Source: Candidatus Oxydemutatoraceae bacterium
GTDB taxonomy: Bacteria; Pseudomonadota; Gammaproteobacteria; Poriferisulfidales; Oxydemutatoraceae
Direction of reading: 5' to 3'
DNA length: 64,000 nucleotides
Assembly (NCBI GenBank): GCA_965218975.1
Contig: OZ244717.1
Coordinates: 1,504,001-1,568,000 of the forward strand
In this document: positions 1-64,000 of the stretch, one piece after another
How the letters are laid out: each line of letters opens with the position of its first letter
Position numbering within the stretch: position 1 is the stretch's first letter
Translations under genes and position numbers: made by a program
Notes under the pieces: generated by a model
Databases searched by the model: none
Told to the model about the DNA's origin: nothing
The model's input: the letters and a program-made list of their open reading frames with translations, nothing else

Positions 1-92
1 AAGCAGCTTTTTATCTGACTAGCGTGTGTATGTTTGCCAGCGCGTTGTTATTAGTATTTTTAACTCCGGAAACAAGTGCCGAAAAATAAAGC

Positions 93-557
93 ATGATCAG
101 CGCGGCGCATCAATTGACTCGGTGCTTATTTCTGTCGGCAGTTGTTGTGCTTATTGGTGGATGTAGCGAACGAGAGATTGTAAGCACTGCTACGATTGGT
201 GATCGCCAATTTATTATTGAGACAGTTTGTAGTGAGATGGTGCGAGCGCAAGGTTTGTCAAAAAGAACTTCACTACCGGAAGGCAAAGGGATGCTATTCA
301 TTTTTAATTCCATTGATTATCATGGAATTTGGATGAGAGATATGAGCTTCCCAATTGATATTATGTGGATTAATGAACTTAGATCTATTGTTCACATTGA
401 AGAAAAGGTGTTACCAGACACTTACCCAAAGATTTTCAAGCCGCCAACACCGGCATTGTATGTCCTGGAAGTTCCGGCAGGTACAAGTGCCGGAATTAGT
501 TTAGGCACTATGGTAGATTTAAAAAATATTTCACCCGCACAAGTGCCATGCCGTTGA
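93..557 (+). CDS. DUF192 family protein, possible lipoprotein
   Basis: GLSKR..LPEGKGMLFIF, WMRDMSFPIDIMWI and YVLEVPAG motifs typical of DUF192; hydrophobic N-terminus ending IGGC. Confidence 0.8.
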   Translation: MISAAHQLTRCLFLSAVVVLIGGCSEREIVSTATIGDRQFIIETVCSEMVRAQGLSKRTSLPEGKGMLFIFNSIDYHGIWMRDMSFPIDIMWINELRSIVHIEEKVLPDTYPKIFKPPTPALYVLEVPAGTSAGISLGTMVDLKNISPAQVPCR

Positions 558-729
558 TACTTACGGTATTTCAGCTTAAATGCAAAATCACGACTTAATA
601 AGATAATATAGTTTCCAAGGATAACTGCTTAAATAAGCAAATAAAATAATCGAAACGATAACCTCAACGATATCGATATCATAACGAAGATAGAAGGAGG
701 CTTGCTTTTAGGAATGTGTAACAGCCGGT

Positions 730-764
730 TTGACGCCATTAAGTAATAAATGGATAATGCGCCG
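730..764 (+). promoter_or_regulatory. sigma70 promoter of tRNA-Glu with GC-rich discriminator
   Basis: TTGACG (730-735), 17 nt, GATAAT (753-758), then GCGCCG just upstream of the tRNA; stable-RNA promoter layout. Confidence 0.65.
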
Positions 765-770
765 TTTCCC

Positions 771-843
771 GTCCCCATCGTCTAGAGGCCTAGGACATCG
801 CCCTTTCACGGCGGCAACGGGGGTTCGAATCCCCCTGGGGACG
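771..843 (+). tRNA. tRNA-Glu (anticodon TTC); CCA not encoded
   Basis: Acceptor stem GTCCCCA/TGGGGAC, D-loop TAGAGGCCTAGGAC, anticodon loop CTTTCAC, T-loop GTTCGAATC; discriminator G843 followed by CAT. Confidence 0.95.
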
Positions 844-845
844 CA

Positions 846-1619
846 TCAGCGACGTAATCCGACCCCTTTATGCATCAAATAAAGGCATAAAGTTGCTAAT
901 AAAATAATGAACAATAAAATAATTAGAGTGGATAGTAATGGTGAAATATCCCCAACACCGAGCATGCCGTGCCGGAATCCGTTCACCATATAAAGAATCG
1001 GGTTAAATAGAGAAATTTGTTGCCAAAACTCGGGGAGCAAACGGATAGAATAAAAAATTCCCCCTAAATAGGTAAGTGGGGTCAAAACAAAGGTGGGTAT
1101 GATTGAAATATCATCAAAGCTTTTGGCGTACATCCCGTTGATAAAACCTGCCATTGAAAAGAGGGTAGCGGTAAGCACCAAAATCAAAAATGCCAGCCCT
1201 AAATTGACAAGCGGCAACGTTGTAAACAATAACGAAATTAAAAATACGACACTGCTCGCTATGATCCCCCGTGCAATCCCACCAATCACAAAACCGATCA
1301 AAACCAAGTAGTTTGGCATCGGAGAAATTAATAATTCCTCAATATGTCGCTGAAATTTACTGCTGTAAAAAGAGGAAGCGACATTGGCATAAGAATTTGT
1401 AATGACAACCATTAAAATTAAACCCGGCACGATATAATCAATATAGCGAAAGTTATTGATATCGTTCAATTGCGCACCGATGAATTGGCCAAAAATGAAA
1501 AAGTACAATGCAGTAGTAATCGCCGGCGGCAGAATAGTCTGAACCCAAATACGCATAAAACGTTGAACCTCTTTTCGAGCTAAAGTAGTGAGAGCAATGA
1601 ATTGTTCAGTGGGTGGCAT
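846..1619 (-). CDS. yadH: ABC-2 transporter permease (YadH-like)
   Basis: RFMRIWVQTILPPAIT, YIDYIVPGLILM, FQRHIEELL; about six TM segments; follows its ATPase. Confidence 0.9.
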   Translation of the reverse strand: MPPTEQFIALTTLARKEVQRFMRIWVQTILPPAITTALYFFIFGQFIGAQLNDINNFRYIDYIVPGLILMVVITNSYANVASSFYSSKFQRHIEELLISPMPNYLVLIGFVIGGIARGIIASSVVFLISLLFTTLPLVNLGLAFLILVLTATLFSMAGFINGMYAKSFDDISIIPTFVLTPLTYLGGIFYSIRLLPEFWQQISLFNPILYMVNGFRHGMLGVGDISPLLSTLIILLFIILLATLCLYLMHKGVGLRR

Positions 1620-1628
1620 GATGTTTTA

Positions 1629-2552
1629 TTATGAAACAATTTGTAGAAAAAGTTCTTCGAGGCGATTGGTTTTATTTCTGATCCCAAGTATAGGAATATT
1701 AAGCGCCTCTAGCTGAGCAAATATTTGAGCAAGATCTCTTTGACCGTCGACAGTAACGTCAAGTGTCATTTCATCGCTTAAGTGTGTTATAGCGAACTGT
1801 AGCGAAGGAGGTGTTTTAAGCGGAGATTTTAAATATAACGTGTACGTTTCGCTGTTAAGCTTACTTAGTAATTTCCGCATTGTCGTGTCTTCAATAATTC
1901 TTCCTTGGTCAATAATCGCAATATTACGACACCAATTTTCCGCTTCTTCTAAATAATGAGTAGTCAAAATAATCGTAGTTCCCTGCCGATTAAGTTGATT
2001 CATGAATTTCCAAATCAGGCGTCTGACTTCAATATCGACACCGGCAGTCGGTTCATCAAGAATGAGTAGACGCGGGTGATGCATCAGAGCGCGTGTGATC
2101 ATCAAACGGCGTTTCATTCCTCCGGATAGTTGACGCATCTCAACATCGCGCACGCCCCACAATGCCAATTCTTTTAAATATTGCTCGGCACGCGCTTTGG
2201 CGACTTTCCTTGGCAAACCGTAATAACCCGCCTGATTCAGAACGACGTCAATTGCTCGCTCAAACTGATTGAAGTTAAATTCCTGAGGTACTAAACCGAT
2301 TAGCACTTTTGCTTGAGAGGCAAAATTTTTAATGTCGTATCCATAAATTTTGACTTGTCCTGAAGTCGGATTGACCAATGAAGTTATAATGCCGATAGCC
2401 GTTGATTTTCCGGCACCATTTGGACCTAGTAATGCAAAGAAATCGCCATCGCGTACAATTAAATCAATACCTTTTAACGCATGGAAACGATTGGCATAAA
2501 TTTTATGAAGCTTGTTTATTGCTAAGGCTATTGTGCCGGACATTGCGTGCAT
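1629..2552 (-). CDS. yadG: ABC transporter ATP-binding protein (YadG-like)
   Basis: GPNGAGKS, LSGGMKRR, ILDEPTAGVD, TTHYLEEAE, C-terminal NRLEELF. Confidence 0.9.
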   Translation of the reverse strand: MHAMSGTIALAINKLHKIYANRFHALKGIDLIVRDGDFFALLGPNGAGKSTAIGIITSLVNPTSGQVKIYGYDIKNFASQAKVLIGLVPQEFNFNQFERAIDVVLNQAGYYGLPRKVAKARAEQYLKELALWGVRDVEMRQLSGGMKRRLMITRALMHHPRLLILDEPTAGVDIEVRRLIWKFMNQLNRQGTTIILTTHYLEEAENWCRNIAIIDQGRIIEDTTMRKLLSKLNSETYTLYLKSPLKTPPSLQFAITHLSDEMTLDVTVDGQRDLAQIFAQLEALNIPILGIRNKTNRLEELFLQIVS

Positions 2553-2762
2553 ATTTTACCGGATGAGTGTCATATCTGGTAGGGCGTGTACATGTCCAAT
2601 ACATTCTGGGCCTTGTAGCAGAGCGCTTCCGATTGACATTTATCCATAAAAAACTATCATAATGCAGGTTTTTATCTCAGACTCTCTGCATCAATTCAAT
2701 CATATTTTTAATGACTCCACATTACCACAAGGGATGTGTGCCAATTTGGAGAATTTCACAAG

Positions 2763-3386
2763 ATGACGACTCAGTGGATTCGCTATGAATATCAATCGCA
2801 AGCAGGCTTTGGCACCTTTGATAAAGGATTGATTCAGCCTCATTCCGGGGATATGTTCGGCGTGTCAAAATTTGCCGATGTGCCTATATTAATAAGTGAT
2901 GTTCGACAAAAAACACCCACTAAACCCTCGAAGATGATCGCTTTGTGGAATAATTATCACGCACTTGCTAATGAAAAGAGATTAACTAAACCGAAGACGC
3001 CGCTTTATTTGATTAAATCTCCAAATTGTTATCTTGCTAACGAAGAAGTAATTCGGCATCCATCGCACTATCAAGGAAAGGTGTTTTACGAAGGAGAAAT
3101 TGGCATCGTGATTGGAAAAACTGCTAAAAATTTAGTCACTATCGAACAAGCTGCCGAACATATTTTCGGATATATATGCGTCAATGATGTTACTGCTTTC
3201 GATCTATTAAAAGAAGAAGACAATTTTGATCAATGGACGCGTGCTAAAGGATTTGATACTTTCGGCGTTTTCGGGCCGGTTATTGAAACGGAGCTTGATT
3301 TTGGAACATGCGAAGTTACGACAAGTATTAACGATAAAATAGTCCAACGCTATCCGATCGGAATAGGTGTGTTAAAAAATCGTTAA
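2763..3386 (+). pseudogene. Fumarylacetoacetate hydrolase family protein with an apparent in-frame internal deletion near the C-terminus
   Basis: YEGEIGIVIGK, GYICVNDVTA and RAKGFDTFGVFGP present; QRYPI is joined directly to GIGVLKNR, so the usual DMIF...TLxPGDVIxxGT segment is missing. Start taken at ATG 2763. Confidence 0.6.
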
Positions 3387-3392
3387 CTATTT

Positions 3393-3420
3393 AGTTCGTA
3401 TAATATATATTATGTTAAAT
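3393..3420 (+). other. dif: dif site (XerC/XerD chromosome dimer resolution site)
   Basis: AGTTCGTATAA-TATATA-TTATGTTAAAT: exact 11-bp XerD arm, 6-bp core, XerC arm close to the proteobacterial consensus; intergenic. Confidence 0.9.
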
Positions 3421-3423
3421 TTC

Positions 3424-3949
3424 AGGTTGCGTCGCCCGCACCGGGCAGAATTTCGGCAGCTTTGGCGAATCTCGGCAGCAGTAAAGTCTTTGAGCTGATG
3501 AAACCGTTTTGTGTTTGTTGGTGAATGCTCAGCAAAGTGCCTGTCGTCCATGACGAGACTTGGTTCTGTCAATGAGCGCCAGCCCCGACGTCCTTGTCGG
3601 GTCGTTCGCCGCTACGTGTTCACCTTCATTGACCCGCGCGCGTTGCGTTCGCGTGGGCTTCCACGTTTATGAAGGACTTCGAGACCGAGTTGAAACAGTG
3701 CCGGATCACCCTCTGGTGGACCTATCCGAAGTCGCCAAAGCTGAACGCGCACGTTGAGCGCTTCAACCGCACCTTGCAGGAATCACACGAGGATCTTCTG
3801 TTCACTGATGTGGCCTGCTTTAACCGGGAATTGGCGCAATGGCTGGTGTTTTGCAACACCCAACGCCCCATCATTCACTGGGGTTGCAATCCCCGATACA
3901 ATCGCTCCTGACTCACCACCCGGAGTGCCAAATGTTATGGACCTATACA
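3424..3949 (+). mobile_element. Decayed IS481-family element (copy A): transposase 3' part and right end
   Basis: Integrase-core remnant WWTYPKSPKLNAHVERFNRTLQE; terminus CCCGGAGTGCCAAATGTTATGGACCTATACA shared with 39637 and 42937; ends in ACA as IS481-family ends do. Confidence 0.75.
3529..3613 (+). repeat. Multi-hairpin repeat R1, copy 1 (3'-truncated)
   Basis: Matches 39022-39147, 39150-39252 and 44237-44362; palindromes TCGTC-CAT-GACGA and CCCGAC-GTCCTT-GTCGGG. Confidence 0.85.
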
Positions 3950-3954
3950 ATGGC

Positions 3955-3989
3955 TTGCTTTTATTACTTTAGGCGGTTATTGTTATGGT
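3955..3989 (+). promoter_or_regulatory. Putative sigma70 promoter of the lipoprotein gene
   Basis: TTGCTT, 17 nt, TATTGT (3978-3983); alternatively extended -10 TGtTATGGT; RBS AGGAGA before ATG 4086. Confidence 0.4.
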
Positions 3990-4085
3990 AAGGTCTTCCT
4001 ATGAGGAGCGACATCGTATCGCATTTCACGAAGCCTTAGCCTTTAAAATAATTGAGTATTAAACATTTTCTACTAGGAGAATACA

Positions 4086-4349
4086 ATGAAACTGAAACCA
4101 CTAGCGCTATTTTTTGTCATTTTTGCTGCTGCATTGATTTCAGGTTGCGGAGGCGGTGCCGCTATGCACATGGAAATGGATGAGAAAATGAATGAGGTCA
4201 GAGCGACTGCAGAAGAAGCTCTGAGAACTGCGAATACAGCCGACTATAATGCCTCAGTTGCCAAACAATTGGCGGATGAAGCTATGACTATGATGCAGAT
4301 GCGGATGATGAAAGGCAAGATGAAAAATAAGATGGATTACCACAAGTAA
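4086..4349 (+). CDS. Lpp/OprI-like alanine-zipper outer-membrane lipoprotein
   Basis: Lipobox LISGC (Cys21), Ala-rich coiled coil AEEALRTANTA...AKQLADEA, C-terminal YHK; adjacent to an L,D-transpeptidase. Confidence 0.75.
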   Translation: MKLKPLALFFVIFAAALISGCGGGAAMHMEMDEKMNEVRATAEEALRTANTADYNASVAKQLADEAMTMMQMRMMKGKMKNKMDYHK

Positions 4350-4370
4350 TAATCAAGTAATTTGCACTTT

Positions 4371-4403
4371 AAAATAAGGGGCTTACACAAAAAGCCCCTT
4401 TTA
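4371..4403. terminator. Probable bidirectional intrinsic terminator
   Basis: Stem AAGGGGCTT / AAGCCCCTT flanked by A-rich and T-rich tracts, between convergent genes. Confidence 0.7.
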
Positions 4404-4437
4404 TCTTTGCTTCCGTTTCGTCGCAAAAATCCATTGA

Positions 4438-5424
4438 CTAAAAAAGCGACGTTATCTTAGCAGCTGAATTTTTTATTTTTGTTGCGGTAGTAGGCATCGC
4501 TACTTCTGCCCATTGGGTATTATTGGCATCCAAATTAACTTCTTTGGGAATCCCCTCTTTCTGTTGAATCATTATGCCGATTAAATCCCAATTTAGTGAT
4601 TTATCGCTTTGAACTGCCGCTTCAATTATTTTTTGGATAGATTGAGTCAATGCATCCGCATAATCACGGTCCGACATGGTTATTGCCGTGTTAGCTTCAA
4701 AGTAAATGCTATTCCCTTCTACTGTAGATTTGTACGGTTCATGATAAATTTTTACCAGTGTTTTTCGTGTGATATCATCAAATAGCAGAGCAATATCATT
4801 AGGGCGTAAGCGAATGCAGCCGTGCGTCACTTTCATCCCGATTCCGTATGGTTTATTAGTGCCATGTATAAAGTAGCCGGGTAAATTTAATTTTAATGCA
4901 AATTTTCCGAGCGGGTTATTGGACCCTGGAAGAACGACTGCAGGCAGCGGATCGCCATTTAACTGGTGTTCGTGTCTGATCTCCGGTGTCGGGTACCAGT
5001 TCGGATTGATAATTTTATCCTCCACTGTAACTCTACCTACAGGCGTTTGCCATTCTTCCCGCCCGATACTAATAGGGAAAGTCATCACTTTATTTTGATC
5101 ATAGAAATAATATAGACGATATTCGGATAGGTTGATATGAATACCCTCACTTTTGTCTTCCGGCAAAATAAACCGCGTAGGTAAAACGATTTGGCTTCCT
5201 TCTGCCGGTAACCAAGGGTCAACTCCCGGATTGGCACGGATGAGTTCCTCGTATCCTAAATCAAATTGATGAGCAATTTTGATGAATGTATCCTCGCGAT
5301 GCGCACGAATAGTTTTAACTTCGCCAATAACATTGTGAGCTTTATTGAGTGTATAAGTGTCCGAAAACGCTGTAAAATGCGTCCCTAACAGCAAAAACAA
5401 TGTTATTTTTAGAGCCGTTCTCAT
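4438..5424 (-). CDS. L,D-transpeptidase (ErfK/YbiS/YcfS family) with LysM-like N-terminus
   Basis: ANPGVDPWLP, INLSEYRLYY, NPLGKFAL, catalytic IHGTNKPYGIGMKVTHGCIRL. Confidence 0.92.
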   Translation of the reverse strand: MRTALKITLFLLLGTHFTAFSDTYTLNKAHNVIGEVKTIRAHREDTFIKIAHQFDLGYEELIRANPGVDPWLPAEGSQIVLPTRFILPEDKSEGIHINLSEYRLYYFYDQNKVMTFPISIGREEWQTPVGRVTVEDKIINPNWYPTPEIRHEHQLNGDPLPAVVLPGSNNPLGKFALKLNLPGYFIHGTNKPYGIGMKVTHGCIRLRPNDIALLFDDITRKTLVKIYHEPYKSTVEGNSIYFEANTAITMSDRDYADALTQSIQKIIEAAVQSDKSLNWDLIGIMIQQKEGIPKEVNLDANNTQWAEVAMPTTATKIKNSAAKITSLF

Positions 5425-5444
5425 TTTGGTAATCAGTATACCTA

Positions 5445-6605
5445 ATGTCTATTTATCATTCGGAGTTTCCTATTGCAAGCGATATTTTGCACTTTAATCA
5501 TGCAGGTATCGCCCCATGGCCACAAAGGACAATTAAAAGAATTCACCAATTTGCGAATGAAAATGCATGTTCAGAAAACTTACATTATAGTAAACGAAAT
5601 AAACTTTTGAATAGATTACGCCGACAATGCACGCGACTATTGGGCGCGGATATGCCTGAGGAGATTGCATTCACAAAGAATACTTCGGAAGGCTTGTCAC
5701 TCATTGCAGGCGGATTAGATTGGAAGGCCGATGAAAACATTGTATTGAGTAGTATAGAGTTCCCTTCCAATCGCATTGTTTGGGAAGCCTTTGCACATCG
5801 CTTCAATATCGAAATACGTTTGGTCCGACCCGATCCGGATATTTCCCTAGAAGATGCATTAATTGCACAGATTGATGAAAAAACGCGCTTACTAACAACG
5901 AGCTCGGTGCAATACGCAACGGGCTACCGCATGGACCTAAATAAATTGGGTCGTGCGTGTTGCGAACGGCAAGTATTATTTTGCGTTGACGCAATCCAAA
6001 GCTTAGGAGCTGTTCCATTCAAAGTCAACGAATGCTATGCCGATTTTGTTTGTGCCGATGGGCATAAATGGCTATTAAGCCCCGAAGGTACCGGTCTATT
6101 TTACTGCCGAAAAAAACATTGGAAGACACTATGCTTGAATCAGTTTGGTTGGCATATGGTGAAAAATGCAGGTGATTACGATCAAGTTGATTGGGAAGCC
6201 GCCTCTTCTGCAACGCGATTTGAGTGTGGGAGCATGAATCATTTAGGTTTATTTGCGTTATCCGAAAGTTTGGAACTTTTATTTGAAGTCGGGATCGAAA
6301 ATATCAGTAGAAAAATAATGAAAAATACTAGATATCTAATTGAGAATATTGATAAAAATTTATTCACGACAGTGACACCCGAAGTACAATCTCACCATGC
6401 CGGTATTCTAACAGTGCGCCTGCGGTCAGCAGACTCAGTAGACAATAATACGCTTTACCGTTATTTGACTGCAAAACGGATTCTCTGCGCTCCACGCGCC
6501 GGAGGTATTCGTCTATCGCCGCATTTTTATACAGATAAACAAAGTTTACAGTCCGTATTGAGACAGCTACACCATGGAGCTGTACGTCTCAGTACAAAGA
6601 CTTGA
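5445..6605 (+). CDS. Class V PLP-dependent aminotransferase (cysteine desulfurase-like)
   Basis: FNHAGIAP, NTSEGL, VDAIQSLG, PLP lysine in DGHKWLLSPEG, RLSPHFY. Confidence 0.85.
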   Translation: MSIYHSEFPIASDILHFNHAGIAPWPQRTIKRIHQFANENACSENLHYSKRNKLLNRLRRQCTRLLGADMPEEIAFTKNTSEGLSLIAGGLDWKADENIVLSSIEFPSNRIVWEAFAHRFNIEIRLVRPDPDISLEDALIAQIDEKTRLLTTSSVQYATGYRMDLNKLGRACCERQVLFCVDAIQSLGAVPFKVNECYADFVCADGHKWLLSPEGTGLFYCRKKHWKTLCLNQFGWHMVKNAGDYDQVDWEAASSATRFECGSMNHLGLFALSESLELLFEVGIENISRKIMKNTRYLIENIDKNLFTTVTPEVQSHHAGILTVRLRSADSVDNNTLYRYLTAKRILCAPRAGGIRLSPHFYTDKQSLQSVLRQLHHGAVRLSTKT

Positions 6606-6625
6606 TTATGTGATCAGCGCCCATT

Positions 6626-7573
6626 TTACTTCGTATATATTGAGCGAAACTCAAGCAAAGCGCTTTCCAACATTAATTGCGGATTCAGTCGCACATCAAG
6701 TGAACGGTAATGCGCAACTTGACGATCATATAGTTTATATAGTCGCGCGATATCAATCGCAGAGTTCTTCCCTAAGCAATGAGTAAGGATACTCTTGTGC
6801 GTCATATTTAAAAGCCATCGATAAATTTGATGCGACGGACACTTGCTCCATTTATTTACAACATCATTGAGTTTAATCGAATCATCCAATAATGCTTGGC
6901 AATCGGCATTAAATTCAACCAAACTTTGACGCTCTTCCCCGGCACACAACATATCGTAAGCATCTAACGGTTGTAATGACGATATATCTCCAAGCATTAA
7001 TACAAGATCTTCAGTTGAGTAATCAATCTGCTCCTTAAGCCAACGGATGGCTTCATCTTTATCAACATCAGGAAAATATATCTTTTGGCAGCGACTAATG
7101 ACAGTTGACAGCAAACGTGATGGTTGCGAGCTGACGAGCAAAATTTTGCATTCTGCCGGCGGTTCTTCTAAAGTTTTTAACAAGCTGTTTGCTGCCGAAC
7201 GCGTCATCGCATCCGCCGATATGACGACGGTTACTTTGCCATGACCGTAATGGTCGGTCGTATGCAAAAAATTGCCGACTTCTCGGATGTCATCGACTTG
7301 AATGCTACTGCCGTTCTTATTAGGTTCAATGAGTTGAAAATCCGGATGATTGCTTGTCTCGAATAGCCGACAGGAGTGGCATTGCATGCAAGGCTTTTGC
7401 TCTAAACTTGAATCGCACAATATTACATGAGCAAATTTTTTACTAAAAATATCAATACCAAGTCCACTATTACCGTGCAGTAGTAGTGCGTGGGGCAGTC
7501 TATCTTGTGACAGATATTTCAAGCAAAATTTCCATTGTTTTTTTTGCCAAAAGTATGGCGCATTATTAATCAT
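6626..7573 (-). CDS. holB: DNA polymerase III subunit delta'
   Basis: HALLLHG, zinc motif PCMQCHSC, HPDF, AANSLLKTLEEP, TVISRCQ; downstream of tmk. Confidence 0.93.
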   Translation of the reverse strand: MINNAPYFWQKKQWKFCLKYLSQDRLPHALLLHGNSGLGIDIFSKKFAHVILCDSSLEQKPCMQCHSCRLFETSNHPDFQLIEPNKNGSSIQVDDIREVGNFLHTTDHYGHGKVTVVISADAMTRSAANSLLKTLEEPPAECKILLVSSQPSRLLSTVISRCQKIYFPDVDKDEAIRWLKEQIDYSTEDLVLMLGDISSLQPLDAYDMLCAGEERQSLVEFNADCQALLDDSIKLNDVVNKWSKCPSHQIYRWLLNMTHKSILTHCLGKNSAIDIARLYKLYDRQVAHYRSLDVRLNPQLMLESALLEFRSIYTK

Positions 7574-7587
7574 TAATCTTATACCAC

Positions 7588-8217
7588 TCAGTGACTAAAT
7601 TCTGCCAGAATTTTCCGGATTTTTTGTTGCGTTACAGCCATATCAGGTTCAGTATTAATAACTCGCCAACGCTGTGGTTCTTGCCGAGCTAGTTCTCGAT
7701 AAACCGATTGCACGCGTTCAAAAAATGCTGAATCTTCCGATTCAAAACAGTCTTTTTCATTGCGTTTAGCAACGCGCTGTATAGATTTTTTTACGTCAAT
7801 ATCAAGTAGTAACGTTAAATCCGGTTTTAAGTCGCCGCAGACATACCGAATTAAATCTCGGATTAACATTTGAGAGATGCCACGTCCCCCTCCTTGATAC
7901 GCAAGGCTAGCGTCGGTAAACCGGTCTGAAATAACCCACTTCCCGCTTTGTAGGGCCGGTAGAATTATTTGATCAATATGGTCGGCGCGGTCGGCAAATA
8001 ATAGTCCTAGTTCGGCACGTGGACTGATAGCTCGTTTGGGTGTCAACAACCATTCGCGGATGGTACGTCCAAGCAAAGTTGCTCCCGGCTCACATGTCAC
8101 AATGCTATCAATGCCTCGTTCATGCAAGAAATTTTGAATTGTTGCAAGATGGGTTGTTTTACCCGCGCCTTCAATCCCTTCCAAAGTAATGAAACAAGCT
8201 GATGATTCTATTACCAT
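7588..8217 (-). CDS. tmk: Thymidylate kinase
   Basis: FITLEGIEGAGKTT, EPG, DRFTDASLAYQGGGRG, PDLTLLLD; likely start ATG 8217. Confidence 0.95.
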   Translation of the reverse strand: MVIESSACFITLEGIEGAGKTTHLATIQNFLHERGIDSIVTCEPGATLLGRTIREWLLTPKRAISPRAELGLLFADRADHIDQIILPALQSGKWVISDRFTDASLAYQGGGRGISQMLIRDLIRYVCGDLKPDLTLLLDIDVKKSIQRVAKRNEKDCFESEDSAFFERVQSVYRELARQEPQRWRVINTEPDMAVTQQKIRKILAEFSH

Positions 8218-8218
8218 A

Positions 8219-9214
8219 TCAACGCTTACGTTGGTACTGAATAACGGCCTGTTGATGTTCTTCATAGGTCTTTGAAAAAACGTGGCTATTATCCCCTTTT
8301 GCCACAAAGTACAAATCGCCGGTTATTGTGGGTTGAGCAACAGCGGACAAAGAATGCTTATCCGGCATTGCAATAGGTGTGGGTGGAAGACCATGTCTTG
8401 TATAAGTGTTATAGGGTGTATCAGTCCGTAAATCTTTCTTGCGGATGTTACCATTGAATTCTTTCCCCAGTCCATAAATAACGGTCGGATCGCTTTGCAA
8501 ACGCATTCCACGCTTTAAACGCGAGATAAATACTCCGGCGATACGCCTTTTTTCCGCGTTAAGAGTCGCTTCTTTTTCAACGATAGATGCTAAAATCAAT
8601 AGTTCATACATCGTCTTCAATGGTGAATCATCAGTAATCATAGGCCAATATTTTTCCAACATTTCTTTCATTTTCTCATACCCTTGTATTAATACTTTAA
8701 TGTTGCTTGTCATTTTATTAAACTGATAAGTATCGGGATAAATCCATCCTTCTAAAGGCTGGCCTTCCGGCACTCCTAGTTTCCGTGCAATGTGATTTGA
8801 ATCTGCACTGTCAATCCTTAACGTCGGTGTTTTAAGCATTGCTTGCAAGATTTGCTCGCTTGTCCACCCTTCAAAAATTGTAAATTTTTCAAGTATGACA
8901 TCATGTCGGATAAATTTTTGTAACAATGCGTCAAGCGTATCGCTAAGCGTAATTTTGTAGTTACCGGATTTTAAGTTCTGAGTTTGTTGCTGAAAACGCA
9001 CATGTAATTGCCAATAGAATGAATGGCTTAATAAATCTTCAGATTTTAGCCGTGCGCTAATTTGCTCAAAGCTTTCACCGTCTGATATTAAGAACTCTCG
9101 TTCGGTATCGGTAATTGAGGCATGATAAATATAATAATAGTAGTGTAATCCGAATAAAACGAGTAATAGCATGAACGCTAGAGCAAGCCATTTGATTTTT
9201 TGCGACAGTTTCAT
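8219..9214 (-). CDS. mltG: Endolytic transglycosylase MltG (YceG)
   Basis: LEGWIYPDTY, LASIVEKE, RLQSDPTVIYG, PYNTY, GLPPTPI. Confidence 0.95.
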   Translation of the reverse strand: MKLSQKIKWLALAFMLLLVLFGLHYYYYIYHASITDTEREFLISDGESFEQISARLKSEDLLSHSFYWQLHVRFQQQTQNLKSGNYKITLSDTLDALLQKFIRHDVILEKFTIFEGWTSEQILQAMLKTPTLRIDSADSNHIARKLGVPEGQPLEGWIYPDTYQFNKMTSNIKVLIQGYEKMKEMLEKYWPMITDDSPLKTMYELLILASIVEKEATLNAEKRRIAGVFISRLKRGMRLQSDPTVIYGLGKEFNGNIRKKDLRTDTPYNTYTRHGLPPTPIAMPDKHSLSAVAQPTITGDLYFVAKGDNSHVFSKTYEEHQQAVIQYQRKR

Positions 9215-10059
9215 TATTTCGGAACTGCGGCAAACTCTTGTAGCTGCTGAATCATAGGCGGTAACGATACTGTTGCTAGGTTAACCCGGCGAATCGGGAG
9301 AATACCTATCACCGAGTTGCAGATCAAAGCACCATTGGCGCTTAATATTCGATCTAAAGTTAAGCAGGTTTCTCGGCATCGGAAACCATATTTCCACCCT
9401 TCAACCAACAAATGTTCTCGCATCACACCACTTACGCCACATTCATCAAGTTGAGGGGTCAAAAGTTCTTCACCTGAACAAATAAATAGGTTACTCATAG
9501 TACCTTCAATGACATGATCCGCGTTATCTAGCATCAATCCTTCGAAATACTCATCTTCCCACTCGCTACGGGCAATCACTTGGTCTAATCTGTTTAAATG
9601 TTTAATGCCGGCAAGCTGCTGATTATATGGCAATCGATGGCGACATATTGTAACGTTCACGCCTTCTTGATAGCATTCGGAAGACGGTAATTGTCCTTGC
9701 ATCAAACATAATACGCGAGTCGGTAAAGTGTTTTGAGGAGGACGATATGAGCGCCCCCCTACCCCGCGGCTGATAATAATTTTTAGGATTCCCCAAGAGC
9801 AACCATAATTAGACAAGTTTTTGCATAATAATTTTACTTCTTGTTCCAATAAGGTCCAATCCTTAAAAAGGATGTTCAACTTTTGACATCCTGAAATTAA
9901 ACGTTGGCAGTGATAAGACCAAAGATAAGGAACATCTCGATCAACTCGCACTGTTTCAAAAACACCATCGCCATAAGCAAAACCACGATCAAGCAAGGAA
10001 ATCAAAGTTGTGGCTTTGCCGTTAATTAAGCCGGCAAAAATTTGAGGCGAATCAGTCAA
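9214..10059 (-). CDS. pabC: Aminodeoxychorismate lyase
   Basis: DRGFAYGDGVFET, GIKHLNRLDQV, EGTMSNLF; fabF-pabC-mltG-tmk-holB synteny. Confidence 0.93.
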   Translation of the reverse strand: MTDSPQIFAGLINGKATTLISLLDRGFAYGDGVFETVRVDRDVPYLWSYHCQRLISGCQKLNILFKDWTLLEQEVKLLCKNLSNYGCSWGILKIIISRGVGGRSYRPPQNTLPTRVLCLMQGQLPSSECYQEGVNVTICRHRLPYNQQLAGIKHLNRLDQVIARSEWEDEYFEGLMLDNADHVIEGTMSNLFICSGEELLTPQLDECGVSGVMREHLLVEGWKYGFRCRETCLTLDRILSANGALICNSVIGILPIRRVNLATVSLPPMIQQLQEFAAVPK

Positions 10060-11297
10060 ATACTTTTAAACAGCAAAGACCCGTTCGTACCACCAAAACC
10101 AAATGAATTTGACAACGCGGCGGAAGTGCGGATATCGCGCGCCGTATTTGGCACGTAGTCAAGGTCGCAATCAGGGTCCGGATTTTCCAGATTAATCGTA
10201 GGAGGAGCAATTTGCTTATATAGCGAGAGAATAGTAATAATCGCTTCGACACTACCAGCCGCTCCTAAGAGATGTCCGATCATGGATTTTGTTGAACTGA
10301 TTGCAATTTGATAGGCATCGCCACCAAAAGTGGTTTTAATTGCCTCAGTTTCAACTTTATCGCCTAATGGTGTGGAGGTTGCATGCGCATTGATGTAACC
10401 GACATCAACGAAGCCTCCGTCAACATTTTTCAACGCTTGGCGCATACACCGCACCGCCCCTTCTCCGCCAGGGGGAGGGGCAGTCATATGATAGGCATCG
10501 CCGGATAAACCGTAACCGGCAAGCTCGCAATAAATTTTTGCCCCGCGAGCACAGGCATACTTATACTCCTCCAGAACTACAACGCCAGCACCGTCGCCAA
10601 GAACAAAACCACTACGCTTCATGTCCCAAGGACGGCTCGCTTTCTCCGGACTATCATTGTATTCGGTCGTTAACGCGCGAGCCGAAGCAAATCCGCCGAT
10701 GGTCAATTCGGCAGTCGCCATTTCCGCACTGCCGGCAATCATCACATCTGCATCACCATAGTCAATGATCCGTGCCGCTTCGCCGATATTATGAGTGCCG
10801 GTGGTACATGCGGAAACCAAAGCAATATTAGGTCCTTTAAATCCATACTGAATCGATAAGTTGCCCCCTATCATGTTGATGATTGAAGCAGGCACAAAAA
10901 AAGGCGATATTTTCCTCGCACCTTTTTTTAAATAAGCTTGGTAGTTGGACTGAATGCAAGGTAATCCACCGATTCCGGAGCCTAACGCAACTCCAATGCG
11001 CGCCGCATTCGCATCGGTTACTTCAAGCTGTGCATCGCGAATTGCTTGAGTAGCTGCCCCAATTCCATAATGGATAAAAGTATCCATTTTTTTTTGATCT
11101 TTAAGATGAATGTAGTCATCAGGGTTAAAATCAACCACTGAACCGCCAATTTGCACCGGAAAACTTTCCGCGTCAAATGCCGAAATTTTACGTATGCCGC
11201 TGACACCGGTAACGATATTATCCCATGCATTTTTGATCGACGACCCAACAGGAGAAACAATACCTAATCCGGTAATAACAATTTTTCTATTTTTCAC
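10056..11297 (-). CDS. fabF: Beta-ketoacyl-ACP synthase II
   Basis: SACTTG, NAHATSTPLGD, STKSMIGHLLGAAG, SNSFGFGG. Confidence 0.96.
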   Translation of the reverse strand: MKNRKIVITGLGIVSPVGSSIKNAWDNIVTGVSGIRKISAFDAESFPVQIGGSVVDFNPDDYIHLKDQKKMDTFIHYGIGAATQAIRDAQLEVTDANAARIGVALGSGIGGLPCIQSNYQAYLKKGARKISPFFVPASIINMIGGNLSIQYGFKGPNIALVSACTTGTHNIGEAARIIDYGDADVMIAGSAEMATAELTIGGFASARALTTEYNDSPEKASRPWDMKRSGFVLGDGAGVVVLEEYKYACARGAKIYCELAGYGLSGDAYHMTAPPPGGEGAVRCMRQALKNVDGGFVDVGYINAHATSTPLGDKVETEAIKTTFGGDAYQIAISSTKSMIGHLLGAAGSVEAIITILSLYKQIAPPTINLENPDPDCDLDYVPNTARDIRTSAALSNSFGFGGTNGSLLFKSI

Positions 11298-11338
11298 GTG
11301 ATTTCGCCAATAGCATTTGTTGTAAGCAAAGTGTTGTA

Positions 11339-11366
11339 ATTATAGTGTCATTCCATCAACGAACAA
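11339..11366 (-). promoter_or_regulatory. Putative sigma70 promoter of fabF
   Basis: Minus strand TTGTTC, 16 nt, TATAAT, about 40 nt upstream of the fabF start. Confidence 0.5.
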
Positions 11367-11777
11367 GTCCAAAGAAACATTAAGCAAAAAAATTCATCTC
11401 CGACTTTCTATCAATCAGATGGCATTCAAGCTTCTATCAGGATTAATGCCCTAACGGAACTTATTCGCACAGCCGATTCACGGTAAATTCTATGAACTGC
11501 AAAGCTTTTAGCATTTCGTAACGCAGAAGCAATTCTTCAGAATATGTATCGATAATTTGCTTATATTAATCGCGGAAGTTATTGCTTGTTAAAAATAATT
11601 GAATCCGGAAAAAAATAGAAACGGCTGTCAATACATCATCAAGAATATCGAATTCAGAAGTGAAGGTACGCGCGGGGCGCTGCAAGGAGGTCAACATGCG
11701 CAAATCACATCATTTTTACTTTCCTGCTGGGAAATTTACGTAAGTATTTCACGCGTCAATAACTGTCGACACAGATA

Positions 11778-12017
11778 TTAACTATTTGCGTGTTCTTCAA
11801 TATACTCTACCGCTTGCTTGACCGTAGTGATTTGTTCCGCTTTTTCATCCGGAATTTCACATTCAAATTCTTCTTCAAGAGCCATAACTAGCTCAACGGT
11901 GTCCAAAGAGTCCGCCCCTAAATCATCAACAAAAGAAGCATTCTCGGTCACTTGGTTTTTTTCAACGCCAAGCTGTTCAATGATAATTTTTTTGACTCTG
12001 CCTTCGATGTCGTTCAT
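11778..12017 (-). CDS. acpP: Acyl carrier protein
   Basis: [20 protein letters not shown]; RBS AGGAGA. Confidence 0.98.
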
Positions 12018-12063
12018 CGGATAAATTCTCCTGTGATATGGTAATGAAATTGTGTGGGTGCTA

Positions 12064-12093
12064 ATTTTATCAAAATTTGCTGATTATTTGCAT
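12064..12093 (-). promoter_or_regulatory. Putative extended -10 promoter of acpP
   Basis: Minus strand ATGCAA, 18 nt, TAAAAT, with TGn directly before the -10. Confidence 0.4.
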
Positions 12094-12484
12094 AGTACCG
12101 AATACATGCCGAATAGATGATCGATATGCAATCTAGCACATCGCCATCACATTAAAAATTTCCGGGCGTGTGTTGGATTGCAAAAATGAAAACAATTACA
12201 GGCGCCACTGTTCAATAAAAGTATGATGTATTGGCATTCTGGGATAAACACGGACTTGAATTGACTTAGGCAGTCTAAGCTTAGCCGTAGTACTGAGCAA
12301 GCATTATTGAAAAGACAAACAAGCGAGATGCGCGAAAAAAACAAAGTGCCTACCGCATAGCAATTTAGGCTTTTCATGTTAAATACTGATTTCGAACAAT
12401 TTTCAAAAATTTGTATGTTAGCGTCGCACATTATTTAACGGCGCTTGAAGCTAATATGCGGCATCATATTATTCAGACCTTATA

Positions 12485-13234
12485 TCAATACATATATAAA
12501 CCGCCGCTTACCGCTATAGTCTCGCCTGTAATATAGGCGCCTTCAGGAGAAGCAAGCAACGCCGCTACTGCGGCAACTTCATCGGCAGTACCAAAACGCT
12601 TAAGCGGTATACGCAATTTTAACTCATCGCGTAAATTTTCCGGTAAAGTTTGAGTCATATCGGTATCTATAAATCCCGGAGCGATGCAATTGACTGTAAT
12701 ATTGCGTGGGGCAAGCTCGCGCGCGAGGCTTTTAGCAAAGCCAATCATTCCGGCTTTTGCGGCAGCATAATTGCACTGTCCCGCATTCCCCATTAGACCT
12801 GATACCGAAGTGATATTAATGATTCGTCCCCAGCGCACTTTTATCATATCGTGGGCACATGCCTTGCATAAATGAAATACGGATGTAAGATTGGTTCGAA
12901 TAACCCTTTCCCAATCCTCATCACTCAGTCTGATCAGCAAATTATCTAAGGCAATTCCGGCATTGTTTATTAAAACCAATGGTTTGATATTACGTGCCTT
13001 CAATTTATCAAATAGCGCGGTTATTGATTTCGTGTTGGAAATGTCCAAAGTAAACGCCTCACCGCTTATATTGTCTTGTTGGAAAGTTTGTTGAATTGCT
13101 TCGACACCACGCTTAGTGACCGCAGTACCGTAAACCTCCATTCCTTGTTTTGCTAATTGTCGCGCTATTGCCTGCCCAATCCCGCGTGATGCTCCGGTTA
13201 CTAATGCTTGGCGTATATTCAATTCTCGTCCCAT
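12485..13234 (-). CDS. fabG: 3-oxoacyl-ACP reductase
   Basis: TGASRGIG, NNAGI, YAAAK, APGFIDTDMT. Confidence 0.96.
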   Translation of the reverse strand: MGRELNIRQALVTGASRGIGQAIARQLAKQGMEVYGTAVTKRGVEAIQQTFQQDNISGEAFTLDISNTKSITALFDKLKARNIKPLVLINNAGIALDNLLIRLSDEDWERVIRTNLTSVFHLCKACAHDMIKVRWGRIINITSVSGLMGNAGQCNYAAAKAGMIGFAKSLARELAPRNITVNCIAPGFIDTDMTQTLPENLRDELKLRIPLKRFGTADEVAAVAALLASPEGAYITGETIAVSGGLYMY

Positions 13235-14160
13235 CCGTCAATTGCTTCTAACGCTTTTTCAAAAGATGCGGAATCTCTGAGACTAAAAGTTTTAAAATTT
13301 CTATCAATGCGGTGCAGCAGACCGGATAATACTCGTCCCGGTCCTGCCTCAACAAAATATTCAATACCCTCTCCGCCAATATATTGGATTGTTTTGAACC
13401 ACTGCACCGGCGAATATATTTGTTCGATTAAAGCTTGCCTTATTTCATTGATAGTGTTTTTAATTGTCGCATCAATATTGCAGACTATTGGAATTTTCGG
13501 CATAACTACCGGCACTTCATTCACATATTCGGAAAACTTATCGGCAGCTTCATGCATCAAAGCACAGTGAGACGGGATGCTAACCGTCAGTAGTACGCAT
13601 TTATACGCTCCGGCTTTTTGCGCAAGTTTTATCAACTGATTCACCGCAACTTTTTCGCCGGCGACAACAATTTGTTTAGAAGAATTGAAATTGACCGCAG
13701 CAACATAAGCGTCCACTTTTTTGCACAAACTAATAACTTCCTTACTATTCAGCCCCATAATTGCTGCCATCTTCCCTGTCCCTGCCGGAACCGCATTTTG
13801 CATCAATTCGGCGCGGATATGCACTAGTTTAAGTGCGTCATGAAATTTAATTGCGCCACCACATACTAAAGCCGAATATTCTCCCAAACTATGCCCGGCA
13901 AGTATTTTAGGCAATCGATCAGATGAATTGCTCCAAATTCTCCACATCGCAATACTGGTTGTTAAAAGTATCGGTTGGGCATTGGTCGTCAGGTTCAGTT
14001 CCTCTTCCGAACCATTATTAACAAGCCTCCACAAATTCCGTGATAAAACATCCGATGCTTCCTTGAAAGTTTGACGTACTTGCTTATATTTTGTAGCAAG
14101 TTCGGACAACATATCAACGGATTGCGAACCTTGTCCGGGGAATATAAATGAGAAATCCAT
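13219..14160 (-). CDS. fabD: Malonyl-CoA:ACP transacylase
   Basis: [31 protein letters not shown]. Confidence 0.96.
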
Positions 14161-14233
14161 TTTTGTCAGATACTTGTTTTATGTTTCCATATTAAAGATA
14201 ATGCTATCTCATTTGACGACTTGCAGAGATTAT

Positions 14234-14452
14234 ATGGCAAAAGAAGAAGATTTTGATGTCGAAGGTACCATCACGGAGTCTTTACCCAATACGATGTTCA
14301 GGGTTAAGCTGGAAAACGGGCATCTGATTACAGCGCATATGTCGGGACGAATGCGTAAACATTATATTCGTATTTTGGAAGGCGACCGTGTTACTGTCAA
14401 GATGACCCCTTATGACTTAACTAAGGGACGTATTATCTATCGTGTGAAATAA
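14234..14452 (+). CDS. infA: Translation initiation factor IF-1
   Basis: MAKEED...[14 protein letters not shown]...[13 protein letters not shown]; start ATG 14234. Confidence 0.98.
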
Positions 14453-14744
14453 AGATACACATTGCTAAACATACCGCAATCCGCAATCAAAATCACGCCG
14501 GGATAACGGCGGCTTCAAAACGCTTCGCTTGCTTAACATTGACTGTGCCGTTACAAAGAACTTCCATTACATCCTATCCACGTTATGTGCCCCGATGCCT
14601 GATGGATGGTACTTAAGCGTGCGAGTGTTCTCCGCAAGATATCCCTATTGCCACCCTAAGCAAATCTATTAGCAGAAGCCGGTATGCAAAATTTCCCGAC
14701 GTATGCTAAAAAGTTTTAAGGATAAACGGCATCACGTCTGCGTA

Positions 14745-17012
14745 TTATTTTTCCACATGTTTTTTTGCTGTTTTTTTAATGGTAAATACTGGTTTGCCAT
14801 TTTTCAACGTGCAACTGACATTTCCTCCATTTTTTAACTTACCGAATAATAATTCATCAAGCAATGGCTTTTTTAATGTTTCGTTTATTAACCTTTGCGT
14901 CGGTCGGGCACCTAGTTGATCGTCAAAGCCGCGCTCGACAAGCCATTCACGCAAGCGATTACTGATTTTAAGCACCACTTTTTTTTGCTCAAACTGTATC
15001 TGTAGCTGCGCGATAAATTTATTTAAAACAAGGAAAATTGTTTCTTTTGCCAAAGGCTTGAAGCTTACAATTGCATCTAGGCGATTGCGAAACTCAGGAT
15101 TAAACAGGCGTTTGATTGCTTCCATGCCATCGCTGATGGTGTGGTCAGTCTTGGTAAATCCGATATCTGCTTTACTCATTTCAAGCGCGCCGGCATTAGT
15201 TGTCATTATCAATATAGTATTGTGAAAACCAACCGTGCGCCCGCTCGCATCGGTCAGTTTGCCATAATCCATTACCTGCAACAGAAGATTAAAAATGTCC
15301 GGGTGTGCCTTCTCAATTTCATCAAGTAGCACAACCGAATATGGGTTTTTTAACACCGCATCCGATAACAAACCGTTTTGGTCAAATCCCACATAACCCG
15401 GCGGCGCTCCGATTAAACGCGAAATAGTGTGCCGTTCTATATATTCGGACATATCAAATCGCAATAACCGCATACCGGTCAATTTAGCAAGTTGTCGGGC
15501 GATTTCTGTCTTTCCGACGCCGGTAGGACCAGAAAAAAGATAACATCCGGTAGGTTTGTCCGGGTCTGCCAAACCTGAACGTGATAGCTTGATTGCCGTG
15601 ACAATTGTTTCGACAGCCTCATCCTGACCAAATACGGACATCTTCAAATTTAGTTCCAGCTTGCTCAATGTATCCGCTTCATCACCGCTAATTTCACTCA
15701 CCGGAATACGTGCCATTTTGGAGACTAAATTCTTAATATCTTGCACCCGGATAACTCTCGAAGACTTAGCATTGTCAACGTTTCGGACACGTAGCCATGC
15801 ACCGGCTTCATCAATGACGTCAATGGCTTTATCAGGCAGCGAACGTTCGTGCATATAGCGTGCGCTTAAACTAACCGCTGTATGTAACGCGCCTGTGGTG
15901 TATTTGATATTATGAAATTTTTCATAGTGAGATTTTAAGCCTTGTAAAATTTTAAAAGATTCTTCGACGGAAGGTTCTTCAATATCGATTTTTTGAAAAC
16001 GCCGTGCCAACGCATGGTCTTTTGCAAAAACATTGTGGAATTCTTTATATGTGGTTGAACCGATACAACGAATTTCATTGGAGCTCAGTAAAGGTTTAAG
16101 TAAGTTGGCCGCGTCCAACGCACTGCCGGATGCCGATCCGGTTCCAATCAAGGTATGAATTTCATCTACAAATAAAATTGCTTGTTTTTGCTGCTTAATA
16201 TACGCAAGTAATAGTTTGAAACGTTTTTCAAAATCGCCGCGGTATTTCGTTCCGGCAACCAGCCCACTTAGATCCAATGAATAAATAAACGCATCTTTAA
16301 GTAAATCGGGTACATCACCTTCTGCAATTTTTAATGCGAGACCTTCAACCAGAGCAGTTTTGCCGACACCTGCTTCGCCGACAAGTAGCGGATTGTTTTT
16401 TTGCCGGCGGCTTAAAATTTGTATCGTACGTTCAATTTCATTGTGGCGTCCGATTAACGGATCAATTTTGCCACTCAACGCTTTCTCATTTAAGTTTTCT
16501 ACCATAGTCGTAATTACTCGAGATGAAACGGTAGATTCATCTGTCTCGTTCGACGAATAATCGTATTCCAAATAATCGTCTTCGGGTTGATAATTGCTGC
16601 GCGAGATGTAATTAATGATATCGAGACGTTCGATTTGTTGCTTAGAGAGTAAATAAACCGCATACGAGTCTTGTTCGTTGAAAATTGAAATCAAAATATT
16701 TGCACCGCTGATTTCAGTTTGCGAAGAGGACTGAGCATGAAAGACGGCACGTTGCAAAACACGTTGAAAAGCTAAAGTGGGCTGAACATCCGCTTTCTGA
16801 TCGACAAGTTTGGGCACGTATTTCTCCACGTAATCTAACAGTTCGCGCTTTAATTCGTTTAAATCCGCTCCGTGCGCGGACAAAACTTCGATCACGCTTT
16901 GATTGCTTAGCAAAGCATAGAGCAAATATTCAATCGTCAGGAATTCATATTGCTTACTGCGAGCGGATTTGAACGCATTATGTAAAGTTTTTTCCAGCGC
17001 TTTATCTAACAT
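14745..17012 (-). CDS. clpA: ATP-dependent Clp protease ATP-binding subunit ClpA
   Basis: Two AAA modules ([16 protein letters not shown]), [15 protein letters not shown]; downstream of clpS; likely start 17012. Confidence 0.96.
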
Positions 17013-17017
17013 TAAAA

Positions 17018-17344
17018 CTATTCGGCGAGTTCCATTATGCACAGCAAAGGATGCTGCTCACTGCGCGAATAATCATTCACTCGCTTTACCCGCATTTCAG
17101 CAATCTCACGCGAGAATATTCCGCAGATACCCGCACCGGTAGAATGAATTTTTAGCATGAGCCGAGTCGCTTTTGGCGTATCCATTCTAAAAAAAATTTT
17201 GAGAATTTTTACGACAAACTCCATTGGAGTATAATCATCGTTTAGAATAATCACTTTGTACAAGGGCGGTTTGCTTAATTTCGGTTTTACCGAAGCAATT
17301 TGTACGTCGCTATCGCTTTCAATATCTTGTCGGTACTTGCTCAT
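17018..17344 (-). CDS. clpS: Clp adaptor protein ClpS
   Basis: [25 protein letters not shown]. Confidence 0.97.
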
Positions 17345-17420
17345 AAAATGTATTATAGCAAAACTACTCCGAAACCAAGCCTTTTCGCCGCAACCAAAAA
17401 CAGCTGAAAACTTTGCTCCA

Positions 17421-17879
17421 ATGAGCTGGATACCTCACATTACAGTTGCAGCGATTATTGAACGAGGACAAAAATTTTTGTTGGTTAAAGAAATCGTACA
17501 AGGCCTTGAAGTTTATAATCAGCCTGCCGGACACTTGGAAGAAAGGGAAAGTTTAATTGACGCGGTTAAACGCGAAACTTTCGAAGAGACAGGAATGCAA
17601 TTTGAACCGCAATTCATTACCGGTATATATCACTATCGAGAACCTAACAGTCGCGAGACTTATTTGCGGATAGCATTCGGCGGCAGTGTAATCGCACGGA
17701 GCAAGAGTGCCATACTTGATAAAGGTATTATTGAAACAAAATGGTTGGAGTCATCCGTCATACATGGCTTATCTGTAACGCAAATGCGCAGTCCGATGGT
17801 TCTGAAATGCATCAAGGATTATATGAATAATGTGCGTTATCCGCTTCATTTATTAACTTATATCAATTGTTGCGAGTAA
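17421..17879 (+). CDS. nudJ: Nudix hydrolase (NudJ-like)
   Basis: [17 protein letters not shown], Nudix box [13 protein letters not shown]; precedes mnmA; start ATG 17421. Confidence 0.85.
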
Positions 17880-17924
17880 TCCTCGCAGTCATTAAAGCGC
17901 ACTAATTTCATTGTCGCCAATCAG

Positions 17925-19016
17925 ATGATCGGAATAACTGCAAGCAAATTAACCGTCGCAGTCGGCATGTCCGGCGGTGTGGATTCCGCTGTTGCTGCTT
18001 GGATATTAAAACAACTTGATTACAATATCTTCGGGCTATTTATGAAGAATTGGGAAGAAGATGATAACGAAGCTTGTGCCGCCGCTGAGGACTTGAGTTA
18101 CGCTAAAGCAGTCTGCAAACAATTGGCAATTCCATTGCATGTAGTAAGTTTTTCCGCCGAATATTGGGAAATGGTTTTTCAGGTAACTTTGGCAGAATAT
18201 CAGCGCGGACGCACTCCGAATCCTGACATTTTATGTAATCGCAAAATTAAGTTTGACAAGTTTTTACATTACGCTCAATCACTAGGCGCGGACAAAATTG
18301 CTACCGGGCATTATGCAGGAATTAAACGAAAAGGACAATATTATCATTTGATAAAAAGCCAGGACCATAACAAAGATCAGACTTATTTCCTTCATCTGAT
18401 GAATCAAGAAATGCTGGGAAACAGCATATTTCCCCTATCCGATATTACAAAAGCAAATGTCCGGAAGATTGCTAAAAAACACGCTTTAAAATCGGCCGAC
18501 AGAAAAGATAGTACTGGTATTTGTTTTATCGGCGAACGACCTTTTCAGAAATTTCTTAGTCAATATTTGCCACCCCGAAAAGGACAGATTATGGATGAAA
18601 ATAAGCAGCTTATCGGCGAACACAACGGTGTTTGGTTTTATACAATCGGACAACGTCAAGGATTGGGTATCGGCGGATTAGCAAGTTCGGCAGAAGCGCC
18701 GTGGTACGTTGCCGATAAAGATCTAGCGCAAAATCGCTTGCATGTGGTACAAGGACATGATCATCCGTCGTTGCTTAAGCATAAAATCGAAGCTGAGCAA
18801 GTGCATTGGATTACGGAAGTACCATCCGATCGCACTAAACTGTATGCAAAAATCCGTCATCGTCAAATTGAGCAAGATTGTCGAATTGAACATCACGGTA
18901 ATACATTTCATGCATATTTTGATACGCCTCAATGGGGAGTTGCTCCCGGCCAATCAATCGTTTTATACGATGATAATGCTTGTATCGGCGGAGGCATCAT
19001 CTCAAAGGCGGTATGA
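17925..19016 (+). CDS. mnmA: tRNA 2-thiouridylase
   Basis: MSGGVDS, TPNPDILCN, ATGHYA, KDQTYFL, DSTGICFIGE, TIGQRQG, APGQ. Confidence 0.97.
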   Translation: MIGITASKLTVAVGMSGGVDSAVAAWILKQLDYNIFGLFMKNWEEDDNEACAAAEDLSYAKAVCKQLAIPLHVVSFSAEYWEMVFQVTLAEYQRGRTPNPDILCNRKIKFDKFLHYAQSLGADKIATGHYAGIKRKGQYYHLIKSQDHNKDQTYFLHLMNQEMLGNSIFPLSDITKANVRKIAKKHALKSADRKDSTGICFIGERPFQKFLSQYLPPRKGQIMDENKQLIGEHNGVWFYTIGQRQGLGIGGLASSAEAPWYVADKDLAQNRLHVVQGHDHPSLLKHKIEAEQVHWITEVPSDRTKLYAKIRHRQIEQDCRIEHHGNTFHAYFDTPQWGVAPGQSIVLYDDNACIGGGIISKAV

Positions 19017-19112
19017 ATTTATTTTTAAAATCTTGTCAAAAAAATCAAACAAAAAATGAGAGTGCTGTACAATGCGCGATCACGCTCCCGCTTTAGCAGA
19101 AATAAAACACCT

Positions 19113-21758
19113 ATGAAAAATAGCTTTGATACCAAAGTACGGCTGATCGCAGGCGACAATCATTTTGAGATTTATAACCCTATCCGTATTCCGTCCGCTG
19201 AGAAATTGCCCTATTCGCTGAAGATTTTACTTGAAAATCTACTGCGCTATGAAGATGGCGAAATTGTAACCTCAACGCAAATTGAGGCATTATTGAAAGC
19301 GCATAATACTACTCATAAACCGCAAGAAATTGCATACCGCCCGGCTCGTATTCTTATGCAAGATTTTACCGGTGTTCCGGCATTGGTTGATCTTGCGGCG
19401 ATGCGTGAAGCAATGAAAGCATTAGGTAAAGACCCTCAAAAAATCAACCCGCTGCAACCGACAGAGTTGGTGATTGATCATTCGCTGCAAGTAGATTCAT
19501 TTGGTACGCCTGAAGCTTTTGACATAAATAAGAAAATTGAGTTTCAGCGGAATAAAGAGCGTTATCGTTTTCTAAAATGGGGACAATCAGCATTTTCCAA
19601 TTTTAAAGTAGTGCCGCCGGGGTCAGGCATCGTTCATCAGGTAAACATTGAATATCTTGCCCGTGTTGTATTCAATGAAAAAAAGAATGGAACTTTGATT
19701 GCCTACCCGGATACATTAGTTGGAACTGATTCGCACACCACGATGGTCAACGGTATCGGAGTACTGGGCTGGGGCGTCGGGGGAATTGAAGCTGAAGCGT
19801 CAATGCTCGGGCAAACGCTTTCGATGTTAATCCCTAAAGTCGTCGGTTTCCGTTTGGACGGCAAATTACCCGAAGGTACGACAGCAACGGATTTGGTGCT
19901 AACAATCGTGCAAATATTACGTGAATATGGCGTAGTCGGTAAGTTTGTTGAATTTTACGGGCCAGGGCTTGCTAATCTCCCGCTGGGGGACCGTTGTACC
20001 ATTGCAAACATGGCTCCTGAGTACGGTGCAACTTGCGGTATTTTTCCAATAGATGATCAGACGCTTAATTATCTTAAGCTAACCGGGCGTTCGATGGAGC
20101 ATATCGCGTTGATCGAAGCCTATGCCAAAGAGACGGGTTTATGGCACGATGACAGCCGCAAGCTACAATTTGATGAAAGGTTACAGCTTGATTTAAAAAC
20201 TGTTGTACCTAGTCTCGCCGGACCTAAGCGCCCGCAGGACCGAATTCAGTTGTCGGCGGCAAAAGAACAATTTATCACATACCTGAAGGGCATTAAAACA
20301 TCTGATAAAAACAACGGAGCAAATATCCGATTACAGAATACGGAATACCGTCTAACGGACGGAAGTGTTGTCATCGCCGCAATTACTTCATGCACCAATA
20401 CTTCGAATCCATCGGTAATGATTGCTGCGGGATTGCTGGCGAAAAAAGCGGCAGAAAAAGGATTGGCGGTAAAACCCTGGGTCAAAACTTCATTAGCGCC
20501 GGGCTCGCGCGCTGTTACCGATTACTTAAAACGGGCCGATTTAATTAAACCATTACAATCTTTGGGATTTTATGTAGTGGGGTACGGTTGCACAACCTGT
20601 ATTGGCAATTCAGGGCCTTTGCCGCCGGAAATTGATCGAACTATTGAAGAAAATGACTTAGCGGCCGCTGCTATTTTATCTGGCAACCGTAATTTTGAAG
20701 GCAGAATTCATCAGAAAGTGCGCTTGAATTACCTGGCCTCCCCTCCTTTAGTGGTTGCGTATGCGCTCGCGGGCACCATGAATTTTGATATGTATCATGA
20801 TTCATTAGGGCAAAATTCCGTCGGGGAAAAAATTTATCTGCGCGACATTTGGCCGACAACCGACGAAGTGGCAGAAATTGAGCGGCAAGTTTTATCTCCG
20901 GAACAATTCGATAGATCTTATGCACACATTTTTGACGGCGATGAACAGTGGCAAGCATTAGCTGTCGATAAAAACATATTGTTTGATTGGTCGGACTCAA
21001 CTTATATCGCCGAACCGCCTTACTTTAGAAGCGCCGCAAATGGCATGAAGAAAGATCATATCGAAAACGCACGCGTTCTTGCTTTTCTCGGCGATTCGGT
21101 CACCACCGACCACATCTCTCCGGCAGGTAGCATTCAACCGGATAGCCCGGCAGGAAAATTTTTGCAGGAACATTCCGTGCACATCAACGAATTTAATTCA
21201 TACGGGGCACGGCGCGGCAACCATCACGTGATGGTGCGTGGCACTTTTGCCAATATTCGTTTACGCAACCGATTGGTGCCGGAAGTTGAAGGCGGATATA
21301 CTCGCCATCTTCCGTCTAATGTACAGATGCCCATTTATGATACGGCAATACGTTATCATCAGGAAAATACGCCGACCATCATATTAGCAGGCAAAGAATA
21401 CGGCAGCGGGTCGTCGCGTGACTGGGCGGCAAAAGGTCCGTTTTTACAAGGCGTTCGGGCAGTTATTGCAGAAAGCTTTGAAAGAATCCACCGTTCTAAT
21501 CTAGTCGGCATGGGAATTCTTCCCTTGCAATATCAAACGCATGAAAACGCTGAAACTCTGCGGCTGAGCGGCGAAGAAATATTTCATATTAAACGGCTGC
21601 GAAACGGAGAATCTCAATTTGCCGAAGTAACAGCGCGCAAAGCAAACGATGAGCTAGTGCAGTTTATTACCCGTGTCAGGATCGATACTCCACGCGAAGA
21701 GGATTACTACAATTGCGGAGGAATACTGCCCTACGTGTTGTCCCAGTTAACGCAGTAA
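19113..21758 (+). CDS. acnA: Aconitate hydratase A
   Basis: MQDFTGVP, GTDSHTTM, AITSCTNTSNP, GYGCTTCIGNSG, TTDHISPAG, GSSRDWAAKG; likely start 19113. Confidence 0.97.
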   Translation: MKNSFDTKVRLIAGDNHFEIYNPIRIPSAEKLPYSLKILLENLLRYEDGEIVTSTQIEALLKAHNTTHKPQEIAYRPARILMQDFTGVPALVDLAAMREAMKALGKDPQKINPLQPTELVIDHSLQVDSFGTPEAFDINKKIEFQRNKERYRFLKWGQSAFSNFKVVPPGSGIVHQVNIEYLARVVFNEKKNGTLIAYPDTLVGTDSHTTMVNGIGVLGWGVGGIEAEASMLGQTLSMLIPKVVGFRLDGKLPEGTTATDLVLTIVQILREYGVVGKFVEFYGPGLANLPLGDRCTIANMAPEYGATCGIFPIDDQTLNYLKLTGRSMEHIALIEAYAKETGLWHDDSRKLQFDERLQLDLKTVVPSLAGPKRPQDRIQLSAAKEQFITYLKGIKTSDKNNGANIRLQNTEYRLTDGSVVIAAITSCTNTSNPSVMIAAGLLAKKAAEKGLAVKPWVKTSLAPGSRAVTDYLKRADLIKPLQSLGFYVVGYGCTTCIGNSGPLPPEIDRTIEENDLAAAAILSGNRNFEGRIHQKVRLNYLASPPLVVAYALAGTMNFDMYHDSLGQNSVGEKIYLRDIWPTTDEVAEIERQVLSPEQFDRSYAHIFDGDEQWQALAVDKNILFDWSDSTYIAEPPYFRSAANGMKKDHIENARVLAFLGDSVTTDHISPAGSIQPDSPAGKFLQEHSVHINEFNSYGARRGNHHVMVRGTFANIRLRNRLVPEVEGGYTRHLPSNVQMPIYDTAIRYHQENTPTIILAGKEYGSGSSRDWAAKGPFLQGVRAVIAESFERIHRSNLVGMGILPLQYQTHENAETLRLSGEEIFHIKRLRNGESQFAEVTARKANDELVQFITRVRIDTPREEDYYNCGGILPYVLSQLTQ

Positions 21759-21980
21759 TCAAATTTCCACATGCAATAGGGGGAAATCCGGTCTCTATTC
21801 ACTTAGGACCGTACGAGCTTAAATACTGATAGTGTAAAGATCGCTCCGGAAATCTTCGCCGGATTCCATTCTTCTTGTTTATAAAGTCTTCACAGGCAAT
21901 TATCGATATTCTCAAAAGGATTCATGGGTCTTTTATTTTCCTGAAAACGGGCCATTAAATTGTTTGGAACAAAACGTGGA

Positions 21981-23369
21981 TCATGTGCCGTCAGTATTGT
22001 CACCGCTTATTAATCGTCTGGGATCAAGCAAGCGAATCAATTCATTTTCGGAAAGATTGGTTTCCTCACATGCAACCTCAAGCACTGGTCGTTCCTCGGT
22101 GTATGCTTTTTTAGCGATGTAAGCACCTTTTTCATAACCGATCACCCGATTCAGCGCGGTAACGAGAATCGGATTTTTCCCCAACGGCTCCGAGATACGT
22201 TTTTGATTAACGGTAAATCTCATAATGACTTTATCAGCCAGTAGATGCGCACAATTCGCTAGCAGCTGTATGCTTTGTAATAGGTTATATGCAGCTACCG
22301 GCAGCATCACATTTAATTGAAAATTGCCGCTCTGCCCCGCTACCGCGATGGTTGTATCATTACCAATTACCTGAGCACAGACCATGGCAACGGCTTCCGG
22401 AATAACCGGATTGACTTTGCCCGGCATAATACTGCTACCCGGTTGCAACGCCGGCAGATTAATTTCACCCAAACCCGCAAGCGGCCCCGAATTCATCCAA
22501 CGTAGATCATTCGCAATTTTCATCAAACTGACGGCAAGAGTACGCAATTGACCACTCATCTCAACTGCGGCATCTTGTGTACTTAACGCCTCGCACTTAT
22601 CGGGTTTAGGTTTAAAGGCCAATTGAACACATTGGCTTAACTCTTGACAGAACAATGCAGAAAAGCGCGGGTCGCAGTTAACGCCTGTCCCAACTGCCGT
22701 ACCGCCTTGCGCTAATTCCAACAGACGTGGCATAGAGGCATCAATCCGTTGCAGCGAATAATCAACCTGTGCCGCCCACGCGTTGAGTTCTTGTTCCAAT
22801 GTAACCGGCATTGCATCCATCAAATGCGTACGTCCGGTTTTCACTACATTTGAATATTCTCCGGCACGCTGATGCAATACTTGAGATAGATGGTCCAAAC
22901 CGGGTTTTAACTGTTCTTCAAGCGCAATACATGCGCTGACATGCACTGCTGTCGGTATGACATCATTTGAGCTTTGACTCATATTTACGTGGTCATTCGA
23001 ATGAATCGTCAGACCGGACTGCTTACTTGCAAGATTCGCGATTACTTCATTCATATTCATATTTGAACTTGTGCCTGAACCGGTCTGGAACACATCTACC
23101 GGAAAATGCTTATCGTATGCGCTGCTTTCAATTGAATGCGCCGCTGCAATGATTGCATCGGCAAAGTCGCCATCAAGCAAACCAATCTTTTGATTAGTTA
23201 AAGCGCAACAACGCTTGATCAACGCCAATACACGAATAAAAATTTGCGGCATTTTCAAGCCGCTGATCGGAAAATTTTCCACAGCGCGTTGGGTTTGAGC
23301 GGAATACAATGCGTCAATGGGAACTTTGATTGTTCCCATGCTGTCCTTTTCCGTGCGGAAACTAGCCAT
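21981..23369 (-). CDS. fumC: Class II fumarate hydratase
   Basis: FQTGSGTSSNMN, KTGRTHLMDA, GSSIMPGKVNP. Confidence 0.95.
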   Translation of the reverse strand: MASFRTEKDSMGTIKVPIDALYSAQTQRAVENFPISGLKMPQIFIRVLALIKRCCALTNQKIGLLDGDFADAIIAAAHSIESSAYDKHFPVDVFQTGSGTSSNMNMNEVIANLASKQSGLTIHSNDHVNMSQSSNDVIPTAVHVSACIALEEQLKPGLDHLSQVLHQRAGEYSNVVKTGRTHLMDAMPVTLEQELNAWAAQVDYSLQRIDASMPRLLELAQGGTAVGTGVNCDPRFSALFCQELSQCVQLAFKPKPDKCEALSTQDAAVEMSGQLRTLAVSLMKIANDLRWMNSGPLAGLGEINLPALQPGSSIMPGKVNPVIPEAVAMVCAQVIGNDTTIAVAGQSGNFQLNVMLPVAAYNLLQSIQLLANCAHLLADKVIMRFTVNQKRISEPLGKNPILVTALNRVIGYEKGAYIAKKAYTEERPVLEVACEETNLSENELIRLLDPRRLISGDNTDGT

Positions 23370-23489
23370 TGAGTCTAACTTTTACTGAAATTTTTGCGGC
23401 GTTATACCTTATAATACAACACCTAGTTAGGATAGGACAAAGAATTGCATGACTCTCCGTACATTTCTATTCAGAAACAACAATAAGGC

Positions 23490-24869
23490 ATGTCATCGCT
23501 TCCGCTCTCACCGTTGACAGCCATAGCGCCTAGCGACGGACGTTATGCAAACAAAACAGAAAGCTTGCGTCGCTGGTTCAGCGAATACGGACTGATAGCG
23601 CAACGCATCGAAATTGAAATTGCATGGTTTAAGTACCTGGTCAATACAGAAACCCTTCCCGAGATTTTGCAATCGCCGACCGACATAATTCAATTTTTAG
23701 ATGAACTCCAAGAAAACTTTGACGAACAAGAAGCCTTGCGTGTAAAAGAGATAGAACAAGTGACTAAGCATGATGTTAAAGCCGTTGAATATTATTTAAG
23801 GAAATGCTTTAAGAAAAATAAGAAACATGCTCATTTAGAAAGATTTATACACTTCGCATGTACTTCCGAAGATATTAATAACCTTGCATGGGCACGGATT
23901 ATACGGCAAGCGCGAGAACAAGTTTTATTGCCGGCTTATGGAAAAATTCATGACAAATTATTAACAATGGCGCGACAATATGCCAGTTTACCAATGCTTG
24001 CATATACACATGGCCAGCCTGCTTCACCGACTACGCTTGGCAAAGAATTAATCAATGTAGTGGCACGTCTTGACCGGCAATTGCAAATATTGAAACGCTT
24101 GCCTGTTACAGGCAAATTTAACGGCGCTGTCGGGAACTATAACGCACATCATATTGCATACCCCGAAGCCGATTGGCAGAAAATAAGCATAGCATTCATA
24201 AAAAGTTTAGGGCTCGAACCGATAACTTACACGACACAGATTGAGCCACACGATACACTTGCCGAGATTCTCAATAGCATCGCTCGCAATAATCAAATTT
24301 TACTAGATTTATGCCGGGATATTTGGGGGTATATTGCTTTGCGTTTATTTACCCAAAAGATTCAAACCGAAGAGACCGGCTCCTCAACTATGCCGCATAA
24401 AGTCAATCCGATAGACTTTGAAAATGCCGAAGGCAACATTGGTATTGCAAACGCAATCGCCGCACATTTGGCAGAAAAGTTACCGATATCGCGCTGGCAA
24501 CGCGACCTATCCGATTCGACCGCATTACGTACGCTCGGATTAGTATTTGCCCATACATTGATCGCACTTGAATCACTAAACAAAGGGCTAGAAAAAATTA
24601 AACCGAATACAAAGCGGTTACAAGAAGAACTTGATCAACATTGGGAAGTTTTGACAGAAGCAATTCAGACAGTTATGCGTCGCTATAATATCGACAATGG
24701 TTATGAGCGGCTAAAAGAATTAACTCGCGGTAAAAGCATTACAAAAAACGACTTGCATGTGCTGCTGGAAACTTTGGATTTACCTTCCGAAGTTCGGAAA
24801 GGGCTGAAAAAATTAACACCTGCCGACTATATCGGACTTGCCGAGGAAATGACTAAAGCATACCGATAG
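23490..24869 (+). CDS. purB: Adenylosuccinate lyase
   Basis: HDVKAVEY, HFACTSEDINN, THGQPASPTT, GSSTMPHKVNPIDFEN. Confidence 0.97.
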   Translation: MSSLPLSPLTAIAPSDGRYANKTESLRRWFSEYGLIAQRIEIEIAWFKYLVNTETLPEILQSPTDIIQFLDELQENFDEQEALRVKEIEQVTKHDVKAVEYYLRKCFKKNKKHAHLERFIHFACTSEDINNLAWARIIRQAREQVLLPAYGKIHDKLLTMARQYASLPMLAYTHGQPASPTTLGKELINVVARLDRQLQILKRLPVTGKFNGAVGNYNAHHIAYPEADWQKISIAFIKSLGLEPITYTTQIEPHDTLAEILNSIARNNQILLDLCRDIWGYIALRLFTQKIQTEETGSSTMPHKVNPIDFENAEGNIGIANAIAAHLAEKLPISRWQRDLSDSTALRTLGLVFAHTLIALESLNKGLEKIKPNTKRLQEELDQHWEVLTEAIQTVMRRYNIDNGYERLKELTRGKSITKNDLHVLLETLDLPSEVRKGLKKLTPADYIGLAEEMTKAYR

Positions 24870-24898
24870 CCAATTTTTTTGATTAGCATCAAGCTTTT

Positions 24899-25942
24899 TT
24901 ATTCATTCAAGAGTTCAAGAATTTCTTTTGTGCTATTAGTTAAGGCATTATACGACGCATCGGGCATTTCGTAGATACGGTTCTCAGTTAATACTGCAAT
25001 TTGCCGAGCTTTTTCCTTTGCTTCCATAGTTGCATCATCAGCGCTAGTTGCCGTAATTTCAAACAGATCTTTTTCTAAGCGCTGATACGCATCAATTGTA
25101 ATTATCATCTTATCGAGTGTCGTATATTCGGCGACTATCGGCTCGCTTGGAGGTGTGCTTTTTTTACTTTCGGCGGAAGCAAATATGCTTTCTTTAGACC
25201 ACAGTTGCTTGAATTTCATATAGTCCACTACCGATACGAATTGATTAATACGAAAATTTACGTCACTTTCGGGTAATTCCTTTTTATCATTAGAATCATG
25301 CTTCAGCTGTAACTTGTCTGATGAATTGTCACGTATTATTTCAAATAATTTACCGCTGGATTGATCATTGATTTTGATTTGCAGAATATCTTCACGTTCG
25401 AGATGAAGAATTTGGGTATCCAGCCATTCATTCAATATCTTGCTGACATTGAAACGGCGGTTTATCAGCCAACTTTCATCTTCATCAAGTTTGCGCACAT
25501 ACTGTCCTTGACTTAGCTGGGAACTAAAATTACCCAGAATTAAATCATAATGGAAGGCATCGGCGGTAAGCGAGACCAGAGTATTACTTGCCTTAGAGTT
25601 TTTCGGATCATCTACGCCAAGGCGAGTGTAATAAGCGGAATCGGAAGTTTTCTTTTCCAATTTTTCAGCCTCAAGAAATGTCCTAAGCAATTGACGAATT
25701 TTCGTTCCGTCGGCAGGGTAGCCATCTAGTTGAGGAAGAATCCAACCACGCGCCGCATCACGTGTCAACTCGATATTTTCTTGGTTTGATTGCACATTAA
25801 CCTTTGTAACCTGATTTAGCTTTTCAAGATTAAGTTCGGGAAATAAAACCCGGCTTTCTACTTTCTTCTCCTTGGGCAGAAGAACAATAACCGCAGCGAT
25901 GATTGCGATTAAAGCGAGCGCTCCGAGGATTTTCAGATTCAT
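24899..25942 (-). CDS. DUF4340-type membrane-anchored protein of the Gld-like ABC operon
   Basis: N-terminal TM helix, GYPAD, LILG...YVR motifs; last gene of the ATPase-permease-GldG operon. Confidence 0.7.
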   Translation of the reverse strand: MNLKILGALALIAIIAAVIVLLPKEKKVESRVLFPELNLEKLNQVTKVNVQSNQENIELTRDAARGWILPQLDGYPADGTKIRQLLRTFLEAEKLEKKTSDSAYYTRLGVDDPKNSKASNTLVSLTADAFHYDLILGNFSSQLSQGQYVRKLDEDESWLINRRFNVSKILNEWLDTQILHLEREDILQIKINDQSSGKLFEIIRDNSSDKLQLKHDSNDKKELPESDVNFRINQFVSVVDYMKFKQLWSKESIFASAESKKSTPPSEPIVAEYTTLDKMIITIDAYQRLEKDLFEITATSADDATMEAKEKARQIAVLTENRIYEMPDASYNALTNSTKEILELLNE

Positions 25943-27852
25943 GCTGCGCTTATCTCCTTATATTGATTACGTACTCGCAAGAATCCCAAAATCGCGGCAA
26001 TCAGCATCACCAGCAAAGGAACTAGGCCGATGTTAATAATTTTCAATGTCGTGCCTAAATTTTCAATATCCTCATTTTGCTGATGCAGCACATGACGTAA
26101 TTGCTTGCGCACTTTAATCTTTTTCTGTCGCGCGTTATTCAATTCCCGTTGCTGCTCTTGAGTTAATAAAGCGCTTTGTTTGTCTGCTTTTTCTTTTTGC
26201 AACTCACGTAATCTAGCTTCAATTTGGTTCAGTTCTTTTTGCAATTGTTCGGCAGTTTCTCGATATTTTTGATCGGCTTCGGTTTCAATTTTGTCAATCC
26301 GAGTAAACGGTCGAGAGTAGCTTGCGCGGCTGCGAATATTGATCAGATTAGTATCTCCAAAAAGACTTTCAAGTAAATTAACAACAAAATCGCCATTGCC
26401 GGCAAGCGGTTGTACAATGCGTCGACCAAAGAAATTTTGCACTCGAACCCACATAGAGTCGGTTAACAAATCCGTATCGGCAATGACTACTAACTCAGCC
26501 TGATTTTTTGTCGCGGCAAGATGTGCGCGAGGCTCCGGAGCATCGGATTCATTTTCATCGTCGTTCTGCGGCGCTTGCGTAAACGCACTTTTAAGTTTAC
26601 CGCGAACTCGAGCCGCAAGAATATATTTCTCCCCGGTCGCTTTAAATCCTCGCTGTAATATGTCAGGGTTCGCCATAAACCGAAATTGCTGCAGCGGAAT
26701 CGGCATTGAATTTTTGGAAGTGGTAATCAAAGGATCAATCTTAACGGCAGCATCCTCCGGATTATTAGCTTTAATATACGAGGACATGCCGAAGTTCACC
26801 GATTGCAAGCCTGACATTGCGGCATCGTCAATATCAAAATCTTGCTGTTTTGTTCCGACCATTGCGATATGACGGACAATACTGCCGGTACTTAAGCTAG
26901 CTTTTAATGCTCGTTTACGATCGCCAATGACTGAATTTTCATCGACACTGAATCCCCAAGAATCAAATAAACGATTTAACGAAGAACTTTTGGCATGGGA
27001 ATCTTGTAGCGGTTGATTTTCCGGGATCGGTAGAAATTCAGCATTGGCAAACGGGTCGACAAAAAATAAACCCCTCCCCCCGCGCATAATAAACTGATCA
27101 ATCGCATACAGCGTACTGTCTCCAAGATTTTTCGGATGGACTACCATTAAAACATCAATTTCTTCTTCAATCTCAGTCGCGTCACTGAGTACCAAGCGAA
27201 CGTCAAATAACTTTTCAATTTGTTCGGTAATCACCCACGAGTTATTCATTCTTCCGGTCTGCGGGTCTATTTGAGTCGGATACATACTCAGCGTCGTCAT
27301 GATACCCATTACCGGCTTTTTTAGCCGAGTCAAGCTATAAATTAATTGCCCGAGCTCATATTCCAGAAATATTTCCTTATTGGACTGGAAAAATGGAATG
27401 ACTTCGACGTCATCGACAATGTTTGTTCCGGCAAGACCAAAGTACAAAGTCTCGTCGCCAACCGACACCGCTTGTATACCCACCTGCGTAGCGCGGTCTT
27501 CATCTTCGGAGAAAGGTTCCGGGTCAATGTAGGAAATCTTTAGCATATCATTTGAACGCAAACGATATTCTTCCAGCATCTCTTTTACTCGTACATGATG
27601 GTTTCTAATTTGCGGGTAGTCCCGCGAGGCTTTTTCCGAAAAAAATAAATATAGATTAATCGGCTGTTTGATATCAGCCAAAATATTGCGCGTTCCTTCG
27701 GAAAGAGTATAAAGATTCTTCTCGGTTAAATCTAAACGCACATTTCGAAATATGGAATTATTGATCACAACCAACGCAATAAATAATATTGCCAGCACCA
27801 AAAATGAAATGCCTTTTGACAGACGGGAAGTATTCAATCCAAGTTTTGCCAC
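25939..27852 (-). CDS. GldG-like ABC transporter auxiliary component
   Basis: RLDLTEKNLYTLSEGT, IDPEPFSEDED, AIDQFIMRGG, C-terminal coiled coil and TM helix. Confidence 0.85.
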   Translation of the reverse strand: MAKLGLNTSRLSKGISFLVLAILFIALVVINNSIFRNVRLDLTEKNLYTLSEGTRNILADIKQPINLYLFFSEKASRDYPQIRNHHVRVKEMLEEYRLRSNDMLKISYIDPEPFSEDEDRATQVGIQAVSVGDETLYFGLAGTNIVDDVEVIPFFQSNKEIFLEYELGQLIYSLTRLKKPVMGIMTTLSMYPTQIDPQTGRMNNSWVITEQIEKLFDVRLVLSDATEIEEEIDVLMVVHPKNLGDSTLYAIDQFIMRGGRGLFFVDPFANAEFLPIPENQPLQDSHAKSSSLNRLFDSWGFSVDENSVIGDRKRALKASLSTGSIVRHIAMVGTKQQDFDIDDAAMSGLQSVNFGMSSYIKANNPEDAAVKIDPLITTSKNSMPIPLQQFRFMANPDILQRGFKATGEKYILAARVRGKLKSAFTQAPQNDDENESDAPEPRAHLAATKNQAELVVIADTDLLTDSMWVRVQNFFGRRIVQPLAGNGDFVVNLLESLFGDTNLINIRSRASYSRPFTRIDKIETEADQKYRETAEQLQKELNQIEARLRELQKEKADKQSALLTQEQQRELNNARQKKIKVRKQLRHVLHQQNEDIENLGTTLKIINIGLVPLLVMLIAAILGFLRVRNQYKEISAA

Positions 27853-27871
27853 TTAGTAAATCTCCTTCGCG

Positions 27872-28606
27872 CTATTCGGCTTTTTTCATTTCAAGCACAA
27901 TTGCGTTGGCGACCAACCAGACTACAATTATCAGCACAAAAAATATTATGTCATGCAAAGCCAACACGCCTTTGCTAATTGAAGCAAAGTGAGTAAAAAA
28001 GCTCAATGAAGCAATCGCATCAACTAAAATTTGCGGCAGCCAATTCCGAAAAGCGTCTAACACAATGGGGAAACTGCTCAGTAAGAATAGAAAGCAAATT
28101 ACAATGCTAATGATAAACGCAATGACTTGATTTTTAGTTGTAGCGGAAATGCATGAACCGATCGCAAGGAATCCTCCTGCCATCAATAAGCTGCCTAGAT
28201 ACGCAGCTAAAATAGCGCCATTGTCAGGTTCGCCAAGATAATTGACGGTAATCCATATTGGAAAAGTCAGCAGTAGCGCGATTGCAATAAACAACCAGGC
28301 GGCAAAAAATTTTCCGAGTACGGCTTGTATCGTTGTAATCGGCAGCGTCATTAATAATTCCAAGCTACCGGTTTTACGTTCCTCAGCCCATAAGCGCATT
28401 GAAATTGCCGGTACTAAAAATAGATAAAGCCAAGGATGAAAATTAAAAAAGGAACCGAGGTTTGCTTGCCGGTTCTCATAAAAATTGCCTAAATAGAAAG
28501 TAAACGTCATGCTAAGCGCTAGAAAAATCACAATGAATACATAGGCAAGCGGCGTTGCAAAATAGCTGCTTAATTCACGCCGAAAAATAACCAATATGGC
28601 ATTCAT
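27872..28606 (-). CDS. GldF-like ABC-2 permease
   Basis: RRELSSYFATPLAYV, MRLWAEERKTGSLELLMTLP, TKNQVIAF. Confidence 0.88.
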   Translation of the reverse strand: MNAILVIFRRELSSYFATPLAYVFIVIFLALSMTFTFYLGNFYENRQANLGSFFNFHPWLYLFLVPAISMRLWAEERKTGSLELLMTLPITTIQAVLGKFFAAWLFIAIALLLTFPIWITVNYLGEPDNGAILAAYLGSLLMAGGFLAIGSCISATTKNQVIAFIISIVICFLFLLSSFPIVLDAFRNWLPQILVDAIASLSFFTHFASISKGVLALHDIIFFVLIIVVWLVANAIVLEMKKAE

Positions 28607-29532
28607 GCCATGCTTCCTTGCGTGATAGTGCGAAATACTTCATCTAGTTTGCCATATTCGCTCTGTATATTACTAATATTCCATTGTTTTTCTTTTGCCA
28701 TCCGACTTATTTTCGGATATAAGGGTTGCCGCCCTTTGGATACAACTATAATGTTTCCGGTCAAATGACGCTCAACCGCCTCAACTTCCGGTAATTGTTC
28801 TAATTGCTGAACAATATCTTCATCACCTTCTTTAATTTGCAAGCTTACCCCATTATGATATCGCGATCTCTCAAGTAGATTTGCGGGAGTCTCATCAATC
28901 AATAAACATCCTTCGGCAATAATCATCGCACGGCTACATACCGCACTGACCTCCTCTAGGATATGGGTTGAAATGATGACAATCTTATCTTTTGTTAGAG
29001 AGGTAATTAACTGACGTACCTGATGCTTTTGGTTTGGGTCCAAACCATCGGTCGGCTCGTCCATGATTAGAACTTTAGGATCGTGGATCATTGCTTGCGC
29101 AAGGCCAACACGTCTTTTAAATCCTTTAGATAAAGTTTCAATCGATTGAAGCAACACTTTATGCAATTCTAGTTTTTCGACGACGTTGTCAAACCCTTTT
29201 TTGGCATCCGTTGAATTTAGCCGACGGATCTTAGTAACAAATTTTAAAAACTCCCGCACACTCATCTCACCGTAGACAGGCGCTCCTTCGGGCAAGTATC
29301 CGATGATCGATTTGGCTTGAACCGCTTGTTTTGTGATGTCCCAATCACAAATTTGCACGCTGCCCTCACTTGGTTCCAAAAAACCGGTCAGCATTTTCAT
29401 AGTCGTCGACTTTCCGGCGCCATTCGGACCGAGAAAGCCGAGCACTTCCCCTTCTTCTACCGAAAAACTTAACTGGTCAACCGCAAGGCAAGACCCGAAA
29501 CGTTTGCTTAGATTTTCAACAGCGATACTCAT
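28603..29532 (-). CDS. GldA-like ABC ATP-binding protein
   Basis: GPNGAGKSTT, LSKGFKRRVG, MDEPTDGLDPNQ, STHILEEV. Confidence 0.9.
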   Translation of the reverse strand: MSIAVENLSKRFGSCLAVDQLSFSVEEGEVLGFLGPNGAGKSTTMKMLTGFLEPSEGSVQICDWDITKQAVQAKSIIGYLPEGAPVYGEMSVREFLKFVTKIRRLNSTDAKKGFDNVVEKLELHKVLLQSIETLSKGFKRRVGLAQAMIHDPKVLIMDEPTDGLDPNQKHQVRQLITSLTKDKIVIISTHILEEVSAVCSRAMIIAEGCLLIDETPANLLERSRYHNGVSLQIKEGDEDIVQQLEQLPEVEAVERHLTGNIIVVSKGRQPLYPKISRMAKEKQWNISNIQSEYGKLDEVFRTITQGSMA

Positions 29533-29612
29533 AGTTGTTTACACAAAGCCATATTTCTAGTGACCTTGCCATTTTTAGCGGCTTTTATCGTTAGAAACTT
29601 TTCAAAAAGACG

Positions 29613-30398
29613 TTATTTTAATAATTTTTTAGCAACTTGCAAATCCTTTTCGCAGTTAATCCCTAAAGCAATTTTAGTCGTTGCATCACCGACATGAATT
29701 CTATCCCCGTGCACCAGCGCCCGCAACTGTTCAAGCGATTCCACACGCTCGGGAATTGTTTGAGGCAACGCGGTAAAACGCGCCAAATAAGCGCAACGGT
29801 AGGCGTAAATACCAAGGTGATGATAATATAGACAAGTATCCTTTATTCCATCGCTAAAATCTTCATATCCTCTCGCATTATTCACATAATAAGGAATCGC
29901 CGCACGACTGAAATATAACGCGAAATTCTGTCGATCTCGCACTACCTTAACAATATTCGGATCGTTAACATTTTCCCGTGTCAGAGGCAAAGTTAAAGTT
30001 GCAATTTCAGCGCCGCTTGCAGCTAAATCATCGGCAACACGCCGTACGTCGTCGGCGGCAATAAACGGCTCATCGCCTTGTATATTTACGACAATGCATT
30101 CATCTTCCCATGCCAATGCTTTGACAGTTTCAGCGATACGATCAGTCCCGGTAGAATGGGCCAAAGCGGTAACATAAACATTACCGCCGAAAGCATGCAC
30201 ACAATCCGCAACTTGTGAAGCATCGGTTGCGACGATGACTTGTTCGGCGCCACTGCTCACAGCATTCTGGTAAACATGTTCAATTAAGGTTTTATCAGTT
30301 AGTTTCAGCAGAGGCTTGTTCGGCAGACGCCGCGATCCTATATGTGCCGGTATCACGACGCGAAATTCATTTACTCTGCCGCTCTTTGTAAGACTCAT
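29613..30398 (-). CDS. kdsB: CMP-Kdo synthetase
   Basis: [44 protein letters not shown]. Confidence 0.95.
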
Positions 30399-30573
30399 AT
30401 TCTTCTAATGAAATTGTTCGCGCTTCGCTTTCCAACATAACCGGAATGTCATCATGAATCGGATATGCAAGCTTTGCCGATAATGAAATGAGTTCCTGTT
30501 TTTCAGCATCATAGATAAGCTTGCCTTTGCTGACAGGGCAAACAAGGATATCTAAAAGCGTTTGTTTAATCAT
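30367..30573 (-). CDS. ycaR: Trm112-like protein (YcaR/UPF0434)
   Basis: [27 protein letters not shown]; lpxK-ycaR-kdsB synteny. Confidence 0.92.
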
Positions 30574-31652
30574 TGAAGTCTACGTATTTTTTCAATCAAT
30601 TGATCAATAGAAGCTTGCTCATGTCTTAACATAAACTCTGTTTGCAATGCCCACATCCGTTGATTTGCAAACGCAGCGCATTTTACCGCATCTTTCTCGG
30701 TCATAATAATGGGTAACCGCATAGAAAGCTCAAAATCTTCCTCAGTAAAAAGATAATGGTCATAAAAAGCTTGCGGCAATACCTCAATTTTCAACTGATT
30801 TAGTCCGTCAAAAAAGGCTGCAGGGTTCCCGATTGCGGTATAAGCGTATGCGCGATGATGAGCAAAAGCCGTTATCGGCACTTCGATATCCAAAGCGATA
30901 TTTTTAAATTTTTTAAAAATTCGCGTGGCAATCCACGGCGTTGATAATGCACTGAATTGCTGTATGAGAGCGTTTATATCATCAGTACCGGTCGCATTAT
31001 TAACCACGATGAAATCCACCTCCGATAAACGACTTTTAGGTTCACGTAATGGCCCCGCCGGCAACAATATTCCATTTCCGAACCATTGCCAATTATCGAC
31101 GACAGCGATTTCAATATCGCGCGGCATCGTATAGTGCTGCAAACCATCATCGGATAAAATAACACTTACATCGCTACGTTGCGAAAGCATCTCTACTCCG
31201 CGTTGCCGCGCTGCGGATATCACTACAGGCGCTTGTGTCTTTTGCATCAGTAACAACGGTTCATCACCAACTTCTAACGGGTCATCTTCATCCGTTACAA
31301 GATAAGGCGTCTTTTTTCTTTGTCCGCCATAACCGCGTGTAACGATCCCCGGTCGATACCCGCGCGCTTGCAGACACTTAGCTAATGTAATGACTAAAGG
31401 AGTTTTACCAGTACCGCCGACTGTAATGTTGCCGACAACGATAACCGGGACATCCCGGCGCACGGATTTACTGCGATATCGTTTTACCGCTTGCGTTAAA
31501 AAAAGACGTCGTAACCGAATGATTAAATAATAGAACGGAACAAAGATCATTAGAAAAAATTTAAACCGATGCGCCTTCTGATACCAAACTTTCCGCACCG
31601 TACCGTTGAGTCCTTTTAACAACAATCGCCAACAAACTTTCACCAACCCCAT
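30570..31652 (-). CDS. lpxK: Tetraacyldisaccharide 4'-kinase
   Basis: [40 protein letters not shown]. Confidence 0.96.
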
Positions 31653-31660
31653 GAAATCAT

Positions 31661-33436
31661 CTACTCCGTGATAAATTTTTCCGCACCATCGTTACAATAT
31701 AAATTCCGATATTCTCCCTGCTTTATTAATAATTCTTCATGAGTACCTTGCTCAATAATTTGCCCGTTCTTAAGGACAATAATACGATGAGCAAGTCTCG
31801 TCACAGTAAAGCGGTGAGTAATAATAATCGCAGTACGTCCCGCAATCGCCTTACACAAGGCTTCGCGAATATGATATTCGGTCAGTTTGTCTAATGCGGA
31901 GGTAATTTCATCAAAAATTAAAATCGGTAAATCCTTTAGCAAAGTGCGCGCTAAAACCAAACGTTGAACTTGTCCGTTGGACAGGGTAGCGTTGCTAATA
32001 GCTGTGGCAAACTTCTGCGGTAGTTCCTCAATAAACTCAAGCGCATAAGCGTCCTTAGCTGCTTTCCGGATTTGCGCTTCCGATGCGTCGCTGCCATACG
32101 CAATATTGTCTGCGATCGTCCCGCGCATTGAAATATTGAATTGTCCGGCATAGGCAATCTGCGCACGCAACTGTTGTAAATTCCATAGCTCAGTATCTTG
32201 CTGATCAATTTCAATGCATCCGGAAGTTGGCTCATAAAGGCGCGGAATAAGGCTGATTAAAGTACTTTTGCCTGAACCGGATTGTCCGACCAGCGCGATA
32301 GTCTCCCCGGCCGATATATTCAAGTGAATATGAGACAATGCATCCGTATCGGTATTGGCATAACGAAATGTAACATCCTTAAAACAAATATCTCCGCGGA
32401 TACGCTTTTCAATCGGTTTGGCAATATTTTGCTCAATGGGTTCGTCCAACATATCAAACACGCTCTCTGCCGCAACGATACCCGTTTGAATTACTTGGTT
32501 TAAAGTGGTTAGATTTCGAATTGGGCGAAACAATAGCATAATAGTAACAAGCATTGAAACAAAAGTTCCGACAGTGATCGTGTTTCCGATCGCTCCGATA
32601 TTAGCTGCTTGGATAATGCCGACAAAACTTAGCCCGGCTATCAACATGACAATAGGTACATTGGTCGCTCGGGTTCGTAAAACGCGCATTTTCTGGCGCC
32701 TGATTTCCTCATTGCTATTTGCAAAACTCGTACTTTCGTAACACTGCGCACCCGATACTTTAATCATCGCGTTATTCTCAATCGCTTGCTGAATATCAGC
32801 GGTAGCAATTCCGTAAGCATCCTGAACCTTGCGACTAATTTTACGGAAACGGCGGCTAGCGAAACGTACAATAAAAACGATTGGAATGATCAAAATTGCG
32901 AGACAAAGGGTAAGTATCCAATTTAAATACAGCATCCAGAATATCAAACCAATTATGCTAAATGTATCGCGCACGATTACGACCAATGCCCGCGATGCCG
33001 CAACAGCGGTTTGTTCAACATTGTAGGTCAGTTTTGAAACGACAGTCCCCTTGGGGTACTGGTCAAAATATGATATCGGTAAATGTAACAAGTGTTCAAA
33101 CATATCCGTACGCAGATTGCGTACAACCATCTGACCGATGTAGCCGATATAGTAGACTGACAAATAGTTTCCTAAACCGCGCAACAGAAAAATTCCGATA
33201 ACCCCCGCCGAAAGCCACCAGCCGGAAGATTGTGCCGTTTGCGAAAAAAGACTCTCATCCAACAAAGGCTTGATCAAAACGGCAAGCCCGATATCTCCGA
33301 AAGAATACAGAAGCATTCCGACAATTGAAATAAGTAAAAATTGCCAATGTGGTTTCGTGTATCGCAGGAGACGATGATAAATATTGGGCAATTTTATTCG
33401 CAGTTTTTTCGGAAACATCGGCTTTGCTTGCGTCAT
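31661..33436 (-). CDS. msbA: Lipid A export ABC transporter MsbA (divergent)
   Basis: TMD plus NBD, GQSGSGKS, signature LSNGQ, IFDEITSALD; comEC-msbA-lpxK synteny. Confidence 0.85.
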   Translation of the reverse strand: MTQAKPMFPKKLRIKLPNIYHRLLRYTKPHWQFLLISIVGMLLYSFGDIGLAVLIKPLLDESLFSQTAQSSGWWLSAGVIGIFLLRGLGNYLSVYYIGYIGQMVVRNLRTDMFEHLLHLPISYFDQYPKGTVVSKLTYNVEQTAVAASRALVVIVRDTFSIIGLIFWMLYLNWILTLCLAILIIPIVFIVRFASRRFRKISRKVQDAYGIATADIQQAIENNAMIKVSGAQCYESTSFANSNEEIRRQKMRVLRTRATNVPIVMLIAGLSFVGIIQAANIGAIGNTITVGTFVSMLVTIMLLFRPIRNLTTLNQVIQTGIVAAESVFDMLDEPIEQNIAKPIEKRIRGDICFKDVTFRYANTDTDALSHIHLNISAGETIALVGQSGSGKSTLISLIPRLYEPTSGCIEIDQQDTELWNLQQLRAQIAYAGQFNISMRGTIADNIAYGSDASEAQIRKAAKDAYALEFIEELPQKFATAISNATLSNGQVQRLVLARTLLKDLPILIFDEITSALDKLTEYHIREALCKAIAGRTAIIITHRFTVTRLAHRIIVLKNGQIIEQGTHEELLIKQGEYRNLYCNDGAEKFITE

Positions 33437-33483
33437 CTTTTGTTATGCACGAGCGTGTATATTAACCGAATAATTATTTGCTT

Positions 33484-35838
33484 TTATACACAGTCCGGAT
33501 GATTTTCTTGAGTAATCTTATGGGTTTGCCAATAATGTTTTTGGACGGCACGGTGTGATGTAACTTGAATTTCATCATTTAATAAGGCATCGGTAGCCGA
33601 CCCTGCCAAAGAATCGGGCGGAAAATAAAGGCGGATGGCACCGCTTTCGGCAGTATTGTATACACTAACACAGTGATCGCGATATCTTTGCACCACCGAT
33701 GCGGCGGGGAAATCGAATCGGTTGCGAAAGCCGCTGGATACAATGGCAATTTTTGGTCTGACTGCTTTTATAAAAGATACTCCGGACGAAGTTTTGCTTC
33801 CATGATGGGGCACCGATACCGCATCAACATTTAATTGTATGCTATAACGCCTTAGCAATTGATTCTCCGCTGATTTTTCTATGTCGCCTGTTAATAGCAA
33901 TTGATGATCGTTATTGGATATTCGTAATACGCACGAAGCGTCATTTTCCGACAATCTTTCCGATAATAATTCCGAAGATGGGTGGAGAAAAGTAAAATAC
34001 ACGTCATCCCAAACCCACTGTATGCCGTCATGGCACCTTTCAAACTCGGAAAAAACATAATTTCGCTCACTGCGCCCGCCGATATACTTTTTTCTTACGT
34101 CGAATCGGCTAAGAATCACGTCGGCGCCCCCGGCATGGTCTTTATCGCTATGCGACAATACCAACGCATCCAAATGAGTAATATTGCTGCCGAGTAAAAA
34201 CGGCAATATAACTGCAGAGCCTAAATCGAAACCTGATGGATATTTAGCGCCCGCATCAAATAATAAAGTATGTGTGCGGGTGCGAATCACTACCGCAAGC
34301 CCTTGCCCGACATCTAAAAACACACTTTCAAAAGCGCCTTTAGGAATGGAAGGCGGCGGAATCAATGATAAAGTGCAAAGAAATAAAACACCGGCGACCC
34401 TATAATAAAAATTACACGTCGCAATAATCAATATCGCTCCAAGCATCGCACTGAAATAACACCACCACAACGGCTTATGGAACCATTGAAACAGCCGAAT
34501 ATTTTTTATGAATTCCGCTGCATACCAGAAACCATCAAGCAATAAATCAGCGGCCCACACCAAACTTGCTGCTATTGGTTCATTAATAATGGAAAATAAT
34601 GTCGCCAATAATACACATGGCAGTACCAAAAAACTTGCGTAAGGAACCGCAAACAAATTGGCAATCGGAGCCAGCAAAGCACCTTGGTTAAAGAACCATA
34701 AACTAAGCGGCAATAAAATGATCGGCAAGTACAAATGCAATCCTATCCATCGCACCGGTTTTATCGAAGTTTTTGTCGCTTGAATAAAAACGACGATGCC
34801 GCCGACTGCCGAGAATGAAAACCAAAACGACGCGGATAAAGTGCTGAAAGGGTCAAGACACAATACCACTAGCAAAGCCAATGATAACGAGTTGATAAGT
34901 GAGGTTTGCCGCACTACTATCCGAGCAAACAAAACACATCCGAGCATAATTAATGCTCGTTGCGTAGGCAATGAAAAACCTGCGAGCCAAGCATAAGTGA
35001 AAGCAAATAGGAATGCGACTCCTCCCGCCATTGACGGTGTGGCAATATAACAACGGGATAAAAAGTATTTTCGCCACAGATAGAAAACGCATTGGTAAAT
35101 TAGAACGAAAAATAATGCAATATGAAGACCGGAGATAGCAAACAAATGTCCGACTCCGGATGCTGTTAACAATTGCCACTGATGTCGAGTCATGTATCTA
35201 CGTTCGCCTAATGTCAATGCCAACACCGCGCCGATATTATCTGTGGCGCTTAACTGAGCAAACAGTTTGTCATAAACGTATTGGCGAAACTTTTGTGCAA
35301 GATTTGGCGCCGCATTGGGAACATACGACCAACTACGGATATAACCGGTCGCCCCGATACCATGAGCAAATAAAAACCGCTCGTAATCAAATGTATGCGG
35401 ATTGCTGTAGCCGTGCAAAGGTTTTAGCCGTACTCCGGCATGAATAGTTTCGCCTAGTTTCAACTGCGGGTCTTCACCATACAAACCTAAGCGCAATTTA
35501 TCCGGGACCGACAAACCACCTGCGGAAACTTCATGGTCACGAACGACTACCGCATCCAAACGAGTATAAAAATTTTGATAGCTCGGAATAGATACAATCC
35601 GTAAATTTAATTCGGCCTCTCCTCCGTCAAAACCTTGCATTCCATCTAATCGTATAAAAGCCGCATACCATACCCAACAAAAACCTAATACAAAGACACC
35701 AACAAAACGTGCAATCGAATAGCGAATAAATATGCCGGCAACCAAAGGAGTGATCGCCAACCAGCCGATGTTGGGCAATAGCGGCAGTTGTTGAAATAAT
35801 ACATTTCCAAGCAAAAAAGCGATCGCATGGGTAAACAT
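33484..35838 (-). CDS. comEC: DNA uptake protein ComEC/Rec2
   Basis: HLFAISGLH, FSLPTQRA, FLDVGQG, MBL motif SHSDKDHAGG, PHHGSKTSS. Confidence 0.95.
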   Translation of the reverse strand: MFTHAIAFLLGNVLFQQLPLLPNIGWLAITPLVAGIFIRYSIARFVGVFVLGFCWVWYAAFIRLDGMQGFDGGEAELNLRIVSIPSYQNFYTRLDAVVVRDHEVSAGGLSVPDKLRLGLYGEDPQLKLGETIHAGVRLKPLHGYSNPHTFDYERFLFAHGIGATGYIRSWSYVPNAAPNLAQKFRQYVYDKLFAQLSATDNIGAVLALTLGERRYMTRHQWQLLTASGVGHLFAISGLHIALFFVLIYQCVFYLWRKYFLSRCYIATPSMAGGVAFLFAFTYAWLAGFSLPTQRALIMLGCVLFARIVVRQTSLINSLSLALLVVLCLDPFSTLSASFWFSFSAVGGIVVFIQATKTSIKPVRWIGLHLYLPIILLPLSLWFFNQGALLAPIANLFAVPYASFLVLPCVLLATLFSIINEPIAASLVWAADLLLDGFWYAAEFIKNIRLFQWFHKPLWWCYFSAMLGAILIIATCNFYYRVAGVLFLCTLSLIPPPSIPKGAFESVFLDVGQGLAVVIRTRTHTLLFDAGAKYPSGFDLGSAVILPFLLGSNITHLDALVLSHSDKDHAGGADVILSRFDVRKKYIGGRSERNYVFSEFERCHDGIQWVWDDVYFTFLHPSSELLSERLSENDASCVLRISNNDHQLLLTGDIEKSAENQLLRRYSIQLNVDAVSVPHHGSKTSSGVSFIKAVRPKIAIVSSGFRNRFDFPAASVVQRYRDHCVSVYNTAESGAIRLYFPPDSLAGSATDALLNDEIQVTSHRAVQKHYWQTHKITQENHPDCV

Positions 35839-36294
35839 GATTGATTGCTTACCACAAAATATTGAAGGGAACCCAGCTATTACGACGGACGGCGTCCGAT
35901 TATCGGATGAACGCTATTTTTGCCGTAGGGGAATATCTAAAGCAGTTAAGCAGTCCGCACTGCTTTAAACATCAGCGGTTTACGAAATTTAACAATAATA
36001 GTGAGCCGGCGAAATCGCTAAATAAAGACCGGCTGGGAATCAATAATGCTGAGTGGTATATTCCTAGGAGGTAATTGAGGTCGCACAAATAACCTCAGTC
36101 CGGCGGCATTATTAAATTGCAAATACTTCCAGCAAAGCTTTGCTTCTACTAGCTTCCGGAGGATATAGCTTATATGCTTATCACAGACTGTACTTAAAAT
36201 TATGCTCTATTAGCTCGCCTAGATTCAAAGCGAGTTTAGCTCGGATATGTTCCCTGCTCTGCTTACTTCAGGCTAGCAAAAAAGCATAAATTCT

Positions 36295-37263
36295 TTAAAA
36301 AAGATACTTCATGTTTAAACTGACACCAAGAAATTCCATGTCATCAATCTCGAACTTGCCGGACACCGGTTCGCTTCCGTCTCTCCGTATATTTGGTACG
36401 TGGCTACGTAGCGGGTCCCAAACTATACCGTCGTCACGGAAGGAATCAAATCTAACCCAGCGTCCTTTGAGACCTAGAGACATCGCTTCCGTAAACGCAT
36501 AATCCACGCCAAACAACACTTGAAACCCAAAGAGCGTGTCGCTGAGGGAAGTTTGCGCAACACTGACCGTTTTGGCTAAGTTCTGTCGGATCATATCGGC
36601 ATTGGGTAATCCTTCACCGGTCGTAATCCTATCCGGATCGTCGTTTCTCGCCCAAACGCTACCATATTCCACATCGGTAAATCCAATACCGCCACCGACT
36701 CCGATATAAGGTGTAAACCGGCTAGTGTTGACAAAGTCGTAATACAAGTTTCCGAACAAGTTATGCGAAGTGATACTATCTATACGGTCTATCGCTTGCA
36801 CAATTTCTTGCATAAGCTTATCCCCACTCTCACCCGATGCGCCGGGAATGTCGCTGGTCTCATCATATTCCGATTGCCGATAAAAATATTCTATCTCAAT
36901 GCGGAAACCGTCCACCGGACTGTTCGAATATCTATTTGAAAAACTGTAGCCTAGTGCTGCTCCTGCCAAAATACCCGTTGCGTTGTCAAATTTATTTTCC
37001 CAGCCGCCGGTTGCACCGCGATTAGGGCCTGTGCAGTTTACATTTTCGTATCCTGAAGTCTGCATGACTGTAGCGAAATTCGGATTAATAAACTCATCGC
37101 ATACGCTAGCTCGATCGTTGCTAGATCCGGCAGTATCCACTCCCTCGGCGAAATTAACCCCGAGATCACCACTGATATAAAATCCCGAATCCGCTTGCGT
37201 CCAACTAGGCACAACTAACAACGCAGCAATGGCAATCGCTAAGATTTGAATTGTAAATTTCAT
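36295..37263 (-). CDS. Outer-membrane beta-barrel protein (Opa/OMP_b-brl-like) with long loops
   Basis: Signal peptide, GFYISGDLG, FRIEIEYFYR, NLYYDF, FTPYIGVGGGIG, C-terminal aromatic YLF. Confidence 0.75.
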   Translation of the reverse strand: MKFTIQILAIAIAALLVVPSWTQADSGFYISGDLGVNFAEGVDTAGSSNDRASVCDEFINPNFATVMQTSGYENVNCTGPNRGATGGWENKFDNATGILAGAALGYSFSNRYSNSPVDGFRIEIEYFYRQSEYDETSDIPGASGESGDKLMQEIVQAIDRIDSITSHNLFGNLYYDFVNTSRFTPYIGVGGGIGFTDVEYGSVWARNDDPDRITTGEGLPNADMIRQNLAKTVSVAQTSLSDTLFGFQVLFGVDYAFTEAMSLGLKGRWVRFDSFRDDGIVWDPLRSHVPNIRRDGSEPVSGKFEIDDMEFLGVSLNMKYLF

Positions 37264-37394
37264 TATTTTTTAAGTTTTTAGAAAAGTAAGCAAGTCTTTG
37301 TTAAACTAGTATAAGTTTATAGTCCATTGGGTCAATAATTGTTCGAAACTATATAGATAGATAACTTGACAAAAACGCCCTACCTTCCGAACTC

Positions 37395-38204
37395 ATGATG
37401 AGAAAACCACAAATGAATCCGGATTTCATTCTAGAAAGATATATCCCAGATTTGGATGCTTGGCACCGGATTATTAAATCCGGTCTTTCTCCTCGTTCCC
37501 CCGGTGAGGCGGAAGCCATAAAACGTGAAATGCAATTCCTGAGAAAGTCCTTTTATGCTGAAATTCATCAGCTCGAAACATGGTACTGGGATGCAGAAAG
37601 AATTGAAGAAGCCATGTCTATTCCTATTGATAAACCTCAAGGGAAAGATATTGCACTACCACAAAATGTTGGGATTGGATTTCATTTGTTTAGAAAAACA
37701 GACAAGAAGGGAAAGGAAGTTGACGTGCTCTATGCAGATGTGAAAGACGGCAGCAGTTCGATTTTACCTATGGCAATAATTATTAGGACAGATAAAGTCC
37801 AAGCTTTTCACAACCTAGAAGATGGTTCCGTAGATTTGGCTCATGTTCCGAAAGGTGACCTATGGTTTATGCTCGCCGCCAGAATGACATGCTTTCTGAA
37901 CCAGAAACTCACCGATGTCAAAAAGGTCAAAGCATTGACTCGACAAGAGCGGAGACGCATCGGCATGGAATCACCTGAAAGTCAAACCGAAATCAATCTT
38001 GTGAGGTGGAGAAAGATAAGGTATGAATCTAATGGGACAGAGAAAATATTACGTGATAAGTGCTGGCCGGTTATGGGACATGTCCGTTGGCAATGGTATC
38101 CGAGCGATATGGTTCACAAACCTATTTGGATAGAGACACATATACGCGGTAATCCGAACGCACCATTGCATGTAAGAACTAGAATCAATTCGGTTGTCAA
38201 CTAA
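37395..38204 (+). CDS. Hypothetical protein, phage-like
   Basis: 269-aa ORF; RQERRR stretch and C-terminal VMGHVRWQWYPS...HKPIWIETHIRG motif, recalled from phage hypothetical proteins. Confidence 0.6.
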   Translation: MMRKPQMNPDFILERYIPDLDAWHRIIKSGLSPRSPGEAEAIKREMQFLRKSFYAEIHQLETWYWDAERIEEAMSIPIDKPQGKDIALPQNVGIGFHLFRKTDKKGKEVDVLYADVKDGSSSILPMAIIIRTDKVQAFHNLEDGSVDLAHVPKGDLWFMLAARMTCFLNQKLTDVKKVKALTRQERRRIGMESPESQTEINLVRWRKIRYESNGTEKILRDKCWPVMGHVRWQWYPSDMVHKPIWIETHIRGNPNAPLHVRTRINSVVN

Positions 38205-38273
38205 TCTATAAATCCATCCCACGGATTATTGAATAACCAAGTTTAGAGTCATGGAATAAGTTTCTTTGCTTTA

Positions 38274-38472
38274 CTACTTTTGTTTGTGCCGGCTGCGTTT
38301 CTTCAAGGTGTCACCTAATTCACGATTTTTACTCGTCTGCATAGCCTGCAGATTTCGAAGATTATCTGATCCACCTTTATTTGTCGGCTTGATATGATCA
38401 GTTTCCCAACCATACAAACCATCATTACCGTATTGATCCTTTTTAATTGGGTTCCCATAAGGATCTTGTCGG
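38274..38472 (-). pseudogene. HNH endonuclease, 5'-truncated by the IS remnant
   Basis: YGWETDHIKPTNKGGSDNLRNLQAMQ..KNR motif; the upstream part of the ORF runs into antisense IS481 sequence. Confidence 0.75.
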
Positions 38473-38473
38473 A

Positions 38474-39637
38474 CTTTAGCCTGCGATGCATTCAAAGTCG
38501 GTTGCCGCACCTTGATTGGTGCGGCAAACCTTGAAGGAAAGCGGATACAACGCAGTGGCATTGGCGCCACACCGCCGCCGCCAAGCACACCGTCCGCCCG
38601 GTTTGGTGCAAGCAATCCGTTGTCTGCGCGAGCAATATCTGAACTTAGGCAAACAGCCGGTGCAGAAGTTGCTTGAGCTGTGGGGCGAACGCTACGGCCT
38701 GGCTACACCCAGCGTCTCGACTAGCAGGCGCATCATTGCCGCGGCCCCAGACAAGATGCGCCGTATCCCGCAGCGCCTTGATGCCCGCGGCAGACGCCGT
38801 CCGTACCGCTGGACCAACAGGTTACGTCGCCCGCGCCACCCATGCACTGCGTCGTTGGAATAGTTTGCTTGTGATACGGTGGAACGGGGGCGCGACGGTA
38901 TCCGCCGCTACGTGTTCATCTTCATGGCCCCGTGCTCGCGCGTTGCGGGTGTACAGGCTTCCGTTACCCGCAGCAGCCAGCGCAGCGCGAGAGGCGTCGG
39001 CGGATTGTCGGTGGATTTTGCCAGATTATCAGCACAGTGCCTGTCGTCCATGACGAGACTTGGTTCTGTCAACAAGCCCCAGCCCCGACATCCTTGTCGG
39101 GTCGTTCGCCGCTGAAAACCGTTCGGTTTTCCGGGCGCGTCTCACCCTATCGTCCATGACGAGACTTGGTTCTGTCAATAAGCGTCAGCCTCGACGTCCT
39201 TGTCGGGTCGTTCGCCGCTGAAAACCGATCGGTTTTCCGGGTGCGTCTTACCTTGCGGCTGTTGTGCGAACTGGTGCCGAGGCCGATTCGCTATAGCTTG
39301 TCCGACAACGGCTCGGGGTTTATGTCAGAGTTTATGCAGGGCTTCGAGACCGAGTTGAAACGGTGCCGGATCACCCACTGGTGGACCTATCCGAAGTCGC
39401 CAAAGATGAACAGTTGCTGCGAGCGTTTCAATCGCACCTTGCAGGAGTCATTCGCGGACTACCACGAGGATCTTCTGTTCGCCGACGTGGCCTGCTTTAA
39501 CCGGAAATTAGCGCAATGGCTGGTGTTTCACAACGCCCAACGCCTCCATTATTCACTGGCATTCACTGGGGCTACAATCCCCGATACAGCCGCTCCTGAC
39601 GCACCACCCGGAGTGCCAAATGTTATGGACCTATACA
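38474..39637 (+). mobile_element. Decayed IS481-family element (copy B), frameshifted, carrying two R1 repeats
   Basis: Fragments LREQYLNLGK, PSVST.RRIIAAAPDKMR, RRYVF, LSDNGSGF, YPKSPKMNSCCERFNRTLQE; right end ...GGACCTATACA at 39637; no left end found. Confidence 0.85.
39022..39252 (+). repeat. Multi-hairpin repeat R1, tandem copies 2 (39022-39147) and 3 (39150-39252)
   Basis: Direct repeat with hairpins TCGTCCATGACGA, CCCGACnTCCTTGTCGGG and GAAAACCGnTCGGTTTTC. Confidence 0.9.
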
Positions 39638-39881
39638 TTATCGTGATACAGTCTTTTGATAGTGGTGGGTCTGAAAATTCTCTATGGCGGTGCCTTTTTA
39701 TCAGGATTTATTTTTGCTTGACATGGCTTAAATAAAAATAGGTCTTTCCGGCTTTGAACTGGGCTTTCCCAAATACTTAAAATTAGTTCTTTTTGGCTAT
39801 TGCGCGAGGATAGTTTCCGTTCCGCCAAGTTTTCACTTCGGCTTTTAGTTTTTTTTAGGGAGGAGTTCGTGGTTTGATTTT

Positions 39882-40415
39882 TTATTTATTCAAACAGCAT
39901 TTTTTGTATTTTTTACCATTGCCGCAATAGCACATATCATTTCTACCTATATTTTTTATATCCTTATCGAACTCTTTTACTCCCGCTTCTCCATGTGAGT
40001 ATTCTCCCCAAGGCGGGCTTTTACCATATTGGCTTTTGTAATTTTGCCAAACGAAAAAAGGTAAAACATGAAGTTTAATAAAATCCGATGTAGATAGGGT
40101 GGCATCTCCAAACAATCCCAAACAACAACTCCCATCAGAATTAATATGATTATTAGGTATTTTTTTTATTTTGTTCCCTGTTTCATAAACTTTGTAATTT
40201 AACAAATCAATTTTGATTTCATAGACATCTTGGACAAAAGTTTTTTTATATTCTTTTCTAGCCTGTTCATCAGGGTTATGAATTAGTTTTTCTTCATCAT
40301 AGACAGCACAAACGTTTATTTCCCCTTTAATAAAAGGATTCTCAAAATATAAATTTGGAAATGTTTTTTCAACTTCTAACATTTCATTTTCTATACTCTT
40401 AATGCCATCTATCAC
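39882..40415 (-). CDS. CBASS-associated E2 (UBC-like) protein with C-terminal SEC-C motif
   Basis: HINSDGSCCLG resembles the E2 catalytic HxNxxGxxCL motif; PWGEYSHG; SEC-C GRNDMCYCGNGKKYKKCC. Start uncertain: GTG 40415 overlapping the cyclase end, or ATG 40382 or 40448. Confidence 0.7.
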   Translation of the reverse strand: MIDGIKSIENEMLEVEKTFPNLYFENPFIKGEINVCAVYDEEKLIHNPDEQARKEYKKTFVQDVYEIKIDLLNYKVYETGNKIKKIPNNHINSDGSCCLGLFGDATLSTSDFIKLHVLPFFVWQNYKSQYGKSPPWGEYSHGEAGVKEFDKDIKNIGRNDMCYCGNGKKYKKCCLNK

Positions 40416-41328
40416 AGTACGGTTTATTTGGTCTTGTAGTAAATGCACTGTTCTCTTTCAGCTTTCCAAACTCATCGCCAAAAACTTCTCTCCATTTTCT
40501 CACACTTTCATTATGATCTGTATTGTTAAACGCTTTATTAATTTTATCTGTGTAAAGTTTTATTTTATCTCTAAAGTTAGAATATTTATCTTGGTCCCAA
40601 TGTCTATTAAAGTCTTCATTATCTAATACGGGATTTTTAATTGTTGGCATTGCAGAATGAGTCTGTAAAAAGTCGTTTAAACGATTAAAAATTTCTTTGA
40701 GGGCAATAGGCAAATCGCTAAAATTTTCGATTTTACGAATTTGATTGCCTAAAAGAGTAGTTAATAAAATAGATTTACAACTAAAGTTAGTTTTTATATC
40801 TCTCATGTATTTAAATAGCTTAGTTACTTTTTTTAAGTATCCATGAGAGTCATTGTTTTTTTCTGTTAGCCATTTTTTATATTCTGTTCCATCTGTTTTT
40901 TCAAATTTATTTGTATTTTTGTTACAAATAAATTTTTGGTTATTCGCCTCTATACAAGGCACAATATCTAAATGGAAATCACCAGAATAATCTATTTCGA
41001 TACACCTAGATCTTCTTGAGACAATGGCTTTATAATTTCTATCATCTTTAAATAGGTTATAAATTTCATCTATGTAATCCTTAGGTTTAAAATCATCTTT
41101 GTATTTAATATAAATTATTATATCAGCATCAAAATCTTTATCTTTTGGGGGTTTAATAATAGTCTTCATCCCATAAGAACCTTGATTTTCTCTTTTTTGA
41201 TAATTATCTAACTTATCGTTAAGGTAATCACTAATAGTTTTAACTTTCTTGTCCAAAGTCTCTATCCTATTTTTATTGAGATTGACTTCATTTTCCAAAA
41301 ATTGATTGAAATACTTTGTATGACGCAT
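40399..41328 (-). CDS. CD-NTase (cGAS/DncV-like, SMODS) cyclic oligonucleotide synthase
   Basis: QGSYGMKTIIKP...DFDADII, third Asp in HLDIVP, KLFKYMRD, KSILLTTL, C-terminal WREVFGDEF; between patatin and E2 genes. Confidence 0.9.
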   Translation of the reverse strand: MRHTKYFNQFLENEVNLNKNRIETLDKKVKTISDYLNDKLDNYQKRENQGSYGMKTIIKPPKDKDFDADIIIYIKYKDDFKPKDYIDEIYNLFKDDRNYKAIVSRRSRCIEIDYSGDFHLDIVPCIEANNQKFICNKNTNKFEKTDGTEYKKWLTEKNNDSHGYLKKVTKLFKYMRDIKTNFSCKSILLTTLLGNQIRKIENFSDLPIALKEIFNRLNDFLQTHSAMPTIKNPVLDNEDFNRHWDQDKYSNFRDKIKLYTDKINKAFNNTDHNESVRKWREVFGDEFGKLKENSAFTTRPNKPYCDRWH

Positions 41329-41330
41329 TG

Positions 41331-42245
41331 TTAACCTCTCATCTTGTTTAAAAAATTTTCAATTCTACTTTTATTGTCTAAAAAACATCTATTCGCATAA
41401 GATTTCAGATTATCTAAATTACCAATATCGTCTATAGCATAATCTATATCAGAATTTACTCTAAGGTAATTTTCCTTCAAAATTAAATTTGATATATTGG
41501 TAGCGCCGACGGAAGACATGCTCAATAGATATTCTACTAATTTTGAAGAATTCCACCCTGTACAAAATCCCCAGCATTTCTTTTTTTTATCATAAGATAT
41601 TTTATTATTACCAGTTCCAATAGATAAAATAGAAATCTCATTTATATTTTTATTGAATTTGCTTACTGCTTCTGTAAATCCTAGAATAGAAGGATTATTA
41701 GCCCATAATCCCCCATCGCACAGAAAATAACTGTTATCCAGTCTTTGTGGGTCAAAATAAGTAGGGGCAGAACAAGAAGACAAAATAGCTTCGGATAGTT
41801 TTGTTTCTTTATCTCTAGTGTAATGTTCTATTTTAGACAAATAATTTGATTTATGAATATATACATTATTATTTAAAAGATCAGATGATACAATCATCAG
41901 CGGTTTTTCAATCTCTCCTAATTTTATATTCTCAAATTGTTTTTCTAAAACGTTTTTTAATCCTTCCTTTTTGTATTTACTTTGTAATACCCTTGAAGAA
42001 AATTTTCTTTTCTTAAATATCTCTTCCCCTTCCTTTTCGTATAATTCTGATATTCTGCCCATAGAAATATCCACTGCTACAGCACTAGATATTATTGCAC
42101 CTGTGCTTGTCCCTATTAATAAATCAAAAAACTTGTTTAAATCGATACTAAAATTTTCTTCTATTTTTTGTAAGATGATAGAAGTATAAAGTCCTCTTAT
42201 CCCACCACCATCTAAAGCCAGTATTTTAAATTTTTCATCTTTCAT
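41331..42245 (-). CDS. Patatin-like phospholipase, CBASS effector (CapV-like)
   Basis: LDGGGIRG, GTSTG, SAPTYF, DGGLWANNP; stop 2 nt before the CD-NTase start. Confidence 0.9.
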   Translation of the reverse strand: MKDEKFKILALDGGGIRGLYTSIILQKIEENFSIDLNKFFDLLIGTSTGAIISSAVAVDISMGRISELYEKEGEEIFKKRKFSSRVLQSKYKKEGLKNVLEKQFENIKLGEIEKPLMIVSSDLLNNNVYIHKSNYLSKIEHYTRDKETKLSEAILSSCSAPTYFDPQRLDNSYFLCDGGLWANNPSILGFTEAVSKFNKNINEISILSIGTGNNKISYDKKKKCWGFCTGWNSSKLVEYLLSMSSVGATNISNLILKENYLRVNSDIDYAIDDIGNLDNLKSYANRCFLDNKSRIENFLNKMRG

Positions 42246-42248
42246 AGC

Positions 42249-42450
42249 TTATCCCTCTACAACCACCACTTCTTGCCCCAGCATATCAATAATTTTAACC
42301 GCTACTTTGCCTTTGATTGCTACTTGATATTTCCCTTGTGCTAAATCCCTTTTCTTCTTGAGAACATCGCTATAGGCGATATTAAAGACTTTGCCGTTGT
42401 AATCATTGTCTATCAAAACACAATTGATTGTTGCTCTAAAATCTTTGTAT
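42249..42450 (-). pseudogene. C-terminal remnant of a type III Mod-like DNA methyltransferase
   Basis: CVLIDNDYNGKVFNI...VAVKIIDMLGQE matches C-terminal tails of Mod-type MTases; upstream frame switches to IS sequence near 42450. Confidence 0.6.
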
Positions 42451-42937
42451 CTCGGGAGCGAAAATGTAGCGGTGCACTCCGTGCTGATAACGCACGATCG
42501 TATCCAGGACGATGCAGTGCCCCGGGTTGCCCCCGGACACTGCACTCGGAAGTAACTTGGCTTGCGCACCCTGGAACAGCGCTTGAACGGTCGTTTTGTT
42601 TGTTTTTTGGCGTTCTCTTTTGGTATTCGGGCCGCTGCGGAATACAGCGCATCTTATAGCGTGTCTTATAACGGATCTTATCCGGCGCAGCCGCGATCAG
42701 ACGCGCAATCGCGCGGACACTTGGGCATGTTTCACCCTGCACCACCCTCATGCCGACAACGAACAGAAAGCGCCGCCCCGAATGTTACTGCCGAACGCTT
42801 TCCTGGGGGCCCTGCAAGAATCCTATTTTAGGGTGGCATCGTACAACCCGACGCCCCATCATTCACTGGGGCTACAATCCTCGATACAATCGCTCCTGAC
42901 TCACCACCCGGAGTGCCAAATGTTATGGACCTATACA
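42451..42937. mobile_element. Scrambled IS481-family remnant (copy C): minus-strand transposase piece, repeat R2, plus-strand right end
   Basis: Minus strand PSVRAIARLIAAAPDK...RKP...HRYIF; plus strand YN..PHHSLGLQS...HHPECQMLWTYT ending ACA at 42937. Confidence 0.75.
42753..42842 (+). repeat. Repeat R2, copy 1
   Basis: ACAGAAAGCGCCG..CCGAATGTTACTGCCGAACG...CAAGAATCC...TGGCATCGT also present at 44363-44449. Confidence 0.85.
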
Positions 42938-42942
42938 ACTCC

Positions 42943-42973
42943 TTGACAAAAAAACTGCTTTGCCTTATACGAT
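42943..42973 (+). promoter_or_regulatory. Putative sigma70 promoter of the TM-TIR operon
   Basis: Perfect TTGACA (42943-42948); -10 either TATACG (17-nt spacer) or TACGAT (19-nt spacer). Confidence 0.45.
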
Positions 42974-43007
42974 ACGAAAATTGAATCTGGCGTTTAGTAT
43001 AAAAATA

Positions 43008-43433
43008 ATGATGGACCAAGAAGAAAAAATAAAATATTTAGAATTTGTTCAAAACATTGTAACAAGAATGAATAATAACTCATTCCAAATTAAAAACTGG
43101 TGTGTTATTACTGTTTCGGCTATCTTTACAATTTCCATTTCTAAAGAAAATTTCTACATCTTACTTGTTGCATTATTGCCAATCATTTTATTTTGGTTTC
43201 TAGATGCTTATTACTTGACACAAGAAAGAAGATTTAGAGGGCTTTATGATCAAGCTATTAAAAAAGAAAGTAGTTTAGGAGCTTTTGAAATGAACACTTC
43301 GTCTTTTAGACTAGGGCAATATCGTTATTTTAAAGTTTTATCTTCAAAAACCATTTCTAGTTTATACATAACCATGATTATTGTAGTGTTAATTATGTTT
43401 TGTTTAATCCAATATAAAGGAGGCACATTATGA
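43008..43433 (+). CDS. Small multi-pass membrane protein, candidate effector paired with the TIR gene
   Basis: About three hydrophobic segments; motifs LEFVQNIVTRMNNNSFQIKNW and FWFLDAYYLTQERRFRGLY; stop overlaps the TIR start (ATGA); start ATG 43008 or 43011. Confidence 0.75.
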   Translation: MMDQEEKIKYLEFVQNIVTRMNNNSFQIKNWCVITVSAIFTISISKENFYILLVALLPIILFWFLDAYYLTQERRFRGLYDQAIKKESSLGAFEMNTSSFRLGQYRYFKVLSSKTISSLYITMIIVVLIMFCLIQYKGGTL

Positions 43434-43870
43434 GAAGAGTATTTTTTAGTTTTAAGTATAAAAAAGATGTTTCCAGGGCTATGGTTGTTAGAGAGAGTTG
43501 TGTGACGCAAGGTAAAGAAGCGGCAGGATTTATAGACAAAGCAAATTTTGAGAAAATAAAAAGGCAAGGTGATACAGCCATAAAAAGATGGATAGATGAT
43601 CAGATGGAGGGAACATCTGTAACAGTTGTTTTAGTGGGTCAAGAAACTTGTAACAGTCGTTGGGTTAAATATGAAATAAAGGAGAGCAAAGAAAAAGGGA
43701 ATGGTTTATTAGGTGTAGACATTAGTAAAATAAAAGATTTACAAGGCAATACTAGCGAAAGATGTGGACAAATCCCGGAAGGCTACTCATTTTATCTATG
43801 GAAAAATGATGACGGTTATAACAATTTAGGCGATTGGATAGAAGAAGCTGCGCGAAAAGCGGGAAGGTAA
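43430..43870 (+). CDS. ThsB-like TIR-domain protein (DUF1863/MTH538-like)
   Basis: RRVFFSF.Y, IKRWIDDQMEGTSVTVVLVG.ET, catalytic Glu in RWVKYEI, GNGLLG; RBS AGGAGG. Confidence 0.88.
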   Translation: MRRVFFSFKYKKDVSRAMVVRESCVTQGKEAAGFIDKANFEKIKRQGDTAIKRWIDDQMEGTSVTVVLVGQETCNSRWVKYEIKESKEKGNGLLGVDISKIKDLQGNTSERCGQIPEGYSFYLWKNDDGYNNLGDWIEEAARKAGR

Positions 43871-44029
43871 AAGGGGCAGGAAACAAAAAAGCCACCCCCC
43901 ATCATTCAACACAAAAGGAGGCGATTAAAGGGAACTACATACTTTAATCCGCAAAGCACGGGTTAGGGCTTCCGCTTTTCCAGCTTTCGTTGCTGCTTTA
44001 ATTCCTTGCCCGTTGGCCTGCGGTCTTCA

Positions 44030-44236
44030 TACTTTGCCCGGCTCATCTGGGAATTACTCATGATTGAGTAGTGGCTGGCCTACCCCAAGTGCCCAAAAAT
44101 GAACGCGCACATCGGGTGCTTCAACTGCACCGTCTGGCGTACGGTCCAAGAAGATTGTATTGATCATGGGAAGACCTGCTATTTACCGATACGCAAGCAT
44201 TCAATGACCGGTTGTGAAACCGTTTTGGCTTGGTAA
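44030..44236 (+). mobile_element. IS481-family integrase-core fragment (copy D; left limit approximate)
   Basis: Degenerate WLAYPKCPKMNAHIGCFN...VQE...EDLLFTDTQAFNDRL. Confidence 0.65.
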
Positions 44237-44449
44237 CAGATTATCAGCACAGTGCTTGTCATCCATGACGAGACTTGGTTCCGTCAAAGAGCGCCAGCCC
44301 CGACGTCCTTGTTGGGTCGTTCACCGCTGAAAACCGTTCAGTTTTCCGGGCGCGTCTCACCCGGCAACGGACAGAAAGCGCCGGTCCGAATGTTACTGCC
44401 GAACGTTTCCCTCAAAGCTCTTCAAGAATCCCATTCAGGATGGCATCGT
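44237..44449 (+). repeat. Contiguous R1+R2 unit (about 213 bp), the longest copy of the repeat element
   Basis: R1 (44237-44362) runs directly into R2 (44363-44449). Confidence 0.85.
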
Positions 44450-44525
44450 GCAGCGGCTTGAGCGATCCATCGCAGTCGGAAAACGCATCCGATATGTTTT
44501 CGGACACGTACAGGAGATACGGACT

Positions 44526-47500
44526 TTATCGTAACCCACCCAGCATAGCCCTGATATAACTATCCCTGTCTTTTTCCTGAAAAAGGATATTGCTTTTTTG
44601 CATTTCGCTTTTTTCTATTCGCCATAGTCTGCGCATCGTTGCGGACGGAGTGTTTGAAACAATAAATGACTGCAAACATACGTCCCGATTTTTGAGGCGT
44701 TGTTCGATTTCCTTGATGGTCTCGTAGAACCGGATCTTTGGATCGTCCCATCCGAGATTCCGGATTCCCTTGGGATCTATGAAGATAACCCGTTGTTGCT
44801 TATTCTCAAGCAACCACAAGATAAAGTCGGGGTAAAAGTTACCGGCTTCAAAAAAACCCACACCGCGGCCCCTGCTCAGGTTTCGTAACAGATAGAGTTC
44901 ACGGTCTTGAAAGAAGTTTGTATGATTGTCGTGGAACGCCTTTAGATCTTCGACGAATTGGTACTCGCCTTTGTTCAGCGGCGCAGGTTTGATCTCGACA
45001 ACGTTTTTATCCAGATAGAGCAGCGGTTGGTACAAATGTTCCCCGAACCATACGGCCTTCATGCCTTGGAATTCCCAACGCTTCAACTCACCCTTCTGGA
45101 TGATGGCTTTGAGGTCCTCGAGCTTGGCGACGATGTCTTCCCGCGACTTGTTGATCAGGATCCGGTAGTAGCCCTCGTCCGGCGAATCCTTCACACCGAG
45201 GAAATTCGGGTCGTCGTCTTCCAGGTAACGGTATTCAAGGTGAGGAAGCTCCCACTCGCGCTTGCGGAAGGTGTAGTAACGCTCGGTGTATTTCTTCAGT
45301 AGCGCAAGCACGATTTCTTCCCATAGGCGTATCTTCTCGTAAGAATCGCCGACCAACTCCTCCGCAGGGATTTGCAAGCGATACCAGCTCTGGTCTCCGA
45401 GCAGGGCCTCGACCCCCTGCCGTGCGAGATTCAGGTTGTACCAGCCGCGCTCGACCTTGAATCGCTCCAGATCGAAGCAAATACGGTCGAGATCGAGGAA
45501 GGCCACATGGCGGGGTGTCAGGTGGGTCTCGTTCGGCGCGGCATCGGCATCGCCGCCAACCAGACCGCCCGACTTCATCGCCTGAATCTTCGGATACCAG
45601 TTAATCACCACTTGATTTTGCCGAAGGTTGTGGTCATCCTGATTGTTCTCAGGGTCCGGTGGCATGAGGGTCGGGACGGGTGCGAGTTTACGAAATGCTT
45701 GACCGAACTCGGTGCTGACACCATTGATCGTCGTCTTGAGCCGGATCGTCTTGAGTCGAATCGTCTTGAGTTTCTGTTTTCCGAGGTTATTGATCACCGG
45801 CAGCACAAACTCAATGTGTCCATCGGGCAAACCTTCTTCGTTAAGAAAATCCCGAAACTGCGCCATGTAATTAGCATGAATGCCGAAGATGCCGAGTGTT
45901 TCGAGTACACCGATGTGTTTCGGCTGCCTGATACTTTCGGGAAGATCAATTTTACTGCTGCGTTTAAGGCTCAGACCGTAACCCTTGAGTCGCACGCCGC
46001 GTCCGAAGAGTTGGATGATCTGCGCGCCTTCCCCTTTGCCCACGTTCATCAGCCCCATTGTCGAGACGCGCCAGCTGCTCCAACCTTCGGTAAACTTCTT
46101 TGAGCCAATCAGCAGATGCACCGTTGATTCCGGCTTGTTGATCTCATGGAAAAGCGACCCCGAAAATTTGCGCTCGCCCGTAGCAAGACCTTTCTCATCA
46201 CACCGCCTTACCAGTTTGGTGTCGTCGCCCACGTTGATGACGCCAAAGGCATCGTTTTCGGCTCCCAGACGCAAGGCTATCTCGCCGGTTGCGCCTTGCA
46301 GGTTTTCAACATAGAGTCGACCGCCGCCCGGGGCGTTGAAGAGCGTCGCAAGCGTCTCATTGAAGACTTGCTCCGGAGAGAGGCCGCAGGTGTTGAGATA
46401 CGCGAAGCGCCCGCAGAACAAGTTCTTGCCCGTGGCGGTGACAAGGCCCTGATTGAGAACCCGGTCGATGCGCTGGATGCTGCCGACGTGGTCCGAGACG
46501 TAGCGCGCCAGGAACCTCAAGATCTCGACGATGTCCGAGGCATCCTGCGCGGCCAAGCCCTTGACGACCCGCCCGCCGACGAAGATCCACAGAGGATTCT
46601 CGATGTTGAACGGCCGGAAGGCGCCGCCTTGCTCGCGGTAGAGCCGTTGCTGTTGGAAGAACGAAAGCAAGGAGGCCACGAGGTACAATTCAAGGTGATC
46701 TCGTTGTGTCCCCTCGTCGAGATTGAGTATCTGGTAATCCTTGCCGAAACCGTCTTTATAAAAATAGCGATACGAGTAGTCGCACAGCGTGTTCTTTGCA
46801 TATTGTTCGGTAAGTCGGAGGTTACCCTTGACCGCTTGCCCAAAGGTCGCCGAGTACTCGAAGGAGAATCCCTTTTCGCACAGCGCATTGCGAAAGCGCA
46901 TCCAAGCGCCTCCTTTTCCTGCGCTCGCGCCGCGGTGCCCTTCATCCACGAGCACCAGATTGTTCCCCTCAAAGGCGTTGATGGCGATGGTCTTGTCGCC
47001 CATCTCGTCCTTAAGCTTGTGGATGTCGAGGATTTCTATCCTCTGCCCGCTAAACAACCCGCGCCCATCCTTGTTGAAGAGCTCCGCGTCGATGCCCGCC
47101 GCCTCAAACTCGCGCAGATGCTGCTGCGAAAGTCCTTCGTTGGGCGTAAGCAGGAGGATGCGGTTCAACTCGCGCCGCCGGCCGTGTTGGGTCAGAGCGT
47201 GCTGGTACTGTAGGATGTTGGCGTGCATCAGCAGCGTCTTACCGCTGCCGGTGGCCATCCAGAAGGCGAGCTTGTTTAGTTGCGGCCAAGCTTCAGCGGC
47301 TTCGTCTAAGGCGGCGATCTGGTCGGCCTCGGGCTTGTCCGCATTGTAGGTTGCCACTTGAGCGTTGATCTCCACCAGCAACGCCTTGGGATCACGGAAA
47401 TAGCGGTCCAGATAGATTTCGGTAAAGAGTAGAGCCAGATACTGAAAATACTTCCAAACGATTGGCTTCTCGCCGTGAGTAATTCGTCTTTCGTTCAGTC

Positions 47501-47762
47501 TTTGGGTGTGCCTGACGATGTTCTGATCGTATTCCAGCAGCAGTTCGGCGGGCAATTCTTTCAAATCGAAATGATGTTCCTTGAGCACAAGGTGGAAGCG
47601 ATGAATGTTGTTCTCGTCCAGTCCTTCCAGTTTCTCGTCGCGCAGATGTTCGGCCAGTTTTGCGAAATGTTGTACATTGAAAAGCGACAGCAGCCACCGG
47701 TTAAGTACCAGCTTATGAGCGAACGGTACTTGCGGCCGGTTCTTTGCGCGGCGTACCATCAC
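44526..47762 (-). CDS. res: Type III restriction-modification Res subunit
   Basis: [28 protein letters not shown]-terminal nuclease FYPDF...FIDPKG; overlaps the mod stop by 4 nt. Confidence 0.9.
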
Positions 47763-50700
47763 AGGTCCTCAATTTCAAACATCAGGCGATGGAAGTCTTC
47801 CTCGATAAGCCGCGTCTTCCACAAATCGTTGGGGGTTTTGAGGTTTTCGAGATTGTTGCTGCCGTTGACGTAAATGAGATCGAGCTCATTATCCTTTGCG
47901 AGGTAACCTCGCTTGGTGAACCATTCGTCAAGCACAAGATTGTCTTGTTCCGGGTTTCCGGTAAGCTTGCGCCAGATGATGAGCGTTCGACGACCGTCCG
48001 GCGTGGTTCCTGTAACCGTGCGAAACCAGTACGGGCCGTTCGCATCTTTCTTGAGGCGGCCTTTCATCCGAAGGCGAAGGCGTTTCTCGCTGTCGCGCCG
48101 GAACGTGGCGCTGAAAGCCTGCGGCGCGGCGATGTGCCGAACCGTTAAGCCGATCAGCCAATTGAACGTCTCCAGAAGATCAGCGTTGACCATGCGGCTC
48201 TCATCCGACCCCGGACGCTTGACTTTGAGCTTGTACGCCGTGGGGTCGGCAAAGGCTTGCACATTGAGCAACGACTGACTGCCGCGCGTCTCAACGTTGA
48301 GCATATAGCGGAGAATGTACTGTTCTCTAAGTCCTTCCGCACCTTGTGCCTCAGCAGAGGTAAGTAAATCGGCCTGTCTGTCGGTTCGGTGTGTCTCAAG
48401 GTTGTTGAGCGCGTCTTCGTAGGATTCAAGCCGGACGACCTTGACGATGCGTGGGCTGCGCTCGGCTTCCTCGGGTGTGGCGAGGCGCTTGGGTTTGCCG
48501 TCTTTCCATGCCGGCGTGAAAGTAACCTTTTTGATGCGTGGCAGCAGCACTGTGTCGAAGTAGTCGCCCATCTCGACGAGGATGAAGCGCATTGGCACTC
48601 CAGTCGTGCGAACTATCTCCAGGATACTCTGCGCTGTAGTGCCTGACCCTGCGAAGTAGTCGAGAACAGTAGAGCCTGGCGCGCTTGCAAACGACAGCAG
48701 CCTACGCAGAAGCTGCGGCGGCTTGGGATTCTCAAAAAAATCACCATTGCGACCGAACTGCGATTGCAGTGAATATGCACCAAGACGCCCATCAAGATCC
48801 AACACGCTTCGGAACGAATCCTTGTAGTCACTGAGGTATAGCTTGATCTGAACGATGCGGTTTTCGTCTGGACCGTAAATGAGACGTCCCTTGTCAATGA
48901 AGTCGTGTCTCATCGTGCCTTCTGGGAACCTGTACCCATTTGCGGGCAATCGCATGGGTTTCCCCGTACGTGGATGCAAAATCTCGTACTCGTGGCCTCC
49001 CGGGTGGGGGTTGTGGACACTTTGGGAGCCCGTATAGACGCCGTCGCTGTCGACAAACTTATACCGGTCCACCTCACCGAGAACTGCGGCGTTGTCTCTG
49101 ATAAAGTTTCTCAAGTTAGATTGGATTGCCCTCAGCGTAGCGCCCTGCTCCTTCAGGCGTTCATATTCCTGGAGCAACAGCTCTTTCGCATCCGCGAAAT
49201 CATTCTTCCAAACGGGTGCCGCTGTGCCGATGTCTCTGACGTGGCACTGCACGTATTCGTGTTCGATGGCGATGCGAGTCGGATTGTTGTCACGAGCATT
49301 CCGCCAGACGACGGTGCCGGCGTCGTTGGTGGCTCCGAACGTCTCGTCCAGAAGCCAGCTGAGTTGACGGAACTCGTTGCCATCGATTGAGGAAAGAAAG
49401 GCTGCATCCTGTCGCAGGAGGGACGCGGACGACAAAACTCGGTCCTGCATCATCGAGAGCCATGAGGCACTTTGGTAGCCGTCCTTGTACGGGAACGCGT
49501 CCTTGCGGGTGTTATACGGCGGGTCGATGTATATACACTTCACCTTCTCGCGATACTGTGCCTGCATCAGGTTTAGTGCCTGAAAATTCTCGCTATGAAA
49601 TAGAACGCCATCCGTCTGCTCATCTATATCACTCATCGCTTCAAGTAGGCGCGCAGTAAACCTTTCATCAAAATGCCGCGTGTCTACCACCAGGGTTGAA
49701 TGCGCTTTTAGGAACTCGGGTTTGAGTTTTTTGCCGTAACCGGGCGTAGCCAAATCGCCCTTAATCTCGTCTATGGCAAACAGCTGCACCCACTCCTTGC
49801 GCTGAGTTTGATTTGCAGCGATTTCAGCATAGAATTTTTCCGGGATACACCCCGTCCGGATACACCAAGAGGTGCCCACGACGAACTTCTTCTTCAGCCA
49901 CAGCTTTTTCTGGAAGTCTTCAAGCTGCGCGAGGAAGTCAATGATCTTGCCCGCAATTTTTCGGATAACCTTGACCGTCGAGAGATACTGCTCAACGCGA
50001 GGCGCGGATTCGTTCTCTATATCGTCGAGATGCATGACTTCGTTCTTAATGTAAAAATCCAACTCCCGACGGAGGAAGGGCCCGAGATCCTTGTGGATGA
50101 AGTAGTCAAAGGTGTTGCGTGCGGTGTAGCGGTTCAGATGCGCTTCCAGGCGGCTGTACTCGGCTTGCTTGCCGTTAGTCATAGTATGCGGCTTTTTTAG
50201 CTCTGCAATCCATTCCGCCAATGCCGCGTCGGTTATGGTCTTTATGCGCTTGACGGCGAGCGTGATCAAATATTTTTGAACAGGTGGTTTATTTTTTCCG
50301 TTACGTTCGTCTTCGGGCCAATCGCTAAGCGTCGCCGGGCGGTATTCAAAGCGGATGACGAGCTCCTTGCCTTGCTCACCGTCTTCCTCGGTTATAAAGT
50401 CACGGTCCGAGCTTCCCGGCGCTGCCGGAAGAAACACACGGTTGTTTTCTTCACGCGCTTTGACGTTGCCATGCTCGCCTTCGGCAACGTCCGCCAGCCG
50501 AAAGTGCACGCGCATAGGTTTCTTTTTGTCGTCAGGCCGCAGGCGAAATGCGTAATCGCACAGGTACTCGCTCGTTTTAATGTAGTACTGATCCTTGTTG
50601 GCCCAATGAAGCATGACTTCCTCGCCTTCATAGGGGACGGCATAAACGCCCGGCTTGTAAACGCGTTTTGCGAGAAAGTCGCCTTCGGAGTAGTAGCGGC

Positions 50701-51055
50701 GAAAGAAACCATACAGGCGATCGTATACTTCGCTCTCCAATGCGTTGATATCGACGGCATCGTCTCGGAGCCGGGCGCGTAGTTCTTTGACCTTGGGCGA
50801 GTCGTCCGGATTCATTCCGGCCGTCTTAATACCCGCGATCACCTCGGACAGTTCCTCCTCGATCCTTACTTTGTCGACGGTTCTGTACTGCCCAAAGGCT
50901 GTCTGCACCTGCGGCAGCAGGTCATCGTCGAGAAACTGTGATACTTCAGCACTCTTGGCGTGCATTATTCGGTAAAGACCGAAATCCAGATCGGGCCGGT
51001 CGAGCTGGAACAGCTCTTTCAGCAGTATTTTCAGCTTTTCGTACTTTTTGTTCAT
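47759..51055 (-). CDS. mod: Type III R-M Mod subunit (amino-methyltransferase, long form)
   Basis: [50 protein letters not shown]. Confidence 0.9.
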
Positions 51056-51067
51056 GCAGTCTCTTCT

Positions 51068-52855
51068 TTATCGCCGGCGTTTATGCGCAGGCAAGCGCTC
51101 GAGTATTCCTTTGACAACCGACTGAAGATCATCAAAGTGCTTAAAATGCTCTCGGGTTCCTTCTTTATGAATGTACTCGGCAAATTTTCTCTTGCCGTTC
51201 CTAAATGTGTTTTTACCAGAGTCTAAATATGGTCTTAGCGCATCCTCATCATACATGTTTTCAATACCCCTCGAGGCGATTGAGTTCTCACGTTTTGGAA
51301 ATGAAAACGCTGTTACATTTTGAGGGTTGCCTGCGTTGTCTTTAAAATTTTCGGCTGTCTCTTTGGCATCACAATCCCACACGATAAGAATATGCGAGTT
51401 TGTCTTTACCCTTGAAAGCAACTGACCGTAAACCTTTAGCTGGGAAGCACCCGTTATATCTCGAAGATTGTCAAGTATTGCCACTTCTTGCGGAAAATAC
51501 AGACTCGCCCACCTTTCCAGATGATGCGCATTATTGCCTTCAGTCAAAATTGTGATCGGAGCGGCATCAGATATTGCAATTTTTAGTCCTTTTTCAATGG
51601 TTGCGAGGCCCTCGGACAGTTCTTCTATTGCCTCGGACTTTGTTACACGACCGATCTTGAAATTGTTTTGGCTTCGGACAAGTCGAAAAATCTCATCTTC
51701 CTCACAAACAGCAACGGTCGTCACCGAATGAGTCGCCATGATCACCCGCATTCCGTCAAAACTTTTGAGGCCGGAAATCAAAGCGGAAATCATTGACGGA
51801 TGAAGCACGCAATCAACTTCATCAAGAAGCAAAAGCCTGGGTTGACAACACCCAATGCTTCTATTAAACGAAGTCAACAAAAGTGTCATCATAATTGTCT
51901 CCCCGGATGAAAGGGTTTCGGCAGAGTAGCTTTCGCCTGTTGCTCTATTTGTCAGCTTTGTGGCAAACGAATATGGGCCACGACGGAAAAAAGTGAGTTT
52001 GTCTTCTTCCGGATCAGAAAATTCAAAATTGAATAGCTCAGGATCACCGGAAGCTTCTCGCATTTGTTCTAGCTTCCTTCTTAAAACAATCCAGGGCGGT
52101 TGTGTCTCCTTTCGGTATCGAGCCATTAGCTGTTGAATACTCTCCTGACTTGTTTCTCCTTGTGTATGAGCCCAAGCGTGTTGTCCAACTTTATATCGCG
52201 TAAATATTTCATTTAGGCCATTAGCAATGGTTTCTCCGTCGTAACAATCGGCCCGCAGAATATCATCGCGGTTGATTTCGTGTGGGAACTTCCCGCTCAA
52301 TTGAATAGACAAAACGATCAGAGAAGCCGGGTCGTCTCTTGCAGAATTAGATTGCCGATTTTTTAGCGGCCGAATAACCCATTCATTTATTTGCTTAAAG
52401 TAAGTGGATAGCGCCTCGTTGCTGTGCTCTTGGGCATACTGGCTTGAGCCCCTGGGAATTCTAATCTCATTCTTTAGATTTTCCTCAAATTCGCGGCGCT
52501 CATCGGAGCCGTCTTTTAAGTCGAAATCTTTCAAAGTCTGCGCAAAAATATTCTTGGCGGATTCTACAAGCGGTAAACCACTACTTGGCGCAAGATATTT
52601 TTCTATTGCTCTCGCAGCAAAGGAAGGTCTCGCCCCGTCTACTTTGGGGGAGTCGTGTAATTTGAATGAATTAAGATTGTACAATTCAATTTCCGGATAG
52701 GTAATACCGGACACTGATATAAAACCTTTTTCTATTGCTTGAAGCAGCTGTGTTTTGCCAATGCCGTTGCGGCCAATCAGCAACGAGAAATCCGGTAAAT
52801 CAGCCCCGGCGAGGTTCTTTATAGAAAGATATTTGCGCTTGAATTCAAGCTGCAT
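51068..52855 (-). CDS. OLD-like ABC ATPase with C-terminal TOPRIM-like domain
   Basis: GRNGIGKT, LSSGE, LLLLDEVDCVLHP, ATHS, then ILTEG...VWDCD...GIENMY. Confidence 0.7.
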   Translation of the reverse strand: MQLEFKRKYLSIKNLAGADLPDFSLLIGRNGIGKTQLLQAIEKGFISVSGITYPEIELYNLNSFKLHDSPKVDGARPSFAARAIEKYLAPSSGLPLVESAKNIFAQTLKDFDLKDGSDERREFEENLKNEIRIPRGSSQYAQEHSNEALSTYFKQINEWVIRPLKNRQSNSARDDPASLIVLSIQLSGKFPHEINRDDILRADCYDGETIANGLNEIFTRYKVGQHAWAHTQGETSQESIQQLMARYRKETQPPWIVLRRKLEQMREASGDPELFNFEFSDPEEDKLTFFRRGPYSFATKLTNRATGESYSAETLSSGETIMMTLLLTSFNRSIGCCQPRLLLLDEVDCVLHPSMISALISGLKSFDGMRVIMATHSVTTVAVCEEDEIFRLVRSQNNFKIGRVTKSEAIEELSEGLATIEKGLKIAISDAAPITILTEGNNAHHLERWASLYFPQEVAILDNLRDITGASQLKVYGQLLSRVKTNSHILIVWDCDAKETAENFKDNAGNPQNVTAFSFPKRENSIASRGIENMYDEDALRPYLDSGKNTFRNGKRKFAEYIHKEGTREHFKHFDDLQSVVKGILERLPAHKRRR

Positions 52856-52942
52856 TGCGTAACTCCGATAACCCTTTAGTCATTCCGTGCTTTTTGTTAG
52901 ATATGCTAAAAATTAGTTGCATTACGGATGCCGTTTCCCAAC

Positions 52943-53635
52943 TCATTCTTGGCTTTCCGCGTACGCTTGATGAAGCTTTCCGCCTTTCAAATGATAGACG
53001 CGGTCAAAACATTGTGCGAGTTCTAAGTCGTGAGTGGCTGTCAGTAAAGTCGTTCCGTCTTTGCGGTTCAGCTCCAACAAAATATCAGTAACTTTTACGG
53101 CAGTTTTTGCGTCAAGATTTCCGGTCGGTTCATCAGCGAATACATACTGCGGTTTAGCGATAAGCGCACGGCAAATCGCGACACGTTGTTGTTCGCCACC
53201 GGATAATTCGTCGGGTTTATGCTTTAACCGCTTGCCTAAGCCTACAATTTCAAGCAGTTCAATCGCGCGGGTCTCAGTCTGCCTTTGCCGTTCGCCGGCA
53301 ATCCAAATCGGCATCATTACATTTTCCAATAAAGTGAACTCGGCAAGCAAATGATAGAATTGATAAATAAATCCGACTTCTTTGCCGCGCCATCGGCATC
53401 GTGCATCCTCATGCATATCGCTGATAAGCTGTTGATTCGCAATAATTGTACCGGAATCAGGTAAATCTAAACCGGCAAGCAAATGCAGTAGTGTGCTTTT
53501 CCCGCTTCCGGAAGCACCGACAATGGCAAGCGTCTCTCCTCGCTCAACATTGAGATGCAAATCTTTTAATACGCTGATGCTTAGTTCGTCTTTGCCGTAC
53601 GATTTAACAACATTGCGGCACTCTATATATGCCAT
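52943..53635 (-). CDS. lolD: Lipoprotein-releasing ABC ATPase
   Basis: GASGSGKSTLLH, GFIYQFYHLLAEF, LSGGEQQR, ADEPTGNLD. Confidence 0.93.
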   Translation of the reverse strand: MAYIECRNVVKSYGKDELSISVLKDLHLNVERGETLAIVGASGSGKSTLLHLLAGLDLPDSGTIIANQQLISDMHEDARCRWRGKEVGFIYQFYHLLAEFTLLENVMMPIWIAGERQRQTETRAIELLEIVGLGKRLKHKPDELSGGEQQRVAICRALIAKPQYVFADEPTGNLDAKTAVKVTDILLELNRKDGTTLLTATHDLELAQCFDRVYHLKGGKLHQAYAESQE

Positions 53636-53636
53636 T

Positions 53637-54881
53637 CTATTCGTGCCTTAACGCTTCGGAAGGACGAATATTAGCGGCGTGCAGCGATGGATATAATGTC
53701 GCCAATGCGGTTAAAAGAAATGCTAAAGTAGCGGTAACGACGACATCGCCAAACAACAATTGCGACGGCACTTCGGTAATCGGGTACACATCCTGCGATA
53801 GAAATTTATGTCCGGTAATTCGTTCAATTCCGGCGACGATATTTTCAATGTTCAATGCCAGCGCAATGCCGCCGATTATGCCAAAACCAACACCGCCGAA
53901 ACCAATCAAACACCCTTGCGTCACGAAAATTCTCACGATGCGTGATGCAGTCATTCCCATCGTCTTAAGCACAGCAATATCAGCTTGTTTTTCAACAACT
54001 AGCATGATTAAGCTTGATACAATATTAAATGCTGCGACCGCAATAATTAAAGTCATAATAATCAGTAACAGTAGTTTCTCCATCTCCAGTGCGCGAAAAA
54101 AATTCTGATGACGTTTCGTCCAATCGCCGACCCAATAATCCATCCCAAGATTTTTTTGCAATTCACGACTAATTTCAGGGGCTTGAAACAAGTCTCTATA
54201 ACGTAATTGCACACCGCTGACCGCCTCACCAAGTCGAGAAATCTTTTGCGCGGAATTGATATGAAGCAATGCGATATTGCTATCATATTGCGGCATCCCC
54301 AGTTCAAAAATACCGCTGACAACCATCCGCTTAATCCTTGGCACCACACCTGCCGGAGTTTGCAAGACCTGCGAACTTAGTAATGTTACCTTATCGCCGA
54401 CTTGAACGCCCAAGCTACGCGCCAATGAGCGACCCAGAATCATTTGCCACTGACCGGCGCGTAAATCGTTCAATGAACCTTTGATCATATGTTGATTAAT
54501 TTGTGAAACTTCGGTTTCCAATTCGGGCTGTACCCCCCGTAAATAGGCGCCGTGGACTTTGCCTTCATGGGTCAGCATCGCTTGCGATTCAACGTACGGC
54601 GCATAAGCAATAATTTCAGTCTGCGCGTCAAACGACGTCTGCAAGCTTTGCCAGTTTCGTAAGTTTCCATCCAGCGCCTTTACCGTTCCATGGGCAGTGA
54701 AATCAAGAATCTTTGTTTGAATCTCATGCTTAAAACCATTCATCACGGATAGCACGGTGATAATAACAGTCACCCCCAGAGCGATGCCGATCATTGAAAT
54801 TAAAGTGATAAACGAAATAAAGTGATTACGCTTTTTTGCGCGTATATAGCGTAAACCGATACTGTATTCAATCCATTGCAT
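53637..54881 (-). CDS. lolC: Lipoprotein-releasing permease (LolC/E family; one copy in this window)
   Basis: RYIRAKKRNHFISFI, VLSVMNGF, AVAAFNIVSSL, IAVLKTMG, PSEALRHE. Confidence 0.9.
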   Translation of the reverse strand: MQWIEYSIGLRYIRAKKRNHFISFITLISMIGIALGVTVIITVLSVMNGFKHEIQTKILDFTAHGTVKALDGNLRNWQSLQTSFDAQTEIIAYAPYVESQAMLTHEGKVHGAYLRGVQPELETEVSQINQHMIKGSLNDLRAGQWQMILGRSLARSLGVQVGDKVTLLSSQVLQTPAGVVPRIKRMVVSGIFELGMPQYDSNIALLHINSAQKISRLGEAVSGVQLRYRDLFQAPEISRELQKNLGMDYWVGDWTKRHQNFFRALEMEKLLLLIIMTLIIAVAAFNIVSSLIMLVVEKQADIAVLKTMGMTASRIVRIFVTQGCLIGFGGVGFGIIGGIALALNIENIVAGIERITGHKFLSQDVYPITEVPSQLLFGDVVVTATLAFLLTALATLYPSLHAANIRPSEALRHE

Positions 54882-54889
54882 TTTATATT

Positions 54890-56131
54890 TTACTGCTTCA
54901 CAATCTCCGTGATACGCACTGTCACAGGAATTACCTGCTGCGTATCTGTCAGCGATATGGCCCCGCTGCGTCCAACCAAATCCCCCGGTTGCTGTTTTGC
55001 TTGCCCCGATTTAGATACCCGCGCAAAAACTTGAACTTGCGGGAAGCTGCTTAATAACATATTAGGAAGCATTGCATCGGCATCGCTGAAAGTGAAAGTA
55101 TGCGGCAAGTCGGCAACTATCAGCCGCTTTACCGCAAGCGGCATCGGCGGTCCGTCTACAGCGCGCGCATAAACGAATACGCTGTCCTGATCCACGGCTT
55201 GTTTGACGATTTTCGGATCAAGGTTAACGCTAATTTCAAGTACAGGATTGGTAATACCGTTCGTTGTTTGTTCTGCCTTTTGCAGTAAGCTTTGCTTTGC
55301 TGCGGAAGCAGTAGTTGCGGACAGCTTATCCGCATGTTCTTTTGCTCGCTCAATCATACTCAGCAATTCGTTGCGCCATTTACCCTGCATTTCATCGCCC
55401 GCAAGCGCATATAAGGTTTCCCAACGCTTGATTGCCGCCTGATAAGTTCCTTGATTAAATTCCAGCGTTCCATATAAAAACAATGCAATTCTGTTATCGG
55501 GTGAATTCAGTATGATTCTTTCCAATAACGAACGCGCTTTTTCAGGATTGCTGTCCGCAAGAAGCAATGTTTCAACATACTCAATTAACTGATCGTCGGT
55601 GCGTAGCACATTGAGGCGCTCCAATTCGGCATAAGCCTTTACCGCTTCATCGTGCTGATTAAGCGCTTTATACGCTTCAACCAATAGCATCCAGGCGGTT
55701 ACGTCATCGGGATTTTGTTCTAATTCAAGCTTGCTTTGCGTAATAGTATTGTGGAGGCTTTCAACACCTTTTTGTATTTCTTGCATGGTGATCATCATCT
55801 CGTAACCGTTTGACCGTGCAAGATAAGCGCCGATACTGGCAGCGACAACGAAGATAGTGATCATAAAAGCGCCGATAAGATGTCGTTTGACGGACGGCGG
55901 CGAAAGATCATCCGAAAATTTTTGCACTGTACTTAGCGCCTGCTTCGCTTGCATGTATTCCTGCTCGCTGATAAGCTGCAAATTCCTTTCCTGGCTCAAC
56001 TCTAATAAATAATAATCATATAACTTATCAGATCTGCCTTTTTGCGGATGCGCTTTACCTAGCGATAATAACGGACGTGCCAATAGATAAATAACCGGGA
56101 AAAACAACAATGCCGTAATAAGCCAAAACAT
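54890..56131 (-). CDS. ccmI: Cytochrome c maturation protein CcmI (TPR)
   Basis: N-terminal TMs, TPR-like helices, C-terminal VFVYARAVDGPPMPLAV...ARVSKSG. Confidence 0.88.
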   Translation of the reverse strand: MFWLITALLFFPVIYLLARPLLSLGKAHPQKGRSDKLYDYYLLELSQERNLQLISEQEYMQAKQALSTVQKFSDDLSPPSVKRHLIGAFMITIFVVAASIGAYLARSNGYEMMITMQEIQKGVESLHNTITQSKLELEQNPDDVTAWMLLVEAYKALNQHDEAVKAYAELERLNVLRTDDQLIEYVETLLLADSNPEKARSLLERIILNSPDNRIALFLYGTLEFNQGTYQAAIKRWETLYALAGDEMQGKWRNELLSMIERAKEHADKLSATTASAAKQSLLQKAEQTTNGITNPVLEISVNLDPKIVKQAVDQDSVFVYARAVDGPPMPLAVKRLIVADLPHTFTFSDADAMLPNMLLSSFPQVQVFARVSKSGQAKQQPGDLVGRSGAISLTDTQQVIPVTVRITEIVKQ

Positions 56132-56527
56132 TTATTTGCTATCCCGATTGAATCTCCGAAGATATAAAAATACTCCGCTCAAAATAGCGAATAATGTCAG
56201 AAAAGGTGCAAACCAAAGTAAAGCGGTAGTTAATTTTAACGGCGGGCGATAACGCACAAAGTCACCATAACGGTCGGTTAAAAACATGTAAATTTCCTTG
56301 TCAGGGGTGTTGGCACGCACCATTTTTAACACGACTGTACGTAAATCACCGGCAAGTTCCGCATTGGAATCCGCCAACGATTGATTTTGACAGACTAAAC
56401 AACGCAATTCCTTGAGCAGGGTTTGATAACGCATCAATTGTTCCGGACTTAAGTCTTGCGGCGCAAAATTGGCATGGCTAACGCTTAAAATGCTAACGAT
56501 TAGAACCAATGCTATTTTTTTAACCAC
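56132..56527 (-). CDS. ccmH: CcmH
   Basis: ELRCLVCQNQSLADSNA, RYGDFVRYRPP. Confidence 0.95.
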   Translation of the reverse strand: MVKKIALVLIVSILSVSHANFAPQDLSPEQLMRYQTLLKELRCLVCQNQSLADSNAELAGDLRTVVLKMVRANTPDKEIYMFLTDRYGDFVRYRPPLKLTTALLWFAPFLTLFAILSGVFLYLRRFNRDSK

Positions 56528-57065
56528 TACCCTGCCCCTGCAGTTTTCGAATCAACGGTAAGATTACCGTGTCAATGTCTTCAGGGGTAATCGGTCCGAT
56601 ATGTTTGTATTGAATGATTCCCCGCGCATCCAACACATACGTTTCAGGAACGCCATACACCCCCCAATCAATTCCAATCTCTCCGCTAAGATCATGCACA
56701 ATGCTCTGATACGGACTCCCTTCGTTTATCAGCCACTTTATCGCATCTTCCCGTTCATCTTTATAATTAATCGCATGCAATGGAAATTGTTCAAGTTCGG
56801 CCAAACGCATCAATAACGGATGTTCATCCAAACATGCGATGCACCAGCTCGCCCAAATATTAACCAACCCCGGCGTTCCGACCCAATCCAAGTGTCTGAT
56901 CGTCTGTTCAGGTTCAATCAATGCCAACCCGGCAAAGCTCGGCATCGGCTTGCCGATCAAAGGAGATTTAATCTGTTCAGGATTGAGATTTAAACCGATT
57001 GCCAAGAAAATTGATAACGCGACAAAAATTAAAAATGGCGATAAAAAACGCATAGCATTTTGCAA
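56520..57065 (-). CDS. ccmG: Thiol:disulfide oxidoreductase CcmG/DsbE
   Basis: SPLIGKP, WASWCIAC, GVYGVPETY. Confidence 0.95.
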   Translation of the reverse strand: MQNAMRFLSPFLIFVALSIFLAIGLNLNPEQIKSPLIGKPMPSFAGLALIEPEQTIRHLDWVGTPGLVNIWASWCIACLDEHPLLMRLAELEQFPLHAINYKDEREDAIKWLINEGSPYQSIVHDLSGEIGIDWGVYGVPETYVLDARGIIQYKHIGPITPEDIDTVILPLIRKLQGQGSG

Positions 57066-57073
57066 CCGTCGGA

Positions 57074-59020
57074 TTATTTTGCCAAAGCAGCTCGAATCAG
57101 CTCGCGGCGTCGCGCCCGCAAGCGATAGCGCCGGTCAAAAGCCGCCGAAATACCTCCTATCGCCATGAGTAACGCGCCTAGCCAAATCCATCGTACCATC
57201 GGGCGATAATAAACCCGCATCCCCCACATGCCATTGGGAACCTTCTCTCCCAACGCGACATACAGATCGCGTAGAAAATGAATATCAATTGCCACCTCAG
57301 TCATCGGGTTTGTTTGCACTTGATATACACGTTTCTGCGGATGCAAAACTGCAATCTGATTACCATCCTTCAGCACTTCGATCATTGCCTGTTCCGCCGA
57401 ATAATTGGCGTCTTCTACTGTTTCAACTCCTTTAAAGATAAAGTCATATCCTCTAACTGTTACTTGCACGCCTTCTTCCATTAAAACTTCGCGCTCAACG
57501 CTATAAACACTGGTCAGCGTAACGCCTAAAGTAAAAACTCCGATTCCAATATGGGCAAATGTCATACCGATAAAACCGCCGGTCAAGCTCTGTGCTGCTG
57601 TCATCCGTCGAATCAGATGGACAAGGCTAACAAGAATCACCCAGCTGCCGGCGGTGATACCGACTGTTGCGATAAGGCTCCACTGACCATAGCCTAACAG
57701 CGGCACAAGGATGCCTATAGCCAATGCAACCGGAAGAATGCCCCGAATCATCCGGCTGATTCTCTCCGTTGTCGCTTGTTGCCATTGTAAAAACGGCCCG
57801 AGACCCGCTAAAAAAACTAGCGGCAAAGTAAGCGGCACAAATACCGTGTTGAAGTACGGAGGACCGACAGAAATTTTTCCCAAATCCAATACTTCCATAA
57901 ACAACGGGTAGAGCGTCGCAATTAAAATTGATAAAGCGCTGGTTAATAAAATGACGTTATTAATTAATAAAAAACTCTCGCGCGAGAAAATGCCGAATCT
58001 GTTTTGGCTGTGTATCATCGGTGCACGCCAAGCATACAGTATCAACGAAATGCCGGTTACAATACCTAGAAATAGTAGGATGAAAACTCCGCGAGCGGGG
58101 TCGGAGGCAAATGCGTGTACTGATATTAGCACTCCCGAACGCACTAAAAACGTGCCGAGCAAGCTCAAAGAAAAAGTGAGCAATGCAAGCAAAACCGCCC
58201 AACTTTTGAATGCATTACGCTTTTCCGCAATGATTAGCGAATGAATCAATGCAGTTCCGACTAACCACGGCATAAACGAAGCATTCTCGACGGGGTCCCA
58301 AAACCACCATCCCCCCCAGCCTAGTTCGTGATATGCCCACCAGCTGCCTAATGCAATTCCGGCGGTCAAGAAAGTCCATGCCATCAATGTCCATGGGCGC
58401 GAACGACGTGCCCACAGCATATCAAGCCGCCCGCTGATCAACGAAGCGACAGCAAAAGCAAATGCGACTGAAAAACCGACATAGCCGATGTACAACAATG
58501 GCGGATGAATGATGAGCCCGAAATCTTGCAGTAACGGATTCAAATCGCGACCATCAAACGGGATTGGGAAAACTCGATCAAACGGATTGGAAGTTATGAT
58601 AGTAAATAGTAAAAAACCGGCACTGATAAAACCCATGACCGCAATGACTCGGGCGCTAAATTGTGCCGGCAAATCAGTATTGAAAATGGTGACCGCCAGC
58701 GTCCATGCTGCAAGAATCAATATCCATAATAGCAAGGAGCCTTCATGCGCGCCCCAAACAGCCGACAATTTATAGTATAGCGGCAATGCCGAATTAGAAT
58801 TAGCCGCTACATAGCGAACACTGAAATCATCGGTGACAAATGCGTAACTAAGACAAGCGTATGCGACCAGCACAAGTAACGCTTGTGCTTGCGCGGCTGC
58901 CGGCGCGAAGCGTAACAAACTGCCGATGTGCATTTGCGCACCGATTAACGGGAGAACGGTTTGCAGTATCGTCACCATTAGCGCGCTCACTAATGCAAAA
59001 TGTCCTAATTCAACGATCAT
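57074..59020 (-). CDS. ccmF: Heme lyase CcmF
   Basis: WGAHEGSLLLW, HPPLLY, WGGWWFWDPVENAS, SVHAF. Confidence 0.97.
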   Translation of the reverse strand: MIVELGHFALVSALMVTILQTVLPLIGAQMHIGSLLRFAPAAAQAQALLVLVAYACLSYAFVTDDFSVRYVAANSNSALPLYYKLSAVWGAHEGSLLLWILILAAWTLAVTIFNTDLPAQFSARVIAVMGFISAGFLLFTIITSNPFDRVFPIPFDGRDLNPLLQDFGLIIHPPLLYIGYVGFSVAFAFAVASLISGRLDMLWARRSRPWTLMAWTFLTAGIALGSWWAYHELGWGGWWFWDPVENASFMPWLVGTALIHSLIIAEKRNAFKSWAVLLALLTFSLSLLGTFLVRSGVLISVHAFASDPARGVFILLFLGIVTGISLILYAWRAPMIHSQNRFGIFSRESFLLINNVILLTSALSILIATLYPLFMEVLDLGKISVGPPYFNTVFVPLTLPLVFLAGLGPFLQWQQATTERISRMIRGILPVALAIGILVPLLGYGQWSLIATVGITAGSWVILVSLVHLIRRMTAAQSLTGGFIGMTFAHIGIGVFTLGVTLTSVYSVEREVLMEEGVQVTVRGYDFIFKGVETVEDANYSAEQAMIEVLKDGNQIAVLHPQKRVYQVQTNPMTEVAIDIHFLRDLYVALGEKVPNGMWGMRVYYRPMVRWIWLGALLMAIGGISAAFDRRYRLRARRRELIRAALAK

Positions 59021-59469
59021 GGCGTGCGTTTGATACCGATCGGTTGCATTGGAGTTCCTGTCTGCCGTAACGCTTCGGCAACCTCAGGGGGCATGTAATT
59101 TTCATCGTGTTTTGCCAATACCCGCTTAGCAACGAATACTCTGGCATCATTCATCGTGCCGGTGGCGATAATCCCCTGTCCTTCATGAAACAAATCAGGC
59201 AATAAACCCTTGTAGTCAATCGAAATCGTATTCATGGTATCGGTAATATCAAACTGCACTCGTGTTCCTTCATATTGAACACTGCCGACAACAACTATAC
59301 CGCCAATATTAAAATCACGCCGAATGGGATTATTCTCCGTCACCTGACTGGGAGTGTAAAAATATAGCAAATTCTGCTCGAATGAATATAAGATCAAAGC
59401 AGTCGCGCTACCGAATGCAACCACCAATAATGCGACAAACATCAAGCGTTGTTTACGTCGTCGTATCAT
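59017..59469 (-). CDS. ccmE: Heme chaperone CcmE
   Basis: LPDLFHEGQG, VLAKHDENYMPPE. Confidence 0.96.
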   Translation of the reverse strand: MIRRRKQRLMFVALLVVAFGSATALILYSFEQNLLYFYTPSQVTENNPIRRDFNIGGIVVVGSVQYEGTRVQFDITDTMNTISIDYKGLLPDLFHEGQGIIATGTMNDARVFVAKRVLAKHDENYMPPEVAEALRQTGTPMQPIGIKRTP

Positions 59470-59475
59470 AATGAA

Positions 59476-59622
59476 TCAACCGTCAAGTATTCCATATTGA
59501 TTTGCCTGCCGACGATGTCGGCGCAAAGGTATCCAAATATTGAGCAACAGCACTAACACTCCCAACGCATAGGATAACCAAACATAAACGCCATAGCCTC
59601 CCATTGCCAACCATTCCATCAT
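59476..59622 (-). CDS. ccmD: Heme exporter protein CcmD (48 aa, absent from the ORF track)
   Basis: MMEWLAMGGYGVYVWLSYALGVLVLLLNIWIPLRRHRRQ...; ATGA overlap with the ccmC stop; between ccmC and ccmE. Confidence 0.9.
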   Translation of the reverse strand: MMEWLAMGGYGVYVWLSYALGVLVLLLNIWIPLRRHRRQANQYGILDG

Positions 59623-60347
59623 TGCATTTTTCTCAACCAAAGACGGTCTTTTTCACGAATCAAGATGGCACCGCATAATCGCGCTAGAAATGCCGTCAGG
59701 TAATGCAGAATAAAAACCACCGACATAAATAACAACGGAAACAACATGCTCGGATGTGCCGCCGGTGCATCAAAACGCGTCACTGTCGGTCCCTGGTGTA
59801 ACGTGCTCCACCATTCGACCGAATAATGAATAATCGGCACATTTACAACGCCCACTATACTTAGCAATGCTGCGGCACGTGCCGCCTTGTGCGGGTCAGG
59901 AATGGATGCATGTAATGCAATTACTCCAAAATATAAGAACAACAAAATCAATTCCGAAGTCAAACGCGCATCCCATACCCAATATGTTCCCCACATCGGT
60001 TTCCCCCACAGCATCCCGGTAACCAAAGCAAGCGCAGCAAACGATGCGCCTATAGGAGCGCTTTCCACACAAATCAACTCAGAAACTTTAGTCCGCCAAA
60101 CTAATGCGATTGCGCCGCTGACCGCCATTGTGACGTAGATAAGTAATGACATCCACGCTGCCGGCACATGAATATAGATAATTCGGTAGGCCTCACCTTG
60201 CTGATAATCAGGCGGGGCGATAACTAGTCCCCAAACAATACCGATGCTTACTCCTAGCACAGTCAGCCCAATGAGCCATGGCAGAGCCTTAACCGACCGC
60301 TTGTAACATTTCTCTAAGGACAAAAATTCCTTAATTATTAATAGCAT
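59619..60347 (-). CDS. ccmC: Heme exporter CcmC
   Basis: RIIYIHVPAAW, WGKPMWGTYWVWDARLTS, SVEWWSTLHQ. Confidence 0.97.
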   Translation of the reverse strand: MLLIIKEFLSLEKCYKRSVKALPWLIGLTVLGVSIGIVWGLVIAPPDYQQGEAYRIIYIHVPAAWMSLLIYVTMAVSGAIALVWRTKVSELICVESAPIGASFAALALVTGMLWGKPMWGTYWVWDARLTSELILLFLYFGVIALHASIPDPHKAARAAALLSIVGVVNVPIIHYSVEWWSTLHQGPTVTRFDAPAAHPSMLFPLLFMSVVFILHYLTAFLARLCGAILIREKDRLWLRKMQ

Positions 60348-60377
60348 GACTAATATAACTTAAAATTAGATTAAAGT

Positions 60378-61046
60378 TTAATCCAAGACGACTCTTAAAG
60401 CGGCAGCGGCACAAATCGGCGCCAGAACCGATGCTAATATTAGCATAGCGCCTAACAAAGCGAAGTACCCGGAAATTGGCAACCCAAGGACCGCTGCCTC
60501 GCTTAATTGCGTGCCAAAAATCAACGGCGGCAAGTATAGCGGTAGCACCAATAACCCGGTCAGCATGCTTCCCTGCCGTAATGGCACGGTTAAAGCCGCA
60601 CCGATTGCTCCAATCAACGTGATAGTGAGTGTCCCCATCAGCAAAGCCAATATCAATACGGGAATTGCGGTCGACGGCAAAAATAAGAGTCCCGCATATA
60701 AACCGGCAACAATGGCTAAAGGTACACCGTTGATCAACCAATGCGAAATTACTTTGGCAAATAACAGCAGCCCTAACGGTTGTGGCACTAATAGCAGCTG
60801 TTCAAGCGAACCATTTTCATAGTCAGGGTGTAAAAATCGTTCTAACGACAAAAAGCCCGATAATAAAGTGGCAATCCAGACTACGCTCGGACCGAATTGA
60901 AGAATTTTTTGCGGGTCTGCTGCCATTGATAGCGGAAACAAAATAGTGACCACTGTGAAAAATAGCAAAGGCTCAATCCAACCGCTGCGTCGATGCAACA
61001 CACCGGCAGCATCACGCCTTATGATCGCTGCAATTGATTGAAACAT
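60378..61046 (-). CDS. ccmB: Heme exporter CcmB
   Basis: DYENGSLEQL, HWL, LVLPLYLPPLIFG. Confidence 0.94.
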   Translation of the reverse strand: MFQSIAAIIRRDAAGVLHRRSGWIEPLLFFTVVTILFPLSMAADPQKILQFGPSVVWIATLLSGFLSLERFLHPDYENGSLEQLLLVPQPLGLLLFAKVISHWLINGVPLAIVAGLYAGLLFLPSTAIPVLILALLMGTLTITLIGAIGAALTVPLRQGSMLTGLLVLPLYLPPLIFGTQLSEAAVLGLPISGYFALLGAMLILASVLAPICAAAALRVVLD

Positions 61047-61723
61047 TATGAGGTCATAGGCAACATCAAGCGTTTGGCCGACACTTCCGCCGGAGCGAGC
61101 CGACGATGAGTTGACACTACTACTACTCCGCCTTGTTTCAAATGACGGCTTAACAAATCTTCCAATAAGCCGATTCCGCTTTGATCCAGCGCTACTCCGG
61201 GCTCATCCAGCAACCACAATGCACTAGGTTCAATTAGCAAACGCGACAATCCCACACGTTGAATTTGCCCTTTGGATAAGCAATAGCATGGGACGTCGGC
61301 AAATGCCTCCATCGCAAAATAGCTCAGTGCGATCTCAATTCGCCGATTAATATTTTTATTCTGTTTCGCAGAGTCGCCGGAGCTTGTCTTTGGGCGGCAT
61401 TTTAGCCGGTAATAAAACCTCAGATTCTCATTCGGTGTAAGTTGGGAATGCAGGCCGGTCTGGTGTCCAAGATAACTCATTGCACTGCTATATTCCTCTT
61501 TTGCCTGCGGCAAAGCATGTTGGTTCCAAATGATGCTGCCGTTTTGAGGAGTCGTTAAACCGGCAATGACTCGAAGTAATGAGGTTTTTCCCGCTCCGTT
61601 ATCCCCAGAAATTTCAAGCATGTCACCATTCGATAGCTGCGCATCAAGTTCACTGCAAATTTGCTTCGCCCCGCGCCTCAGATACAGATTTCTAATTTGC
61701 AGCTTATGGAATTCTATCGCCAT
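61046..61723 (-). CDS. ccmA: Heme exporter ATPase CcmA
   Basis: GDNGAGKTSLLR, YLGH, LSKGQ, LWLLDEP. Confidence 0.93.
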   Translation of the reverse strand: MAIEFHKLQIRNLYLRRGAKQICSELDAQLSNGDMLEISGDNGAGKTSLLRVIAGLTTPQNGSIIWNQHALPQAKEEYSSAMSYLGHQTGLHSQLTPNENLRFYYRLKCRPKTSSGDSAKQNKNINRRIEIALSYFAMEAFADVPCYCLSKGQIQRVGLSRLLIEPSALWLLDEPGVALDQSGIGLLEDLLSRHLKQGGVVVVSTHRRLAPAEVSAKRLMLPMTS

Positions 61724-61784
61724 CGCCTTGTATTATATGATATCATTTGAATCTGCCGGTTATCCATCAATACCTTTAATTCCA

Positions 61785-62339
61785 ATGGTGAAAATCTCCC
61801 TTGCCTTAAGCGCAATTGCTCTATTTCTGGCAGGTGTTGTCATTGCCAACAGTTTTTCAATCGGACTGGAAACAACCAATACTACTGAATTTTGCACTTC
61901 GTGCCACTCCATGCAATGGGTTAAAGAAGAATGGCAAAAATCGCTTCATTTCAAAAATGCATACGGTATCCGTGCGGAATGTCATAACTGTCATGTTCCG
62001 CATCAAACTATGCCTAAATTACACGCCAAACTGATGGCCGCCAAAGATGTCTGGCACGAAATCTTAGGTACGATCGATAATAAAGAGAAATTTGAAGAAC
62101 ATCGCTGGCGTATGGCAAATCATGTATGGAAAAAAATGCTGGCAAGCGATTCCCGTGAGTGCCGTAGCTGTCATACATCTCAAGCAATGGACCTTGCCCT
62201 GCAAGAGCGCAATGCGCGAAAAAAGCACCAACGTGCCGAAAAAGAAGGCCGCACTTGTATCGAATGTCACAAGGGGGTCGCCCATGAGGAACCGCTGGAA
62301 CCCGACGACTGGAACGAAACCGCATCCTTAATAAAATAA
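61785..62339 (+). CDS. NapC/NirT family tetraheme cytochrome c
   Basis: N-terminal TM; CTSCH, CHNCH, CRSCH, CIECHKGVAH; likely start ATG 61785. Confidence 0.92.
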   Translation: MVKISLALSAIALFLAGVVIANSFSIGLETTNTTEFCTSCHSMQWVKEEWQKSLHFKNAYGIRAECHNCHVPHQTMPKLHAKLMAAKDVWHEILGTIDNKEKFEEHRWRMANHVWKKMLASDSRECRSCHTSQAMDLALQERNARKKHQRAEKEGRTCIECHKGVAHEEPLEPDDWNETASLIK

Positions 62340-62473
62340 CTATATAGGTCTCCCCTCCGTAAGAAGATTTAATTCGCTTATTTACAAAATGTTATCTTGC
62401 TTACAATTCATCCGTGTTATACTTTTCTCAGAATATGCTTTTGCTTTTCATTCTTAAATGTAGGAGGCTTAGA

Positions 62474-63157
62474 TTGTCCCAATCCGATATGCGGGTACGC
62501 ATGATGATGGCCGTGAGCTTATTCCTGATTGCGACTGCAATCACAACCGCACAAGCGGATTCCGATGGTCAAATGGCGAGTAAAGCAATGCTAAGCCAAA
62601 CTTGCGTCGGCTGTCACGGCATTGATGGTCACAGTAGCGGTCCCGCCTCCCCTTCGATTGGCGGACAAACAAAAAATTACTTAATCTCCATATTGCTAGG
62701 CTATAAATTTCATGGCGATGATGACGGGTTGGATGCGGCGATGGAAAAATACAAATCACTCGAAGATTTAGAAATATATACACGTTATAGCACCATTATG
62801 GGAAAGATTATGCAAGGGTATACGGTCGAAGAGATTATTCAGATTGCGGATTATTATTCTTCTTATCAATGGAAAAATGCTTCACAGCCTGCTACCGATT
62901 CGAACATGATGAAGAATGGGAAGAAATATCACAAGAAATACTGTGAAAAATGTCATGAGGAAGGAGGAACGTCGGATGCCGACGATGTAGGCATTCTCGC
63001 CGGCCAATGGTTGCCATACTTGGAACACAGCCTAAGCGATTATGCTGCGAAACGAAACAATATGCCCAAAAAAATGAAAAGTAAACTCGAAGATATGATT
63101 GAAGCACATGGCAAAGCAAGCTTAGGCGAGATATCTAACTTCTATGCCGATCAATAA
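62474..63157 (+). CDS. fccA: Diheme cytochrome subunit of flavocytochrome c sulfide dehydrogenase
   Basis: Signal peptide, CVGCHG..G.S.GP..PSI.G, STIMGKI, CEKCH, LAGQW; AGGAGG before in-frame TTG 62474; upstream of fccB. Confidence 0.85.
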   Translation: MSQSDMRVRMMMAVSLFLIATAITTAQADSDGQMASKAMLSQTCVGCHGIDGHSSGPASPSIGGQTKNYLISILLGYKFHGDDDGLDAAMEKYKSLEDLEIYTRYSTIMGKIMQGYTVEEIIQIADYYSSYQWKNASQPATDSNMMKNGKKYHKKYCEKCHEEGGTSDADDVGILAGQWLPYLEHSLSDYAAKRNNMPKKMKSKLEDMIEAHGKASLGEISNFYADQ

Positions 63158-63169
63158 GACCAGAGGGTC

Positions 63170-64000
63170 ATGATGAAACTAAACAGACGCGATTTTTTGA
63201 AAGCAACCGGCGGCTCGGCAGTTACGGGAGCGACTTATGGGTTTGTTTTTCCCAATATTGTATCCGCGGCCGACAAGAAAGCGGTCGTCATCGGCGCCGG
63301 CGCCGGCGGGACAATTGCGGCGAAGTACATTAAAACCGCGGATAATTCCATTGATGTTACTTTAATAGAAAGAGAAAATCACCACCACACTTGCTTTATG
63401 AGTAACGAAGTGCTCGGCGGCGAACGTGATATTGACACAATAAAGTTCGGCTATGAAGGACTTCGCAAACATGGCATTAACGTAGTACATGAACAAGCAA
63501 CTGATGTTGATCCGAAGAAAAAAACGGTGACAACCGGCAGCGGCAAAAACTTCAGCTACAACCGTTTAGTTCTGTCCCCGGGGATTGATTTTGAATGGGG
63601 GGCGATTGAGAATTACGATGAAGCTGCTAGCGAAAAAATGCCACATGCCTACAAGGCAGGCCGCCAAACTATGCTGCTATATAAACAATTGATGGGGATG
63701 CCGAATGGCGGCACTGTCATTATTGCTCCGCCGGGTAATCCCTATCGATGCCCTCCCGGCCCTTACGAACGGGCTTGCCAAATTGCTCATTTTCTTAAAA
63801 CCAATAAGCCGAAATCAAAAGTTTTAGTGATTGATGCGAAGGATAAATTCTCTAAACAAGGCCTATTTACCAAAGCATGGAAAGAGATTTACGGTGATAT
63901 GATTGAATGGATGTCCGGTTCGGATAGCGGAGGGAAAGGAGTGGTTGCTGTGGACATAAAAGATATGGTCGTATCCACCGAATTGGAAGACTTCAAAGCT
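63170..64000 (+). CDS. fccB: Flavoprotein subunit of flavocytochrome c sulfide dehydrogenase (runs off the window)
   Basis: Tat signal NRRDFLK, VIGAGAGG, flavin-linked Cys in TCFMSNEVLGG, SPGIDF, PHAYKAG, CPPGPYERA. Confidence 0.9.
   Translation, partial: MMKLNRRDFLKATGGSAVTGATYGFVFPNIVSAADKKAVVIGAGAGGTIAAKYIKTADNSIDVTLIERENHHHTCFMSNEVLGGERDIDTIKFGYEGLRKHGINVVHEQATDVDPKKKTVTTGSGKNFSYNRLVLSPGIDFEWGAIENYDEAASEKMPHAYKAGRQTMLLYKQLMGMPNGGTVIIAPPGNPYRCPPGPYERACQIAHFLKTNKPKSKVLVIDAKDKFSKQGLFTKAWKEIYGDMIEWMSGSDSGGKGVVAVDIKDMVVSTELEDFKA

Follow-up and report, generated by a model that had tools for sequence, protein, structure and literature searches.

The closest described system to the locus analysed here is type V Thoeris, which consists of the TIR protein ThsB and of ThsF, a three-helix membrane effector labelled DUF2270 (Yirmiya et al., bioRxiv 10.64898/2025.12.03.692087). 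In the portions of this preprint available to us, where 29 Thoeris effector types are annotated, a total of 470 type V systems were reported, appearing in about 1.2% of genomes and being enriched in Bacteroidota, and their TIRs cluster with those of types I and IV. ThsF was modelled with AlphaFold3 as a heptameric ring channel with basic pockets between protomers. Moreover, the type V TIRs that were tested make 3′cADPR, whose addition was specifically toxic with the system of B. thuringiensis DAR 81934, where the Tad1 sponge also lowered defence. A second validated system comes from Bacillus sp. 1NLA3E, for which added 3′cADPR was not toxic, so that the signal may differ in some copies. PADLOC, for its part, holds PDC systems, which are predicted candidates offered for future testing (Payne et al., bioRxiv 10.1101/2024.01.29.577857). 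By a term search, the name 'M50' does not appear in the main text of that preprint, and a literature search found neither a paper using the name PDC-M50 nor a published link between PDC-M50 and type V Thoeris; the later papers retrieved dealt with Thoeris types VI and VII or with type V CRISPR.

Two genes are found on the forward strand of the window (the whole 64-kb stretch of DNA that was analysed). The first (43008-43433, +), with an ATG start, encodes a 141-aa three-helix membrane protein of the PDC-M50A family that is very probably ThsF, according to PADLOC, hydropathy, AlphaFold2 and homology to 1NLA3E. The second, thsB (43430-43870, +), encodes a TIR-domain protein of 146 aa with a catalytic Glu82 which, judging by its family, would act as sensor and signal synthase (Pfam, PADLOC and PDB matches). 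The stop of the effector gene overlaps the start of the TIR gene at ATGA (43430-43433), and a Shine-Dalgarno sequence, AGGAGG, is located at 43418-43423, 6 nt 5′ of that start, this arrangement (43418-43433, +) coupling thsB to the effector gene. A previous reading of this DNA, made from the sequence only, had described an ATGA-coupled two-gene unit, and the two frames lie exactly so. It had also described a strong ribosome-binding site, which is present for the TIR gene, while sequence inspection found none 5′ of the membrane-protein gene. Likewise, the perfect -35 it had pointed out is real (TTGACA, 42943-42948) and belongs to a possible promoter at 42943-42973 (+), but it has no good -10, the candidates being TATACG at 17 bp, without the final T, and TACGAT at 19 bp. 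Furthermore, this site was absent from a consensus promoter scan of 42000-45000, in which 10 sites were found vs. 5.6 expected, and thus the promoter is not demonstrated. The G+C content was 27% in the effector gene and 36% in the TIR gene, compared with 42% in the core genes at 1-35838. Since both open reading frames match curated models over their full length, the observation goes beyond chance; the two genes are real and both frames are intact.

In particular, the curated models are those of PADLOC-DB 2.0.0, where the membrane protein matched PDC-M50A with an E-value of 1.8e-41 (residues 2-133 on positions 1-131 of the 134 in the model) and the TIR matched PDC-M50B with an E-value of 3.4e-48 (residues 1-143). 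Membership of the pair in the PDC-M50 family is therefore practically certain. The sequence-only reading had presented the pair as an undescribed system, which does not hold, as both genes are PDC-M50 and very probably correspond to the validated type V Thoeris; its own caveat that the pair might already be catalogued proved right. Thus, the discovery value of the locus is small, the pair being known as PDC-M50 and its validation as type V Thoeris very probably dating from December 2025. The modest addition made here is the tie between the name PDC-M50 and type V Thoeris, together with a list of conserved polar residues as a candidate signal pocket and the record of HIT-fused and TIR-fused forms of the effector.

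The hydropathy profile of the membrane protein presented hydrophobic segments at residues 26-44 (weak, 1.37), 49-67 and 116-134, in agreement with the earlier description of a partner of about 141 aa with roughly three transmembrane segments, and both polar motifs quoted in that description were located in the protein. Its AlphaFold2 monomer was all-helical (pLDDT 89, pTM 0.80), with helices at 4-46, 49-85 and 114-138. No SIR2, SLOG, Macro, caspase or SLATT domain was matched in Pfam at E≤0.1, the first four of which had already been reported as lacking, and no NCBIfam match was obtained for the protein or for its plasmid relatives. Regarding how ThsF binds its signal and opens, no solved structure matched the effector: a family profile of 141 sequences gave 0 matches in the PDB by sequence at E≤1, Foldseek returned nothing at E≤0.001, and the wide structure search with VIA-align found generic helical bundles only (best Z of 8.6). 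The nearest Atlas neighbours were 30 unnamed clusters at about 0.96, none with a family name, and the prediction of a homo-tetramer scored 0.12 against a mark of 0.42, which was counted neither for nor against. Moreover, a set of polar residues was highly conserved among 116 alignment rows that were not chosen by pattern, yet were ranked by the profile of a pattern-based alignment: R20 (100%), S25, K29, D66 and E73 (99% each), R77 (96%), Q15 (93%) and N24 (92%). R74 is also among the conserved basic residues of the family, and these conserved polar residues border membrane helices 1 and 2 on one and the same side. The invariance of FWFLDAYY in the pattern-based alignment was discarded as an artefact, since FWFLDAYY had itself been the search pattern. 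By a hydropathy rule, three hydrophobic segments were present in 131 of 141 family members; segment counting was rejected as a mark separating the PDC-M50A family from DUF2270, given that the same rule yields three in 89 of 120 true DUF2270 proteins.

The second protein was assigned to PF08937 (ThsB_TIR) with an E-value of 3.2e-25 in Pfam and to ThsB in PADLOC with 4.4e-58. The closest solved TIRs in the PDB were those of the B. cereus type I ThsB, 9B7D and 6LHY (E 1.1e-26), whose Glu85 aligns with Glu82 of the window protein; the substitution E85Q in B. cereus ThsB abolishes defence (10.1101/2021.01.06.425286, PMC7272460, as far as consulted). This catalytic residue, contained in the motif WVKYEI that had been put forward as retaining it, was kept in all 37 TIR relatives compared. 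Type I Thoeris of B. cereus MSX-D12, composed of a SIR2-SLOG ThsA and ThsB, therefore provides the closest solved TIR with an identical catalytic Glu, and its signal, 3′cADPR, is also the one reported for type V. However, the window effector is a membrane protein instead of an NADase, neither a ThsA gene nor a remnant of it is present in the window, and the TIR has 146 aa vs. about 192 aa in B. cereus MSX-D12. Two departures from its relatives were seen at residues 22-24 (43493-43501): Glu22 stands in place of the Asn present in 34 of 37 relatives, and Cys24 is shared by none of the 37 (Trp in 17, Gly in 17). Furthermore, the TIR was 73-80% identical to those of seven related loci (L003, L007, L011, L015, L018, L023 and L026), while its effector was 40-45% identical to the effectors of the same loci, which are 62-90% identical among themselves. 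In the window pair the TIR is hence better conserved than the effector, the reverse of other pairs, in which the effector is better conserved. Such a divergent effector beside a conserved TIR could be due either to fast drift or to an effector swap.

The link to type V Thoeris was provided by a search with four Bacillaceae homologues, in which a protein named from Bacillus sp. 1NLA3E (P0494) appeared among the 120 matches listed. This protein was 34% identical to the window membrane protein over 126 aa (E 3e-27), matched PDC-M50A with an E-value of 1.1e-44 and presented three hydrophobic segments. No protein named DAR 81934 was among the 120 matches listed, and no B. thuringiensis DAR 81934 plasmid was among the best 40 rows of the plasmid search. 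As in type V Thoeris, the window combines a ThsB TIR with a small three-helix membrane effector, of weak DUF2270 likeness, without ThsA; it differs in an effector only 34% identical to the 1NLA3E protein and in a TIR with N22E and Cys24. The window pair is very likely type V Thoeris, where the identity with the ThsF set of Yirmiya et al. is inferred by homology. Taken together with the mode of action proposed below, type V identity was considered the best explanation of the pair, with a probability of roughly 0.85.

The DUF2270 label attached to ThsF was compared with the window family, and here an alternative comes in, namely that the pair belongs to PDC-M50 while having, in place of ThsF, another predicted Thoeris membrane effector, closer to 8xMP than to DUF2270 and possibly responding to another signal. 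The match of DUF2270 (PF10028) to the window membrane protein was weak, reaching 18 bits vs. a cut-off of 25, with two other families scoring alike, and P0494 itself had no DUF2270 match at E≤0.1, both of which speak for this alternative. Among 70 relatives, 9 matched DUF2270 at E≤0.05, fewer than DUF3278 (13). Profile comparison of the family with DUF2270 by hhalign gave probabilities of 51-67%, compared with 0.3% for a reversed control, although one local shuffle out of 40 scored as high as 68%. DUF2270 proteins also occurred at the weak end of the plasmid search with the effector (E 0.4). On the side of 8xMP (PF24838), weak full-length matches to two family members were found (E 0.012 and 0.028), and among Atlas neighbours with a Pfam name it came closest (0.86; with a TM of 0.69 for the model of the 1NLA3E protein), while nothing relevant to 8xMP was present among the literature matches listed. 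Canonical DUF2270 and 8xMP thus resemble the window family weakly in sequence, profile and predicted fold over the first two helices. Nevertheless, DUF2270 proteins differ from the family in having about 225 aa, no PDC-M50A match and no annotated TIR neighbour in any of seven plasmid loci examined (0/7), so that the TIR-linked 'DUF2270' of the preprint is probably a remote relative such as the PDC-M50A family. Moreover, some proteins carry both the DUF2270 and the 8xMP annotation, so that the two look like one superfamily, and a homologue in 1NLA3E would have to be a coincidence for a system occurring in about 1% of genomes. An effector other than ThsF was accordingly rated improbable. A separate reading was rated slightly lower still, in which the PDC-M50A family would be another ring-forming Thoeris effector resembling DUF2270/8xMP, and the window copy, whose TIR motif is altered and whose effector is divergent, would signal by a molecule other than 3′cADPR.

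The pairing with a TIR was then followed across the family, which is large and very widespread (5,977 representatives of PDC-M50A at 50% identity, E≤0.001). Scanning genomes yielded 87 relatives, and 80 loci were retained; these are not independent, as six are from H. pylori. According to phmmer and Pfam, a TIR gene was adjacent in 57 of the 80 loci (32 downstream only, 13 upstream only and 12 on both sides); PADLOC added an adjacent ThsB in two loci (L028 and L052) and a weaker TIR-TPR match in another (L039), raising the number to 60. In 8 more of the 80 loci, a TIR-like gene lay at a distance of two genes or on the opposite strand, while 12 had no TIR at all, 3 of them ending at a contig edge within 450 bp. 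Among plasmids, 142 records matched, and 8 of the 9 loci examined had an annotated TIR neighbour. Bacteroidota taxa were named in 16 of the 80 record titles, a hand count taken with no background frequency. ThsA was searched with Pfam on 78 immediate neighbours and with PADLOC on 72 out of 91 additional neighbours on the same strand, as well as on 21 other proteins, which resulted in a canonical ThsA in one of the 80 loci (L034) and a SLOG protein in another (L041), the Macro protein of a third (L037) being DarG. In the window itself, no SIR2, SLOG, Macro or caspase domain was matched by Pfam among the 52 open reading frames scanned, nor was any remnant found by tblastn with ThsA, SIR2, SLOG and Macro proteins at E≤0.05.

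These counts bear on whether the pair could be what remains of a type I system after loss of its ThsA. The sequence-only reading had taken the pair for a Thoeris-like system free of ThsA, and had named a pairing that is not conserved, or homologous loci that always include a canonical ThsA, as the outcomes that would speak against it; with a TIR adjacent in 60 of 80 loci and ThsA in 1 of 80, the pairing is conserved, canonical ThsA is not a constant member, and the ThsA-free character was confirmed in the window too. A decayed type I system was therefore rejected, as no ThsA-type remnant was detected in the window by tblastn and ThsA is rare beside the family, and it was given a very low likelihood.

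The mode of action proposed for the pair is largely that of type V Thoeris. First, ThsB would sense a phage component, as suggested by its family. Second, using Glu82, it would produce an isomer of cyclic ADP-ribose from NAD+, most probably 3′cADPR; by analogy with the tested type V TIRs, 3′cADPR is a reasonably likely signal for the window copy, the product being deduced from relatives. Third, the signal would bind basic pockets between the protomers of a membrane-protein ring, in line with the ring and pockets predicted by AlphaFold3 in the preprint, and such a pocket would probably be lined by R20, K29, R74, R77, Q15, N24, S25, D66 and E73 on the cytoplasmic side. Finally, the ring would breach the membrane, and the infected cell would stop growing or die, the pore being a prediction and the toxicity coming from one type V system. 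The earlier proposal had made the membrane protein the effector, activated either by a TIR-derived signal or by direct contact; of this, the effector role stands, with the signal version favoured by the published type V data, while contact is disfavoured.

The same evidence weighs on another possibility, in which the TIR itself would be a toxic NADase, or would switch on the membrane protein through physical contact, a diffusible signal being involved in neither case. Some unverified TIR pairs may indeed work so, and the 1NLA3E variant gave no response when 3′cADPR was added (Yirmiya et al., in the part available). However, one and the same effector family is found with TIRs of several unlike classes, placed up- or downstream and often two or three per locus, and near-identical effectors occur beside divergent TIRs (93% and 95% identity between effectors vs. 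56% and 62%, respectively, between their TIRs), which fits a shared small-molecule interface. Besides, both 3′cADPR and Tad1 act on the B. thuringiensis system according to the available part of the same preprint. For type V Thoeris, the published data thus favour a diffusible TIR signal, 3′cADPR, over direct contact, and a signal-free mechanism would be highly unlikely.

A different matter is whether this particular copy still works, since open frames that are not expressed or not active would be compatible with type V identity. The pair belongs to a defence island measuring some 17 kb, which is bounded by a competence gene (33484-35838) on one side and by an ABC ATPase with a MacB/FtsX-type permease (52943-54881) on the other; from gene order, we take these genes to be comEC and lolD/lolE. 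The window contains four or more decayed pieces of a single IS (3499-3950, about 38500-39637, 42753-42938 and 44072-44452), with one end sequence common to three of them (the 42938 side, 39637 and about 3949) and an rve_3 integrase fragment at 39166-39735 (Pfam). The remnant at 42753-42938, delimited by repeats and self-BLAST, ends 5 bp 5′ of the -35 hexamer, and that at 44072-44452, recognized by self-BLAST and by tblastx to the other remnants, lies downstream of thsB. The IS may be IS481-like; the remnant had no match in the plasmid records. As the sequence-only reading had noted, the unit is intact between these decayed pieces. Its position between IS remnants, the poor -10, the first gene devoid of a ribosome-binding site, the TIR departures of the N22E and W24C type, and the long branch of the effector (ranking 7th in length among 86 tips) all favour an inactive relic. 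Against this, both frames are whole, Glu82 is kept, and the 5 of 32 conserved columns missed by the effector are within the family range, at least as many being missed by 35 of 140 relatives. Inactivity was hence judged unlikely, though with an appreciable chance, and the window copy is probably still active.

Other defence genes of the island belong to separate systems. A CBASS operon at 39882-42245 (-) comprises a patatin effector, a CD-NTase and an E2-like protein with a SEC-C motif at its end (Pfam, PADLOC and NCBIfam); E1 and JAB genes were not seen among its members. On the other side of the pair, at 44526-52855 (-), type III restriction-modification genes are found, Res matching PADLOC REase_III with an E-value of 5.8e-219 and Mod matching MTase_III with 3.2e-204. 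Before them comes an ABC/AAA ATPase gene, identified by ATPase matches. This ATPase, of 595 aa (51068-52855, -), matched many defence ATPase models weakly. Moreover, an open reading frame of 269 aa with no Pfam match is located inside the island at 37395-38204 (+).

Regarding the remaining Thoeris types, types II (Macro-TM) and VII (SLATT) also have a TIR signal read by a membrane-breaching effector, as proposed here. They differ from the window pair in their signals, His-ADPR for type II and canonical cADPR for type VII, and in their domains, since the window effector matches neither Macro nor SLATT. Neither of the two was among the 21 Pfam families matched by the 70 relatives, and three helices take up the 141 aa of the window effector in its model, where the type II Macro domain is absent. 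As for the caspase-like effector of type IV, the Thoeris type treated in PMC13069673 (in the part available), no peptidase match was found in the window effector or in the other open reading frames of the island. Furthermore, three accessions of family loci did not appear in the accession file of the E. coli two-gene systems TIR-I to TIR-VIII (PMC11350192).

Additional arrangements were observed within the family. One locus (L034) combines the effector with several TIRs and a canonical ThsA, and another (L041) combines the effector with a TIR and a SLOG protein; both resemble the multi-effector Thoeris islands described by Yirmiya et al., as far as the accessible text goes. In six H. pylori loci (L073, L075, L076, L077, L079 and L080), the effector family is present, apparently shortened in some strains, a ThsB-like gene is found two genes upstream in five of the six, and a gene of 350-390 aa without family match is located in between in some. 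Three records labelled as Vibrio phages (PQ189363.1, PQ189372.1 and PQ189378.1; 14.4 kb) contain a partial effector homologue with 61% coverage and 38% identity.

Finally, fused forms of the effector were detected. A HIT hydrolase domain is fused N-terminally to the effector, right after a ThsB TIR, in the Gordonia terrae plasmid CP049837.1 (L086:2551-3573), and the same fusion, again after a ThsB TIR, is present in the Mycolicibacterium vanbaalenii plasmid NZ_CP126903.1 (L087:2599-3567). The HIT part of these fusions matches PADLOC ThsC, which was proposed as a signal off-switch (PMC8565338, in the part consulted). Such a fusion may be a self-limiting effector, or it may be the type XI 'hydrolase' effector from an Actinobacteria scaffold that is mentioned in the available part of Yirmiya et al. 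In a Dietzia plasmid, a TIR was found beside a HIT protein. In one sequence of 375 aa (P0223), an N-terminal TIR_2 and a C-terminal PDC-M50A are joined in one chain, representing a single-gene form.
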